Assembly (NCBI GenBank): GCA_028534125.1
Contig: CM052816.1
Coordinates: forward strand, 35,466,001 to 35,530,000
Reading direction: 5' to 3'
DNA from: Lama glama
Taxonomy: Eukaryota
DNA length: 64,000 bases
Shown here: piece by piece, positions 1-64,000 of the stretch
Layout: each line of letters starts with the position of its first letter
How positions within the stretch are numbered: the stretch's first letter is position 1
Position numbers and translations under genes: made by a program
The notes under the pieces: model-generated
Seen by the model: the letters and a program-made list of their open reading frames with translations, nothing else
Database searches by the model: none
Told to the model about the DNA's origin: nothing

Positions 1-168
1 GGGGCAGTTCATTATCATTACCAACAACTTTCCTAACTTCTTATCCACAGACTGAAGGGCTATCGAAACAGTAGTGTCAGAGGCATCAGAGGCTGGGGAA
101 CCCTGGAGGTTGTGGAGACACAGGAACAGGAAGATAACCTCATGACCTCTGGTCTCTTTTGTCCCCGT

Positions 169-603
169 GTATTAGTTTGCTAGGGCTGTAATAATAAAGC
201 AGCACAAATTAGGTGACTCAAACAACGGAAATGTATTGTCTCACAGTTCTGGAGGCTGGAAGTCTGACAGCAAGATGTCAGCAGTATTGGTTCCTCCTGA
301 GGGTTGTGAAGAAGACTCTGTTCCATACATCTCTCCTAGCTTCTGGTGGTTTGCTGGCAATCTTTAGCATTCCTTGGCTTGTAGGAACCACCCTGACCAC
401 TGACTTCATCTTTACATGGCACTGTCCTTGGGTGTGTGTCTGTGTCCAAATTTCCCCCTTTTATGACACCAGTCATATTTGACTGAATGACCTCATCTTA
501 ATTATATCTGCAACAACCTTATTCCAAATAAGGTCATATTCTGAGGTCCTGGGGGTTAAGAATTCAACGTATTAAGTTGGGCGACACAGTTCAACCCATA
601 ATA
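169..603 (-). mobile_element. MaLR solo LTR, MLT1C-like
   Basis: Starts tgtattagtttgctagggctg...tctcacagttctggaggctggaagtc and ends cacagttcaacccataata, the typical reverse-strand MLT1A-C pattern. Confidence 0.85.
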
Positions 604-926
604 CCATGTAATTCAAAATAAATTATTTTTCATAGGTCCAAATTCCAGTCTTCCACCAAAATCTTAAAGATTCCATGAAGTCTCTTTTTTGTAACCATAT
701 TACAGATGCCTGCCTTCTCCACAGCATAACAAGTTGCAATTGATTTTAGATAATCTTTCATTTTCCCCTAACTGTTACACATGTGCAAATCTCTCCACAG
801 CAAGTTCCTAGAAGACTGGGATCACAGAAGACACAAGTCCAAGGCAGTACAAATTTGCATTCCCTTAGTACATGTTCATAGAACATGAGGTAATTTACAC
901 TCTCACCCAGATTAAGTTCTAGAAGG

Positions 927-1097
927 GCAGTAGTTCACAGTCTTATAGAACTTTATAAATACACATTCCTGAGCCCCATACAGATCTAGAGAATCATATA
1001 TTGGTATATAAAGTCAAAAAGTCTGCATGTTCACAAACTCCTTTCGTGATTTTTATGTAGCTATACTTATCGGACAGTACTTAGGAATCTCTAGGGT
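927..1097. mobile_element. hAT-Charlie MITE, MER5-like
   Basis: cagtagttcac...attcctgagcccca...tctgcatgttcacaaactcc...gtgatttttatg...ttaggaatctct resembles MER5A/B. Confidence 0.55.
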
Positions 1098-2317
1098 AGA
1101 GTTCACTTCCCATGGAGTCTTTGGCTACTGCTTGCCAAGTCCATTGTTAGTTTTATATTTCTAGTTCTTCTGGGGTGACACAGTGTATAACATTATTTCT
1201 TAAAGATTCTGGCCTGATATTGGCAGAGACCCATGATCAAATATGTTTGGGAAATGCTGAGCTAAACAGATTGAAATAAATTTACTTACTATAGGGCTTT
1301 TTGAAAATTTTAATGATAATGTACATTGTGAACTGGGGTAGGGGAGGATGGTATAAATCTCTTCCTATCTTATTTTACTAAAGAAACTTTTGTTTTTTCT
1401 TGAGCACCCCCAAAGATCATTCTTCCTAAGAACACATTTTGGAAAACGAAATCTGGAGCCATTTTCAGGAGGCCTGACTTCCAGCTCCAACACATTATTC
1501 AAAGAAGTTAAGACCTCTTTGACTTTTATTTTTCATCTATAAAATTGAGAAAATTTGCTCTAAAATATCTTTAGATCTTGTAAAAAATAATTTACTTATT
1601 TCTGACTCATATATGTCATGATGTTATTTAATATGAAATCTACTGTGGTGACTTTGATTCTTTCACATTACAGAGAAACTGAGTTTCCACCATTATAAGA
1701 TACTGTGCTAGGAATCTTTGGGGAGACACATGAGAAAGATTAATGACACTTCTCCTCAGGAAAGCTTTCAGTCATGTAGGAGAGACAGAATGTACATCTT
1801 TATTTCTCTCTTTCTCTTTTCCCTCTGTCCCCTCTTTCTTAATATCACCTACATCTGTCTTCGGTATTCAGAAGAAATATGTGCAGCAAAAGATGCAATA
1901 AAATGCTATGTTATTTCTCTATTTATCATCATTATCTCCAGAGAGGAGATATGCCAACACAAAAATCAATGAAAGGTTAACTGTCCCTTTCTTCTAATAA
2001 TGGAAATGTTTTAAATGGTTTCTTAGAAAAAAAATTGGCCTTGGATCCCTTTGTGACTTCCTTTAAATTAAAATTAGCACAGAGAATGGAATAAAAAGTA
2101 AACACAATGCCATAGGTAAGTTTGGACTGGCCCCCCAAAACAGAGTTTGTGATATCAGAGAAATTTTGCATGTTGAGTGGATGACTCAAAGGGAAAGTGG
2201 CTGTGCCCTCACACCCTGCTGCCTGTCTCCTCTCTTTGTGGGATGCCTCAGTGCACCCTGGGGTCATGATTTCAGATGTTGGAGGTTTGGCTTGAGGTCT
2301 TGAGGGTAGCCTGCTGA

Positions 2318-2767
2318 GCAGTGGTTCCCAGGAGATTAGTACCTCCCTCTAAGGTATGGTTGCCAGATTTAGCCAATAAAAATACAGGATGCCTAGTAAA
2401 ATATGAATTTCAGAGAAACAGAGTTGTCCGTCATTCCAGAAAACCATCTCACTTGTGGCAGCAGTGCTGGTGGTGTTTGAGTCATCAGTATATCACACTT
2501 GAATCATCTGCAGCTGTCACCATCACGGTGATTCTATATGTTTGTGTGCAAGGACCAGATTCTTCACTGTTCTTATAGTATTATTGAGCCCAAATTCTTA
2601 CGTATTAAAATTTTGTATTATAAATTCCTTCTATTTCTCTTTTACATTAAAATTGGGGCATTATATATTTTGTTTAAAATAGTTGTGGAGATAGATCATT
2701 TTATCTATCAATTTCATTTCAGGAGAGTAAGGGGGACTTGGGACTGATAAGGTTGATACCCATTGCT
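2318..2767. mobile_element. hAT DNA transposon fragments, including a MER53-like piece at ~2357-2420
   Basis: ggttgccagatttagccaataaaaatacaggatgcctagtaaaatatgaatttcaga resembles the MER53 terminus; the outer ends cagtggttccc / gatacccattg are Charlie-like. Confidence 0.55.
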
Positions 2768-3522
2768 GAAGCGGCCTGGGACCTCAGTTTTGCTGGAGGG
2801 GCCGGAACTTCAGTTTTGCCTGCCATGCAACATGGATATGCCCCAGTAAAAAACAAACAAACAAACAAACAAAAAAAACTTTGAAGGAAAAAGGGTTCTA
2901 AAATTTTAGAAGAAAAATCAAAATGGCATGACTATGCAAATTTATTGCAACTTCTTCACCTCTTCCTTTCTCATCTCTTTAAGTTTCTATGAGAAGCACA
3001 GAAATTCAGTCTTAATTCTGCTTTGAACATTTTTAAGTGTTTTTTTTTCCTAATCTTTTGGACACTAATTACATCATTTCATGTTGGATATATTTCTTTG
3101 CATTAATCAAAGTTGTGTTTTATGAATTCTGACAGATCTAGATGGAAAAGAAATTCAAACTCTGAGGCTGCTTAGGGTTTATTAATACCAATACTTCTAT
3201 CAGCATAAGTAATGATAATGTTGATTAGGTCTTTAAAAAAATCTACTTCTGAGTGAATACATTGTCTCACCAGGTAGGGGACAGACCTAGATCCTGAAGA
3301 TATGCAAACATAATGATTCCCATTCATATTCTAGGCTATAAGCCGTTTGTCTGCCAATTAACTTTCTATATGGTTCCTTGAACCATTGTTATAATAAGTA
3401 GCATTTGGGCAGAATCAATATTAGGGATGCTATGAGGCTGTCCTAGGAAGAAGAAGGGGGAGAAAACACAGATGCTAAAGACAAAGAGAGATGACAAGGA
3501 GGAAGGACAGCAGTAGGCTGGG

Positions 3523-4010
3523 GTGTTCTGGTTATCAATTCCTTTGTAGTAAAATGCTCTTAAAACAATAGCCAACTTAATTATATCTCATAATTTGGGG
3601 GTCAGGAATTAAGGTAGGGTTCAGCAGGGCAATTCTTCTGCTCCATGTAGCATCCACTGGAGTCACTCAAGTAGTCAGCTGGAGGGTGGGCTTGTTTGGA
3701 ATGTTCAAGATGACTTCCCTATGTGCTCGGGGCCATGACAAGGAGGATGGAAGCCTAGGCTTGGCTGGGCTCCTCGTCCTCTTCATGTGATATTTTCTGT
3801 AGAACAGTCAGACTGTTTACATGGTGGCTCAAGTCTGCAAGAGTGTTTCCCATGAACTGGAAGTGGGAACAGCCTAGAAACCAGTGCAAGCATCATTTCT
3901 GCTGGATTCCTTTGGTCACTATCACAGATGGTGCACAGATTTAGAGGGAAGGAAAATAAACCTCCCCCTCAATAGGAAAGATTCAAAGAATTTTTGGCTA
4001 CTTAACCTGC
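3523..4010 (-). mobile_element. MaLR LTR, MLT1G/H-like
   Basis: gggtcaggaattaaggtagggttcagcagggcaattcttctgctccatg...agtcactca pattern. Confidence 0.7.
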
Positions 4011-4547
4011 CAAATTTGAAAGAAAAACAGAAGGTAAACAGTTGCATGGATACACATTACACTACCCAAAGATGCAAAGCACCATATCCATGCAGAAAAG
4101 ATATTGTGAAAAGTGATAGAGAGAAATGAAGATGAACAGTAAGGTCGGCAGAGGTACTGCTAACTATGGTCCTGGAGGGGCCTGACTATGAGTTAAATTT
4201 ACAATGTCATGGAAGATTACAGCATGTGTAACATGACAGTGTCTTGCTTACTAATACAAAAAAGTACAACAGGTTAATGTTTTGAAATATTATACACCAT
4301 GTATATTTTATTCCTGTAAGATTACTTCTCCACAGCCCCTCTTCAGAGTGAGGAAAGAACACAGCAGAGATGAAAGTTTAAATGTTCCCCATTTGGACTT
4401 CATAGTTAAGTTCACAAAGTCCATTTCTCATAAGAGTGTGAAAGAGTCAGGTTGTTATGAGCCTGAGCTCAGGAGAATCAAAGAATAGAGGTTATAAAAT
4501 GGACCACAGAATAGAAAGGATAAAGATACAACTGTTTTGTCAAGAAC

Positions 4548-5096
4548 TGTGACGTATTATGTCACTCGCGCTTTTATGTGTGAATACTGCATAGACATGA
4601 GGTATGTGGGCCAGAGAAAAGAGTTCTCTGTTGACACAACCAGATCACAGTCAGAATAACATTACAGCATGGGTCCCCCACGCCTAGTCCCACAGGCATC
4701 TCCATGAGAGCCATGGAATCTTTTAACCCTGACCGGGGGTGTGAAGAATAATGGATTTTCTCTGTTTATACAAAGGAGAGAAGCTGTTTCCATTCGCTTC
4801 CCAAAAAGAGAAAAAAGGGGGGTAAAAACATTTTGTTGCTTTGAGACGTGGATGGAAAGGATGCTGGGCTCTTACCCTAAATATTTGAATGTAAATAAAA
4901 CCTCTCCAGGAATCAGACAGCCTGGAGTGTTCCACTTAGAGAGGTCTCTGGCTTCGTGTCTTTTTATAAATATATTCGTAGAAGCTAACCTAGGTGCCTA
5001 TCTCCGGATGTTTGACTTCGGGGAAGATAAGAAAAGTTTTATTATCCTTTCAGATCACAGCAATTAGCTACATCATTAGGGAAACAAATGGCTACA
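4548..5096 (-). mobile_element. Probable ERV1-class solo LTR, family not identified
   Basis: TG...CA termini (tgtgacg / tggctaca), flanked by gaac / gatc (3/4 match, 4-bp TSD-like), LTR-like composition; orientation tentative. Confidence 0.45.
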
Positions 5097-5374
5097 GATC
5101 TAATCCTTACGGTATGTGAAAATGTGTCTGGGGAAGTGAAAGACAATATTCTCTATCTTTATGTCATTTACATTTCTGTGTCTCAGGAGGCTGGGACTTT
5201 TTATGGGAGCACTAAGGAATTTAGGAAAGTTTTACTTCCCCACCATGATGTAACAGTGGTTTCCTGACATGTAGGATGGCAAAAAAAAAAAAAAACTTGT
5301 TAGTCTGAGGTGGAGGTTGAGAAGCCACATATATTTACAGGCGGCAAGACTAAGATAAATATGGCGCCCAAGTC

Positions 5375-5851
5375 GATCAATTTTTATTGCTTTTAACTTC
5401 ATGTACAAGTAATCTGATCACAGTGGTTTGAGTAAATAGGGGTTTGTTTTTTCCCTGCTAACAAGAAGTCTGAAGATATGTAGCTCAGATCTGTACTCAA
5501 TCATCAATGGTCCAAATGCCTCTTAGCTTCCTACTGCTGCCTTAGTATGTGGTTTGCTCTTTGGAAGATGGCTGCTCTACTTCCGTGCACCACATAGGCA
5601 TTCCAGTCAGCAAGAAAGGGCAAAGGCTAAAGGCACATGTCAGCTTTTTGTCTAAGTCCTGGAAACAGTAGCCTTTGAGAAGCTTACCCAGTAATATTTA
5701 TTTATATCTTACTGCCCATCACTAGCAGAAGGAAGTCTGAGAAGGTGAATGTCTATACTAATCACTTTGGTGCCCTGAACAAAATTGGGTTTCTTCTAGC
5801 AAGGAAGACAAGAGGAAGAGCTATCAGAATCACAACCAGTAATGTTCTGCA
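5375..5851 (-). mobile_element. MaLR LTR, MLT1J-like
   Basis: cagtggtttgagtaaataggggtttg...aacaagaagtctg...aagatggctgctctacttcc...aaaattgggtttc pattern. Confidence 0.65.
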
Positions 5852-5899
5852 TCCCCTGATCCTCAGTCTAAGGAAGACTGTGAAAATCCCAGGTGGTCT

Positions 5900-6630
5900 G
5901 AGAGTGGGCTGAACGTGGATGAGATTTCTGCTCCACTTCCAGTCTTGAACTGTGGGACGAGACTTCCTCTCAGTGGGCTGGCATTGTCAAAGGGTGGATG
6001 GAGTAAGGTAGGAAGGGTGGAGTGGTGTGTTTAAGTGGAGAGAGGACCTGAGTGTAATATGGGCATCGTCCACAAGTTCACGTCTCCCCTGTATGGCACT
6101 CAGAAGGGCTGTGAGGTCCAGAGGACCAAAAGAGGCCCCCCCTTGGGGTGAAGACAATGCAGAAGACGTGGACCTGGTCACTAGAGAGTCTGGCAGGGAC
6201 AAGCATCAGCATCATATTTCTGTCCCAGCACCCCAACCGGGTGGACCAGGTACATCAGTAGCAGATGAAGTGCTACAGACTGATCTCTAAAGAGCCAGTG
6301 GAGGCTGGCAAAGAGCTGAGACCAGACTGCAGACCACATACACTGCCCCAACATAAATGTGGTACATAAGCTCCCCTAGGTCCCCTAATCCCACTGGGGG
6401 ATGGAAAGAGAGGCTATGAACTTTGAATTGTGTGACTCTCAACCCTGAACTGAACCCGAGAGACTGATTTTTAAACTGAATGTGACTAAATTATCTTTAA
6501 TCTGCAAAATCAAGATTATTTTCCCCACCATCGAAGAAATGGTGAGTAGGGATAAAGTGGAGTCTTAAGTCAGTTGAATTCAATCACAAAGATATAAAAA
6601 AGTTACATTTCTGCACACTTGTATATAAAT
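5900..6630 (+). mobile_element. Old LTR, MamGypLTR-like
   Basis: 3' part gaactgaacccgagagactg...ataaaaaagttacatttctgcaca resembles ancient Gypsy-like mammalian LTRs; recalled similarity only. Confidence 0.35.
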
Positions 6631-6879
6631 TTGAAATCCATAGTCATTCATAAGTCTATGATTATGATGTGAAAGTTATTAAACATTAGAAATGGGTCTG
6701 ACCATTTCTGATATCAAAGCAAAGTCTGATGATTAAGCTAATTTCTTTATTTGGGCACATTGACTGAGCTTCCCATGAATAGATGCCATGCTTCATTCAA
6801 ATGGCCAGGGACTTAGGGAATTCATAAGGAATTCTGGAGGAAGTGATAGGAGAGGGAGATGATAAGAAAATGATAATGA

Positions 6880-7130
6880 TCACAAATACTTATAGTAGCT
6901 ATTATTTGCTATACATTTCTACTCTGTGGGAAACATGAAAATAATAGTTATTTACTACCTTCATGATTCTTACAAGGTAGGAATTTTTATCCTCACTTTT
7001 GCATGTGAGGAAACAGAGATTCAGGGAGATCAAGACTCTTTCTCAGTGTTTCTCAGCCAGTGATGGTCAAGATTTAAACCAAGGCCAGTGAGTCCAATCC
7101 CAAAGTAGGGCTCTTGTCACTGTGCTGTGC
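6880..7130 (-). mobile_element. MIR SINE
   Basis: aaggtaggaatttttatcctcacttttgcatgtgaggaaacagagattcagggagatcaag core. Confidence 0.75.
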
Positions 7131-9979
7131 AGCCCCAGTAAATGTGTCTACTGTGTAGAACCAGGGAAATGGTCTTTGGTCATTTACCTAACCCCCCTCA
7201 CTCTGAAAGTGGGGAGAGGTCGTTAGAGACAAGGAGTGGGGTTTTACCTCTTGTCCCTAGAATCCCACCTTCCATTCCTCTCAAAAAGGCAGTGCCTGAA
7301 GTTCCCTGTGCTTACATCTGGGTTCCTAATCAAAAAATCTGGGTGCATAAGTGGGAGAAATAACATCTTCAACAGACAGTTTTGTGGTAACAGCAAAAGA
7401 CTCCTGATTCCTGAAAGATGCAGTCAGTCTTCCTGGTATAAACACAGTGAACTTTCTGGGATTCACAACCCATTACATACACGTTTGGGATTTTTCCATT
7501 ACATTCTTTGAGTTACTCCCTCTCAACCTCATAAAAAGTGATGTCACCCCTGGGGGCCCACCAGGGAGCACAGGGATTTCATGTGTCTTAAATCTGTGTT
7601 CAGATTACAATGGTGTAACTAAGTCACATTATGGTATTTACAAATATTCAACTCATTATTTTCTTTGGATCACTGGAGTGCAGCACTAAAAAAATCCAAA
7701 TTTCAATTTTTATTTCCCAGAATAGAACTCATTATATTCAGAGCTTTATGAGTCCCTTTTGGAAGATAAAGACAGATCTCATCCTACTCACCACAAAAGA
7801 AAACAACCATTGAAGATACCCTGTGGCTTGCATCTCCTACATCTAACTTCCTCCTTTTGTCCAAATTCCTAAGGGTTCTGTGGGGTGAAAAGATAGGGGA
7901 GTTTGCACAGGAAGGAGAGAATTACAGTGCAGGAAGAGACAGTTTATGCTACTAGCTGACCCAATAAAGAGGATCTAATACTTGGGAATTGATATTCTAA
8001 ATATTTTGAGCTTTTCATATACAAGGAAAATAGAAAGAATGAGGTATTTATTGACATGTTTCATGAATTAGATTTAAAACTTTGCTGTCAAAGGCTCTTG
8101 AAATAATTCATCACTTGGCCTGCACTGAAGTGTCCAGTCATATGGGTCTATAATGGGATAACGTCATCCCTGTGTTGACCACAGGACCCTCAAAAGTGAT
8201 CTTATAAGAAGAAGAGAATAAGTGCAAAAATAGCAAGATCAAGGCTGGGCATGATTTCACAGCAAGACAAGTCACAATGTTTTAGGGGCTCAAACACCCC
8301 TGGGCTTGAGCTGAGTTGGATTTGGCAGATAAGTTTTGCTAGAAAGAATTTTTGGAGTAGATTGAGGAAAATTTAGCTTGGTGGGACAACCCTTGCCAAA
8401 TGTTGGAGTACAGCATAAAGGGTGGCTACAAAAAACAAATTCTGGTCCCCTCAAGAAGAGAATGAAAAGTGCTAGGCAGAGCTTGGAGCAGGATTGTAGT
8501 ACCAGTAGGACAAAATACTTTCAGAAATCAAAGCAAAAGCCCACTTATAAGCCCTGTACACCACCAGGGTGAAGGGGAGAGTCTATAGCCCGGTAAGCCC
8601 AAGACTGCCCAGAGGTCATCCAAGGTATCATAGACTGTGTCACAGGTGGGAAAGAGGCACTTACTAGGTTCATGGGGTTGATTCATGGATGGATGAGCAA
8701 AGAAGCTGCCTCATTCCACAACTCCAAGGGGTATGTTAATGGCACCCCTTGGCACTGCCCAGGAGACAGGACTTAAAGGGAATACAATGTGAATGGTGTC
8801 CCCTAGAGTTGTCCCATGCAGTAGCCTTGAGTGGCATATACTTGGTCCACATATTTTAAGTCTTTAGAATCCTTAGCCTGGTGCAAACAGAGCAGGGGGT
8901 ACTGACTTTAAACTTCATATTTGCGCACATTAAAGATTGATTTAGAAATCACTCTAAAACCTCTTGCTCCAAGTTGAGCATAGCATATTGCTGAATGTGA
9001 AGAGCCAGGGAAGCTGTTCAGCTGAAGCAAAATTCACTTGTCAGAGGTAAAGATCAGAGACTTTGGGATACCAAAGTGCTTTGATTCTGATCCTTAAATT
9101 TACTTGTATAAGTTTCCCACACAAGCCTGGAAATTTTTACACAAGGAAGATCAGCAACCAGCTAAACAGTGAGGCCAAGCAGGCTCGAAAATTTGAACCC
9201 ACAGCATTTCCTTGCCAGAGACCACAGGGACTGGCTAATGGAGCACATTTCTTTCCCTCCATTGCTGAGTCTTCAGTGTGTGCTTGTCTATAACCATTCA
9301 CATCAATAAACTACTTTTTTATTCCGGTGTCCAAACTCACCTTCCACTCAGACTGGAGTGATAAACTACAATCTGAAGAGTTGTAAAGGTTTGCCCAGAA
9401 AATAATTATCACTCAGATTTTCTTTTGGCATCTTGTTTGGCCCAGTGTCTGAGGCTGTAATTGATTAAGGACAGTCATGATCGCACAGAACTAGAGCTGT
9501 GATCACTCACTGTCCCTTCATCTGAGAAAATAAATCAAGAGGAACAGCACCATGTGGCAGGGAAGTAAGGTATCCCAGAGCTATTTCTGTGGCAAGCTGG
9601 GAGAACAAGTCAGTCTCCTACAGAGCTTGAGTCTCTCAATGTCATTTTCATGATCAGGTTAGCTACTTTCCAAAGATGCACTGTGACACTCACGTGGGGG
9701 AAAGCTTGTGTTACTTGGCTCAGCTAAATATGCTGACAGTGAAAGGATTAGGAAGGCACTTCCCCCTTTTTTCCCTTGATGAAATGAAAGGCACTTTGAA
9801 AATATATTTAGTGTCTTTGAGCTTTTCTGTGCTCACTGCTGGTAGCATTTGCAGAAGCCACGTAGTGATATAGAAGCCTCTTTCTCAAAAGCAAGCTGAG
9901 ATAAGCGAACGTAATGATCTAAATATTCTGTCCTAGTTTGGATGACAAGGCAAGTTGAGATGACAGTGGATCCCAGTTA

Positions 9980-10770
9980 CCAGAAACCTAGGACTCCCCT
10001 TTGAGGCCTTCCTCTTCCTCTGTACCCCTCCCAATCCTTTATGAAGCACTATGATGTTACCTCCTAAACATCTCTTGAATCCATCTATTGTTTCCATATC
10101 TACCCCTAATACCTGGCCTTCAGTTTTCTCTGGGACACACACAGACACACACACACACACATACATACACATGGCCCAACTACCACAATCCATGATCTCC
10201 TTCCTCTCATTTCTGTGCTCTTATAGTCCGTTCCCCAGACGGTACCCAGAGAGGTCTTTTTATAACATCAATCAAGTTACTCCACTCTCCTGAATCAAAT
10301 TTCTTTATTGGCTTCCTTTCACACTGCAAATAAAATCCAAACTCCTTACCATGGCTTTCAAGGCCCTCAATTATCTGACTTTTGCCTCTCTCTCCATTTT
10401 CATTTCCTACAACTCCTCCATCATTCATGGTGCTCCAGACGCATTGACTTTTATCATGCTCCTCCTGTTAGGCACTCCTCTCTCTTTCTAGAATATGCTT
10501 CCTTCCAATCCCCTGGCTCCTTTGTACCACTCAGTTAATTCGATTAAATGTCTATTCCATAGAGAGTCCTTCCTGACCACCAATAGATTTTCGGTCCCTG
10601 TCACATTTTGTAGATAATTTAATCATTTATCCATTTGTTGTTAACCTCCAACACACTATAGGATCTATGAGAACAAATATCTCACCCTTGTGTCTAATTG
10701 TAAATGACATCTAGTAGGCCTTCAATAAATATTTATTAAATGGAATGAAATGAATGAATGAATGAATGAT
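9980..10770 (+). mobile_element. L2 LINE 3' fragment
   Basis: aataaaatccaaactccttaccatggctttcaaggccct...ttcaataaatatttattaaatggaatgaaatgaatgaatgaatg tail. Confidence 0.85.
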
Positions 10771-11049
10771 ACACTGGTTCTAACCCCTAACTCCAAGTTG
10801 CTGAGTCATTTTTCTAGTTATTAGGCTAAACTGCTGCCCAGTGTAACATTATACGGCTTTTCTCTGGTTAAGGGACTGCAAGAGAAGATTTGGTATTTTA
10901 GTCACCTTCTACCCTATTCTGCTTTGACTGAATTCTGCTTAAGACAGTGAACTGAGCCTACGTATGGGGCCCTGACAATGAGTACCAATGATCCTTATCC
11001 AGGTTCACTAGCTAACAGTGGAAAATGATGGTGAAAAGATTAAAGACAG

Positions 11050-11162
11050 GCACATATTCATTGACTCTTGTCCTTGGTATATGTCTGGGAGTATACGTCC
11101 ACTCCCCTTGGAACTGGGTGTGTTCTGTGACTGCTCTGGCTGATAGAGTACATTGGGAGTGA
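11050..11162 (+). mobile_element. MLT1G/H-like LTR, 5' part (interrupted by the provirus)
   Basis: ccccttggaactggg...ctgtgactgctctggctgatagagtacattgggagtga; the element resumes at ~18150 as gctgtgccagt...ccaggccttaag. Confidence 0.7.
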
Positions 11163-11707
11163 TGTCACTGGCAAAGCACATTAACAAGTCCCAGGAAATA
11201 AAAATAGAATCTGGGTAGCAAAATAAAGTCTAAACATTTTTTTCCTTTGTACTTAGTCTAGTTTCAGTTGCACACAGGGTGCCACGTGCAGAGACCTTGC
11301 ACCCAGCACTTCAGACCAGAGTTCCTAGTGCAAAATGGATGAGCCCAACACTTCAGAAGCACTGCACATGACACTGCAATTCAAGAAGGGCACAGTGTAC
11401 CATCTGTGCACACCACAATGTACAGAAATGTGGCATCTGGCACTTCGATCTGGAGTGCCATGAGCAGCACAGCTGTGCCCTACCCGCAAGAACTCTGCCC
11501 CCTCCCTGCTGACAAGAACCCTATAAAGCAGCCCCACCCATGGCCTTTCAGGGAGAGTCTGTATTCTAGAGTTTGAGATTCTACCACTCCATTCTCTGAT
11601 CAAAAAATACAGCTTTCCTTTGCTACTGAACCAAACTCCATCTCATTCTATTGACTCAGTAGGCAGAAGGACCCTTGTTGGAGACTAACTTGGGAGAGTA
11701 GGTAACA
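11163..11707 (+). repeat. 5' LTR of the provirus
   Basis: TG start, ends ggtaaca; TATAAA at 11522-11527; polyA signal decayed (aataca); 3 CpG counted. Confidence 0.9.
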
Positions 11708-11714
11708 AAATTTC

Positions 11715-11732
11715 TGGCAATTCAGATGGGAC
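11715..11732 (+). promoter_or_regulatory. Primer-binding site, tRNA-Arg type
   Basis: tggcaattcagatgggac matches 15/18 to TGGCGACCCAGATGGGAC, the complement of the tRNA-Arg(CCG) 3' end as recalled; lies 7 nt after the LTR end. Confidence 0.75.
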
Positions 11733-12059
11733 AGACTGTGGCCTTTTTGCCTGCACCAATCTAATAGGCTCTGGGCTTGCCCCGGCTGCAGTGGGAGGAT
11801 GGTGGAGGCTTTGGGAGGTTTGCATCAAATGATTGCCTCTGACCTTTAGTTCACTCTGATGGAATAGAACAGTGGCGCCTTCCACCGAACTCAGAGCACC
11901 TCTGTTGAGCAACACAATTCCCGAGTGTGGTGCACACACAGCATGATCCCCAGAGTAATCTGGACTCCACATCCTTGAGGGGGCCATACTGTAGCATAGT
12001 TGGGGGTCCAATACTGAAACTCACACATGTCTGCCTGCTGCCTCTGGCTGGACTTCCCC

Positions 12060-13738
12060 CAGTGCCAGACACCCAGTCAAGATGCATCCTGCAGAACTGA
12101 CAGTTCTTCTGGTATCACCCCTGACCCCAAAACATTTGATCTTCCTTTGTAATACAGCCTAGCCCCAATACCTCTGGGAGATGGAGAAACTTGGCCTGTC
12201 AATCTCTAATTACACCACCATTTTACAATTGGACCTGCTATGCTGAAGACAAAAGACAGAAGATGAAATTCCCTATATCCAGTTTTTTATGGCCTTATAT
12301 GAGAACAAAGGCCTTCAAAAGAAACATGGGCTCTCCTCCACTGAGGTAATACCAATCCTTGAACCTCCCCCTGAGGACCTTCTTGACCTCCTCCCTAATC
12401 CTCCACCTACTGCTCCTTCCTTCATATATTCTGATTTGGGGCACAGGCCCAAGGGGCCCCCTCTTCCAGAACCCAGTCCAGCAAATACATGAAGTAGGAC
12501 TAATTACCAGCTAGGGTCCAACAACTTGCCAGGAAAAGTACTCCTTTTGAGGCAGGTCCCCCATGGAGAAGGAGGGCTAATCCAGGTACATGTTCCATTT
12601 ACCACTTCTGATCTATATAAATGAAATCATATCAAGGAGTTGAGGGAAAAACCAGAAGGGTTTCTGAACATGATTAGGGGAATCTTTCAGACCCATGACT
12701 CCACCTGGGCTGAGATCCAGAGCCTCCTTGATGTATTCCTAATGGGGGAAGAAAAGGCCATGGTCTTTTGATAAGCCCAAGAGGAAGTAGACAGAACAGA
12801 AACAATTTAGGTTGTGCAAATTTCAGACCAGGGAATCAAGCATTCCCAGATAACGAACCCAACTGGGACCACCAAGACAATGGAGAGGGGGTGGAAGATA
12901 GAGGCTGATAAATTGGTAGTTCAAGATTTACAGATACTAACTACTATACATAAAATAGGTAACAACAAGTTTATACTGTATAGTATTTAATACCTTGTAG
13001 TAACCTGTAACGGAAAAGAAGATGAAAATGAATATATGCATGCATATGTATGTATATGTATATGTATGACTGAACTATTATACTGTACACCATAAATTAA
13101 CACAACATTATAAACTGACTATACTTTAATTAAAAAAAAAAAAGACCCTAAAGGGAATCCAGGAAGCAAGAAACAAACCTGTCAATTGGAATTAGATAAA
13201 AGAAATCAATCAGGACCCAACAGAAAACCCTTCAGCATTCCTTAGGGAATGCCTCTGACTCTATACTACCACTGACCCTGAGTCATTGGAAGAGAATGCA
13301 ATCCTGAGGCCATATTTCATTTCCCAAAGTGACTCCAACATTAGCTGTAAACTTCAGAACCTGGAAATAGAACTAGATACCCCTACCTCTCGCCTGATCA
13401 AGGTTGCCTATCAGGTATTTAATAACTGAGATATAGAGGAGGAAAAGTCAGAGGATAGAAAGGCCTGGAGGCAAGCCTACCTACTGGCTGTTGCCCTCCT
13501 ATATCAACTGGTTGGCTCAGGAATCTAGACTAACTGCCCAAGGAGACTCCCAACTCCAGTGAATGACTCCTGGCCCCCACCAAGGGATAATAAGCTAAGG
13601 AAACTAGGACCCAACCAGTGCACCATATGTAAATAAGAGGGACACTGGAAGAAAGAATGCCCTTGCCACCCTTGAAGGGGTTGGAAATGGCAGATCCTGA
13701 ACACTCAAGGGCAGATGGTCCAAATAAGTGAAGAATGA
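12060..13738 (+). pseudogene. gag: ERV gag remnant (MA-CA-NC)
   Basis: MA-like LIFLCNTA*PQY...ETWP...NYTTILQLDLLC...EIPYIQFFMAL; CA QVHVPFTTSDL, PTWAEIQSLLDVFL, INQDPTENPSAFL; zinc knuckle CTICK*EGHWKKEC at 13619-13660; ends at TGA before pro. Confidence 0.9.
12885..13143 (+). mobile_element. 5'-truncated artiodactyl-type L1 3' end with polyA tail, inserted into gag
   Basis: gataaattggtagttcaagatttacagatac...tactgtatag...gactgaactattatactgtacacc...acacaacattataaactgactatactttaatt(A)12; CA coding resumes immediately after. Confidence 0.85.
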
Positions 13739-16700
13739 TGGGGCCAGGGGGCTCCTAAGCTGACACTCCAAATGACCCCCATTGAGCCCCAGTTGACATT
13801 AGATATTGGGGAAAGCCTATCAAATTCTTAGTCGACACTGGTGTTACTTACTCGGTTCTGAACATCAGACCAGGTAAATCCAGTCACAAGAGTTGTACAA
13901 GTATGATGGTATCAGGGAAGGCCCTAGAATGGGCATTCATAGAGCCATTAGAATGTAAACTGGATGAACATATGCTCACCCACTTCTTCCTGTATGTCCC
14001 TGAATGCGCTATACTCCTGCTAGGAAGAGATATCTTACATAAATTGGAGGCTACTATCCCCTAATGGGAGACAAGCTGGAGGTTGGTGCCCCCTTAGATA
14101 AAGGCACAAGATGATAATGTTAATGGCTGAGGACAAACCACCCCATATGAGCAAGTTGACCTCCTCAGTGTAAATCTCAAGGTGTGGACCCAGAGACATG
14201 TAGGATGAGCTGTAGGAGCCAGTCCTATGATAGTCCATCTAAAACCCGGACATATATGACCCAATTAAAAAATAGTACCCTCTCTGTTGGGAGGCCTTGT
14301 TGGGCATTGCCCCTGTTAGACAGAGCCTAATTGACCAAGGCCTTATTAAGCCATGCCAGTCAGCATGTACTATCCCCATGCTCCCTGTAAAGAAACCCAG
14401 TGGGGAATACTGGATGGTACAGGACCTCAGGGCAGTCAATGAAGCCACAGAGGATATATATTCAGTAGTCCCTAATCCTGACACCCTGCTATCCACTCTA
14501 CTGTCTACCAGGTCCTGGTATTCTGTATTAGATTTTTAAAATACCTTCTTCTGTATTCCATTAGCCCCAGAGTCACAAGAAATTTTTGCTTTTGAGTGGC
14601 AGGATCCAAATATGCAACCAAAAGAACAATACTTCTGGACAGTCCTGCCCCAAGGGTTCAAAGAGTTCCCCATCATCTTTGGAAAAAACTTTAATAGCTA
14701 AAGACTTAAAAGATCTTCCAGTATGTAGATGATATTTTAGTCACCAGCTACGGAAGCCTCTAACAAAAATACTGTAACCACCCTGAACTACCTAGTTGAT
14801 AAAGGATATAAGGTGTCCAAGAAAGAGGCTCAAATACCACAGACTAGGCTGGACTACTTAGGCTCATTCTCACAGAAGGTCAGAGAAGCCTACCCCAGGA
14901 AAGAAAGAAGCCATTTGCAGCCTCACCCCTCCTAAAACTAGAAGACAGCTTGGGGGTTTCCCTGGGGGGGGGGAATAGCTGGGTTTTGCCTGATCATGGT
15001 CTAATAGGGAGGCCTCTATGCGAAAAGTTGAAAGGATGCTGATCCTTTGGAATGGAATCAGAATGTGAAGGGGCTTTTCAAGAATTGAAAAAGCAGTTAC
15101 TTTAGGCCCTGCCCTGGCCCTCCCAGGTTTAGCTAAACTCTTTGACCTTTACATTTATGAAAGAAGGGGAATTGTCCTCGGGGTATTAGCTCTAAACTGG
15201 ACACTTTCACTCAGATGGTTGCTTATTTCTCTAAACAATCAAACCACTGAGGGACAGCCTCCTGGCTTCAGGGCAGTAGCAGCTACTACAGCCCTGCTCA
15301 AGGAGGCTGAGAAGTTAACGTTTGGTCAGCCAGTCGCTGTGTGAACACCACACCAGGTTCAGGCTTTAAAAGTTCTAAGGAAACAAAATGGCTGTTCCCT
15401 GAAACGTCTATTCAAGTTCAGGCTATGTAACCATAAAACCTGTCACACACTAAATCCTGCCACCTTGCGACCCAGGGAAATGCGGCCCCTGGAGCGTGAC
15501 TGTATAGAAACCATAGACACGATCTATTCTATTCACCCCAACCTAGGAAGAGAGCTTCTCCCAGATGCTGAAGAGGAATAGTTCACAGAACAGAGCAGTT
15601 TTATGAGAGAAAGAAAAAGGCTGGTGGGAGACACAGTGACCTCCCAGACCCAAGAAATAGAGGCAAGAAGCCTACCCCCAGGGACTTCTGCCCCAAAATT
15701 GGAGCTGATAGCCCTCACCTGAGCCTTAGAGCTCAGTCCAGGGAAGATCTTAAGTGTTTACACAGATTCCTGATATGCGTATGCCATCCTACGTGCACAT
15801 ACACACAGGGGTTATTTGGAAGGAAAGAGGTAAGCTTACTGTGGAGAATAAACAAGTGAAACATGGCTTAAGCATACTGAAGAGCTTAGAAGCAGTGCAG
15901 CTTCTGAAAAAGGTGGCAGTGATTCATTGTAGAGGTCACCAAAAGGAGGATGCAGAGGTAATAAAAGAGACAAGGTGGACACAACTGCCAACAGGGCAGC
16001 CCTAGAACAACTAACCTGGCAACTACCCCTCATGCCTCAAAGGCCAGACCCATCCAATTACTCCCCAGCTGACACAAAGGAAGAATTAGACAAAGCCTGA
16101 AAATGGGGCTTCAGTAGAGAGCTAGGAGGCCACGAGTGGCTAATAAACATGGGTAATATGTTTTTCCCCAAGCTGCAGCGTGTCAAGTTTGATGAGAGGG
16201 AAGCTCATGAAGGAACTCACTATAGGAGGAAAGTCTTATATAATCAGTTATTTGACATCATGATAACTCCTGGCATAAAAAGTGTAATCAGTCAAATAGT
16301 TGACACACACCCCATCTGCACAATGAACAACCCTAACACCAGACTCCTCCAGAGGCCCCCAGATAAGGCCCATCCAGACCAGAGGGACCTATCCTGGGAA
16401 GACTGATAGACTGATTTAACTGTCATATTGAGAGTTCTGAGCAATTTCAGGTATCTCTTGGTGTTAACAGACACATTTTCTGGGTGGATAGAAGCATTCT
16501 CTGCTAGAACTGAAATAGCTGCTGAAGTGGCTAAGGCAGTACTAATAGAAATAATCTCCAGATTCATGCTCCCAGGGGTTCCCTACAAAACGATAATGGT
16601 CCAACATTTGTGTCTCAAGTGATAAAGGGAATAACCAGTGCCTTGGGCATAAAATGGACCTTGCACTTAGCCTGGAGACCCTACTGGGCAGTACAGAAAC

Positions 16701-17270
16701 CGAATCAGACCTTGAAACAGGTCCTAGCTAAGCTGTGTCAGGAGACTTGAAAATTGGATTAAGTTGCTTCCAAATGCCCTGCTCTACACACAGTTAGCCT
16801 CAAGGGATAAGTTAAAATTAATTGAGTTTGAACTCCAGTATGGTAGACTATTCCCCACGACCGAGAGAAGGGACACCATAGCCACCTTGAAGTGACACAA
16901 CTCAAATATGCCCTCCAGGTAGGAGAAACCATGAAAAACCCTCATGAATATAGTAACCAGGTGCTGCCTGCACCCAACAACCAGGCCCTCCATCCCTTGT
17001 GGCCAGGACACTGTGTATATCTAAAAATCTGGAAAACCAGCAGCCTGTGAGACCAACTCTCTCCTAAGTGGAACAGACCCTAAGTGGAACAGTGCCCCTA
17101 ATCCCCCATTCTGCCCTGAAGTTGCTGTAGGGGTCACTCTGTGGGTACATCACACTAGAGTGAAGATGGCCCCCGAGCCCCAAACTCTGGAGAGACAGGC
17201 TGGGGCAATGGACCCCCTTGACTACTCATGTGAACCTCTCTCTGACCTGAAGCTGCTCTTCCAGAAAACG
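13739..17270 (+). pseudogene. pol: ERV pro-pol remnant (protease, RT, RNase H, integrase)
   Basis: FLVDTGVTYSVL (DTG at 13834-13842), LLGRDIL; LPVKKPSGEYWMVQDLRAVN, WTVLPQGFK, QYVDD (YVDD at 14722-14733); ELIALT, VAVIHCRGHQK; AHEGTHY, YLLVLTDTFSGWIEAF, WVHHTRVK, YSCEPLSDLKLLF. Confidence 0.95.
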
Positions 17271-17389
17271 ACAAATGTGTGACCAGGGATATTCAGCCCA
17301 CGGCAGTGAGCCTTGACATCAGGGCACACTTTGGTCTACAGCAAAAGACCTAGATACCTTCATTTTTAGAAAAAACTTGACATGTGACC

Positions 17390-17490
17390 ATTAGTCACTT
17401 GCTAATATTCGCACATGTATCTTAAATTGTCTGGTGTCCTTTGTCTCTGAAAGGTTAGACAAATGGTGTCGTGCAGGGGTGTGAACCGTC
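17390..17490 (+). pseudogene. env: env TM / cytoplasmic-tail remnant
   Basis: LLIF/TCILNCLVSFVSERLDK resembles the gamma-type TM end LLFGPCILNRLVQFV...RL; only ~370 bp lie between the IN end and the 3' LTR. Confidence 0.65.
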
Positions 17491-18135
17491 AGGGCCAAGA
17501 CGCAGTGAGAAGCAAGCGGACCTAAAGGCAGCTGAGGAGAAGCACTGCTCCTCCACCCGGGGTCATGGGGACACCCACATCAGCAGGAAATAGTTACGTA
17601 AGACGTACATTTGCCCCTCAGCGCCCATCAGATAGAGAAGGGATTTGTCACTATTAACAATTCCCAGGAAATAAAAATAGAATCTCGGTAATAAATTAAA
17701 CTCTGACCTTTGTTGTCTTCTTTGGGCTTCGCCCAGTTTTACTCGCTCACGGGGTGCCACCTGCAGGGGCTTTGCACCTGGTGCTTCACAGCAGAGTTCC
17801 TTCTGAGAAAAGGCTTCAGTGACACCTCAGCCACGCGGGCTGCGTGCAGAAGCGCTGCCCTCACAGTGCAGTTCAAGATGGCGGCGGCAGGCCGTGTGCA
17901 GAGACGCTGCGGGGGCACTGCGGTCCGTTCAGAGCCCCAGCAGCGCAGCTGCGCATGCTCAGGAGAACGGCCCGGCCCACAGCCTGTGGGACGGCGTGTG
18001 CGCTAGAGCTACGCTCTCACCGCTCCGTTCTTTGATCAAAGAATAAAGCTTTCCTTCACTCCTGATTGAGTTCAGTCTTGTTCTATCGGCTTGAATGATA
18101 CCTGGCAGGAGGACCCTTGTAGGGGACCCACCCGG
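17460..18135. promoter_or_regulatory. CpG-island-like putative promoter within the 3' end of the ERV
   Basis: Only CpG-dense stretch in the window; YY1 CAAGATGGCGGC at 17874-17885; NRF1-like TGCGCATGCTCA at 17950-17961; bZIP palindrome TTACGTAA at 17594-17601. Confidence 0.65.
17631..17645 (+). promoter_or_regulatory. Polypurine tract
   Basis: gatagagaagggatt immediately before the 3' LTR TG. Confidence 0.75.
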
Positions 18136-18149
18136 GAGGATAGAGAACA
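17646..18149 (+). repeat. 3' LTR of the provirus, CpG-rich
   Basis: Aligns to the 5' LTR at both ends; intact AATAAA at 18042-18047; TATA segment missing; ~27 CpG counted. Confidence 0.9.
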
Positions 18150-18575
18150 GGAGCTGTGCCAGTATTTGGGTCCAGGCCTTAAGGGACCAGTAGCTTACAC
18201 TTCCTGCCATGGGAAACACTCTCTTAGAGCCCTGAGCCCCCGGGTTAGAAGCTCAGCTACACTGTGGAAAGATGATGTGGAGGAGGTTCTGAAACCACAG
18301 GCAAGGGAAAGGGTCCCACCTGAGTCCGGACATCATTCAACACAAATGAAGCACCAGACAGATGAATGAACCCTTCTTGGACCCTCCCAATCTAAACAGT
18401 CATCAAGTGAATAAGACTGAGTGACCCCAATCAATGCTCCATGGGACAGAAGAATTACTTAGCTGTGCCCTGCCAAAATTCCTAACCCGCAGATTTTGAG
18501 CTTAATGAAATAACTATTGTTTTAAGGGATTAAATTTTGGGTGGTTTGTGAAGTAACAATAGAGGACAAGACAAG
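18150..18575 (+). mobile_element. MLT1G/H-like LTR, 3' part
   Basis: gctgtgccagt...ccaggccttaag...agccctgagc...ttaaattttgggtggtttgtgaagtaacaatag. Confidence 0.8.
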
Positions 18576-19339
18576 CAGGTAGATTGACTTTTATCCTTCA
18601 ATAAAGGCTGACCCTCTACTCCTCTAAAAAGGATAGTTGTAATCGCTTAGTGATATAATTGAAATGCAAACAAACTATAATCAACACTTATGAACAAGGG
18701 TGATGAATGGTGACTTCACAGGTTCTGAAGCAGATTCCTCTGTTTTCTAAGAGAGCCAATCTAAACCACAGTAATATCAAGACTATCTTCCCAGTATAAC
18801 CCATAAATAAAAAATACCATCATAATATCCAATTTAATTCCAATCCAATTTTCCTCCACTATCTAATGAGTCTAGCCAGACATTGTAAAATGGAGTAATT
18901 ATAGGTGCACTTTATCAGATGCTGATACAGGACCCAATCACAATTTCTAGGTTTATTTGAGGATGTACAGCATTTTCAGAAATGAATCCCAAAGTACCTT
19001 CCAGCACCCTGTACCAACCTCACTAACAGCAGATAGATGAGTCCAGACTCTTTTGATACTGTCTGAATCTGACAGTGCATTAGAATATAATTTCTGTTTT
19101 AATCATTGCTGAATCTCCAGCACCTAGAACAGGGTCTGGGACATAGTTGGAGCTCAGTAAGTATTATTGATAAAATAAATCATTCCATTAGAAAAAAATG
19201 AAAAAGACAATTCTGGGAAAGGTGGCCACCCTCTAAGGGTATCAGAGCACCAGCCTCCTCAGGGCCTGAGGAATGACCAACTGTTATTCAGAAGATTAAA
19301 ACACCAAAATATTTCATTTTAAAGTTTTATAATGTTTAA

Positions 19340-20520
19340 AAAATTTAAAAAGGGAAATAAAGATTAACATAACTAATACCCATGTACCACCACCAGCTTA
19401 AGTGACAATATATTGCTGGTAAGATTCAATTCACCTAGTGTGGCCCTCCCCGGATGCCTTCCCCAAATGTAACCACTGTACTTAATTTTATGTTTAACAA
19501 TTTCATATTTTCTCTGTAATTGTATTATATATCTTTGAACACCAATAGTATTGTATTGCCTGTTTTTTAAAATATTACTTGAAATATAGTTGATGTTTAA
19601 TATTATGTTAGTTTCAGATATAATATCTAGTGATTGACAGTTGCATTTATTATTAAATGATCACCACAATAGTCTAACCATCTGTCCCAATTCAAAGTTA
19701 TTACAATATCATTGACTACATTCCTTATGCTGTATATGACAACCCCATGGTTTATTGTGTTGCATATTTTAAATTGTGTGTTATCTTACTGTATGAGTTC
19801 TTCTGCAATTTAATTTAGTCTATATTTAAGTGTACATCCTTCTAGAATTCTACACACATACCTGTGCACACACATATACAGAAATACTACACGTGTTTCT
19901 TTGTAACCTCATTTTTTAATGTTTTTTCATTCTAAAATATTTCACAAATACAAAAATATAACAAACTCAGCTGGACATACCTCAAGAAGTAAAACATTGT
20001 AAATATGCCAGAAGCGTACATGTGACCTTTCTTCACTGCATTTGCTTCCTTCATTGTCCCTTCTCTCCTCCTCCTGCAGCCAGAATTTGGTATTATTTTA
20101 TATCCTCCCCCCAAAACATCTAATATTAGTTTTTATTTTTAAAAAACATTTTATAGCATTCTTTTCTAGAAAGGAAAAGAAGAAAATCTGAATTTTGAGG
20201 GCCTGGGCTTTATGGAGGGGTGCATGTCCAATTCCCCACCTGCTGAGGGCGCATGCCTAGAGTCAGGTCCCCTTCACAGACTGGTCTTCAGAGTCCACAG
20301 GACTTGAGATGCCCTAGGGCAGCCTGTGGGCATCACCACCACTCAGGTTTTCTCTCTCTCTTCATTTTTGACACTTGTGGATTTCCATTGTTTTATGCGA
20401 GCTCATCCATGCATTTAAAAAAATGTTTATTTTTACCTTGTACAGCATTTCTAGGTGTTTGTAGTAAGAGAGTTTTCTAATCTGCCAAATTAATGAAAGT
20501 AAAGTTCTCAAAAGTGTTTC
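19340..20520 (-). mobile_element. Old L1M fragments, with a nested younger L1 3' piece at ~19570-19760
   Basis: acccatgtaccaccacc...gtaaccact; tgaaatatagttgatgtttaatattatgttagtttcag...attgactacattccttatgctgta. Confidence 0.6.
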
Positions 20521-21199
20521 CTAAATATTCTAAATATATTGTAGTTGGCACAAGCATATAATCATCTCCCATAAGAATCTTTGCAATTTAAATAGCTGAC
20601 AGGTATTTACGAAACATCGGGTGGATTTTTTTAGAGGTATGTCAATTTCACTTAAACAACTCACTGTTAATGTTAATGATCATTTTTGTTTACATAAATA
20701 CATTTTTGTAGTTTTTAAATAGATAATAACAACACACATGCAATAGGTTAAAAAAAAACTAACAGACCTTTTGTTTATTAGGATAAAAAGGGAGAAATCT
20801 TTCGGAGGCAATTAGTGGAATGTTTTTTAAACATGTGAGGGAAAAAAAAAAAAAGGTGGGGGGATGGGGAGGATAGTCTCCAAAGCGGTTAGGACAGGTT
20901 TAGTGACAGAGAACATTTTTGAATTGAGTTGACTTACTCAGGTATGAGGAGGGGCCCTCCTGTCCAGTAAAAGGGGGTTTTAGTGATGACAGTACAAGCA
21001 AGTATAACTCTTAGTTACAGCCAATGGAACTCTGTGTAAACCTGGGAAGTCTTGTTCTAGAACTATACATAACACAAGTCGACTGTTACTCCATGTGAGG
21101 TTTAGGTTTTGAGGTTACAACTGGTTTTACTGGCTGTGAGAGATAGTCCGTGCTTCCTTTGCTACTCTTTCTGCATTTGAAAATCCTTCCTGATTTAGT

Positions 21200-21660
21200 A
21201 AGTATCTTGGCCATCTTCCGTTTGTCCTTCCTCCATGGTCTTAGCCTTCTCTGCCCTACTCAGTCCCCTGGAGGCTGGTGCACTGTCACAATGATCTCTT
21301 TTGGACTCGACATTCAGTTGAGTGCAACCAATGAGAAGCCCTGGGATGGGACTGGAGTGTAGAAAGAGAATAAGTGGGGTTATTTATTTCCCAAGAATCC
21401 TCCCCGTCAGGTGGTCATGGATTATCTGCATCCCTCTGCCCAAGGCCACAGCCTCTACCGGGTAGTACTCCCCTACAGCTACCATCTCCTGGTTAAGGTA
21501 ATTCTTCCTCCTCTTGCCCCTTCCCGCATTGGGTGGTCCCCTTACCTCATTACTGCTAGCCCCAGAGGCCTTTAACACTGCCCATATCTTTATTCAACTC
21601 TTCCCAAATTGTCCAACTTGATTATACCATCTAATTTTTCCTGGAACCCTGACTGATATA
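21200..21660 (-). mobile_element. ERVL-class LTR, LTR33-like
   Basis: Ends ctcttcccaaattgtccaacttg...ccatct...cctggaaccctgactgata, the reverse of the tgtatcagtcagggt.ccag start. Confidence 0.6.
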
Positions 21661-21664
21661 GATG

Positions 21665-22280
21665 GATAATTTTAGTATGAGATGAGACTGAAGAGCTGGG
21701 TAGGGGAAAAATCATACTGATATGATCAAATGTATTTTTTAAAAAGGATTTCTTTGGCTGCACAATTAAAAAAAATTGTAAGAAAGCCAGAATGAATGTG
21801 GGTAGATCAATTAGGAAATTTTATCAACTGCCCAAGAGAGACTAATAGTACTTGTCACGGACTAGATGAGGAGATAATGAAGATTTCTCTTGGGTTTTCA
21901 GCTTGCATAACCAGATGATATAGTGGCTGTAACACGGAGACTGCTGGAAAGAAGCAGGCTTCCAAGTCCAAGCCAGAGAGCACAGTGAGGAGTTCCTTTA
22001 TTTTGATTCAGAATATGTTTGGTATAAAGAGCATTTGGGTCATCCAAGACCAGGACAGGTAGCCAGCGGATGTACGGGTTGGGAGCTCAGAAGAGAGGGT
22101 TTAAGGATGTAAGTTTGTGAGGCATGGGCATAGATCATTTGGCCTAAGGACAGAGAAAAGACTGAGAAGAGCAGAGGGCTAGGAATGCGATTTGAGGAGT
22201 CCCATCATTCAATGACTGGTTAGAGGCAAAATATGCAAATAGACTGAGAAGGAACAGCCAGAGGAAAAAAGAGGAAGTCC
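21665..22280 (-). mobile_element. L2 fragment
   Basis: ggattctttggctgc...ggagctcagaagagagg...gagactgagaaggaacagccagag pattern. Confidence 0.65.
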
Positions 22281-22424
22281 AGCTATTGAAATAGGTGTGT
22301 GTGTAATACAATACCTGACAGTCAGACTGGTTAGTCTTTTAACATCCAGACCTGCCCCACCTGGTGATTACGCCTAGAGTGGTGAAGTCTCGCTAGGTTT
22401 CTTTCCAGCCTTGGAAAGCTGTAG

Positions 22425-22660
22425 AGACAGTGTAGCTAAGGCAAGGTTGAGGAATAGCAGCTCAGAGTCAGATAACCCAGATTTGCAGCCTAGCTTCGCC
22501 ATATATCAGTTATGACCTCAGGCAAGTTGCTTAACCTGTTTCATTGGTAAAATGGAGACAAATTACTTTTCCCATCTTAAAGTTTTGTGAAAATTAGATA
22601 AAATAATGTATTCAACGTCTATAGCACAGTTCATAACACAGTAAATGTTGGACATCATTC
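22425..22660 (+). mobile_element. MIR SINE
   Basis: tcagagtcagataacccagatttg...tgacctcaggcaagttgcttaacct...taaaatggaga. Confidence 0.75.
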
Positions 22661-23168
22661 TTATTTTTCACACAAAAAAATTAGAGAATAACACTAGGAA
22701 AGCGAGCAAAATAAAAAGTAGAAGAAAAACGCATAAATTTAGTGATAGACTGCCTAGATGCACATCAGTCAATAGGTTAGAGCTACTGGGTATTGAGGGA
22801 AAAGCAGGGGCAGAATGCCAGGAGTAGCTTCAACCCACAGAATCAATAGTTTTCCCACAAGCTTCAGCGCCCCCTGTCCTCTGGTGTCCTCTGGTGCTCT
22901 TACAAAAAAAGCAAAATAAAAAGAGGAAGAAGAATGAGAAAGTGAAGAAAGAGGCTGGGCCTTCCACCAACCACATAATTAGGTTTCAAATAACAGAGAG
23001 AACACTGTATATTGTTTTCCTGCAATTTTTCCCTTCCTCCTAACTAAACAAACTCACAAATGCACTTCTGCAATTCGTGAAAAATATATGTGATTCACAC
23101 TGAAGTTTCTGATTCCAGAAATTTTAAAGACCTAAAGAGTCATTTCACTTTGTGAAGTGACTGCTTTG

Positions 23169-23281
23169 TGAGGATGACCAACTTGTCATGGTTGCCTAGG
23201 ACTTTCCTGGCTTAAGAATTAAAAGGCCATGTCCCAGAGAACTCCTTAGTTTTGGAAAAGTTGTGATTGCTGGTCAACTTA
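23169..23281. mobile_element. MER94-like hAT-Blackjack MITE
   Basis: gaggatgaccaacttgtc...ggactttcctgg...gctggtcaactta, degenerate terminal inverted repeats. Confidence 0.65.
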
Positions 23282-25306
23282 TTGATCTCTCCCTCTGACA
23301 ACGAAGAAGAAAGAGACTCTCCTCAGTCAGTTTTATAGCAGGGGACATGGCTAGCTTGCTGTTTGTGTAGAGAGAGGAGCCAATCCCTATAGAATATAAT
23401 TTGAAGGGGTATCAAAAACCTTATGCTTCCAAACCAAACTGCTTGTTATCCTCAGCCGTTTCTGCTCTTATTGCATTGATTGATCCTACCCGAAATTCTG
23501 AACTGGCTGACTCTTGAGCTGGAGCTACCTGAAGCTTCTTTGCAATGCCAGTGTAGCCTGGAGAGGGAAGAAAGCTCTCATTAGGTGTGAACATTTTACT
23601 GCGATATAATTTAGAAAACTAGTTAGTTCCCTGGCAGACACTGGTGGAAGTGGATTAAAACAATAAATTTTGATGGAGTATGAAGCAGGTCAAGAAAGAT
23701 TCAGATCATGGAACAGGTTCCACATGCATTGATTTAGAGAGGGTAAAACTGTAGAGACTGAAACTGTGGGTAATTCTTAGTCAGATCCATTTGACTTGCC
23801 TTTACTAATCAAGATCATTTCAACTGTTGGTACTAAAGACTTTTATGTTCTCCAAGCAGCACATATCCTAAACAGTAAGACGTCTGCCTGAATTGTTTTC
23901 CAGGAACTTGGAGTCAGCTGTGTCTCGCTGAGCGGGTTAAGACTGGATAGGACCACCAATCCCTCCAAATGGGCATGTATGAGTGTCCCCTGGGTGACCT
24001 TTGATGTGAGAGGGCTGAAAACTCTACCCTCATATCCTGCTAAGAGCCTCCACATTTGTACCTGCAGAGGCATGCAGCTTAGTTACACATTTGAGGAAAA
24101 CACGTGGTAAAGGAGTAAAATGGTAACCCAACCAGCTGGGAGGTTCTTTAAAAAAATGTTTCTGTATTTCCCAATATGATGAAGCCCATATCTATTCATT
24201 CATTCATTCCACAAATATTTATATTGCTCAGTATTCATGATCATCCACTATGTGGCAGGCAGAGTTCTAGATGCTAGAGATATAAGCAAGAGCTAGACCA
24301 AGACCCTGCCCACATGGAGATGCCAATCTAACGGGAGAATATAACATTGAATTAGGGCTTTTAACACATCTTGAAACATGTTGTGAAGCTCTGGACTGTG
24401 AGGTGAGTTGAGCCCCTACTGGTGTTTGGACAATCACTTTGCTAACTCCTGACCTCATGGACCTGGCTCTGAATCCCTAGCTCTATAAGCCCCTCCTTCA
24501 ACCAGCTCTCAATGTCCTTGAACCTCAGCTTTCTCCCATGCAATTGTTACCCCGTATGTCAGCATACCGACATATCTTCATCAGATAGCTGTTGACTGAC
24601 AGTTTCCACCCTGACATCCCAGCTGGATGAGCCCTAGCTCTTCAGGGAACAGGGTGGTGGTGAGGTGGCAGTGCTGAAGGAGGTATTCAGAAAGAACGGG
24701 TCCCACACAGCAGCAATTGCATATATACTGAACACACTGAATATTTGAAAGTCACATAAATTGATAAAACATTCCATTTTATTGAACAGCAAAGAGGAGA
24801 CTCGCTCTAAAACTCAACACGATTATAATAGACATACAAGTACCTGTTCATAAAGGCAAGAATTTAAAGCCATCTTTCAGAGTCCTTTCCAGATGTTTCA
24901 CATTTACTTCTTTCGAGGCAGAACATCCAAAGTTTTATTATTCAATTATATAAAGCTAAAGAAAGGCAAGAGAAGTTAGAAAATTAATGTTCTAGTATGT
25001 ACTTGAATCTGTAAGATGAAATCATTACCGAAGTCTTCTGGTCAGTGACCCAGATAATATGTCCCTTGCAAAAATGAGAGTAAAACCACATTCAATATCT
25101 CCTCTAAAGTGAAACTAAGTTAATAGATAAAGCATTTGACACTTGATGATGTCTGAAAAACTGAATGAATTTTCCTCTTCAATTTCCTATAAACAAAATT
25201 CCTATTTAAAAAATACAATGCCAATAATTTCCCCAAATGATGTCTTCTACATTTTAAATTACTAAAATATTAATAAGATGCTTGTTACTATTTTATAACT
25301 TTAGAC

Positions 25307-25506
25307 AGTAATGCGCTGATAAATGTTTAACAACTGGCTCTTTTGGGGGGAAAATGTCCTGATTTATAGCATTTGCCAATTTCTGTGGTGTAAATTCACC
25401 TACAATGGCTGATTTCAAGCTACCAGTATGACATTGACAGCAGATTTGAGGAGATGCACATAATCAGCCTTCGTGAGTCAGTGAGAGTGTCCAGAGTGTA
25501 CCACTG
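25307..25506. mobile_element. MER63-like hAT element
   Basis: cagtaatgcgctgataaatgtttaacaactggctc...atggctgatttcaagctacca...gtgtaccactg. Confidence 0.7.
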
Positions 25507-25734
25507 ACTCCAAGTTTACAGGCTCTTTGAAGAAATTTACTAAGATTCTTTTTTTTTTTAACAAGTAAGGCAACTGCCACCCAAGATCTTTGCTTTGATC
25601 TTGTTTATGTTTCCAAAAATACAGAGAAATTCATACCATGAATTTTATATTTTCAAAGTCTATATGAAAGGAAAACAAAACTTCAATTTATTAGAATTTC
25701 TAAATCACATAGATATAATCAACATTTTTCTTAA

Positions 25735-26315
25735 GAGGCAGATAGCATAGTGTGTTAAAGAGTCAGAGTCCTGATTGTGAGTTCAGGCTTTACCCCGCTC
25801 TGCTGTGATTTGGGGCTGGTTATTTTATCTCTCTCTGCTCATTGTTTCATTACCTGTGAAAAAATAAGACTAATTATCATACGAGCTAACAGAGCTAATA
25901 AGAGGATCAAATGGAAAAGTGCATATAAAGTGCTTGACAATGGTGCATGGCACATAGTGAGGATTTAATAAATAAGAATGTCATTAGTGTCATTGGCTGC
26001 TTCTAATGAAGTAAACACGTACATTGTTAATTTGGGTGTTGGCTCAACTACACAAGAGGAGGGGATTTTGGCTTTCTAGGGTCAGTGGAGAGGAGTGAGC
26101 TGGGGACAGGCAGAGGCTGGACTTGGCCTCCTAGCTCCACAATTTGCTGACTTGACTTCTCTAAGGCTGAATTTTCTCATGTATAAAATAGGCATGATAA
26201 TAACAGCAAACTCACGGCATTGTTGTGAAGATTAGTTTCAATACATCATAAAGCATTTAGAATAGCACCCTGGCATGCACTAAGAACTCAGTGAACATTA
26301 GCTGAAATTATTGTT
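25735..26315 (+). mobile_element. Two MIR SINEs (~25735-25985 and ~26140-26315)
   Basis: gaggcagatagcatagtg...gagtcagagtcctg...aaagtgcttgacaatggtgcatggcacatag; ttttctcatgtataaaataggcatgataataac. Confidence 0.7.
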
Positions 26316-27029
26316 TAAGGCAAAGGCTGTGTTGAAGAGGGACTGCGCTATCCTTGTAACTTGGCCAAAAGCACAAGCGTCACTGAGTGATGACAGAGGA
26401 CTCTAAATATTGTTACAGACTCCCATTGTTATGGACTCAGGAAATGGGGTGGAATTGCGTATAAGGACAATTGCTGAATTAACTCATGGGAGAGAAGGAA
26501 AACAAAGAAATGATTTACTGCCTGAAAAAGATAATTTGATACCTTTCTGAATAATTAATTCTAACTTATGATACCATAGCTTAACATTCCTCTGGCTAAT
26601 TCTCAATGTTTTATTAATAATTGCCTTTTAACTTGTCTCAAATTGTTTCTAGGAGATATATTGCTCCTAGAAACTGCACTGTGCATTATAACCATCTGGA
26701 ATTAATTATATAACACACTGACACCTAGGAACTGGTTCAGTTATTCTCAAGTAGAACTTAGATATCTGCATTTTTTTCAAATGGTTCAAATTATTTCAGT
26801 GTGCAACTAGGGCTGAGAACTTCCATTCTAGAAAAAGTTCCAGAATCAAATCAGTGGTCATCAAAACCCTTTTTCTCACAGTTGCTGGTTCTGAGTACTT
26901 CAACGTGATGAATAATTATTGACTGTCCCTCTTCCCAGCATTCTCTAAGCAAACCTAGAAAGGAGAAAAACAGAAAAAAAAATTTATTCAACCAATCTTG
27001 GAGATCCTATCATATCAGCTCATAAATAA

Positions 27030-27540
27030 CATTCTCATTCTTTTCTGAGGTTAAGAATGTGTCATCATTTGACTACCATTTTTTAACCAGCTTACTACCG
27101 ATATTTAGATTGTTTCCCATCTTCTGCTCTAACAAGCAATGCTGCCATGAATATCTTTGCATATGTATCAGTCTGCATATGCCTGACCATATCTGTAAGT
27201 TAAATATTTAGTAGAGGAATTGCTGTGTCAAAAAAAAAAATCCATTTGTAAATGTGGTAGATACCATCAAATTGTCCTGCATTAAAATGACACCAATTTA
27301 AATTTCCCTACAATATAGAAGTGTGTCTGTTGATCTCCTTAATCTTGCCACACAATGTTATCAACCTTATTGACTTCTGACAAGCTGGTAAACAAAAAGT
27401 GCTGTTTCAATAAAGTCTTATCTGCATTTCTCTTAATATAAATGAGATTTAACATTATCTTATATGTTTAAGATCTGCTTGAACTTCTTTTTTCTGTGAA
27501 ATGTATGTTCATATCTTTTGCACATTTTTTCTTGGGTTTT
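27030..27540 (-). mobile_element. Old L1ME fragment
   Basis: atttagattgtttccc...aacaagcaatgctgccatgaatatc...gaggaattgctg...tgcatttctctta. Confidence 0.7.
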
Positions 27541-29149
27541 TTGGGGGTTTTTTTGTTTTGCCTAATTTACATAGCAAACACACCTAAGATTCCTTTCTTG
27601 CATAACATTATTTTAAACCATCATTATGGGTCATGCCCTTTTTATAAGACTTTCCTGCAAACATGATGAAATCGGAAAATCAGAGTATGGAGATTAAAAG
27701 AATAACTGGAAGCCACAATGTCCATGAGAATTTCTACTGATGAGGACAGAGCTTTGCATGCTGTGAGAGAATTTCACCTCTCTCTTTTTGTAACAAGCAG
27801 AATGAGAAATGGTGGGAGACGGAAATTCTTAGTTCAACCCCAGGACAAGCATTATCTTCATGGTTGATATTCAAATATGTGTTCTGTACATGAGTTCTGA
27901 AGAACTCAGCGCATCTTGGAAACTTCAGTAGGAATAGCACACACATCAGCTTTTTTGAGGCTAGTTCAGTATTCAAAAATACCCAACTCATCTCTCTTAA
28001 ATTTTATCAAGAGCTAGGGCTCAGCAAAATAGAAAAGTAGACATAAAATATGCCTGGAAAGATAATTCAGAAACTCACCATTGATTGCCCAGAGAGGGGA
28101 ACTGGGTGGCTTGGGAGGAAAGGTTCAAGGAGGACTTTACACTATAAGGCTTTTTACACCGTCTGACTATTGAAGTGAATGTATTAATTGCTTCCAAAAT
28201 AAAAGGATAAATTTTTTTAAAATATGCACATGAATTTCTGTCTTTTCAAGTAATCCTGAGATGCCTTGCAGGTTGGAATAGATCAGAATCACCTTGGGTG
28301 CACAGGGTGATCTTACCTGCTCTAAGGGCTCAGCGGGAAAGACAGTCACTGTATGGGATACAGTTATGTGAAAATTCCAGAGTCTCTCATTTTGTTTTGT
28401 TCTGTGTGCTGACTTATAGTGACTGTTCATGTTCCTAATGAGTTACCTTTGTTACTAAAAAGGCAATTACTTAAAGACTACTAAAAAGGTAAAAATTGTG
28501 GTAGGGAATTATACAGTCTCTTTCAATATTAGTTCCATTATTCTAAGAAATTCCAGGAATTACTTAAAGAATGTGGCTCACATTCTAATTCAATTCTGTA
28601 TTTATTGAAATATTGTTTATCTTTCTGAAGAATGCCCTTAATAGAATGTCCTAAATAGAAGTTATAGGACTCAAGAAAAGACAACTTTCCATTAAGACAA
28701 CCAGCTTGCTGAGTTGGTGTCATGTCTTAGTTTGTGTTCAGCAGGCATCTAACACTCTGAAAATGATCAAAACTGGTTTTGGCAGTTAATTATCAAATGG
28801 CGGGGCTGTACAGCCAATCTGACTGACTGTGCCAACACCAACCATTAAAATTAGAGTAGCTGAAAAAAATCAGATCACATGGAGGAATAGCCTTAATTAC
28901 CCCATGGTGGTAAGATACATGCCTAGGGAAATTATTTAAACCTTTCATACCATTAGGGTAGACAGTTTTATAGTGATCACAGTTGGTTTTCTACATGACA
29001 CAGAAACTGTACAGTTAGGAGTGGTGTATCTAGCATTCAAACCAGTCTCTAGCTGAAACAAAAGACCAGTCTCTTCCCATCACACTGCTTTGATGTAAGC
29101 TACTGCCCGTCTCTCAGTTCTGCCACCTGACCTGCAGCACTTTTTCCTC

Positions 29150-30900
29150 CTGCAATACAGGACTGAATCTAGCGTTGGGTCATTACATGTAATTGTCATG
29201 CCTCTTTAGCCTCTTTTAATCTGGAACATCTTCACAGCCCCCCCCCTTTTTTCAACATTGACATTTTAAAAGAATACTCTCCCTCTACATACTTTTTTAA
29301 AATAGAAATTTCCTCCTTTTATGTTTGTCAGATGTTTTCCCTTAAGTAGATTAAGGCTTTGCATTCCTGGGTGGAGCATTGCATAGGACAGAGATGCTGT
29401 GTTCTTCTTGGAGCATGTCATTTGGAATCATCCAGCATGCATCTGTCTCTCATGGATGATGCTAATTTTGACATCTAGTTAAAGTGTTGCCAATTTCTCC
29501 ACTCTATAATGACTCGGGTGTTTTCCTCAGTTGCAACCAATAACCAGTCTGTAGGGAGATACTTTAAGACTATGCAAATATCCTGCCCTTCACTAAATTT
29601 CTAGGTTTATCGTGCATTGGTGATTCTTGTATAATCCAGTCTTTACCATTATGGTTGCAAATGATGATTTCCCAAATCCAGCACTCCCTCTACATTTACC
29701 AGAAAGGCCCAGTCATTCCACTTTAAGCAAAAGAAGTTATTCTTCTATCCATCACCAGTTAAAATTCATGAGTTCATATTTTTTCAATGATTTATAAATC
29801 ATTATTTTACTTAATTATTTACACGTTCAAATTGTCCCAGATTTGACCAGCGGAAATCTATTCAGCTGGCATCTATTTCTTTGCAACATGCCCTCCATCA
29901 TGTTTTTGAGTACTTCTTTACTTTCTGGAATAACACAATGTTTCTCTTTGCCTTGCACCTACCCTGCCCCAACCCTGGTTCAGTTGTTTCTTTGAGAAAC
30001 TGTAGTTATTTTTAGTAAAAATGATATTAAAGATCGAAATCTGGATGCTAGTATACTGATTGCTATTTGTATTGTACGTCTTTGCTTTGGTATGTCTTTC
30101 CTTCTTGGCCCTTTCAGCAGACAGAGCTAGGAAATGCATGCATGTATATCCACAAATAAATACACATACACACAAATAAACACAAACATACATACATGTA
30201 CATATACACATGCATTATGATAGCCAACCTCCAAGATAGCCCCCAGGGATCCCTGCCTCTTGGCATTGACACTCTAGTGCACATACGACATTGTATAAGG
30301 TTTTGTCTAAGTAAGCAACAGGGCATGGGGGAAATGATGATACATCTACTTCTGAGACTATGTTATTAAAGACACTGTGGCTTCCATTTTGGTTTCTTTC
30401 TTTTCTTTTCTCCTTCTTCTTACTCTCTCTCCCTGGAGGAAGTCAGCTGCCTTGTTGTGAGCAGCCTCTGGAGAGGCCCACATGGTGAAGAACTGAAGCT
30501 TTCTGCCAAAAACCACATCAGTGTGTTTGGAAATGATCCCCCAGCCTCATTTAACCTTTAGGATGACTGCAGCCTTAGTCAACAGTTCGATTGTAACCTC
30601 TTGAGAGACAGTGAGTCAGAACCACCCAGCCAAGTCATTTCCTGTTAGCTAACCCACAGAAACTGTAGAATAATAAATGTTTGTTGTCTTAAGTTGCTAA
30701 ATTTTAAGCTAATTTGTTAAGCAGCAATAGATAACTGATATATGCATATTCATATATACACCTTCACACTCATATCTCCAGTTCCAATCTCCTCCCACAT
30801 TTCATATTTGTCTGTCCCTTCTTCCTCACTGAGAACTCTTGTGCCCAACATCAACAGATTAATTTATTTGCTGAATTCTATTAAACAACCAAAGTTGTTT
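29150..30900 (-). mobile_element. L1MC/MD 3' region interrupted by an MLT1F-like LTR (~30215-30740, + strand)
   Basis: caaattgtcccagatttgaccag...cctttcagcagacagagctaggaa; inner ggaagtcagctgcc...gagaggcccacatggtgaagaactgaag...aataaatgtttgttgtcttaag. Confidence 0.75.
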
Positions 30901-31124
30901 TAGAACTGTAAGATAATAAATTTGTAGTGCTTAAGCCACTACATTATGGAAGTTTGCTACAACAGCAATAGGAAACTAATATGTAGGTTTTGAACATTTC
31001 TTGGTAAGTTTACTCCTAAATATTTTCTATTTATTTCTATTATTGTGGATGGGCTTTTTCCTGTTATTATCTTATAACTATTTGTTACTTGTGTATATAA
31101 ATGCTATTTATTTTTGCATGCTAA

Positions 31125-31220
31125 TTTTTTTTATCATAACATTTTGTGTATATTTCCCTGTGCTATACAGTGTAATCTTGTTTATCTGTTCTACAATTTT
31201 GAAATCCCAGTCTATCCCTT
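31125..31220 (-). mobile_element. Young camelid-type L1 3'UTR piece abutting a gap
   Basis: Reverse reads aagggatagactgggatttcaaaattgtagaacagataaacaagattacactgtatagcacagggaaatatacacaaaatgttatgataaa; same family as 50626-50769. Confidence 0.75.
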
Positions 31221-31720
31221 NNNNNNNNNNNNNNNNNNNNNNNNNNNNNNNNNNNNNNNNNNNNNNNNNNNNNNNNNNNNNNNNNNNNNNNNNNNNNNNN
31301 NNNNNNNNNNNNNNNNNNNNNNNNNNNNNNNNNNNNNNNNNNNNNNNNNNNNNNNNNNNNNNNNNNNNNNNNNNNNNNNNNNNNNNNNNNNNNNNNNNNN
31401 NNNNNNNNNNNNNNNNNNNNNNNNNNNNNNNNNNNNNNNNNNNNNNNNNNNNNNNNNNNNNNNNNNNNNNNNNNNNNNNNNNNNNNNNNNNNNNNNNNNN
31501 NNNNNNNNNNNNNNNNNNNNNNNNNNNNNNNNNNNNNNNNNNNNNNNNNNNNNNNNNNNNNNNNNNNNNNNNNNNNNNNNNNNNNNNNNNNNNNNNNNNN
31601 NNNNNNNNNNNNNNNNNNNNNNNNNNNNNNNNNNNNNNNNNNNNNNNNNNNNNNNNNNNNNNNNNNNNNNNNNNNNNNNNNNNNNNNNNNNNNNNNNNNN
31701 NNNNNNNNNNNNNNNNNNNN
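31221..31720. other. Assembly gap (500 N)
   Basis: Run of N. Confidence 1.
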
Positions 31721-32000
31721 ATTAGATGAGGTGGTGAGAATGGAGCCCCCATCAATGGGATTAGTGGCCTTATGAGACTCACCAGAGAACTTGTGGCTCT
31801 CTGCTCTCTGCTCTCTGCCATGTAAGGATACAATAAGCAAACTGCCATCTACAAGCCAGGAAGTGGGTTCTCACCAGACACCAGATCTGCCTGCTCTTGA
31901 TTGGATTGGATTTCCCAGCCTTTAGGGCTGTAAGAAATAAATGTTGTTTAAGTCACTCAGTCTATGCTGTGTTGTTACAGCATTCCAAACTAACTAAGAT
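31721..32000 (+). mobile_element. MLT1A-like LTR 3' part
   Basis: aatgggattagtggccttat...gccatgtaaggatac...gccatctacaagccaggaag...gtaagaaataaatgttgtttaagtcactcagtctatg. Confidence 0.8.
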
Positions 32001-32721
32001 GTGGAGATAGTGGACATCTGTGCCATCTCAAGATGCCTTATAAGACATCATGACCTTAGTGGGAATGCCTTTAAGGTTTTCCCATTAAGACAACATTTCT
32101 GATTGAAAAGACCACCCAGCACCAGAACTGCCCTTAGGATTTGCACAATGACAACAAAAAAGCACAGTTATTTCTTTTGGTGTGTTTATATTTGAATTGG
32201 AAAGACATACATTTAGGTTTAAAGCAACTGAAGAACTGACTTTAAATGTTACAGATCAACAAGTCTATTGCAATATAATGTGGTACAAGTTTAATTTTTA
32301 AATGGGGGAAATTAAGGTTAATTTTTTTAGCAATGTCTATCAATTGAGCCTCTCTGAAGAACCTACGATAGTCAAGACAAACTCTTGTTTAAAAACTCGG
32401 GATACTTAATCTCTCAGAGCGTCATTATAGTCATTACATTCTTTTAAAAAAATTATCTGATAGTAAAATTGGACTTTTTCTCTTTGGGTGTATAGTTCTA
32501 TGGATTTTAACATATAAATAGATTTGTGTAACCACTATCACAATCAGGATACAGAACAGTTCCATCAATTTAAAAAAACAAAACAAAACCTCTGTCATGC
32601 TCTCCCTTTATAGTCATAACCTTTTCAAATAAAATATATATCACACATTAAACAGTTCAATTTCTTGGCATATTCCTTGATTTTAAAATATGTTTCCTTT
32701 TTGTTACTCCTTCATAGATAC

Positions 32722-33311
32722 TATATTACTTTTCTATTGCTGCATAAAATATTACCACAAAATTCACAGCTTAAAATAAAACACCTTTATTTTCTCAGTT
32801 CCTCTGGGTCAGGACTCAGGATATGAATTAGCTGGATTCTCTGCTCAGGAGCTCACCAAGCTGAAATTAACATGTGGACGAGAGATGGGATCTCATCTGA
32901 TGTTTGGGGTTCTCTCCCCCATTTCATTCATGTTGTTGGCAGAATTCAGTTTCTTGCAGTTATGAAACTGAAAACCTTATCCCCTAGATACACTCCTCTC
33001 TATAGGCAGTTCACAACATGAGTGATTTCTTCTTTAACATCCACAGGAAAGTATTTGCTGTTGATTCTTGACAGTTCAGGGCTCACCTGAATCGGTCTGG
33101 CCCACTTAGGATAATCTGCCTTTGATTAACTCACAGTCAACCTTTTACAGACCCTAATTGCATCTATAATATCTCTTGTCATAGAATATAACATAATCAT
33201 GAGAATGAGATCTATCATATTCACTGTTCAGACCACACTCTTGAGGGGGAATTATATGGGAATTCTATACCAAGGGTAGTAATCTTAGGGCCATCTTGGA
33301 GTTCTGCCACA
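32722..33311 (-). mobile_element. MLT1E-like LTR
   Basis: tatattacttttctattgctgcat...gttgttggcagaattcagtttcttgcagtt...ggccatcttggagttctgcc. Confidence 0.75.
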
Positions 33312-33384
33312 GATACTACAGATGTTCTAGGAAAAAACCCTAAAATATCATACTTTTTTTGTTTTTGAGCACACTGAAATGACT

Positions 33385-33650
33385 ACAGAAGCAGGGCAGG
33401 TGACATAAATGAGTAACCTGAACCAGTTGTGGCAAATGACATAGCCTTGCTCTGCTTAGCAGGAGGGGCAGCTGCTCACTCCCAAACAAATGTCACTCAG
33501 AGATGTGGACCACTATTGCCAGGTCACCTGATTTTTTTAGAGAAGTTAGAAATCTGAATTTATATATGTAATTCATCATTTTAAAAAATATTGGAAACTA
33601 GCTCAAATTTTTAAAAAAATGTTGTGTGGGCCAAACAACTGATAATTGGG
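33385..33650. mobile_element. MER102-like hAT-Charlie element
   Basis: tgccaggtcacctgatttttttagagaagttagaaatctgaattt...gtgggccaaac. Confidence 0.6.
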
Positions 33651-34809
33651 ACTGCAGTCAGACTACTATCTGCTTATAGAACTAATTTTCTGTGATCCCA
33701 TGACTGTATAAGTAAAATAACAGTTCAGGAGACCTGCCTGAGTGTCACTGAAGTATTTGTGTGAGGATTTGGATTACAACTCAATTCCTGTGGCTCCTAG
33801 CACTCCCTTTAGCCTAAGTAATCATTTAACTTGTTCCACTGTTATGTATTCAAATAGTCCACTTGAAATTCAAAATGCTTTAAATTGGTTAATCATTTCT
33901 TAAGACATTTACCTTTCAAACTAAAAAAGAAAAAAATTGCATCATTGTCCTGTCCTTTTATCTTAAAATCAAATGCCACTGGGCAGATTTTTATTCATGG
34001 TTCTTCTACTAAGACAAGGTATAATTTATCAAATTTTAGTAACATTTTGATGTATTGCTTTTGAAAAAACATCTGCCAAGATATTAGTGATATGATATCT
34101 AGATAAATAGTTGCCTGCAAGTTGAAAAGCAAAGGTTCTTCTCAATTAATTTATATTACATAAGACATTTATGTCAAGTAGGTGCCTCATGGAGTTTGAC
34201 ATCAGGACAAATAATATTAATAATAAATCTATCTTTCAGGTAGATTGTAAAGTATAATTAGTTAGTACCAGAAGAGTGCTTTGTATGTAGAAATTGCTTT
34301 ATAAATTCCAAGTATGATTTCTCATTAATAACCTTGAATGCATTTGACATTAATCAATGAGTTAACTTGACATGAATCAAAATTGCCCATGACCTAGGAG
34401 TGGTATAAATGATATAATTATACAACACAATGATTCTAACCAAATTCAAAGGAATGTAAAGTGGAAATAGATATAGTTAAACACTAGTCCAAAACAATTT
34501 TTAAAGCCCATGGAAAGTTGTTGCATAGGGAAATAGCAAAATTGTAGGAGTAAAAATAAGATTCAGCTGTTTAACTATTGCTTTGGATTAAAGTGCGATT
34601 CTCTCTCTCTCTTTTTTTTTTTTTAGAATTGATTGTTTGACTTAAAGGAATAAAATCAAGGAATTAAATACCCCTTATTAGTCCTTGCAGTAATGGAAGA
34701 CTTCATAGACATCCCAGGATTTACAGATAGGGATCTTTTATTATTGAAATGAAGAAGAGCTTCTTTTCAAAATGTTGTCCAGTAGCTTGAAATTAAAACT
34801 TGCCGTTTG

Positions 34810-35780
34810 AACTCTTACAACTCAAGAATAAAAAGACAAACTAATTAAAAATGGCAAAGGATCTGGAGAAACATTTCTCCAAAGAAGACATACAAATGAC
34901 CAATAAGCACATAAAAAGATGCTCAATATCATTAGACGTTAAGAAAATGCAAATTAAAATCACAATGAGATACCACTTTATCCCCAGTAAAATGGCTAGA
35001 ATCAAAAAATCAGGTAAGTGTTGGTGAGAATGCAGAGAAACTGGAATCTTCATATATTGCAGATGGGAATATAAAATGGTGCAGCCACTGTGGAAAACAG
35101 TGGTGGTTCTTTAAAAATTTAGACATAAATTTACCATATGATCCAGCAATTCTACTCCTACATATTTACTCACAAAAACTGAAAGCAGGAACTCAAATAT
35201 TTACATGCCAATGTTTATTGCAGCCTTATTCACAATAGTCAAAAGCTGGAAATGACTCAAGTGTCCATCACCTGATAAAATAATAAATAAAATGTAGTGG
35301 CCAAATACACAATGAAACAATATTCAGCTATAAAAATTAAGTTCTTACCATTTTGAGCTTTGAATCATCTTACCATTGATGAGCTTTGAACACATTATCT
35401 ATGTGAAGTAAGCCAGACATAAAAAGACAAATACTATATGATTGCAATTATAGGAGGTACCTAAAATAGGCAAATTCATAGAGATAGAAAGTAGAGTAGA
35501 GGTTACCAGAGGATGGTGGAGGAGGAATTAGGAGTTAACAGATACAGAGTTTCAATTTAGAATTACTGAAAATTTTGGAAATAAATAGTAGTGATGGTTC
35601 CACAACTGTGTGAATATAGTTAATGTCACTGAATTGAACAATTAGAAATAAAGTGGCAAATATATATATACACCCACAATTTTAAAAATTAATGCAACAT
35701 ACCAAAAACCATTGAATTGCACACTTTAAGTGAATTGTGCTATGTGAATTATATTTCTGTTAAGCTGTTATTTTAAAAAA
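34810..35780 (+). mobile_element. L1MB-like ORF2 3' end and 3'UTR
   Basis: aaaatggcaaaggatctggagaaacatttctccaaagaagacatacaaatg...gaaatgcaaattaaaatcacaatgagataccac...atatgatccagcaattctactccta. Confidence 0.9.
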
Positions 35781-37079
35781 ATATTGCTGCTGAAGTCCCA
35801 GATACTTCTTAAATATCACTTACACACTTGCACACAAATAAATATATTTGTATATAGCATCTGTGATCTTAAGCAAACTTTCCTGAGCACCCCTCATCCC
35901 ATCAGTATTAATCTCATACTTTTCCTTCATAGCACTTACCATGGATGAAATGTTCTCCCCTACCAGATCCTTTTTAATTCACACTTGTTTCTTAGTGCCT
36001 AGCACAGTGTCTGGCACAAAATTGGTATTGAATGAATGAATGATTGGGCTCAGGGTTTGCATGAGTGGCTGTGGGTCTTATCCGTTAATAAAGTAACACC
36101 TGCAGAATCCATGGATTGAACAGCACAGAGAGAGTTCATATATGGCAGTGAATAGCATATGATTCTCAAAATTACCTTAGGAGTCCACCCCGAGATATAT
36201 TATAAGCATGTTGGATACAAGGTATGCATTTGTCAAAGAAATGTTCACCCAAATTATGATTTGAAGGTGATGAAAGAGGTTTCACCACCTAATGGTTAGG
36301 GCGGTATTTTGTATTTGGATAAAAGATTGACTTATTCATTATGTGAAAATTGAATTTGGGAGATAAAATGTTAAGAGAACTTTAAATTCTAAAAACAAAT
36401 TTTAAAAAGCTGCCAATATTAGAAGGAAACTCCCAGAAAAAGTTCAAGAGATCTGATTTATTTAGATTAAAGAAATCACATTTCAGATAGAAAAACACTT
36501 TTTAACAAGTGTCTGATTTCAGAGAAAAAGACTTTAGATTGAAGAGATCTGGAGAATGGTAAAACAAGAGCAAAGGGCAAACTCAAACTGAAATTGAGAA
36601 AGTATTCCTGGAGCTAATTACAGTCAGAAAGTGGAACCATTTCCCTAAAGAAGTAATTCTAGTAAGCTCAATAGTGGCGTTCAAATGGAAATTAAATGTT
36701 TATGGAAAATGTGATGTTCATTTCTCTGATACGGGAGGTTCTACTAGCTGATTCATAAATTCATTATCCTCTTCCATCTTCTCCTTCTATCCTTTTGCTT
36801 CCTGTGAAATTTTCTATTTTATCTGAGGCTGGGTCTGATGAGCATTTACCATTATGTGATTAGGCAGCATTTTATATTTTATAGGAAACATTTATCTGAA
36901 TGCCGTATTTAAAACTTCACCAGAAAGACTAGGCCAATGAAGGTTATACAATATGGTTTTCTCAGCTTGAACTCAGTGTAAGAAACTTTCCAATTCTAAA
37001 TGACATCGATTACAAATTCATTGATTCAAAATATCTTAGACAGTTAACTTCCTATAGAAATATGATACATTTATTACAT

Positions 37080-38620
37080 ATTTCAAAATACAGATTTGGG
37101 TTTCTGGTTCAATAGCAAATTTAGAACAGGTACATATCTTCCCTCTTTCCCTAGACTCCAGAAACATGACAGGAAAGGAATAAACCCGTATTACATCAAT
37201 GGAGGAAAGATTCTGAGAAATTTCTGTGAGATAAAATAGAAGGAGAGTTTGTTTGCAGACTAAACAAAGACAGGACAACTCCAAGTATGCTGTGGAAGTG
37301 AGAGGAGAAGGCTGATTTTTCTGGCAAGCGCTCAGGGAAAGCAGGGACTATGGGAAGGTAGGGGTGCAAAGGGGAACCAAAAGAGAGGGGTTGATGGACT
37401 GCTTATCTCGTGAACAGCTCCGCTGGGCAGCCTCCTCCCCTACCTCTCTACCTCTCTGTCCAGGTCCCTAATGTTATTCACAAGCAAAAATCAGGGGATT
37501 CTTCTCTTAAGCATGTAGTGAACTGCCTGAGGAGGGTGAGTTATTCGGGTAGGTTTCTGCATTTTGACATTTGGAGTGATCTCTGCCTCATGCCCCCAAT
37601 TTGCAGAGTTCCTGATTAGCCATCCTGTTTATGCTAAAGAACAGATGAGAAAAACAGCACACGGGCACTCCAGGCCAGCTACTTGGAGTAATCAAAGCAG
37701 TTAATCAACCAAGATCATAGACATATAAAAAAAAACAATCAGCATGGAGGAGATAGAAAAAGATAACTTACGGATAAAGCAAAAATCCTATAAATATGGA
37801 ACCATCTAAAGCTTTCTTGGGCAAAACAGAATGGACCTAAGACAATGCATAGCAAAAGGGGAATAGGTCTTTGTAACATGATTTTTCAAAAAAAGCAAAT
37901 GTTTTCTCCCTCAAGAAGAAAAAGTAAGAACCTTTAGGAGAAAAAAGTAGAAAAGTCATGGTCCAAATAAGCAAACTAAATTATGGCTGGATTTGATGCA
38001 AAACGTGAAAAGAGAATTCATGTAGGAATATTCATTATAGAAACTTCAGTCTTTGAGTGGCTCAGGGGTCATGACATTGGACTCAGCACACTCTCTTCCT
38101 CTTCAATGGACCATATTTACATAATGATAGTAATGGAAATATTCTCATCCAACGTGGCAGGAGTTAAGAAAAACTCTTTGAATAAACAAACACTTTAAAA
38201 GAGAAATAGCCAAGAGTTAGAATTTAAATAAACAAATCCTTAAATATTCAAAAGTAACCAATAGAAGAACTAAAATAATAGCTACTCCAAAAAATTAGAA
38301 GTGGGAAATGAGGTAAGGAAAAGAAGTGATCTAAGTCCTCATCTTTCACAGCCTAACTGATCAACCGAAAAAGAGCATTATGAACATACTTACTGCCATG
38401 GAGATAATCACCAGAAAAAATTAAAAACAATATTTTAGTTGGCTGCTTCTGTGGGGAAAAAAATGGGCTATATACCTTCATTATAAACCTTCATATAAAT
38501 TCGTTATAAACTTTCATATAAATTCATTATAAACCTTCATAAAAATTTTCATTATACACCTTCATATAAATTTTTGGGATGTCTTTGTTGCTATCTACAT
38601 ATATTGCTAGGATAAAAAAT
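37080..38620 (+). mobile_element. Highly decayed L1ME/HAL1-like fragments
   Basis: gtttctggttcaatagc 5'-like start, A-rich body, L1ME-like 3' end gttggctgcttctg...ttcattataaacc. Confidence 0.4.
38478..38571. repeat. Tandem repeat, ~23-bp unit x4 (tcattataaaccttcatataaat)
   Basis: Four near-identical units read directly. Confidence 0.85.
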
Positions 38621-39049
38621 TAAACCCAGAATTGTTTTCCTGAAAGTTAGAGAAGGAAATACTAGGTATGAATCATCATCTTCTCATTTATGTGACTACT
38701 TAGTGGCCAGTTAAACTGGGGAAAATAATATAACCTGACAAATTCACTAGGCCTTGTCTCTAACCACCAAGAAGATCAACCATGACCTTAGGACTTGAGG
38801 AAAGGTTACCAACATAAAAATCAAGAAAATGGACAACTTTGGTGGCTTGGAAGAAGACACAGCCACTGCTTCAGAACAAGAGGAAGCCATGGTGGGTCAG
38901 GGGAACCTAGGAAGGTAATAGCCATCATGGATGAAGGAGTGTCAGGAAACCATTAGGTAGGATTGCCCATTCAAGGGCACTAGAGGCCAGAGAAGGCTGG
39001 GGGCCTCATGTTGTATTAGATAATAGAAAGCAATGGTGGGGGCTGCTAA

Positions 39050-39970
39050 TTTAGACAACATGGTCAGGAACCCCTCCTCAAATCAGTTGACATTCGAACA
39101 GAGACCTGATGAAAATGAGGGAGCAAGCCATGAAGGTCCATGAAGGAAGAAAGTTCCAGACAGAGAAACAGCAAGTGAAAAGGCCCTGTGGTAGAACCCC
39201 TGTTCAGTGCAAGACTTCTCCTTCAGTGTCTCAAAGGCTTTTCTAACTCCAAATTAGTATGCTCCAAATTAGTCTATATTTTCCCTCAAGCACTCACTTC
39301 CAACCTTAGTAAATGGTACTCAACCATGGCACACACCAGGAAGCTAGGAGTCATCCTGGATAAAAGCCCCTTCCTGTCCACCACCTCTAATGCATGTCAT
39401 GCATCCTGAGGAAGACCATCACAGTCCACAGCACTCTCATTTGCAGGGACTCCAGCAGCAGCCTCCCCATGGACTTCAATATCCACTCCCATGATACTCT
39501 GCCCTGCAGCATGTAAAACTGCATGCTGGAGCATGTCAGACTTCCCAGTGCTCTTTGGATAGGACTACAGTAATCAGCTTGACCTAAGATGTCCTGCTGA
39601 GTCTGCCAACCTCTCCAGGTTCATCTTGCACACTCTCACCTTCATTCTCTGCACTCTATTCACCATGGCCTTCTTCAGGTATGAGGACACCATTCTTTCT
39701 CCTGCCCCAGGTTTCTGACATCTGCTGATCACCTCGTGTGCCGTCCCTATAGCAGACTATGTTTTCTTGGAATTTCCTATCTCATTTCAAATGTCACTTC
39801 CTCAGGGAAAATTTTCCTGATTAGGTCAGGCTCTATTTCTATCACTTCTTTTGCTTTTTCTTCCTCACCAATCTCTGAAGTCTTCTGATGGAAGGAAAAG
39901 TGTCTATTTTGCTTATATCTCTAAACTTACAACAGAGGCTGGCATATAATAGCTCTTTAGTAAATTAGAC
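39050..39970. mobile_element. L2 fragments (minus ~39050-39190, plus ~39200-39970)
   Basis: gacattcgaacagagacctga...gggagcaagccatg; ctaggagtcatcctgga...tcaaatgtcacttcctcagggaa. Confidence 0.7.
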
Positions 39971-40419
39971 CTTTTCCTCTCAAGCCCTGGGCTCTCCATC
40001 AGTTCCTGACCTTCCCTCAGAGTGTCTAACTTTCTACTTCACCCAGGGACAAAATCAGCTATACCAGACTTCTCCCTGACCAGTGAAGGAAGGTCATCAT
40101 TCCCTAGCATGGGGGTGAAAAGGAGGGATGTACTTGCTTCTCCCACATCAGCCAAGTAAGAACTTGAACTGTCCTACCCAGGCTCCTTTTATTGCCCTCT
40201 TCACCCCTGGTCTGCAGACCAGAGGTGGTAAGCATGGGCCAGAGAGACTGCTGCCTGGGTGAGTGAACCCCAACACTGTGCCTGACCCCCCAGTTCACTG
40301 GTGGTGGAAGACTACCACTGAGGCAAGACTTCCAGTACCAGGGGCAAAGCTCCCACTCCCCGTAGAATCGGGGGTAACAGGTATGAAAGGCCGCTCAAGT
40401 ATTTTAAATAACTGCTACA

Positions 40420-40640
40420 ATACTATTTATTGAGCATTAACCATGAGATAGACACTGAGATAAGCATTTTAAACATGTTACCATATTTAATCCTAACCCA
40501 CAAGCCACGAACTATTATTTTACCCATTTTACAAATGACAAAAGACACTTAGAGAAGTTCAGTACTTTGCCTTAATCTTACAGCTACATAAGTGGCAGGA
40601 CCAACTTCACAATACAAACCACTGTGCTGCACTGCATCGT
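40420..40640 (-). mobile_element. MIR SINE
   Basis: ctatttattgagcattaacc...atttaatcct...cccattttacaaatga...agagaagttcagtactttgcc. Confidence 0.75.
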
Positions 40641-41594
40641 TGGCAACATGAACCTTCCAATAATAAAAGTGGTGCAAACCACTACAATTTGCCAAACTTA
40701 GGACGTTGACTAGGCAGTCAAGACATACAGTTAGTCACATTTTCTAGCATAGACTAGTGCCGCTTTTTTTTAAAAATCACAAACTCAGTATCTTTGCCTC
40801 AGATACATTCATGCTTGTATTTATTCAAACACAGTATACTTGAACATAATATACATGATTTTAGGCATGACAGGTACTTCCACAAGAATTGTTATTCCAA
40901 GGCACAGTAGCTATAAATGTGTATGAGAGGATGTGAGATCTAATATGTCCCACTATTCAAGAGTTTGTCTTGTAGTCTTCAGGTTAATAAACCCTATATA
41001 GTTGGGTCAATACTGGACTATTCTGAACAACTCGGCATCAAGAACTTTGCCTGTGTATTACAGTGGGCTAGAACGCTTAGCTGTGGGTGTGGAGAACTCT
41101 ACTTCTTAAAATTAAACAATCTGTCAGAGGTAAAAAGAACTTCCTTATTTTTCAGATGTGAAAACTTAAATTTGGAGGCATTATGTGAACTTGCTTTTTG
41201 AAAAAACATTTTCCAAAAGAGTTTTCCAGAGTTCAAGAAAATTTTTAATTCATCAGAATAAAAATGTTTGGAGCAAATGGGGAGAGAATTTAAATGTTCC
41301 TACTATAGCTTGGTTCAAATGAGATCCTTTAGGACAGGAAAAATCTTTTCCATTTGCCTTGTCTCTGTACTTCATTTTTCTATGGCTCTCAGTATTATTT
41401 TATGTTGTGCAAAAGCTCTAGGCTTTTAAAGTCTGTCAAAAACAAAAACCAAAACCCACCACCCCTGTTATATAAGGCACCATGTGAAATGAAAATAAGC
41501 AATGCTGGGCAGTTAGATGACCTAAGTATAAGATGATGACCATCGAATAGAGAAAATCAATTGCCTTTTTTTCTTCCCCAGAAAGTGCCCTGTA

Positions 41595-41790
41595 GGGGAT
41601 AGATAAGTGCAGGCCGTAAATAGTTTATTACTTGGTAGTTCTTCCTAATGGCAGGCAGCACTGAAGCTGACGAGGTAACGAGTAGTCACTCAAGCAAAGG
41701 TCACTTTCTCCGGCCCAGCAGCCTCTTCACATGGAAATACAACCTGGGTCTAATGCTGATTTGAAAGGAGAGGTCATTATACTGCCCAGC
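41595..41790. promoter_or_regulatory. Candidate enhancer (GATA + CDX/HOX + HNF4/nuclear-receptor motifs)
   Basis: AGATAAG at 41601-41607, GGCCGTAAA at 41612-41620, TTTATTAC at 41624-41631, CAAAGGTCA at 41695-41703, in apparently non-repeat sequence with several retained CpG. Confidence 0.4.
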
Positions 41791-42529
41791 TCCAGGCATC
41801 AACTTTCTAAAGGTTTTAAATTGTGCTTCTTTAAAAAATGAACTCAAACCTGTGATATCTGTGCTTTATTGCTAGTGAAAAGAACTGATTACCATGGTTA
41901 GCGTAACTGCTTTTATTGAGAAGTGGCAGCCCAGTAGTGGAAAATAAATCTTGTGGCTCTGTGTAGGAAGTCTGAAATATAATTCATAGCTTCAGTTAGC
42001 TTTCAGAAATAAAAGGGACAAGGATAGGGTTCTGTTTTCTTTTGATGATGATTGTCCATGAATTCAGACAGGGATACCACGTGGGGTCTGAAGAGGGTCA
42101 CTGGGGATTTCGGAGCAGAAGGAGAGACCCCAGACAGCAGAAGCACTTGTACAGTAGCAAAAGACTAGTTTAGAGTCACTGTAAGTTGAGCAGAAGGTGA
42201 GAACCCCAAAGACAATTGGACTTACATTTATAGTTTCCAAAAAGAACCCTGCCCTCGAGATTAAACCTAAGCAATTCTACTGAGATGGGGAAATAAAACC
42301 TACATATAAAGATGCAATTTTCATCTCCGTTCAGGGAAAAAAACCCTTCCATTTCTGTTTTTATTAATACTTTCAGCCATGCTGGCCATAGACAGTTCAA
42401 TTTCAGTCATTTGGCACTGATTCAGGTTTGGCCTGAATTAGCTCCAAATGGAATAATGCTTATTATTACATATGATATGCTTTTCCTAATTACATCCTCT
42501 ATTTAATCTCTAAGAATACTTATATTCAC

Positions 42530-42875
42530 AGTTTTTTTTCCCTTGAGGTCACTTTGGCTTGTAACATTATGTTTCATGTGTATAACATTATAATTTGACT
42601 TCTGTCTACACTACAGCATGTTCACCACCAAAAATCTAGTTTCTAAACACCACCATTCAACTGATCCCCTTTACCCATTTTGTCCTCTCCCCAGAGCTCC
42701 TTTCCCCTCTGATGACAACCAATCTGTTCTTTGTGTCTATGTGTTTGTTTTTATTTTAGTTGGTTGGTTTGTCTTATATTTCACATATGAGCAAAATCAA
42801 ACGGTATTTGCCTTTCTCCATCTGATTCATTTTGTTTAGCATATCCTCAAGGTCCACCCATGTTGTTGCAAATGG
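42530..42875 (-). mobile_element. L1 3' end
   Basis: gtaacattatgtttcatgtgtataacattataatttgacttctg...ttcaccaccaaaa...tcaaggtccacccatgttgttgcaaatgg. Confidence 0.8.
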
Positions 42876-43459
42876 TTAATATTATATTCACAATTTTTAT
42901 AACACTTGCTTGAATAGATCTTTCATATCTGTGAATCTTCACAGCCATTCTTAAAATAGAGCTACACTAACTGCTTATTTCATAATTCAGCCTGTATTAC
43001 TAGAAAAGTGACATGATTCAGCCACACTTTAAATGGATTTCCATGGTTTACATTTTGAAAGCTAACTATAGGTAGATTATTCAGCATGTCCAGTAATTCC
43101 TTTGGGAATTTTTCATGATTATACGAATACCCTTCAGAAGTGAGCTATTCAGTCTAGCTTGGATTTATGTGCTGATCTTGTAGTAACTTCATAATGTATT
43201 GGCCACAGTTCTTTCAGTTGGACAGCCTCTACTTGTCCCACCCTGCAGCAGTGCAGCTTCACCTTGGGGCCATCACCACTGTAAACGTCAGGCCATTTTT
43301 GAATCGCATCGAGCTGAGATCAGAGCTTTGGTTTCAAGACCTCCACGGAGAAAATGTGTCCCTCAGTTTTCAGCTGACTAAAATGAACTAAGAGTTGGTT
43401 CTGCTTTGAGGAGAATAGATGCATTCATGGCAATTTATAGATTACTTAAAGCATCGGCT

Positions 43460-45298
43460 AGGAAGAAAACTGCCACAAATATGACAATAGATTTATATCG
43501 GTATCCTGAAAGGAGGAATGCATGTCAAGAAGACAAACAGTAAGACTAATAAATGAAGTGCAGAGTGCACAAAGACACAATCTTCCAAAGAGTAAATAAA
43601 TACAACCAGTAACCAAACTTGGAGAAATGTTCAATCCCAACCAGTAATCCGGCGAATGCAGTTTAAAAAGAAGATACTGTTTTCATTCTTTAAATCAGCA
43701 AAAAATAAACAAAAATTGAAATACCCAATGCTACTGAAGGGGGCGGAGTCTGTCACTCCGATACAGGCCATCAATCATATTTTATCAGCTCATTCTTTTA
43801 AAGAATATTTTGCCCATGAACATTGGGAACATTAAAACCATGCATACTTTTGGTTCAATCCTCCCTAAGAAAATAATCTAAAATGAAAAAAAAAATCTCG
43901 TGCATAAATATATTCATTTCAAAATTATTTACATTAGCAAAAAATTGAAACAACCTAAGGAAGCAAAAGTAGGAAAATGGTAAACAAATGGCATATTAGC
44001 CATGAAGTAATACAATCATGCATATTTAGTCATACCTAAAACAGTGTTTATTTACTTCTAGGCAATACGGTAGTTTGGGTTGTGTGAAATAGTGCTCCTC
44101 TACCTCAAGTACATTACAATTTCACTTAAAATATAGTTTAAAATGTCTAAATCTATATATAAGCTCAATTAAACTTTTTAAAAGCCTCAATGCACAAGTT
44201 GAACAATGGACTAAATATAGCCAAAAAAGAAGTATTGCATTGAGAGAGAGATCGAGGAAAGACACTGAGAACTCCAGAGCAAGATTAAAAGAGAGAAAAT
44301 ATGAAAGAGGTATTAAGAGACATAGAAGATGGAAAGATCAGGTCCAATAAATATCTAACTGAGGTTTCAGAAATAAGAACAGAGAGAATGGGAGAATTTT
44401 AGTAGAAAATGGCTTAGATTTTCCAGTTGTAAGGAGACATGAAGTCACACACGAAAGGGACACACCAAGTCCTGAGGAGAGTAAACCAATGCACCTCTAA
44501 CCTCATTACAGTGAAGGAGAGAATATCCAAATCAGACAGAAAATCCTAAAAGCTACCAGAAAGAAAAGTCTGATAACCTACAAACACGCAATAATAGGCT
44601 CGGGTAATTCACCTCTACACGTATCCACATAATAAAGAAAAATCCCAGGAGTATTACTGAGTTGCTACCAGTAAGTTAGCTTTCTCAGTGTTCCCTGTTA
44701 CCTATTTCTGTGAAGGATATTTATTTCTGCATAATTTTGTACTCTGATGCCCTACTGAATCCTCTCAGTGTTTACATCGTTTTTCAAAGGATTCTCCTGT
44801 GTTTCCCTGTACATAATTTTATCACCTAGAAATAACAATACTTCTGCCTCCTTTTATCAGTGTTTGTTCCTCTGGTTTCTTGGTCTTGTCTAATTGTGTT
44901 GACCACAACTTCTGGAACAATGTGACATAGCTATGGACATCCTTGTCTTGCTTGTCTCTTTATGGACCACTTCCAGTACAATCTTAAATTCACATGGTGT
45001 CACTTTAGGGTGAAGATGGATTCCTCCTTAACATGATAAAACATATCTATTGATTCCTGTTTTATTTAGAGATTCTTTATGAATAATGGATGTTGAGCAT
45101 TATTAAATACATTTTCAGCAGATGAAGATGATCATGTAAATTTTCCATTTTGATTTATTAATAAGATAAATTATATGAATAGCATTTTCTGATGTTGAAT
45201 TATTCTTGCACTTTTAGATAGAATGTCACTTGGTCATGGTTTATTATTCTTTTAATATGCTGCCGAGTTTTGTTTGTTAATGTTTTATTTAGATTCTA
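43460..45298. mobile_element. Cluster of old L1M fragments (plus 3'-end piece, plus ORF1-like piece ~44200-44600, minus ORF2 piece ~44660-45298)
   Basis: aaattgaaacaacctaa; ttaagagacatagaaga...aatatctaactgaggtttcagaa; ggacatccttgtcttg...cacttggtcatggt. Confidence 0.65.
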
Positions 45299-47479
45299 CT
45301 CCGTGCCATGAGATGATGTACTTGGAATGACAAGATAGGAAAAACCTACAAAAAGCAGCCATGTCACTGGTGGCTAGAGCCAGACTGAAGGCAACTAAGA
45401 AGCTGCTCTTTGTCACTCTTGTCCCTGAAAATATAGATGGTTGTCGCCTGTCCTATATCAGAAAGGATTTTAAAGAAATATCTCTTGATAGAGTTTGTGG
45501 GGTTGAACCTTCATCCTTATAACTTGGGAGAGAATATTACATCTTAGATTTCCTAAATCAATTTTACCTCTATTCATATTAAAAATACAATTCAGTTATG
45601 ACAATTATCTCCAAATATTAGGGTCTGGGTCTCCTGTTATTTCAGGGAGAAAAATGGTAACCAAGTTAACAGGTGATCCCTGCATGGACAACATGTGTTT
45701 GGATATATAATTACTTCTTCAAACACTGTTTGAACAAAATATACATTTTTAATTCAAAATGCTTAATGACAAGGTGAAAAAAGAAAATTTTATGCAGTTT
45801 AAGCTATTTAAAATTTTTCCGCATCCCAAAATATAGAAGCTAAAACTTTTCTTCAAATCCAAGCCATCACAAGAATTCTTGAAAAACACAGATCAGGAGA
45901 TTCATTTCTTTCTGAAGGAGGTTTGCACAGTCTGTGATCACAAGCGGTTTAAAGAATTTAGGGTTGTTGGTTCCTAATTGTCTGAGAATCTAAATTAAGT
46001 CCTGATCATAAGATTAAAAGGTATCATCACTTTAACACTAAAACCAGGATTTTTAGTGTTAAAATTCTGCTGATATCTTTTGGTTAACTGAAAAAATAAT
46101 TCACCCAGTTGTCTTTTAAAGTATTGCCACCATTCTCTTGACTTTTCCTATGGCAGTACAATTTATGGAATCAGAGGAAGGTCATTTTCTCTGCTTTGGT
46201 CATTTTTTTTTTTAGGACTGGATAGCAATAATATAAATGAGTCTACTTTAATATGCAAAAAAGTGCCAAGAATTTTAAAACAAGCTTTATAAGGGACTCT
46301 TCTCTGCTCTTCCCTCTACCTTGAAAAGAAGTAGAATATGCAAGATAACCAAAGACATTCTGGATTTAAAACCCCTGTGGTAACTATTGATCAGCAAAAC
46401 TCCAACAGGGAATCAATGGCTAAATTCATGTGATTATTATGGTCCACAACTCTGATATTAAATTATTTCCATTTACCACTGCCCAATCAATATTCTTGGT
46501 TGTGGGGAAACAGCTGAACCACCTTGTCAACTTTAGAGACTCAACTTGTGACCGAAATCATGGTATAGCCAGTACTTCTACCATTAACAGCAGAAAACAA
46601 GAAAGTTCCCTTGTAATCAATATTAGCAAAGGGCATGTGTATCTCTGTTCTTCAGATGACTGTGTCGGTTTAATCGAATTTTAGTTCAAAGATCCATTTG
46701 TCTCTGGTTCTGCATCAGAGACGAAAATTACTTTATTTGATTAACTATGCAGACTGGGAAGAAGTCTTCCATGTATCTTAATATTCAATTCTCATGCATT
46801 CATTAGGAAGAAACAATTCCACAACCTCAAGTAAATCGTTTTAAATTGGAATGGTCAAAACAAAAATGTTAATATCCAAATATAATTTAGTGTGTTACAT
46901 AAGCATGTGCAATCATCTAAAATTAAAACTAATCACTCTGCATCAGAAGCAGTAATAAAAGTCAAAGTTCTGCCTCATTGTTCTCCAGTGAAGCATGAAT
47001 AATTCATGATTCAGGTAAACTTTCCATCTCCCTTGAGTCTTCCACAAGATTTTACCAATTTCATTATTCAAACTGTGTCTCTTTAGACACTTCAGCTACA
47101 CTAGAATTGAAATAATACTAGGTATCATACGTTCTGATGTTACTATTTGTAGATCTGTCCTTTAGCCCTCATGCAAAGCAGAGTATGACCAGGTCTGGTG
47201 GGACAAAGCAAGAGTCCTGGGCCTGGCTTTACTTCAAGGCTTCCCACCCTCCCTGAATCTGGCCTGGTTTCTCCCCAGTTCTCCAATATTCTGCTTGAAT
47301 TCAAATCTTTTCTCATCCAGAAGTATCTGGTCCCATCTATCTTTCCCAGAAAGCTGCCTGTAGTGGAAAATTAAAACCATCTCTTTTAGAGCTGAAAACT
47401 CTTCTCCTAATAGCACTTTTTACTTCACAATAAATGCTGCCATCCATAGTGTCACTAGTTTCATCTATCACATATATAC

Positions 47480-47780
47480 ATTCAGTTATTAACATTAAAT
47501 ATTTATTAAGCTTCTACTGTGGGTGATGTGCTAAAGACAGAAGGAAGACTCAAATTCTGCCTTCAAGAAGGTGACAGATGTAACAGGCTGAATGTTAAAA
47601 TACCAGTGTAAGAGGTGCCATTTCACATGGACTGGAGATGTGAAGTAAGTTTCCTAGAGAAGAAGCATTTTCACTTGTTCTTAGAAGATGAGTAGGAATA
47701 TTCAGGTTATGTAGAGAAGGGAGAATGAGAAAAGAAGCCAAGGAGAGGGGAATGAACATCTACAAAGATGGAGAGTTGTG
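47480..47780 (-). mobile_element. L2 3' fragment
   Basis: aaatatttattaagcttctactgtg...ctgccttcaagaag...ttagaagatgagtagga. Confidence 0.65.
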
Positions 47781-48065
47781 AACAAAAAAAACACAGGTTT
47801 TAGGACAGAGGTTCCAAACTCCAGCAGTCAGTATGGATCAGCAAAGCAAGCTGGGTGGAGGCAGTGGGATTCGGCGGGTACTGAGCTGCCTGGACAATGC
47901 AGGGCACTTCAAAATCACCAGCCTATAGCAGCCACGTGGAGTGCAGGTCCAGAGAGGTCTCAGAAGAAGCCAGAAATCTGGATTTTCATGTAATATCTTG
48001 AAATTTTTCATTGTTAGCAAATAACTTTTTAAAAATTATTACTCTGTAGGCAAAATCAAACAAGT

Positions 48066-48590
48066 TGTTGACTGAAATAAAATGCACAACTTAAAATTTG
48101 AGAGTTATGTTTTATTCAGTGGATGTCCTGAGGACTCAAGCCTGGGGCAGAACATCTCAGATTGCTGTAAGAGGCTGTTCCAAAGTGGCAAGGTAGAAGC
48201 CAGGATATATGAGTTTTTGCAACAAAGACCAGGTATTCAGAACATCAAAAGATTACTGTTAATTGAAGAAAACCAATATCTCAAGTTAAGGAAAGCAGCA
48301 GTTTTCTATGTATGGAAAAGTGCAAAGGTCTGGGTTCACAGGAATCATTTATTTGATAAGCACCTAACTATCTAGGGCCGGTATCCTGTTCTTCCACATC
48401 CAGGGTTCCCTCAGGGTGCACAGTCGGGGATGGCTGCAGAGGCCAGGCTGCCTGTAGAGGCCATGCTGCCTGCTGGTCTTCATCCTGAGTTCCCTCTGGC
48501 CCACTGCCAGGGGTGGCAGTAGTGGCTGATGACTTGATGGTCACAGCATTCTTTGTTTACTGATATAGATGGCAATATTTTTTATTCACA
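48066..48590 (-). mobile_element. MER41-like (cetartiodactyl) ERV1 solo LTR
   Basis: tgttgactgaaataaaatgcacaacttaaaatttgagagttatgttttatt...aacatcaaaagattactgttaatt...ttattcaca; flanks aagt / atgt. Confidence 0.75.
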
Positions 48591-48598
48591 ATGTCTTC

Positions 48599-49084
48599 TG
48601 CAGTAGGCTGAATAATGGCTCCCAAAACTATTCATAAGCCAATGCCTGAATCTGTGAATATGTTACCTTACATGACAAACGGGACTTGCAGATGTGGTTA
48701 AGTGAAAAATCTTGAGATGGGGAGATTATCCTGGATTGTCTGAGTGGGTCCTAAATGTCATCCCAAGTGTCCCTACAAGAGGGAGCAGAGGGAGATTTGA
48801 CTACAGCAGAGAAGTAGGAGAGGAGAAGATAGAAATGAGGGGCGACAGTGATGTTAGGAAGGGGTTAGGAGCTAAGGAATATAGGAAGTTTCTGGACACT
48901 AGAAAAGACAAGAAAACAGATTCTTCCCTAAAGCCTCCAGAAGAAACCAGCTCTGCTAACACCTTGACTTCAGTGAAACTGGTTTTAAACTTCTGGCCTC
49001 TAGAATTGTAAAGAATAAATCTGTGAGTTTTAAGCCACCAAATTGATGGCAGTTTGTTACAGAAGCCATGGAAAGCTAATGCAT
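48599..49084 (+). mobile_element. MLT1D LTR
   Basis: tgcagtaggctgaataatggctccc...gagatggggagattatcctggatt...aacttctggcctctagaattgtaaagaataaat. Confidence 0.85.
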
Positions 49085-49199
49085 CTCATGACCTGATTCA
49101 GCTCTCTGAGTTGTCAGTTGCATGTGTGTTTGTGTGCCCAGGTGGAGAACGGCAGGACATTAGACTAGAGAGATGAGCCTGGGCTAAGCTCCTGATATT

Positions 49200-49960
49200 C
49201 TTTCTGTTACTTTATTTGAAAAATGTTTGTTTATATGTCATTCTACCCTATTAGACCGCGAATCCTTTTTTGGACAGAAACTGTATCTTATTCTCTTTGT
49301 GTCTTCATTGCCTAGCAGAGTGCTTGGTACATACTCTTTGCTCAATAGATGAATAAAAAGCAAGGTGGAAAGGGAGGCTGGAGCCAAATCACCAGGAGCT
49401 TATTGTTGCTATTTCAAAAAAAGTTGGATTTTATTTTAAGGAGATGGGGAACAAATAAAATATTTTAAGCGTAAGAGGGACTGAGCACTTTGCTTCTCAG
49501 AAACTGATATACATAAGGACAGCTTAGAAAAGTGCAACTGAAATCAGAAGATTGGTTGGAAAGCTGTTGCAGTAATAAATTAATCCTACAAACCAGGACT
49601 GAGTCATTGGCAGTGAAGATATATAGAAAATTGATCAGACCCTGGAGTTTAAATTGACTGGACTTAAATATTGATTCAATATTTAGTGAGAGAGGAAAAA
49701 GTGAAGTCCTGGATGACTCTCAAGTTTGTGGGAAAATTGTAAAAAAATAAAAGAGAGAAGTTTAGGGAAGAGGATGAGTTCAGTTTTTGACAAGTTGATA
49801 TTGTAGTACCCATGAAATACTAAAATGGAAATGTTCAGTTGATTATATTTTCTTGAGTTTAGCAGGGAAGTTTAAAGTGGCAATGGAATAGCTGAAGCCA
49901 CAGTTTTGATGACATCACACAGAGAATGTTGTTGATCAAGAAGAGAAAAGAGAGAGGAGA
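49200..49960. mobile_element. L2 fragments (plus tail, then minus piece)
   Basis: cctagcagagtgcttggtacata...ctcaatagatgaat; ttggattttattttaaggagatgggga...gatgagttcagtttt. Confidence 0.65.
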
Positions 49961-50019
49961 GGAGAGAAGCTCAAGAACTGGTGCATTTGAGAGGAGAATA
50001 CAGAAGAGAAAAAAGAAAA

Positions 50020-50769
50020 GCATAGAGATTAAACAATATGTTATTGAAAAAACAATGGATCAATGAGGAAATCAAAGCTGAAATTAAAAAATACCTTGAG
50101 ACAAATGATAATGAAAGCACAACCANNNNNNNNNNNNNNNNNNNNNNNNNNNNNNNNNNNNNNNNNNNNNNNNNNNNNNNNNNNNNNNNNNNNNNNNNNN
50201 NNNNNNNNNNNNNNNNNNNNNNNNNNNNNNNNNNNNNNNNNNNNNNNNNNNNNNNNNNNNNNNNNNNNNNNNNNNNNNNNNNNNNNNNNNNNNNNNNNNN
50301 NNNNNNNNNNNNNNNNNNNNNNNNNNNNNNNNNNNNNNNNNNNNNNNNNNNNNNNNNNNNNNNNNNNNNNNNNNNNNNNNNNNNNNNNNNNNNNNNNNNN
50401 NNNNNNNNNNNNNNNNNNNNNNNNNNNNNNNNNNNNNNNNNNNNNNNNNNNNNNNNNNNNNNNNNNNNNNNNNNNNNNNNNNNNNNNNNNNNNNNNNNNN
50501 NNNNNNNNNNNNNNNNNNNNNNNNNNNNNNNNNNNNNNNNNNNNNNNNNNNNNNNNNNNNNNNNNNNNNNNNNNNNNNNNNNNNNNNNNNNNNNNNNNNN
50601 NNNNNNNNNNNNNNNNNNNNNNNNNAAAATGTTATGATAAATCACAGAGAAAAAAATGTGACAATGAGTGTGCATATGTCCATGAATGACTGAAAAATTG
50701 TGCTGAACACTGGAATTTGACACAACATTGTAAAATGATTATAAGTCAATAAAAAATGTTAAAAAAAAA
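50020..50769 (+). mobile_element. Young L1 flanking the gap (ORF2 piece left, 3' end right)
   Basis: RLNNMLLKKQWINEEIKAEIKKYLETNDNESTT is L1 ORF2 just after the endonuclease; the right side is an L1 3'UTR ending aataaaaaatgttaaaaaaaaa. Confidence 0.85.
50126..50625. other. Assembly gap (500 N)
   Basis: Run of N. Confidence 1.
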
Positions 50770-53700
50770 GTGGGTGGGTTTCTTATGTGTATGTGTATAT
50801 ATGCATAGGATATCTCTAGAAGGATACAAAAAATGTTGATATAGTGGTTGCCCTAAAGATGAGTAAGAAGGAGGCTTACTTTTCACATTGTGTAACTTTT
50901 ATAACTCTTCTTCTCCTATGTGCATGTATTGCTTATTGAAAATTTAATTATAAAAACTTTAATAGAATAATTAATGTCAAAAGGACACTCAAAACTGTTG
51001 CAGAATAATCTTTTGCAATTAGATTCTTTTCTTGACAAGGCATACACATTTTCCATGAGAGAGCTGTCATTAATACGTGGTTACACTGAACATTAACGTT
51101 ACGATAAGCTTGCCTACTTTATGATTGTTGAACCATAATCTTCTATAGCTAAAGAATAAATGGACACTTGGACACTACCTAGAGAGTAAGAAGTGATACC
51201 ATAAATGATCTCAGCATTATACTTAGAAATAGTAATTCCCCACCAAACATCCACAGAATAACAGCATCCTAAAAGTTGCTTATAAATTTAGCAAAAAAGT
51301 TTCAGATATTTTCAGACCTTTCCTCTTTTATGACATTTTCCCTTCAAGCTTTCAAGTCTCCACTGAAAACTTATGAAGGAACACATTATTCATAAGAAAG
51401 TTGTGGGAAACAAGTGATAAAACATCAGAAATCTCTTTGTATAAAATTGTAAGAATGTCAAATGCCAGTCTTATCCTGTTATTTAATGCATTTTAAATAT
51501 AAATTGCAGTTTATACTAATTATTTGCCCTTTTGAGTAACGAAATGAAAAATTTTAGCTGTAATAAGCACGTAAAATTTTACCTAATGCCTCTGCATTGA
51601 AATAGGAGGTGGAGTCCAGGGTACAACCTCAATTTAATCCACTGGGAATCCAGACCTATAATTAGCCATCCTTAGGTATCACCACTTCCCATTCAATATG
51701 ATTGCAACTGAGAAAGCATTTATTTGGCAATAAAAAGCTTTTTATATGTTATATGTGTCAGCTTTGTGTGGTTAGTTGGATCTGTAATTAACTGTCCTTT
51801 ATAATAAGCTTTGGGGAAGGGTGTAGGAGTACAGGTAATGAAATATGGCAGGTTGATGCCTTGTGTCATTTTGTAAACTAGCTATAGCAGGAAGAGAAAA
51901 GTGCTGGGTCAACACAAATTGGAACACAGCATTATAAGATATATTTAATTTCTGAGGTTACTTAGAAACAAGTAACTATGGTTTGACATAAACTGACCCT
52001 GCATCTATAGAAATGTGAGCTCTTCACTTTGAAATATTACTCACAGTGATGAGGTTGCCACTCAGTTTTCTTCCTTCCTGGTAGAGCAGGTGGCTCATTG
52101 AGACCACTGCCTACACTAAGAAAACAACAGTGTACACATTTAGAGCAGAAATTTCATCAGCATAAAACTAACTGGGCTGAAACGAAGCTCTTTTGACCTT
52201 ACTGTCGTTAGCATCTTGTTGTAACCAAATTATCCAGATACCTCTGAATCTTTTGCTGTTTCCACGAATTATAAGTGGGAACTCTGATGGTTTGCCCAAT
52301 GAATGATACATATTGTACTTCCAGGAATGATTTTATTCATTTCATGAGAATTAATGGAAGACCATTTGAATTTGGGTCAGATCAAGAGATTTACATGGCT
52401 CATTAACAAGTGGTTAGAATAGGAATAAAATAACTTTCATCTGGAATGTACAAAAATAAATAGAGCAAATTTTCCATTAGAGTGGTTTCAGAACAGAAAA
52501 GAAACATATCAGAAAAGATTCCCTTTGACAAAGCATAAAGACAGAGGTGGGAATAACAGAATTATAAAATATATTCTATAGTTGAAAATATGAAGCATTT
52601 GTGATTAGACAGCTGTATTAGTCACGTATCTGGATTTGAAACAAGAAATTCTCCAACTGAAAAAAAAATGCCTGAAACCATCTTATGTCTACAGGTGGAC
52701 CCCATCTCTCACCTTTTGTATATGCAACTTGATCTTTAAAGCCCTACACAGATGTGTATGAGTGGTCACGGAATTGCTTTTTCCTACCAAGCTTTAAGTA
52801 GCATGACAATATTCAGACACCTTTAAACAAAGAAAGCTTATGCCAGGAGAAGCAAAGATATGTACAAAGAAAGGCAAACAACTTTGCTCTAATCACTAGC
52901 CTTCCTGTGCTGCTCTGTCATCCCTGACTGAATGTCATTTCCTTTCTACCAGACATAAGACAAGATGATGGGAAGAATATAAAAAGAGACATTAATAATA
53001 TTCTTTTCTTCTCCGAACTGAATAGAGAACATACATTTGCTCAGAGCAGATAATAACATACTTAGAGATAATAAGCATGTATTCTCCCAAATAGAGAACA
53101 ATAAGTGATGGTATTTGATCAGCTCTCAAAGGCATGGAAAAGACTATGTGGTTATAGACAATCAGAATGGGGAGTGATTCATGTGGGCCAGAATTAGGGT
53201 CATGGAAACATGAGATGACTTAGGAAATATGAAAGGGTTGAGACAGGTAGAAAAATGTACTTTAACTCAAAACAACAGTTTAAATATTGCACATGGGCAA
53301 GAGCAAGCAAGGTATTTTCAGGAAACAATGAGAGAGCCAATGACTGTCTTGGATTGCCTAGAAAAGGAAGAGGGAGTCAATTTGGAAGAACAACTGACAC
53401 AAAGTATAGAATATGGATTTGTTCCTCTTGACATTAAAAACCCTCACTGTAAGGTCATGAGCAAGATAGTGAACAAGAGAAAATAAATTAAGCATAAGTG
53501 CAGAGCTTAGCTATATAAAAGGTCCCTGAAATTTTAAATTAGTTAAAAAAGCACTTAACTTAGCCAAAGGTCACGTCCTCATCTGGACATGGTTGAGAAA
53601 ACAAGAAGTAAGCAGCAAGCAACCTTTGAATACCCAGAGGGGAAAAATCACAAACTCATACACTCAAATCACCCAATTCACCATGAGAAAATTGACTCTC

Positions 53701-55179
53701 ACTTAGAGTCTGTTCGCTCTTATTTTAGAGAACATCTAACTCCTCTCTCCATTGCAGATTAAAAGCAAGAAATTAACAGGGGTAGCTTCTAGACTTAGGC
53801 TTTCTGACAATTGTAGTATTTGATAGCTGACAGTCTGACAATAAAGAAGGAGGCAGAAAAAGTATTAAAAGCAGCCATAAATTGAGAGATGTGGTAATTA
53901 TTTACTTGAAACTCAGATCAATTACCTTAGTGAAAAAGTCTTCATTAAATTATTTTAATGCGTTATTTTCACTCCCTAACAATTTTGTTTCTATAATAGA
54001 AGCTCTTATTGTACAACACAAGCCAAAAAAGAATGGTTGAAAATGTGCCAAAAAAAAACAACCTTTCTCTGATCTTCTGACCAATTTTAGATATTACATC
54101 CTTCACTTAATTTCCCATTAGAACATGTGGTTGTACTTACCCTAGACATCTATAATATTTGCTTCAAGAGAGATGAACGAAGGCTATTGTGCAACTACAA
54201 TATCTTCCTTGTAATGCTGTAATCGTATCTTTGCAAGGGAAATAACAAATTTTCAAATAACAAAGTATAAAGGCATATGTGATCTAAGAAAATGTCTTTT
54301 TTTTTTAACTAGGCAGAGTTCTTGCCAACACAGTTCTCTTCTCATTGATTTTATAGCATACTAACTGGTCTAAGTGAACATATAAAAATGGAAATTTCTT
54401 CAAACCTGAATACATTCCTGATATAGCTGTCATACCCTGTTGCTTTTCCATATTAACCATTAACCTACAAGAAACTGAAAACATGCTAAGGTCTAGCCTA
54501 GAGTCTTGTGTTTGTACTTGGGCTGTCAGACCTTGTCCAAATGTGGCTGGAGAAAATGACGAGAATGGAGTTATGATGTGAGAATCCAGGGTTCCTTTCT
54601 GGGGCCGTAGGTTGTGATGCCTAAAATTAGAGAAGTTTGAGTACTTATACTCCAGCACTCTTCCAAGCTTGTTACCTAAATTAATCTACTTAATTTTTTA
54701 TAATAAATCCCTATTAGGCAGGACTATTATTATTCCTATTCTAAATATATGCAACTGTGGCTGAGACCGTTCGGTAACTTGACCATGATCACAATGTTTG
54801 GGAGCAAAGCCTAAACTCTGAAATATGTTCATCACATGGGAACTCTGTTTATTAATTACTATACTTTTCAGCCAAATACTAAGATTTGTTCCAAGATTAT
54901 AGAGTTGACAAGATGATACAGCACCAGCATTTCCCTAATTATTGTTCTCTGCCACTCCAGTTTTATGAAAAGAATAAAGGGCGGCAAAGCAGAATTCCAA
55001 AATGCAATACAAGGAAACTGCAACACACCTACTGATATTCTGGAACACGTCAATATTTGATTTTGTGGGCTCCTTCATATTAACTGAAGTCTTCAGTATA
55101 ACTGTTTACTTCCTTGGGAAAACAAATACAGCCACATAACTGCTCTTGAAATTTGTTCTGCGGTCATACCCATTGTGTT

Positions 55180-55720
55180 ATTTGGGATTCTTTTGGTTAA
55201 AAAGGGCAAAACCAACTCAACTAATTTAAGCTAATGTAACTTAAGCTAATATAGTATTAAAGGTTTACTACTGGCCTCAGATGAAGCTAGAGCTAGGTAC
55301 TCAAACAACGGAGTTTGTAAATTCTCCACCTTCAAGTTGGCTTACCCCCATGTTTCTCTCTTTCTCAGGCTGGCCTCACGTGGTGGCAAAATGACTATTA
55401 GAAGTCTTAGGTTTAGCAACCCCAGAAAACAATGGGAGCTTCTCTTTCCCAGTGGCTCCAGCAGAAAGCTCTAAACTAATGTTTACAGCTATGACTGGCC
55501 TTGCGTTGCAGGTCTGCCTCTGAACTAGTCTCTACGGCCAGGGCATATATTGTTCTCATCTGTCATGTGCCAACCACTGGCTGCAGAGGAAGGTTCAGCC
55601 CCAGGTGAGTTACAGGTATCAGCTGAAGCAATGAGAGAGTGTGGTTCCCAAGATGGAGAATGGTTTTAATTCAATGCAGGGAAACAGATACTGAACAGGA
55701 TAAACCACAGATGGCCGTTA
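55180..55720 (-). mobile_element. MLT1K/L-like LTR
   Basis: gggattcttttggtt...aaaaccaactcaactaatttaagc...gtggcaaaatgact...tcatgtgccaaccact. Confidence 0.6.
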
Positions 55721-57489
55721 TTTCAGCCTGGCATGCCAGAAGAGTAAGTTGCCATTTTATCATACCACTTTGAGAAGATTTGGGGTTCTCCATCAAAATG
55801 GCTTTCCTATAATGAACTATCCTGTGGGGAGTCACGGCAAGAGTGAACTGAAGAACATGAACAAGATTTCACTGAGTCCTATCGATGTAGATGTGTACAC
55901 ACAGCAACAGGAGAATACCTAGCCAACTGTGGCAATCTGGGATGGTGCGGCTATTTGGGAAAGGCGAATTTTAGCATAGAGGGCAGAGAGGCATTGCTAT
56001 CAAAGTACTTTTTCACACTAAAGTCAACAGGTTGAGTTCATACGGATGACACTTACTGTGAGAGTAACTGCAAGTCATGCACGCATCAGACTTTGTAGCT
56101 TTGCAAATATGCAGGAAAGTGATGTTGTCAGCAGTAATACCTTCAAATGACAAGAATTCTATTTGGAAATAAAATATGAAAGAGCTTCCATATTCTTCTG
56201 CACAGAAAAGTTGTTCTGATTTAACTCAAATTGTCATGCTGCATAGGTTTCTGTTCATTAGAAGTTGCAGTCACCAAACTCAGAGAGTTCTATTCTTATA
56301 AATACATTGTGTTAAGAAATTTCATTTGTATGTCAGCACTTGTAAAGTTGGAGCCCATTTTTCCATTGAAACTTATTATAAATGGTGACTGGATTCCAAG
56401 GCTATCCCATGAGTATTAATCAAATAATTTGAATGTGCTAGTATAGGGTCTAGCACACTGTAAACAGTTAATAGATATAGCTATTATCATTAATAATAGT
56501 ATGATAATATGAAGAAAATGATCAAAACAAAATGATTTTTTTATAATAACTGTTAAGAATTAAACTAATGAGCATTTAAAAAAATGACAGACAGGGAGAG
56601 TCAGTAAGTTACTATGAAAAAACAAGCTCTACTTGTTTTAATTCCTAATTTCACTTCAAAGATGAAGATATTTAATATATTTTAGCTTAAGGATAGTTTG
56701 TTGTTACTAAAAAAGACTTTAGGGAGTTAGTATTTTTCAGAATAGACTAAAATTATTATAACTTTAATTTTGGGGTTCTATGTAGTTGCACAACTGAATC
56801 AAATATTGTGAGTATAACTAGAGCCATACTGATAGGAATAATATTTAATGAATTGCATTTTATTTACCAAGAACTTTGCAGAACTTCTCTTTCCACTTGC
56901 TTACATCTGGATGCAATTCCACTTATAAACTGAGGACACAGTACATCACTATCACCAAAAAAAAAAAAACTGTAACGGAAACAGCTATAATTGAATTTAC
57001 ATCTTAATTATTTAAACTCTTTTTTTTTTTTTTTGCAGCCTGAATATTCTCCGCCTTAGAGCTATTTTGGAGACAACCTATCATCTACGATTAGCAATGC
57101 AGATATTCTTTCGACATAGGTGACAAGTTCTTTTTGGTAGCTTGCATAACTTCTCAGTAGAATTAACTTCACTTAAAATTAATTCAGCAGCTCTATTATA
57201 GATTAATTTGATGCTAATTTTGATTTTTTAAATTATATAAACACTAAAGATATCTAACTACTACAATTTACCTGACCACTTTTGTTTTAGTGACAATTTG
57301 GGGGAGGCTTTTTATAATCAAATGTCTATTTAAGAAATAATAAATATAGAGAATCATGAGTGTCAAAAAACTCAATGAACTAGTGTCTAAGACTGTCTCA
57401 TTAAGGTGTATACTGCTACAGTCTAGGTGTCTGGCACATCACATACAAAAGAGGTGGAATAGTGACATCAGATTGACTGAACTTTATTT

Positions 57490-58010
57490 TTTCACTCATT
57501 CAACAACATTTGTTGAGCACCTAATATGAGTCAGGCATGTTTCTAGGTTCTGGGAAGACAGGAGTCAACAAGACAAAGTTCCAAACCTCCATAGAACTTA
57601 TATTCTGCTTGAGAAAGACAGACAATTATTTAGTAGGAGTATTATTCTTCCAATGAAGAAAAGCAAAGCAGGTAAGGATAAGCTGAGGGAAAGAGGGATG
57701 GTGATCAGGGAAGTCCTGTCTGAAGAAAGTGACACTTAAGAAGAAACCTGAAGAAGTGAATTATACAAAAATCAGAGGCAATCAGGAAGTGCAAAGGCCC
57801 TGAGGTGAAACAAGCTCACTGTGTTTAAGGAAGAGCAAGACCATGGTGAACAAAGTGAGCAGCAAGAATGATAGATGATGAGGCCACAGAAGTGGGGAGG
57901 GCCAGACCCTGTAGAGTGTGCAGGTCAAGGTAAGGAGTTTGGGTTTACTTTAGTTAATATGGGAAGCCATTGGATGGTTAGGAATAGAAGAGTGACATGA
58001 TATGAAGTTT
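57490..58010 (-). mobile_element. L2a 3' fragment
   Basis: cactcattcaacaacatttgttgagcacctaatatgagtcaggca...gtgcaaaggccctgaggtg...atgggaagccattggatgg. Confidence 0.85.
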
Positions 58011-59497
58011 GGGGAAAAGGCTCTAAGAAAACAAGGAGACAGTTTCAGCAGTTGGAGCAAGGCAGACACTATCGCTATTATAATACCTATTCTTTACTGC
58101 CTGATTCCAAGATGAAAAATAAAAATTGTTTCTGCACAAGTGATGTGTTGGAAATAGAAAAATCAGCTATTTAGCTGGAATGCAGCTAGAATAAAATACC
58201 TGTTTCTATAATGACTGTAAAGAAACTACTTACCTGAACTGCCAATTTACAGAGGTTCTTTGTGGATGGTGAATATGAGAAAAGTGTAAGAGGCCAGAAT
58301 AATTTGAAACACATCTACCGCCTTGTCTCCCCTCCCCTCCTCCTATCAATGGTCTGACTCCTGGGGGCTGTTAGGAGAATTGCAGGACGATACCACTGGC
58401 ACTGGACACCTTCTTCCAAAGTAAAATGCTGCCATCTGGAGGCTTCCAGAGTACAAAAGTAATACAAAAAAATAGAAACCAAAAAATCTGTTTCAACTTG
58501 GAAAAAAAAATTATATATTATATATTATAAGGTAAATCTTCTGCCTCCCTTTCAAGATTATTGATCTACTCAGGTTTTGTATTCAGTTTTGATCATTTAT
58601 ATTCTTCTAGGAAAACATCAAATTCTCCCAGATTTTCAAATGCATTGTCATAGAGTTGCATATAATATTCTTCTATAAAAGTGTTAGTCTCTCATTTACT
58701 CGCAGTTATATATGATTTTAATTCTCAGTATTATATCTTTTTACTTGTTTCTCTTATTGTAGAATTTTGAGCAATAGAATACATATTTGGACTCTGTCCC
58801 AGGGAGACAACACTGATAATTACGTACAGAATGGACTAAAAGAGAGAAGATATGGGAATACTAAATGGAATACAGGAGGCAACTGTCATGTCTCGAATTA
58901 GTGATGACTAGAGTCTGAACCAGGGAGAAGGAGATTTAAAGGATTTTACAAAATAAAATCCGTAGGAATTGACTATGATCTGTGCTATACGAGAAAAGAA
59001 AAAGGTTAACATAATGCTGCAGTTTCTAGCCTAGAATGATGGAAGTGTTCTTAACCAAAGCAGAGAGAATAATGATCTCCTGTGAGGACATCTGAGTTAG
59101 AGAAGGTGGAAGGACAGCCATGTGAAAATGCCCAATCAGTGTGGAAACAGAACTGTAAGTCAAAGCTAGAGGTGGTCACTAGAGAGGTGAGAAAACATGA
59201 GATCAGCTGGAAAAAATCTACAGAGGGAGAAAGGAGTGAGTATACTAAGATATCAATAATTAATTGAGAGGTTTTTTAAATAAAGACTTATACTTTCAGG
59301 CAGCTGAACAGTCAGAGAGCATATGAGAGAAGCCAAGAGAGTAAAGAATTTAAGGAGGAGGAGGAGGTTTAGGAAACACATAGATTAAAATGATGAAAAA
59401 TTTGGCTACACAAAAAGAAAAACTTTTACTTGTCTCTTTTATTGTAGAATTTTGAGCAGGAGAATGACATATTTGGACTCTGTCCCAAGCAGACAAC

Positions 59498-60283
59498 TGT
59501 GGGAGCCCATGATTGGGTTAACAAATTGTAACAGACCCCAGCCGCTTGTCTCCTTAAAGAAGAGCAAATGTGCTTAGTAACTGCCTTGCTTGTATAGTTG
59601 AGGTTTCAGATAGCACTCTGCTCCTAGCAAAACAACAACCCAGGCCTTCGGCTATAAACGCTGGGCGTGCCTGCTGTTAGATAGTCTTCTATCCCCAAAG
59701 CAAGGAACTGGCTGGGCTGGCGGTCTGCTTTAACATATCTATAAGAATGTATCTTGCTCCCCTCTTCCCATGACTTCCCTAAAGGTAAACTGTAGGCCCC
59801 CAAAGGAACGAGTCTTGGGCTGGAATGGTAAACAAGTTATAAAAAGCTGCAGACTCAGAGGTGAGAAGGCTGGTTAGCCAACGACGGGTAAGATCCCCAG
59901 AGGGGGGCAACCTAAGACAGGCATAGCCCAAGAAAAATGTTAAGCAGCTGCTTCTCATACATTCATTCCCCCCTGATAAGCTGCAAGGCTCGCTGATGTC
60001 AACACGACCATGACTTACCAAAACATAAAGGGTCTTCTGACCTTGAGCCAGACTCTACAATCTAGATCCCACCCTGTCTTTCCCTAAATTCCTGCATTCC
60101 ATCACACAACTGTCAGTGATTTCTCCTTTGATTGTATACAATAAATGTGGGGCATTTGAGAGGTTCGTGGAGTTGGCTCCCGACTCCCTCTCGCTCTCGA
60201 CTTTTCCACAGAGTCTTGAGTAATTCATTCCGTTTTGGTGGGACTTCTGCTGGCCAGAACCCACAACTGGTGATGAACCCACA
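59498..60283 (+). mobile_element. Class II (beta-like, ERVK) solo LTR, 786 bp
   Basis: TGTGGG...CCCACA inverted termini; 6-bp TSD gacaac / gacaag; contains a CTE-like element. Confidence 0.85.
59868..59928 (+). promoter_or_regulatory. CTE-like RNA export hairpin (putative NXF1/TAP-binding element)
   Basis: GCCAACGACGGGTAAG...AACCTAAGACAGGC matches the MPMV/SRV CTE core motifs as recalled; closing stems ggctg/tagcc and tcccc/ggggg. Confidence 0.8.
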
Positions 60284-61417
60284 GACAAGACTGATAATTA
60301 TGTACAGAATGGACTAAAAGAGAGATGATATGGGAATACTAAATGGAATACAGGCTATGGAACAAGGGATACCATGAGTAAACTAATACAACAATTAGCT
60401 GAGTATATGGAGGACTGAAAATGGAATGAAGAAAAGAAGGGATGAACGGGATTCTAGTAACTATAATTTCAGAGAGGATGGTTTTCCTTTCTTGGTGTTG
60501 GCCTTAATTGCAACCCCAGTTCTTAGCCTCTTTCTGCAGGGCTAAGAAAGTTCCCTCAGGTTCTCTGGCCACATGTTCTTCTTTTCCTCTTGGCCTCTGT
60601 GGCTGCTATTTCATTGACCTCCTGCCTCAGAAAGAGGGGTTTCCTGTGCTCATTCTACCCTCAGGAAAATAGCACATTCTGATTGACTTCATCCCTGCTC
60701 ACTTTTTGATGAGAAAAAGCATTGCTGGGTTTCTTGGAAATAAATATACATTACTTATTGATCCAGCTTTCCTGGTATGTAAGCTATTGCCTATAAATTA
60801 GTTGGCCTACTTTTAGAAGTTGCATTAATTCTTTTGGGCCAGTTGAGTACCCTTTAGTGCACAAACCACGAGAGAAGGTGAATTTACAACCTTGCACATT
60901 GCAACCATTTTACTAGATCAATGCATACTAGGGAGCACTTCCTCCTTTCCTTCTTTTTATATAGTTTTCATCCGGGCTATGAATAGGGCATCCTGTCCCA
61001 AGCAAAGAAGTATTCTATCTTTGGGTTATTTAAATTCTTGATCAATAGTAGCAAAAATCTTTTAACCTTAACTGAATACTGCTGTTGTGCACAATCTTTC
61101 TGTTTTCCCTACAGAGATCTCGGTTCACATAAGCTGGTTTTATTTTTATTACATAGCAAATGCTCTGTGAGAGTTATCTTTCTTTAAACATGCAAGCAGT
61201 AATAATGAATTTGAAGTTATGAAACACATCTGATTATATTTCTAATTGCTTTCTATAGGACCTTCTCTACTGTTTATCATAATCAGTAGTTTTTCCTTGT
61301 TTCATAATGACCTACCACAACACTTGCTAATAAATGTAACTTTCCTGGCAGAGGTCACCTAAACAGTAATATTAGAACTTTAAATTATTAAGTGAATTCA
61401 CCTCTTTTTATGGTTCC

Positions 61418-61822
61418 TGTGATGGTTAATTTTTTGGGGTCAGATTGGCTAGGCCATGGTACCCTAGTTTTTGGCCAAACATCAATCTAGATGTTGCTGT
61501 GAAGATATTTTTTAGGTACGATTAACAGTTAAATCAACAGACTTTGAGTAAAGCAGATTACCTTCCATAATGTGGGTGGGCTTCATCCAATGAGTTGAAG
61601 GCCTTAAGAGGAAAGACTGAGATCCCTCATGAAGAAGGAATTCTGCTAGTGGATTGCCTTCAGACTTGAGACTGCAACATCCACTCTTCTCTGGGTTTCC
61701 AGCCTGCCAGCCTGTCTTGCAGATTTCAGACTTCCCAGCTCCCGTAATTGCATAAGCCAGTTCCTTAAAATGCACATACACATACCCTGTTGGTTCTATT
61801 TCTCTGGAGAACCTTGACTAAT
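61418..61822 (+). mobile_element. MLT2B/D-like ERVL LTR
   Basis: tgtgatggttaattttt...agactttgagtaaagcagattacc...tgggtgggcttcatccaat...gttggttctatttctctggagaaccttgactaat. Confidence 0.9.
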
Positions 61823-62364
61823 CAATCAGAGAAAACTCCTATATGACTTTTTGTATGTTTGCAAATATTCCTTCCTTACTTCTCCCCCATCCTTTTAGAC
61901 ATCATGTTGGGTATTAAGAACACAAAGAAAGTCTGAAGTTTCAATGTAAAATAACAGAGGTAGATGTCAGGGAGGCAGAGATATACAGAACCAGGAAGGT
62001 GGGCAATACCCAGCGCCAGGAAAAGCTAAGGAAGCTTGACAGAAAAGTCACATTTAAGCTGGACCTTGAAAATTAGTAGGAGATGACTAACTAGTGTGGG
62101 AAGGAGCAGATCGAGACAGGTATGATGTTGGGTTCTAAAACATGGCGGCCACCTATTACATCCATTCATTGTTTCAACAGATATTTATTGAGTGTGTGTT
62201 TTGTGTCAGATATGGGTTTTGTCCTTAATTTTGACCCACACTCTTACAGCTGGGGAAGGGCCATCATTTTTATCCTGCCAGGTGGCTGTCTCTCATAGTC
62301 TGCTCCTGCCAGGTACCACAACAGGGGACAAAATGGTGAGCAGAACCAAACAAATACAAGCAAG

Positions 62365-62800
62365 ATTATTTAGGCCTAGCTTTAGCAACTAGTAACAGAA
62401 ATCCCTAAATAACAATGGCTTAAGCATGGTAGAATTTTATTTTTCTCTCATCTAAATGTCCAGACCTATGACCTAGAGTTGGAATGACAGCATTCATTTT
62501 CTTTTATCTCGTCACTCCGTCAACCTCATGCAGCTATCACTTGCTGATTCAAAATGGCTGCCCCAGCCCCAGCCCCAGTTCTCTTGTCTACATTAAACCA
62601 ATAGGAAGGAGAAAAGGAGGAGGAGATCAGCATTCATCTTCTCTTTACAGACACTTCTGGAAGTCACAAACGTCACTTTTCATCAATACCCCACTTTCCA
62701 GAACTTACACAACCACAACTAGTCTTCATTAGTTGACAGCCATATGCCCAGCTAAAAATCGAAGGAAAAAAGACAAATATTGAGAGGCAATGGTCTGTGC
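62365..62800 (-). mobile_element. MLT1I/J-like LTR
   Basis: tagtaacagaaatccctaaataacaatggcttaagc...caaaatggctgc...ttctggaagtcaca. Confidence 0.6.
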
Positions 62801-63238
62801 TGCGGAAAGGAGAGATTCAGGATGAATATTACTCTGCAGACTATTCCCTTAAGCTGAAAAATAGAATTGATAAGCAGAAGTTAACTGTTGTTTTAATGTC
62901 TTTTAAGATCTTTACTACATAATTACATTGTTTTAATGATAGCTATTTAGAACTAGTAATTTAGAAGAAAAGTGTACTTTTTCCCCCCTAAATCAGGAAA
63001 CAAATGTATTTTTTTGTCTGTGTGAGTTAATTGACCACTGGTTAAGGCAATTGGTTTTTGAAAGGTGACTCTATACCCAATAGGTATATCTTTATTCTTT
63101 CATGTTTTGAGTGCTTTGTATGATACATTTTAGAGGAAAATACAATGATTGAAAACACAAAATAGAAGTCAGTAACAAGATTTCTCACTAATAGCTAAAG
63201 TCTGAAATATTTTTAATTATTGTATTAAACCATATCTA

Positions 63239-63750
63239 TGTGATGGCTACAAAGGAGCACCACTCAGACTCACCCCCACAAAGAACCTATAGTGAGCGGT
63301 ACTATTGATTGAAATGTCTCTGGATCCTCAAAAGTTTTACACTGAGGCCATATACCCTCTGGCTGTTCCCTTCCAATGGCTGAGCACAGCGGGGGTTCTA
63401 GAGAAGGGTTCCAAGCCTGATCCTCAAGAGGCTTTGCAGCTTCTGCTCTCAGAATTAATCTGTCAAAGCCACACGAAGAAGCCCAGGCACTCATTCTCCT
63501 GAGGATAAGAGACTGTGTGGAAAGAGTGGTTTTGTCAATAGCTGATACTAACTACCAGACCTGTGAGGACATCTTGAACCATACAGCTCCAGTCAAATTG
63601 CCAGATGACTTGCCACCACATGAATAATCCTAGGCAAGAGCTGCAGAAGAACCCCTTGTCTGAGTCCAACTCACATTTCTGAACGACAGAATCATGAGCA
63701 AGTCAAAATTTTGGAGCAGTATAATAAGCAGCAATAAATAACTGATACAC
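63239..63750 (+). mobile_element. MLT1G/H-like LTR
   Basis: cagctccagtcaaattgccagatgact...cagaagaacccc...acagaatcatgagc...agcagcaataaataactgataca. Confidence 0.6.
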
Positions 63751-64000
63751 ACCTAAATATGAGATGCAGGGTGGCTGAAGATTAAAAATAAATATACATG
63801 GCAAACACTAACAAGATGAAAGTTCAGCATTCTGTATTAATACCAAACAAGACAGAATTTACAACAAAGGCCATTATTAGTATTAAAGAGGGTCAATATA
63901 ATTCTAAACTGTGTACAACTATTAAAATGTTCTCAAAATACATAAAGCAGAAAAAGGGAAAAGACAGAGCTACAAGAAGAAATAGATAAATTCATAATCA
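63750..64000 (+). mobile_element. Old L1 ORF2 endonuclease fragment
   Basis: HGKH/ANTNK...VLIPNKTEFTTKAIISIKEGQY...SKYIKQK resembles the L1 endonuclease N-terminus. Confidence 0.65.

Follow-up and report, generated by a model that had tools for sequence, protein, structure and literature searches.

A CpG-rich 3' LTR opposite a CpG-poor 5' LTR as the family-wide pattern of an old endogenous retrovirus in Lama glama

The comparison of a CpG-rich 3' LTR, located in a 64-kb stretch of Lama glama DNA analyzed here as a whole (the window), with its relatives elsewhere in the genome demonstrated that the combination of a CpG-rich 3' LTR and a CpG-poor 5' LTR is family-wide and not peculiar to this locus. 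The window's 3' LTR was one ordinary example of the family, and nothing showed that it had been adopted by the host for a gene. The main argument for exaptation at this locus is thus removed. The explanation that we consider fairly likely is that the core of the family LTR is a CpG island on its own, which would be unmethylated in the germ line when it stands as a 3' or solo LTR, with the 5' LTRs being methylated in cis.

Repeat pairing within the window identified direct repeats, 11180-11707 with 17653-18149, at 72-83% identity. The ends of the two LTRs were set by the family termini TGTCAC...GTAACA, by comparison with other copies, and the paired LTRs, in the same orientation, enclose a collinear gag-pro-pol remnant on the plus strand. 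We favor on balance, jointly with the whole of the explanation given above, the assignment of 17646-18149 as the 3' LTR of an ancient, degraded and env-less gammaretrovirus-like provirus at about 11.16-18.15 kb. The parts of this provirus were as follows.

11163..11707, plus strand: 5' LTR, CpG-poor (3 CpG, o/e 0.10), TATAAA kept at 11522; from repeat pairing with 17653-18149 and family termini
11715..11732, plus strand: primer-binding-site-like stretch with a TGG start, 7 nt past the 5' LTR; read from the sequence
12625..13426, plus strand: gag remnant (capsid) with stops and frameshifts; Gag_p30 E 2.9e-5 and 1.4e-3, both under the Pfam cut-off
13786..14061, plus strand: retroviral aspartyl protease remnant; RVP E 6.7e-9, 36.4 bits, over the cut-off of 20.7
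14276..14698, plus strand: reverse transcriptase remnant; RVT_1 E 8.1e-5 on 14540-14698, under the cut-off, and translation
16101..17279, plus strand: integrase remnant and pol end; Integrase_H2C2 E 0.0097, rve E 5e-6 and 0.0096 (rve under the cut-off)
17280..17645, plus strand: conserved non-coding segment from pol to the 3' LTR; column conservation 0.76-0.91 in 23 other copies over the 370 bp ahead of the LTR
17646..18149, plus strand: 3' LTR, CpG-rich (27 CpG, o/e 0.70), with a 10-bp deletion just past its start and without TATAAA
18042..18047, plus strand: AATAAA polyadenylation signal of the 3' LTR; from the sequence

The two Gag_p30 matches, on short and broken pieces, scored 24.2 and 18.6 bits against a cut-off of 27.4. 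Related TGG...GAAGGGAC strings were found after the 5' LTR in six other copies, and the purine tract AGATAGAGAAGGGA at 17630-17643, just before the 3' LTR, has similar tracts as its counterparts at other 3' junctions. The last plus-strand pol frame stops at 17279, and no plus-strand frame of at least 45 amino acids, env-like or other, was detected between this position and the 3' LTR. As the same junction from the pol end to the LTR was contiguous in about 20 other genomic copies (among the best 40 of 94 candidates), the retrovirus family of this provirus appears to be without env.

The two LTRs of the window were alike at only about 69-75%. They might not be twins of one integration at all, for instance if the provirus were a recombinant of two, and the 5' LTR would then be no control; we regard this as very unlikely. 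Such an origin would agree with the identity of the pair, 68.7%, when unrelated 5'-3' pairs average 70.8%, and with the 4-bp flanks, GTGA on the 5' side vs GGAG on the 3' side (1/4 identical, GGAG recurring 3 bp further upstream). It would also agree with the genome search with the two flanks, 230 bp ahead of the 5' LTR and 271 bp past the 3' LTR, which returned the own locus plus one 68-bp match and thus no paralogue for rebuilding the empty site. However, an insertion burst from similar sources would leave all copies equally distant, and with some 0.17 substitutions per site on each lineage a duplication of 4 bp often does not survive. The gag-pro-pol remnant, moreover, is collinear in one orientation with the primer-binding-like site and the purine tract in place, and the conclusion of this study was built on 12 pairs, not on this pair alone.

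Some side observations were made on the flanks of the family. No matching target-site duplication was present at this provirus, where it may have been lost with age, and a candidate GGAG duplication was ruled out once the family termini placed the LTR start 3 bp further on. One copy of solo-like structure (L039) has a 4-bp duplication, TTAA/TTAA. No second LTR pair for internal comparison was found in the 64-kb window.

The first-pass annotation of this DNA had counted 3 CpG in the 5' LTR and approximately 27 in the 3' LTR, and the recount agreed with 3 CpG in 545-548 bp (o/e 0.10) and 27 CpG in 504-505 bp (o/e 0.70), corresponding to 0.55 vs 5.35 CpG per 100 bp (p = 2e-6, Fisher test on dinucleotide counts). 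The annotation had also described the CpG richness as extending about 190 bp into an env remnant. Indeed, the 185 bp preceding the 3' LTR (17460-17644) contain 8 further CpG, but the stretch is conserved non-coding DNA, with no frame of at least 45 amino acids. In terms of sequence, CpG islands have a length of at least 500 bp, a GC content of at least 0.55 and an observed/expected CpG ratio (o/e) of at least 0.65. The longest stretch was sought with GC of at least 0.55 and o/e of at least 0.65, giving the following.

17440..18145, no strand: stretch of CpG-island grade; 706 bp, GC 0.552, 35 CpG, o/e 0.65

This was the sole stretch of such grade within the 64 kb. The o/e of the whole window was 0.16, and 500-bp windows with values over 0.5 were confined to 17251-18250. 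The upstream 185-bp shoulder, with 8 CpG here vs a median of 3 (joint third of 24 copies), was wider than usual, and this was the sole respect in which the 3' LTR stood out in its class.

Relatives of the provirus were collected from the genome with two kinds of query. The LTR queries gave 390 and 485 candidates, of which the best 40 of each were scored. Queries from the internal ends, free of LTR sequence, gave 94 candidates for the 3' end (best 40 taken, 30 loci kept) and 63 for the 5' end (best 40 taken), and the adjacent LTRs were delimited by a panel mixing CpG-rich with CpG-poor LTRs. The family sample described below is accordingly a best-scoring subset, the best 40 of 63-485 candidates per search, obtained with queries differing in CpG content; obvious duplicates (L003-L005, L007, L008, L013, L058, L063 and L070) were left out. 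The matches to the LTR queries showed 66-77% identity over long stretches, alignments at about 70% identity being uncertain, above all in the LTR core, and most of the first 45 other copies matched the window's 3' LTR in CpG richness. The CpG contents of the three classes of LTR were as follows.

5' LTRs: n = 23, median CpG 7, median o/e 0.26
3' LTRs: n = 30, median CpG 23.5, median o/e 0.67
Copies without internal sequence in their flanks ('solo-like'): n = 27, median CpG 27, median o/e 0.65

The difference between the 23 5' LTRs and the 30 3' LTRs sampled had a p value of 1.3e-7 in the Mann-Whitney test. Within single proviruses, the 3' LTR was the denser in CpG in each of the 12 cases with both LTRs identified (Wilcoxon p = 0.0005). 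Two of the 12 pairs, both on one chromosome-scale contig (C36), are perhaps partly dependent, with 3' LTRs 86% alike. Further pairs showed, for example, 0.74 vs 5.02 and 1.43 vs 7.56 CpG per 100 bp in the 5' and 3' LTRs, respectively. The exceptions were five of the 30 3' LTRs, which were CpG-poor with 7-10 CpG (L066, L067, L075, L077 and L080), and one CpG-rich 5' LTR having 22 CpG in 325 bp (L069), which lies on a 2-kb contig and adjoins a heavily deleted interior. The first-pass annotation had relied on the 5' LTR as an internal control. Because a CpG-rich 3' LTR beside a CpG-dead 5' LTR is the family norm, seen in 12/12 proviruses, the 5' LTR cannot be a neutral control.

The search itself could have generated a family-wide asymmetry if CpG-rich queries had found CpG-rich 3' ends and CpG-poor queries CpG-poor 5' ends, and in fact the LTR queries did differ in CpG and the best 40 candidates were scored per search. 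We nevertheless consider such an artefact extremely unlikely. The 5' and 3' LTRs were located by internal queries lacking LTR sequence, with their extents given by the mixed panel of rich and poor LTRs, and the 3' internal query has 8 CpG in its last 185 bp when its matches have a median of 3. In addition, eight copies without internal flanks that were found by the CpG-poor query possess 10-28 CpG in the main LTR block (two split in two blocks), and the comparison paired within proviruses gave 12/12.

The CpG island is confined to the LTR. The profile over 24 3' LTRs peaked at 200-300 bp into the LTR with 9.6 CpG per 100 bp, GC of 0.67 and o/e of 0.85, and the internal region and host flanks of the same copies showed o/e of 0.1-0.3. 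Decile profiles gave core o/e values of 0.88-0.93 in 3' LTRs vs 0.38-0.44 in 5' LTRs. No class difference was concluded from the column-conservation profiles of the LTR, in which gaps were counted as non-conserved and the classes were cut at opposite ends. That a young subfamily had replaced or converted the 3' LTR was ruled out by a best identity of 74.3% among 77 copies (median 70.3%); the annotation had itself named a match to a much younger CpG-rich subfamily as an outcome that would speak against its reading, and no such match appeared among these copies.

That reading was an active, host-adopted promoter. Put as a hypothesis on this locus alone, the 3' LTR would be a CpG-island promoter of a host transcript, kept unmethylated by selection or by constant activity. 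The annotation drew on two motif strings in the 3' LTR, both of which were found again.

17874..17885, plus strand: CAAGATGGCGGC, YY1-type motif, ancestral to the LTR family
17950..17961, plus strand: TGCGCATGCTCA, NRF1-like near-match, private to this copy by family comparison

We take CAAGATGGCGGC to be a YY1 site, and TGCGCATGCTCA is presumably NRF1-like; the counterpart strings quoted for the 5' LTR lie at 11382 and 11474. The 12-mer CAAGATGGCGGC was present in 13/30 3' LTRs, 15/27 other copies and 0/23 5' LTRs, and the 11-mer AAGATGGCGGC, whose two CpGs are the best-kept in the family, in 13/30, 16/27 and 0/23, respectively. Judged from these counts, the YY1-type motif is an inherited family element and gives no sign of adoption at this locus. 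The full NRF1 palindrome GCGCATGCGC was found in 0/80 copies, and NRF1 was ruled out as a family factor. Its half-site occurred in 3/30 3' LTRs, 4/27 others and 0/23 5' LTRs, and at the position of TGCGCATGCTCA other copies have a longer, different sequence with a GC box. Promoter-type motifs in the LTRs of the family were the YY1-type motif, GC boxes and, in some copies, CGCGAGA. TATAAA was detected in 9/23 5' LTRs, 3/30 3' LTRs and 4/27 others. A near-match at about 17550-17565 to what we take to be the CTCF motif was not conserved among 23 other copies, and a CTCF-type border before the 3' LTR was therefore ruled out.

Exaptation at this locus remains consistent with an intact YY1-type motif, with the only stretch in 64 kb of CpG-island grade and with an island whose upstream reach exceeds that of most copies, the final 185 bp of internal sequence holding 8 CpG vs a median of 3 (joint third among 24). 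The 3' LTR was, however, not kept beyond the neutral copies of its family. Its 27 CpG are ordinary against the 3'-LTR median of 23.5 (22.5 in the 24-locus set), as are its 12 CpGs at shared sites against a median of 12.5; the same asymmetry occurs in 12/12 proviruses, TATAAA has been lost and the NRF1-like motif is a private near-match. The window contains 45 open frames of at least 90 amino acids. Of these, 23 were compared with Pfam, 2 of them overlapping the 3' LTR and the other 21 lying clear of both the provirus and the N runs; a Pfam domain was found in 0/23, a weak test for exons. Among 22 sequencing runs, four recorded as RNA (one study, with a reproductive-system label) contained 0.09-0.19 of the words sampled and six DNA-like runs 0.59-0.72, and such small shares in the RNA runs give no evidence of expression. 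With its YY1 motif inherited, its NRF1-like string private, its TATA box missing and its CpG count ordinary, the 3' LTR is unlikely to be a promoter adopted by the host.

The differences between the two LTRs were polarized in ten pairs by the commonest letter among the copies, which are mostly GC-rich and may bias the direction. CpG-to-TpG/CpA losses numbered 116 on the 5' lineages vs 21 on the 3' lineages, and other changes 532 vs 553 (84 unassigned), demonstrating that the 5'/3' difference is specific to CpG changes. In the window's own pair, the 5' lineage accounted for 12 CpG-type losses and the 3' lineage for 0. The 5' losses ran in both directions, C>T 51 and G>A 65, and therefore correspond to deamination of methyl-cytosine on either strand and not to editing of one strand; an APOBEC-type cause was ruled out by the same counts. 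At the shared CpG sites of the family, CG was mostly retained in 3' and solo-like copies, and TG or CA was mostly found in 5' copies, as at window site 17905 with 12 CG and 3 TG/CA in 3' LTRs and 2 CG and 14 TG/CA in 5' LTRs.

The non-CpG K2P distance between the LTRs of one provirus had a median of 0.34, i.e., about 0.17 per lineage. The mammalian substitution rate is near 2e-9 per site per year. From these values the elements are about some tens of millions of years in age, and as they are that old, methylated CpGs should be nearly all gone by now. It may fairly be concluded that the window's 3' LTR escaped the CpG decay that struck its 5' partner, which fits a long-term lack of methylation in the germ line. 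The proposal of the first-pass annotation that this LTR has long been unmethylated in the germ line is to this extent supported by the 0 vs 12 losses, with the qualification that the property is one of the family and not specific to the locus.

Changes outside the CpG context also differed between the two positions. In nine pairs, weak-to-strong vs strong-to-weak changes numbered 213 vs 99 on the 3' lineages and 129 vs 123 on the 5' lineages (Fisher p = 4.5e-5). In the window's pair, with CpG sites included, the corresponding numbers were 32 vs 26 for the 3' LTR and 8 vs 40 for the 5' LTR. CpG-creating changes were also more numerous on the 3' lineages, 62 vs 13. When gain and retention were polarized against the family copies, as the annotation had proposed, 12 of the 27 CpGs of the window's 3' LTR coincided with CpG sites common to the family, 6 with positions read mostly as TG/CA in other copies, and 9 were private. 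Retention and gain have therefore both contributed to the CpG richness, as unmethylated DNA should show, and perhaps also DNA under biased gene conversion at hot spots of the promoter-like kind.

GC-biased gene conversion could even be the main driver, with 3' and solo LTRs being promoter-like recombination hot spots that gain GC and CpG whether methylated or not. The weak-to-strong excess and the CpG-creating changes on the 3' lineages are what this would produce, and the AT-rich TATAAA was kept more often in 5' LTRs than in 3' LTRs and other copies, in the proportions given above. As a precedent, unmethylated CpG islands in the dog are described as drawing recombination and gaining GC (PMC4350167, in the part of the report available), and hot spots independent of PRDM9 are reported in placental mammals (PMC11161765, likewise in the available part). 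We consider this driver rather unlikely as the main one. The exemption of the 5' LTRs, identical to the 3' LTRs at insertion, still needs a difference in chromatin, and many CpGs of the 3' LTRs are at shared ancestral sites (median 12.5 of 23.5), which is retention and not gain. The polarizing letter, taken from mostly GC-rich copies, may also bias the direction of the changes. Two 13-mers of carnivore SINEs, moreover, had no match in the window, so that there is no indication of a canid genome.

The preferred explanation, an LTR core that is a CpG island by itself with cis-acting methylation of the 5' LTRs, would run as follows. The central 300 bp of the family LTR form a dense CpG block with a YY1-type site and GC boxes, and this density of CpGs and promoter-type motifs would be enough to keep it free of methylation by default, in the manner of CpG islands. 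The 3' copies and those without internal sequence would have largely escaped germ-line methylation since their insertion, keeping their ancestral CpGs and drifting towards GC, and the 5' copies would have been methylated and lost their CpGs by deamination. The 5' LTRs would be distinct solely by their neighboring sequence, and the simplest account is probably a cis-acting silencer in the proviral leader or interior. Such a silencer might recruit KRAB-zinc-finger proteins and TRIM28 at or near the primer-binding site, or it might act by transcript-guided silencing requiring proviral RNA. We infer these methylation states and the silencing mechanism from the CpG footprints described above.

In mouse ES cells, TRIM28-dependent heterochromatin covers whole proviruses, and a 3' LTR about 6 kb away would not obviously be spared. 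The cis-silencing model is plausible because of known pathways: ZFP809 brings KAP1/SETDB1 to the primer-binding sites of ERVs (PMC4358406), and the 5' part of the HTLV-1 provirus is methylated and its 3' part unmethylated in T cells (PMC8781281), both as stated in the available parts of these reports. Counted against the preferred explanation were the 15/27 CpGs of the window's 3' LTR lying off shared sites, so that gain matters as well as retention, and also the five CpG-poor 3' LTRs, the one CpG-rich 5' LTR and the sampling of best-scoring candidates. This explanation would make the window's 3' LTR an orphan CpG island of promoter-like character, probably unmethylated in the germ line.

The family-wide asymmetry is more interesting than the result at the single locus. 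It is quite possible, though we would not go so far as to call it likely, that this old ERV family records position-dependent silencing over tens of millions of years, the same LTR being an unmethylated, GC-gaining island as a 3' or solo LTR and methylated, decaying DNA as a 5' LTR. If true, it would give evolutionary evidence that germ-line silencing of proviruses nucleates in the 5' leader or the interior and extends to the promoter LTR but not to the 3' LTR. Dozens of 3' and solo LTRs would then survive as orphan CpG islands that may also be recombination hot spots. Should the asymmetry hold in a census and in bisulfite data, it would offer a cheap read-out, by sequence only, of the LTR positions that underwent germ-line methylation over deep time. 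A second use would be as a natural experiment on the escape of CpG-dense LTRs vs their methylation and on leader-linked silencing vs island identity, to which GC-biased gene conversion may be linked. A further caution is that LTR divergence gives a distorted date for a provirus whose two LTRs are subject to unlike regimes of evolution. We found no literature report of a family-wide 5'/3' CpG asymmetry in ERVs, which is weak evidence of novelty given that the primes in 5'/3' are unsearchable.

Among known systems, the provirus resembles class I (gammaretrovirus-like) ERVs in its collinear Gag_p30, RVP, RVT_1 and rve remnants and in the 4-bp duplication at L039, and differs from them in that no env was detected here, with the same junction between the pol end and the LTR in about 20 other copies. 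The silencing of ERVs by ZFP809 at PBS-Pro in mouse provides, in the available part of the report (PMC4358406), a cis silencer neighboring the 5' LTR that solo LTRs lack, and a conserved primer-binding-like string follows the 5' LTRs of the present family; in contrast, the silencer of this family is putative, and the sparing of the 3' LTR is not accounted for by that system. HTLV-1 is similar in that one provirus has a 5' LTR with the methylation mark and a 3' LTR without it, the border being near the 3' end (PMC8781281). As far as the available part of that report describes it, however, HTLV-1 is exogenous and was seen in somatic T cells with a border tied to CTCF (PMC8781281), whereas a germ-line CpG footprint across many endogenous copies is considered here, and the CTCF-like string close to the border lacks conservation among the other copies. 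The recombination-associated CpG islands of the dog share the weak-to-strong excess and the CpG gain seen in the CpG-rich copies, and the reasoning follows that of PMC4350167 (available part); the DNA studied here, in contrast, shows no sign of canid origin. Finally, orphan and transposon-derived CpG islands are matched by a block in the LTR with GC of 0.55-0.7 and o/e of 0.65-0.9, far from any recognized gene and carrying promoter-type motifs. Unlike those islands, the CpG-rich state described here belongs to the majority of the 3' and solo-like copies in an old family and not to one adopted locus.

The sole CpG-rich 5' LTR found among the 5' LTRs sampled was that of a provirus represented by two 2-kb contigs (loci L069/L070), which carried 22 and 21 CpGs, respectively, in 325 bp. 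Most of the interior of this provirus was deleted, and this could hint that the proposed cis silencer lies within the deleted part. However, the 5' LTR of another short provirus (L088/L072) was CpG-poor.

Along the 3' LTR region, column conservation among the copies was approximately 0.8-0.9 in the non-coding segment 17265-17645 and in the adjoining 180 bp at the start of the LTR (17646-17830), but was far lower, approximately 0.56-0.69 per column, in the CpG-rich LTR core. This could reflect faster evolution of the core in copies that are 3' or solo LTRs, or no more than a greater difficulty of aligning it. The 3' LTR of the window also differed in length from the other copies at two positions. 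Just past the LTR start (17646-17660), it lacked about 10 bp (GGCAAAGCCCA-like) present in nearly all other copies, and near 17950-17965 it was about 35 bp shorter, the missing stretch containing a GC box and a TATA box in other copies.

Two proviruses of the family were located approximately 1.8 Mb apart on one chromosome-scale contig (L062 versus L074 and L087 versus L046). Their 3' LTRs shared 86% identity and a 155-bp LTR fragment was common to both upstream, whereas their 5' LTRs were merely 71.5% identical. This pattern points to an ancient event, either a partial duplication or a conversion, restricted to the 3' ends.

The host sequences flanking the provirus of the window on its 5' and 3' sides looked like pieces of a single older interspersed repeat, but a genome search with the flank sequences found no paralogue of them. 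A simple repeat was located upstream.

Window 10740-10765: short (GAAT)n-like microsatellite

Further downstream, the window contained two assembly gaps.

Window 31221-31720: gap of exactly 500 N
Window 50126-50625: gap of exactly 500 N

The long "open frames" around these gaps were artefacts of the N runs.

The element CGCGAGA was absent from both LTRs of the window. Among the family copies (loci L058-L086 and L017-L055), it was detected in 9 of 30 3' LTRs, 8 of 27 other copies and a single 5' LTR out of 23. CGCGAGA corresponds to half of the TCTCGCGAGA promoter motif.

What the first reader, a model, noticed from the sequence alone, without database searches (positions are those of the whole stretch)
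45300..58496. Unannotated fossil gene: ~12 co-oriented pseudo-exons invisible to the ORF track
Seen: repeated polypyrimidine-AG ... GT(A/G) pairs on the minus strand, e.g. donors CAG|GTAAGT at 58234, AGG|GTAAGT at 54141, AAG|GTGAGA at 52713, ACA|GTAAGG at 52203, ACT|GTGAGT at 52045. Segment sizes are exon-like (62-393 bp), one intron is ~87-92 bp, and the MIR/L2/MLT repeats fall between segments. Splicing the first ones gives DGSILLWKKVSSASGIVLQFS*...SVNWQFSL*VELHPDVSKWKEKFCKVLEFLSFEGITADNITFLHICK, later ...SRISVGVLQFPCIAFWNSALPP... and IRLQHYKEDIVVAQ*PSFISLEANIIDV*. Inference: a unitary pseudogene of an old vertebrate gene. Caveat: stop density is high (~12 in ~370 codons when one frame is carried through six exons), so the true frames are uncertain and I cannot name the gene.
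Basis: partly seen in the sequence, partly recalled or inferred. Interest (0 to 1): 0.7.

Follow-up and report, generated by a model that had tools for sequence, protein, structure and literature searches.

The report
Possible fossil gene, unproven and unnamed
A stretch of camelid DNA holds about eight exon-like pieces that may be the remains of a long-dead protein gene, but the splice signals are no denser than chance, no parent protein was found, and the signs of past coding are only faint.

Summary
All 5 named donors are present. Eight AG…GT-bounded segments can be drawn on the minus strand at 58435-52045, with a 92-bp intron. Such pairs are no denser than elsewhere in the window. No parent protein turned up in Pfam, NCBIfam, the PDB, three word searches or the Atlas. 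The one deep phmmer search returned only gene-caller ORFs from matching DNA of other mammals. Those relatives give the only positive sign: inside segments G and H, substitutions favour one codon position (15-17 vs 6-8; introns 12-14 vs 10-11), and the two favoured frames join in phase. The signal is weak (one-sided p 0.02-0.14; Fisher against intron 0.16-0.38), and those two frames never reached the deep search. The segments are not better conserved than the introns, and one strong donor seems lost in the relatives. Best reading, about even odds: a dead multi-exon gene in a region probably matching human 5q21-22, gene not named. Rivals are chance and a spliced lncRNA. Splicing in RNA was not tested.

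The parts
58234..58435 (-). Candidate pseudo-exon A (202 nt); strongest donor (12.9 bits), weak acceptor (4.0)
   Evidence: no homolog
56868..56929 (-). Candidate pseudo-exon B (62 nt); weak sites (2.8 / 4.9 bits); in phase with A and C
56057..56158 (-). Candidate pseudo-exon C (102 nt); no stop in the frame carried from A and B
   Evidence: no homolog
55029..55112 (-). Candidate pseudo-exon D (84 nt); sites 7.1 / 7.8 bits; frame unclear
54141..54228 (-). Candidate pseudo-exon E (88 nt); donor 10.4 bits
   Evidence: no PDB match
52713..52820 (-). Candidate pseudo-exon G (108 nt; relatives carry 17 nt more). Substitutions favour the third position of the frame starting at 52818. The donor GT appears not to be kept in the relatives.
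52203..52440 (-). Candidate pseudo-exon H (238 nt). Substitutions in its 3' part favour the third position of the frame starting at 52440. The Val opposite the donor codon is kept in relative P0002.
52045..52110 (-). Candidate pseudo-exon I (66 nt) after a 92-bp intron
47248..47357 (-). Weak candidate J (110 nt); looks L2-derived by eye (recalled likeness, untested)
46320..46709 (-). Weak candidate M (390 nt); stop density near background; no homolog; single-sequence model of part of it has pLDDT 44.7

Best explanation
Segments A-I (58.4-52.0 kb, minus strand) are remains of coding exons of a multi-exon protein gene that is dead here and in the related mammals sampled: an unprocessed, probably unitary pseudogene. 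It makes no protein. SHOWN: the segments and their AG/GT ends, stops in every carried frame, orthologous DNA in other mammals, and a 17-nt length difference inside G. INFERRED: past coding; the frames of G and H; loss after some period of selection, because the third-position excess needs constraint on at least one branch since the split from those relatives; location near human 5q21-22. NOT KNOWN: the gene's name, family, age and 5' and 3' ends, and whether J and M belong to it.
For: Against the relatives' ORFs, substitutions in G fall 2/7/2 to 2/9/2 on codon positions 1/2/3 (3.5/8.5/2 for two of six) and in H 4/8/2. The adjoining introns give 9-10/9-11/2 and 1/3/0. Pooled 15 vs 6 gives simulation p=0.022; binomial one-sided p is 0.017-0.076 by relative. 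The favoured frames of G and H join in phase once the 17 nt present in relatives are counted, and follow the phase in which E ends (arithmetic). A+B+C carry 2 stops in one frame, p=0.066 against random triples. Segments have GC 39.3% vs 35.9% and CpG 9.5 vs 4.7 per kb.
Against: No protein homolog in Pfam, NCBIfam (101), 10 PDB searches (best E 0.032, polyubiquitin), three word searches or the Atlas. The same read-through method readily finds the decayed retrovirus in this window. Splice pairs are at background (86). The codon bias was found after the fact, rests on two segments and back-translated residues, weakens to one-sided 0.04-0.14 (two-sided 0.08-0.29) without two forced stop-codon changes, and is not significant against the introns (Fisher 0.16-0.38). 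Identity in G is lower than in the intron (53-56% vs 74-75%, partly from a frameshift). Amino-acid composition is not coding-like (p 0.07-0.42, two boundaries off by one base).
Confidence: 0.48

Rival explanations
1. Chance. This is ordinary AT-rich intergenic or intronic DNA, and the 'exons' are background AG/GT pairs picked by eye between old repeats.
For: Pair density at background at all four thresholds. No homolog in any search. Segments no better conserved than introns. The donor at 52712 faces Ser rather than Arg in the relatives shown, which implies the GT is not kept. By eye the pieces 'matched' many mutually exclusive families.
Against: Several weak, partly independent signals lean the same way: codon-position bias with phase agreement, low stop count in A-C, higher GC and CpG.
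Confidence: 0.34
2. A spliced long non-coding RNA with no coding past, for example a reproductive-tract transcript, that uses some of these donors today.
For: Three donors score 10 bits or more. It would explain real splice sites without protein homology.
Against: Three such donors in 6.5 kb is within chance (control mean 1.3; 19% of controls reach it). There is no CpG island in the window (CpG o/e at most 0.32 per 2 kb). No Rfam match. It would not explain a codon-position bias.
Confidence: 0.15
3. Part of a living gene whose reading frame is obscured by assembly error.
For: The window has two 500-N gaps.
Against: 14 DNA runs hold 0.91-1.00 of the sampled words of 51500-58600, 4 of them possibly the source of this assembly. 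Every frame has 12 or more stops over A-I. No close homolog was found.
Confidence: 0.03

Closest known systems
Unitary (unprocessed) pseudogenes and 'genes with lost coding potential' (GLCP) of mammals; Hezroni et al. 2017, PMC5577775 (passages and parts of the supplements seen)
   Same: Multi-exon anatomy with stops and frameshifts and no annotated protein. The paper reports that sequence similarity to the lost gene is detectable for only about a fifth of the positionally conserved pairs above background, so a blank search is expected even for true cases.
   Different: Those cases are defined by a syntenic intact gene in an outgroup, which was not shown here. Their table S4 names none of PJA2, MAN2A1, YTHDC2, FBXL17 or KCNN2, and no human lncRNA row on chr5 lies at 100-120 Mb; I saw 30 of 78 'chr5' places, so the pseudogene sheets were only partly seen.
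XIST/JPX/FTX-type lncRNAs recycled from protein genes (named in PMC5577775, passage seen)
   Same: Possible route if the locus is both a fossil and transcribed.
   Different: Neither splicing nor expression was shown here.
Type III (Hz-type), FAT-like and CELSR-like cadherins with EGF and laminin-G modules (type III in non-mammalian vertebrates: PMC3216324, passages seen)
   Same: By eye, from recalled motifs only, the order of A-H and M can be read as last cadherin repeat, membrane-adjacent domain, EGF, laminin G.
   Different: No Pfam, PDB or sequence hit. No upstream cadherin-repeat or cytoplasmic motif stood out from background. Chicken Hz-cadherin lies on chicken chromosome 2 (PMC3648530, passage seen), whereas human 5q21-22 corresponds to chicken Z (recalled). 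A lead, not a test.

Membership tests
Unitary unprocessed pseudogene | Collinear homology of several exons to a functional protein gene | tested here: inconclusive
   No hit or 10 PDB searches. Exons were searched singly; the favoured frames of G and H were not in the phmmer job.
Unitary unprocessed pseudogene | Disabling stops or frameshifts | tested here: met
   At least 12 stops in 316 codons in any carried frame; 17-nt difference in G against relatives. Non-coding DNA meets this too.
Unitary unprocessed pseudogene | Exon-intron structure with splice signals beyond chance | tested here: not met
   Sites exist but pair density is at background; decay would also erase an excess.
Unitary unprocessed pseudogene | Trace of past coding constraint (codon periodicity) | tested here: inconclusive
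   15-17 vs 6-8 in G+H, 12-14 vs 10-11 in introns; p 0.02-0.29 depending on treatment.
Unitary unprocessed pseudogene | Intact ortholog at the syntenic position in an outgroup, no functional copy elsewhere in this genome | not testable with these tools
   No whole genome is held for the window and no vertebrate genome collection can be searched.
Spliced lncRNA | Junction-spanning RNA at the proposed sites | not tested
   No reads were laid on the region.
Cadherin with EGF/laminin-G modules | Cadherin repeats, laminin G or EGF domains by profile | tested here: not met
   No such Pfam family at any threshold; no PDB relative; motif scans at background.
Immunoglobulin-superfamily gene | Ig domains by profile | tested here: not met
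   No Pfam Ig hit; a profile of the supposed Ig ends found nothing; the antibody hit for H is two non-collinear scraps, best-stretch E 6.5.

The most novel reading that the evidence does not exclude
The locus is the relic of a large, unnamed vertebrate gene, possibly a cadherin-like or other extracellular multi-domain protein, in the region matching human 5q21-22. It stayed under selection into the early radiation of placental or artiodactyl lineages, died separately in camelids and their relatives, is missed by loss screens anchored on human or mouse genes, and may survive intact in some mammals or as a reproductive-tract lncRNA.
Probability: 0.12. Interest if true: 0.65.

Novelty: new member of a known kind. 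Interest (0 to 1): 0.27.

Why it matters
If real, it adds one gene loss that screens anchored on human or mouse genes would not see. The codon-position signal hints that the gene was still under selection after the split from other sampled mammals, so living copies might exist and the loss could be dated. Unitary pseudogenes are a well-known class, so without a gene name the gain is small. If it is chance, it shows that AG/GT pairs and protein-like words can be read into any repeat-poor AT-rich mammalian DNA.

Tried and rejected
Pfam on three minus frames of 41451-62000 (48 of 51 chunks; the three over the N gap left out): best E 0.023, none near a cut-off. Pfam on 42 exon-sized pieces: best E 0.028. 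Pfam on 18 plus-strand pieces covering part of the region: best E 0.042. NCBIfam: 0 of 8 pieces. PDB, 10 searches: only summed scraps on polyubiquitin (E 0.032) and antibody heavy chains (E 0.035); rejected. Word searches: 0 of 643 candidates (171-2000 aa), 0 of 32 (119-2000 aa), 0 of 32 (1485-4725 aa). Atlas: best 0.76 for C, no usable hit for part of H. Structure of part of M: pLDDT 44.7, not used for a fold search. Contig scans: nothing; L001 has no DNA similarity to the window and reads as bacterial by eye, so a chance match. No internal protein repeat by self-tblastx. Rfam: none. RNA: two RNA runs hold 0.28 and 0.23 of the sampled words of 51500-58600 and four guessed-RNA runs 0.12-0.17; none was laid, they may hold the stretch as DNA, and they are not used as evidence. 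By-eye likenesses from recalled motifs (Ig, SEA/membrane-adjacent, WD40, laminin G, MAM, PLAT, G8, ferlin C2, MGAT4, receptor kinases) contradict each other and none passed a test. Literature: searches gave 0 papers; one search gave one irrelevant paper (PMC12616123, passages); searches were seen as listings. The supplement of PMC10195156 names none of five neighbour genes (2 of 5 'chr5' rows shown); PMC5424241 gave no location (passage). These searches cannot show that the locus is not in print, since it has no name to search by.

Full report
Setting. The window is AT-rich, CpG-depleted DNA (CpG o/e 0.16; 2-kb maximum 0.32) with two 500-N gaps. No whole genome is held. Earlier AI notes on the same genome piece, which I did not check, call it camelid. 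They place TRIM52, SH3TC2, CD14, SLC22A4, DMXL1 and the first exon of CAMK4 at 34.6, 26.3, 20.2, 13.9, 5.9 and 1.9 Mb before the window, and SPEF2 43.8 Mb beyond it. With recalled human coordinates this suggests human 5q21-22, near FER/FBXL17 if collinear. That is an extrapolation; a local inversion would move it.

The observation. All 5 named donors are present. Eight AG/GT-bounded segments, A-I, lie at 58435-52045, and two looser ones (J, M) at 47357-46320. I could not draw about 12. On approximate weight matrices built from recalled frequencies, acceptors score 2.8-7.8 bits and donors 4.9-12.9. Exon-like pairs in 52000-58500 are at background at all four thresholds; 19-63% of 161 overlapping control stretches reach the observed count. 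So the signals are real letters but not an excess. Repeat placement could only be judged by eye.

Search for a parent protein. With stops read as X, I scanned Pfam with 48 minus-strand chunks, 42 exon-sized pieces and 18 plus-strand pieces, NCBIfam with 8 pieces and the PDB ten times. I also ran three word searches and two Atlas searches. Nothing significant came back. As a positive control, the same method finds Gag p30, protease, RT, RNase H and integrase in the decayed provirus at 12-17 kb. The blank has limits. Exons of 20-80 residues were searched singly. The word searches yielded only 32-643 candidates, so they need close relatives. Two of them stopped at 2000 residues. The one deep phmmer job used a single frame of 52198-52859.

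What the deep search found. Two hits: P0002 (E 1.4e-8) and P0003 (E 1.7e-5, cluster of 6), all unnamed. They run straight through intron and segment alike, so they are gene-caller ORFs on orthologous DNA of other mammals, species unknown. They show that the DNA is old and shared, not that it coded.

What the relatives say against. Identity inside G is 53-56% (36 codons, partly lowered by a frameshift) against 74-75% in the upstream intron. There is no exon-shaped conservation peak. Opposite the codon that holds the GT at 52712, P0003 and P0007 have Ser where the window has Arg, which implies that donor is not kept (inferred by back-translation). The Val opposite the donor of H is kept in P0002.

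What the relatives say for. Assigning each residue difference to a codon position, G gives 2/7/2 to 2/9/2 (3.5/8.5/2 in two of six relatives), and the 3' part of H gives 4/8/2. The introns give 9-10/9-11/2 and 1/3/0. The excess position is the third codon position of the frames starting at 52818 and 52440. These frames join in phase if the 17 nt that relatives carry in G are counted, and they follow the phase in which E ends. Pooled 15 vs 6 gives p=0.022 by simulation. By binomial test, p is 0.017-0.076 one-sided depending on the relative, and 0.039-0.143 without the two changes forced by stop codons; against the introns Fisher p is 0.16-0.38. The test was made after the fact, on two segments, and one frameshifted stretch in H and a gapped one in the intron were left out. 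These two frames were seen by Pfam and the PDB but not by the deep search.

Other faint signs. A+B+C carry only 2 stops in one spliced frame; 6.6% of random triples do as well. The segments have GC 39.3% vs 35.9% and CpG 9.5 vs 4.7 per kb. Amino-acid composition is not distinguishable from controls (p 0.07-0.42). The best frame through all eight segments has 12 stops in 316 codons.

How it most likely works. It makes no protein. I put about even odds (0.48) on A-I being decayed coding exons of one minus-strand gene, broken by stops and indels here and in the sampled relatives. Chance (0.34) and a spliced lncRNA without coding past (0.15) are the rivals. RNA runs that hold part of the stretch exist, but no reads were laid, so expression and splicing remain open.

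Comparison with what is known. The class is familiar. Hezroni et al. (PMC5577775; passages and parts of supplements seen) traced several hundred human and mouse lncRNAs and pseudogenes to lost genes by synteny, and found detectable sequence similarity in only about a fifth of the pairs above background. Their table S4 showed no entry for this neighbourhood in the rows I saw (30 of 78 'chr5' places). Membership needs a syntenic intact gene, which these tools cannot test. By eye the pieces recall a cadherin-EGF-laminin-G layout, as in the type III cadherins of non-mammalian vertebrates (PMC3216324). No profile supports this, chicken Hz-cadherin lies on chicken chromosome 2 (PMC3648530), and other families fit equally well by eye. 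I therefore name no gene.

Verdict. Observation partly confirmed; interpretation neither shown nor refuted. At best a new, unnamed member of a known class. Interest 0.27. A whole-genome alignment would settle it quickly.

Noticed in passing
window about 11200-18130 (+): Decayed endogenous retrovirus with Pfam hits to Gag p30, protease, RT, RNase H and integrase, many stops and frameshifts. LTR-like ends near 11.2-11.7 and 17.65-18.1 kb by eye; an insert near 12.9-13.15 kb resembles the repeat end at 50668-50767 (74%).
   Followed up: partly
window 58739-58876, 59424-59497, 60283-60354: A local duplication (91-96% identity) whose second copy is split by an LTR-like element at about 59.5-60.3 kb. 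By eye the element faces the plus strand and holds a minus-strand donor at 60018 (8.6 bits), just upstream of segment A.
   Followed up: no
window 31221-31720 and 50126-50625: Two assembly gaps of exactly 500 N, each beside L1-like ends by eye; the second lies inside the finding.
   Followed up: no
window 38469-38572: AT-rich minisatellite, period 12/23, up to 8.5 copies.
   Followed up: no
P0002-P0008 versus window 53135-52143: The protein collections hold gene-caller ORFs made from non-coding mammalian DNA; they can pose as homologs but also serve as proxies for orthologous sequence.
   Followed up: yes
window 52255-52279 and 52345-52400: Relative P0002 differs from the window inside segment H by an apparent one-base loss and gain close together, and by a net 10 extra residues further upstream, so the frame is kept across both.
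   Followed up: partly

Follow-up and report, generated by a model that had tools for sequence, protein, structure and literature searches.

A hairpin within a solo long terminal repeat (LTR) of the llama genome is probably one unit of the NXF1/type D constitutive transport element (CTE), carried in U3 by an endogenous retrovirus (ERV) lineage with a beta-type gag and a tRNA-Trp primer site, where it would have served viral RNA export. The reading as a viral CTE is well supported: the hairpin is homologous to known CTE units, shares their fold through compensatory changes and lies in U3 in related proviruses, and it is predicted to bind NXF1 and to promote export. Export of unspliced viral RNA through direct NXF1 binding is the textbook role of a CTE, and that of MPMV acts from a site just upstream of the polypurine tract. 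In a replicating virus of the lineage described here, U3 of the 3' LTR would become the 3' UTR of every transcript, hairpin included, and the internal loop AAYGAC/AAGACA, held between GCC/GGC and GGGU/ACCU helices, would bind host NXF1-NXT1 directly, allowing unspliced genomic RNA to leave the nucleus without a Rev-like protein.

The hairpin and the solo LTR that carries it

The window, by which we mean the whole 64,000-nucleotide stretch of DNA that was analysed, contains the following features.

59498..60283, + strand: solo LTR of 786 bp with TGTGGG..CCCACA termini, at which matches to other genome copies start and stop
59492..59497, no strand: left target-site duplication GACAAC (6 bp), with its partner GACAAG at 60284-60289
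59801..60052, + strand: U3 module with the hairpin, also found in another LTR type (419 bp) but lacking in the closest LTR backbone
59838..59846, + strand: TATAAAAAG box, 20 nt upstream of the extended hairpin
59852..59858, + strand: orphan 5' arm of an outer stem, GACTCAG, whose partner is gone through a ~10-nt deletion directly after 59928 (alignment of 30 copies)
59865..59928, + strand: core hairpin, a single-loop CTE unit and the only match of model R1 in the window (92.4 bits, E 3e-25, the window copy itself being among the sequences that built the model)
59880..59885, + strand: 5' strand of the internal loop, AACGAC; AATGAC in most copies and in the viral CTE, AGAGAC in host NXF1, AAAGAC in transduced copies
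59886..59893, + strand: GGGTAAGA, whose GGGU pairs with ACCU (59910-59913); intact in 25 of 36 aligned hairpins
59894..59907, + strand: apical stem-loop UCCCC-AGAG-GGGGG, its helix kept via compensatory changes across lineages
59914..59919, + strand: 3' strand of the internal loop, AAGACA; intact in 34 of 36 aligned copies
60140..60145, + strand: AATAAA poly(A) signal with a TATA-like GTATAC ahead, resembling the TATATAAG and AATAAA pair of provirus L079

The TATAAAAAG box and the poly(A) signal were read from sequence. Both flanks of the LTR belong to one continuing repeat, an uninterrupted second copy of which lies at 58739-58876, and they overlap by 7 bases at the insertion point. The TG..CA termini and the 6-bp target duplication are those of a class II ERV LTR. 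All 30 fetched copies of this LTR subfamily are likewise solo, with unrelated flanks, and of their 6-bp target duplications 16 are perfect, 12 match at 5/6 positions and one at 4/6, with one copy not assessable. The element thus sits as a solo LTR in repeat-rich DNA and not in an NXF-gene intron downstream of LRR exons. None of the four open reading frames of at least 110 aa scanned around the LTR has a Pfam match, the other 12 of the 16 frames overlying two runs of N. Sets of RNA-seq contigs contain 25-32% of the words sampled from window positions 58900-60900, a figure that reflects word sharing only.

The minimum-free-energy fold of 59868-59928 is a single hairpin with a 6x6 internal loop, AACGAC facing AAGACA, flanked by GCC/GGC on the lower side and GGGU/ACCU on the upper, with UCCCC-AGAG-GGGGG at the apex; the letters quoted and the one-hairpin fold proposed in the initial annotation are therefore exact. 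AAGACA is a motif reported as NXF1-binding in the portions of PMC4174252 and PMC4330393 consulted here, and GGGTAAGA is 5' splice site-like, a remark that the available text of PMC4338338 makes for NXF1 CTEs. The fold energy of the window hairpin is -19.8 kcal/mol (z -1.31), with 18 of 200 shuffled sequences equally stable, and an 86-nt version fares similarly (z -1.55; 14/200). Missing from the window copy is GCCTGAGTC (~10 nt), which in 29 of 30 copies pairs with GACTCAG to form the outer stem, and the fold of an intact copy reaches -36.1 kcal/mol (z -2.93), a stability equalled by none of 200 shuffles. The hairpin's significance accordingly derives from homology and not from energy, since the window fold is unremarkable by energy alone. 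With its loop intact and its outer stem deleted, the window copy is most likely a functionless relic today.

Homology to viral and cellular CTEs

We searched for a two-part motif, GACGGGTAA..CCTAAGACAGG (20 bases), and obtained 265 exact matches in the genome against none for a reversed control in 2.35 Gb, in a survey that combined such patterns with Pfam families and with covariance-model searches local to fetched loci. Of 2.9 million viral contigs only three contained the same motif, two of them with two occurrences and one with a single occurrence. The env of one of these contigs was checked and proved to be TLV_coat, and the others are of similar length and the same layout; from the 8,557-base length, the TLV_coat env and the layout we take all three (L070-L072) to be MPMV/SRV. 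Over the loop strands with their flanking stems, the LTR hairpin and loop A of this type D CTE are identical at 22/24 and 15/15 positions. Viral loop A folds likewise, with AAGACA opposite an AAUGAC-like strand between GCC/GGC and GGGU/ACCU helices, and the lower stem is the same in both elements (CUG, a 4-nt bulge and GCC facing GGC, 1 nt and CAG).

Model R1, which was built from LTR hairpins only, scores the viral CTE units at 20-26 bits. When the motif was loosened to GGGTAA..CCTAAGACA, at least 118 stretches were found in viral contigs, mostly long non-retroviral ones, and among 80 such loci scored with R1, three reached an E-value of up to 1, the best two at 26.2 and 19.2 bits with broken apical stems. 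The scores of the viral CTEs do not exceed those of the best unrelated loci, and the viral link therefore rests on the exact two-part motif together with the flanking identity. Rfam 15, applied to the window with gathering and E-value thresholds, returned no CTE family and only the chance matches BMV3_UPD-PK1 (E 0.38) and DUF3800-XI (E 5.5). The viral CTE contigs and the NXF1 intron likewise yielded no Rfam match; since known CTEs are missed too and the library appears to be without such a family, its silence on the window is uninformative.

Base pairing was compared over 25 sequences drawn from LTR types, NXF1, transduced copies and viral units, in an alignment that was fitted to the model, and 96% of its cells pair. 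Cells in which both partners have changed number 28, against 8.0 +/- 2.7 in shuffles (0/500). GGGU/ACCU is invariant in 24/24 rows across lineages, as is the loop, and the apical helix occurs as CCCC/GGGG, CCUC/GAGG or, in NXF1, UUCCU/AGGAA, with five of six pairs changed on both sides.

A still closer relative lies in the host genome itself. In 8 kb of the host NXF gene, R1 finds one site, L073:1857-1922, at 75.9 bits (E 3.8e-21), the next best match there scoring 8 bits. This site occupies an intron between LRR_NXF1-5 exons (E 1e-33) and NXF_NTF2 exons, adopts the same fold as the LTR hairpin and is 83% identical to it over 64 nt, the similarity ending at the hairpin's edge. By sequence comparison, the host NXF1 gene is the nearest relative of the LTR hairpin. 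The hairpin is thus, as had been proposed, a true homologue of one CTE unit, matching those of type D viruses and, more closely, that of the host.

These results also bear on whether the likeness of a GC-rich LTR hairpin to CTE motifs could be due to chance. The z value of the window copy is only -1.3, and the 11-mer CCTAAGACAGG is expected 1.4 times per window at one mismatch. Set against this are the absence of control matches to the 20-base motif, the rarity of that motif among viral contigs, the R1 score on the host NXF1 intron and a flanking-strand identity of 22/24, by which chance resemblance is refuted; we give it next to no probability.

The single-loop form has a cellular counterpart, in that Li et al. 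reportedly described, in 2006, a cellular CTE in NXF1 intron 10. To judge from the host site found here, that element is likewise single-looped and has the same helices, AAGACA, GGGUAAGA and outer-stem layout, but the LTR hairpin lies outside the NXF gene, has AAYGAC in place of AGAGAC and carries a rebuilt apical stem (CCCC/GGGG). The MPMV/SRV CTE consists of two direct repeats, both colinear with the LTR hairpin. There, however, two ~70-nt units cross-pair into one long two-loop hairpin, whereas the window LTR holds one self-closing unit, and the viral element lies between the env stop and the polypurine tract (ending ~20 nt upstream of it in the viral contig) while the LTR hairpin is inside U3.

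Export elements of other retroelements resemble the LTR hairpin in some respects only. The HERV-K(HML-2) RcRE is also an LTR element (U3-R) and is hence present in every solo LTR, but it works through viral Rec and the CRM1 pathway and is unrelated in sequence. The IAP RTE and the MusD MTE are retroelement RNA transport elements that feed the NXF1 pathway; they lack homology to the CTE and precede the 3' LTR, and the RTE acts via RBM15. RcRE is mentioned in the consulted part of PMC11379458, and RTE and MTE are cited there and in PMC4338338. The SERV-K/MER11 CTE, as presented in the same portion of PMC11379458, is likewise LTR-derived, Rec-independent and part of a beta-like ERV, and is accompanied by the same speculation about host intron retention. 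It differs in its length of ~1 kb and, by its authors' account in that portion, in having neither homology to published export elements nor NXF1-binding loops; MER11 was, moreover, tested at the bench (PMC11379458). Hundreds of LTR copies bear the hairpin described here, which contrasts with a BLAST search that, in the available text of PMC4338338, found no CTE beyond the NXF family.

Position in U3, lineage and fate of the LTR copies

Provirus L079 has, in both of its LTRs, an 88% match to positions 304-555 of the window LTR, and the homology of this module, judged by eye, reaches back to the first bases of the L079 LTR. LTRs of the L060 type match positions 1-292 and 582-776 of the window LTR, with ~50 bp in place of 293-581, and R1 finds no match in them. 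In L079, the hairpin starts ~80 nt past the polypurine tract and 160-250 nt upstream of TATATAAG and AATAAA, and in related proviruses with a recognisable TATA box and AATAAA it lies early in U3, upstream of both; so placed, it would fall in the 3' UTR of every viral RNA. For the window LTR type, the assignment to U3 rather than R is drawn from these relatives, for which the U3-like position suggested in the initial annotation holds.

The TATAAAAAG box is a possible alternative promoter. If transcription of the window LTR began from it, the hairpin would stand at the 5' end of a long R, in the manner of TAR, and would be found at either end of the viral RNA as well as in all transcripts that start in the LTR. 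The box precedes the extended hairpin by 20-30 nt both in the window and in L065-type LTRs, but it is not conserved in the L079 (CATAATAAG) or L068 types, where a canonical TATA box and AATAAA are found far downstream, and it would imply an R of ~290 nt against the short R indicated by the TATA-AATAAA spacing of the relatives. We therefore consider a start at this box rather unlikely.

Variants of the LTR in relatives L038, L077 and L078 carry hairpins in tandem (2, 3 and at least 4 units), repeated at 99-103 bp within U3 of two LTR types and predicted by the energy model to fold mostly side by side. Tandem enhancer repeats in U3 are common among retroviruses, and within U3 the hairpin precedes the TATA box, so the element might instead act at the DNA level as an enhancer, its tandem forms being ordinary enhancer duplications and its RNA fold a by-product of its origin. 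A DNA site, however, would not need compensatory helix changes and fixed loop letters across lineages. The element derives, moreover, from an NXF1 RNA export element, and a separate virus family, described below, carries this piece of NXF1 not within the LTR but ahead of the polypurine tract. On this evidence, a role as a U3 enhancer is improbable.

For the lineage in which we place this CTE unit, relatives with hairpin-bearing LTRs (L065, L054 and L068) encode a beta-type gag with Gag_p10, p24 and zf-CCHC_5 domains, and L065, L068, L079 and L060 have primer sites corresponding to the 3' end of this genome's tRNA-Trp(CCA) genes. What is said here of gag and of the primer site applies to relatives whose LTR identity is 75-88%, the exact 786-bp subfamily consisting of solo LTRs only. 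A search for a tRNA-Lys primer pattern after the LTR end gave no match. The description of the LTR as beta-like is thus borne out by the gag of its relatives and not by their primer site.

The hairpin is a fixed part of the LTR family, present in 30/30 fetched copies, which supports the inference of the initial annotation that the family carries it within the LTR. Since U3 is copied to both LTRs, a copy of the hairpin persists in every solo LTR. The good preservation of the CpGs claimed in the initial annotation applies to the window copy but not to the family: among 36 aligned hairpins GACGGG is intact in 17, decayed to TpG or CpA in 13 and otherwise changed in six, while AAGACA is kept in 34. 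Across 29 solo copies there is no extra conservation of the hairpin over the remaining LTR: diversity is 8.4% in the hairpin core and 7.3% in the rest of the LTR, a rank of 499 among 723 windows.

These observations bear on whether the host has put the hairpins to use, in which case solo LTRs lying in sense orientation in introns or UTRs would provide NXF1 sites that export intron-retaining mRNAs, locally or family-wide. Copies with an intact loop, more than 260 of them, occur across the chromosomes, AAGACA has survived in nearly all aligned copies, and an eLife 2024 article raises the same idea for LTR-derived CTEs in the part consulted (PMC11379458). Against such a host function stand the lack of extra conservation in the hairpin core, the decay of the CpG-containing loop strand in 13/36 copies, the loss of the outer stem from the window copy and the absence of a recognisable gene nearby (0/4 scanned ORFs with a Pfam match). 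A single cellular CTE unit is, in addition, weak in a reporter assay according to the available text of PMC4338338. Host exaptation thus appears quite unlikely, and service to viral RNA export is the reading that we retain.

Proposed capture and duplication of a cellular export element

Two defective proviruses, C5 and C2, carry ~650 bp of NXF1 intron with its CTE directly ahead of the polypurine tract, an independent capture that speaks for the CTE reading, as do the tandem LTR forms. The transduced segment, joined to a truncated env TM, ends up ~60 nt before the tract, and the family has a tRNA-Lys3 primer site. The two integrations share one common 3' junction, and one of the transduced pieces is 96% identical to the host intron. 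These proviruses and the multi-hairpin LTR variants are new in this analysis, and the literature searched, which covers only a minority of subscription journals, describes neither an LTR that contains an NXF1-type CTE nor transduction of an NXF1 intron.

In the portion of their study that we draw on, Wang, Rekosh and Hammarskjold (2015; PMC4338338) found that a lone cellular CTE unit had low reporter activity and that two tandem copies were needed for high activity, and argued that a retrovirus had captured the CTE from the cell and then duplicated it. We regard it as evenly balanced whether the llama genome holds separate fossils of such a capture, leading from NXF1-intron proviruses through a 64-nt hairpin in U3 to tandem forms, with a minority of copies that may act on host transcripts. 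Under this scenario, a provirus family with a tRNA-Lys3 primer site would have taken up ~650 bp of NXF1 intron with the CTE, while tRNA-Trp lineages would have kept the 64-nt hairpin alone, at the start of U3. Recombination may then have moved the hairpin from one LTR backbone to another, its copy number rising into the hundreds, and the arrays of 2 to at least 4 tandem hairpins would represent the duplication step proposed for the two-loop MPMV element.

The consulted text of Wang et al. 2015 (PMC4338338) knew the end points of this process alone, and the genome analysed here would supply the missing intermediates, namely an NXF1 intron in the classical position of the CTE, a single-loop U3 unit in high-copy LTRs and natural tandem multimers. 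The origin of the element and its dependence on dose could thus be tested directly with natural sequences, and several hundred dated, decaying copies would offer a readout of which positions matter. The genome is also suited to screening LTR-borne candidate NXF1 sites for effects on intron retention.

The hairpin and its solo LTR

The initial annotation had described a single CTE-like hairpin with an internal loop; its quoted letters agreed with the window sequence, and folding the segment alone bore out one hairpin, listed here from base to tip.

Predicted fold within window 59868-59928
Lower stem, at the base of the hairpin
GCC/GGC helix, above the lower stem
6x6 internal loop, AACGAC versus AAGACA, above GCC/GGC
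GGGU/ACCU helix, then one G-C pair, above the internal loop
Apical UCCCC/GGGGG stem with an AGAG cap

The z-score of the fold energy is -1.31 with 18 of 200 shuffles equally stable (-1.55 and 14 of 200 for 59850-59935), and fold energy by itself gives the hairpin no special standing. Directly past 59928, about 10 nt of the 3' arm of an outer stem are deleted in this copy, and its AACGAC loop strand is unique among 36 aligned hairpins (alignment A1). Adjoining the loop, GGGTAAGA (59886-59893) resembles a strong 5' splice site, and 25 of the 36 copies keep it intact; in host transcripts it could be used as a U1 site or a cryptic donor. A splice-site-like stretch has likewise been pointed out for NXF1 CTEs (PMC4338338).

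The LTR boundaries, 59498 and 60283 of the window (C1:35466001-35530000), are where matches to the rest of the genome start and stop. A first genome search gave 1,220-1,225 candidate copies, and all 40 that were scored matched at 88-93% identity. Each of the 30 copies fetched is a single LTR, 770-808 bp long with TGTGGG..CCCACA termini, and the flanks are mutually unrelated apart from two identical loci that share a scaffold. A perfect 6-bp target duplication borders 16 of the copies; in 12 the two sides agree at 5/6 bases, in one at 4/6, and one copy was not assessable. The window LTR, bounded by GACAAC/GACAAG, splits a repeat that has an uninterrupted second copy at 58739-58876. Its flanks (59424-59497 and 60283-60354) jointly match that copy at 91-96%, with a 7-base overlap marking the insertion point. 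At its 3' end (60260-60283) the LTR reads CCCACA-AC-TGGTGA-TGAACCCACA, in which an older LTR end and the first primer-site bases appear to have been duplicated; the related ERV locus L065 has a 17-18-nt duplication at the same place. On C33370, LTRs at 497570-498366 (minus strand, L037) and 1027380-1028176 (plus strand, L036) are 100% identical and so are their flanks over 300 bp; the two loci lie 0.5 Mb from each other in inverted orientation, the product either of assembly error or of a recent inverted duplication. Two 500-N runs in the window (31221-31720 and 50126-50625), either gaps or withheld sequence, give spurious long ORFs in all frames.

All 30 fetched copies contain the hairpin, and 29 of them have an outer stem, GACTCAG ... 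CUGAGUC, that extends it to 90 nt; for one of these the predicted fold has an energy of -36.1 kcal/mol (z -2.93, 0 of 200 shuffles equally stable). Across the 2.35-Gb genome, a 16-mer spanning the AAGACA strand has 242 exact matches and the two-part loop motif 265, each versus 0 for its control. Within A1, 95.1% of cells pair, and covariation across LTR copies, which had been proposed as a check, is present, with two-sided changes at 6 pairs versus 1.7 +/- 1.0 in shuffles. AAGACA is intact in 34 of the 36 hairpins. GACGGG is unchanged in 17, while 13 show CpG decay and 6 differ in some other way. Among 29 solo copies the LTR has a pairwise diversity of 7.4%, compared with 8.4% in the hairpin core, which ranks 499th of 723 64-nt windows, indicating that solo copies decay neutrally. 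The host role suggested for solo-LTR hairpins in the initial annotation may apply at single loci, but draws no support from sequence conservation, the core having no extra conservation in these copies. At the mammalian neutral rate of ~2.2e-9 per site per year, their divergence corresponds to roughly 15-20 million years.

Relation to cellular and viral CTEs

An Rfam search of the window returned no CTE match, and because the same library was also silent on viral CTEs and the NXF1 intron, we take it to hold no model for this family. We built a covariance model, R1, solely from the 36 LTR hairpins. The host NXF gene was located at C36:8.00 Mb by a Pfam Tap-RNA_bind search, and in the 8 kb downstream R1 found one match (L073:1857-1922, 75.9 bits, E 3.8e-21; runner-up 8 bits). 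The 2.1-kb intron that contains this site separates the last LRR_NXF1-5 exon (E 1e-33) from the first NXF_NTF2 exon, the place described for the NXF1 intron-10 CTE (PMC4338338). The site shares the architecture of the LTR hairpin (z -2.16) and is 83% identical to it over 64 nt, the homology ending with the hairpin; given this common fold and identity, the LTR element is more closely related to the single-loop CTE of the cell than to the two-loop CTE of the virus. A second alignment (A2) brings together 25 sequences from every lineage; pairing is kept in 96% of its cells, double changes occur in 28 versus 8.0 +/- 2.7 in shuffles (0/500) and 5 of 6 apical-stem pairs covary, counts that are biased toward structure by fitting of the alignment to the model; the loop and GGGU/ACCU are invariant. 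Further Tap-RNA_bind matches on two small contigs, C1068132 and C214498, may be NXF paralogues or unplaced copies.

Among 2.9 million viral contigs, the two-part motif occurs in 3 (8.1-8.6 kb), twice in two and once in the third, which we take to be MPMV/SRV. On one of them, L071, an env ORF with a TLV_coat match (E 2e-163) stops at 1465 and is followed by two direct repeats, a polypurine tract and an LTR; L070 gives the same reading across the corresponding stretch, and this order of features is the type D retrovirus layout. The window LTR is identical to the viral contigs at 22/24 positions over CTGGTTAGCCAACGACGGGTAAGA and 15/15 over CAACCTAAGACAGGC, the two strands from which the long viral hairpin builds loop A and the adjoining stems. 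The LTR hairpin is colinear with each of the viral repeats. R1 matches both units in all three contigs (13-26 bits, E 3e-6 to 0.04), but in a control set of 80 viral loci, unrelated and chosen beforehand by a looser motif, the best scores were 26.2 and 19.2 bits, with apical stems broken. Since control loci reach 26.2 bits, it is the exact motif and the identity of its flanks, not the R1 scores, that support the viral link.

Tandem forms also occur. An LTR of the window's family (L038:4908-5112) has two hairpin units 103 nt apart, and short contigs with L068-type LTRs hold three (L077, C158089) and at least four (L078, C120064); the two LTR types share a period of 99-103 nt, very short unplaced contigs carry several of the arrays, and further tandem pairs turned up in the genome searches. 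The energy model predicts mostly side-by-side hairpins in these natural arrays. Wang et al. reported that the cellular CTE must be present as a 2x tandem for reporter activity to be high, and proposed CTE duplication in the virus (PMC4338338).

Virus type and position within the LTR

A Gag_p10 search of the genome identified 49 places, several with upstream LTRs related to the window LTR. The hairpin is present in L065 and L054 (75% LTR identity) and in L068, which has a different, short LTR and a gag with Gag_p10, p24, p24_C and zf-CCHC_5. Primer sites of the beta-type-gag ERVs L065, L068, L079 and L060 match the 3' end of this genome's tRNA-Trp(CCA) genes (references L080 and L081), not Lys. 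In provirus L079, which also has a tRNA-Trp site and a polypurine tract, the two 419-bp LTRs are 96.4% alike. There the hairpin starts ~80 nt inside U3; 160-250 nt further on come TATATAAG and AATAAA with 14 nt between them, a spacing that implies a short R.

Positions 304-555 of the window LTR match the L079 LTR at 88%, and by eye the match extends back to the first bases of that LTR, with a purine-rich remnant in front. L060-type LTRs correspond to positions 1-292 and 582-776, but in them ~50 bp replaces the hairpin module and R1 found no match. The window LTR is thus a mosaic, and these matches show that the hairpin module has moved between LTR backbones. A minority reading, drawing on a TATAAAAAG box directly upstream of the hairpin, places it in R in the window's own LTR type; we favor U3, where it lies in L079.

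NXF1 intron capture and the likely role of the hairpin

At locus L056, 656 bp match the NXF1 intron at 90% and lie in a defective provirus at C5:20843891-20847757 (L074/L056/L075).

Features of the C5 element, in order
5' LTR, 931 bp
tRNA-Lys3-type primer site
gag matrix fragment
env ORF with truncated TM, spanning a furin-like site, a fusion peptide and a heptad repeat
NXF1 intron, L073:1617-2272, sense, CTE included
About 60 nt, then a polypurine tract
3' LTR

Its LTRs are 94.7% alike, CTAAGT stands on both flanks within an L1-like repeat that continues across the insertion, and its env ORF matches GP41 at 23.7 bits, under the Pfam cut-off. A second defective provirus of this tRNA-Lys3 family, C2:70943300-70945075 (L076), has the same 3' junction and following 60 nt, an NXF1 piece 96.2% identical to the host intron, ATCTCT on its flanks and, as its 5' part, only a 146-bp LTR stub. 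The shared junction, separate 6-bp duplications and proviral context indicate that the NXF1 piece sat inside the retroelement and was mobilized with it, at the place where the CTE of type D retroviruses stands. Both copies read AAAGAC versus AGAGAC in the host, and among the 40 of 53 candidates scored, long NXF1-intron matches fall only in C5, C2 and NXF1 itself. The LTR hairpins may stem from this capture or from a different one. A cluster of hairpin-bearing LTRs at C5:19.2-20.6 Mb, with six exact 16-mer matches in 1.1 Mb, adjoins the NXF1-transducing provirus.

Tap-binding motifs have been searched for in bat beta-ERVs (Hayward 2013), and a CTE reported in eLife 2024 (PMC11379458) shares an LTR origin but is not homologous to the NXF1-type CTE. 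In the main texts of openly accessible papers we found no earlier report of an NXF1-type CTE inside LTRs or of a transduced NXF1 intron.

With its homology, fold, covariation, position and host-gene link documented, we infer that the hairpin would bind NXF1 and mediate RNA export. We consider it quite probable that it is a viral CTE unit in U3 which, from the 3' UTR of viral RNAs, would recruit NXF1-NXT1 directly, the window copy being a decayed relic.
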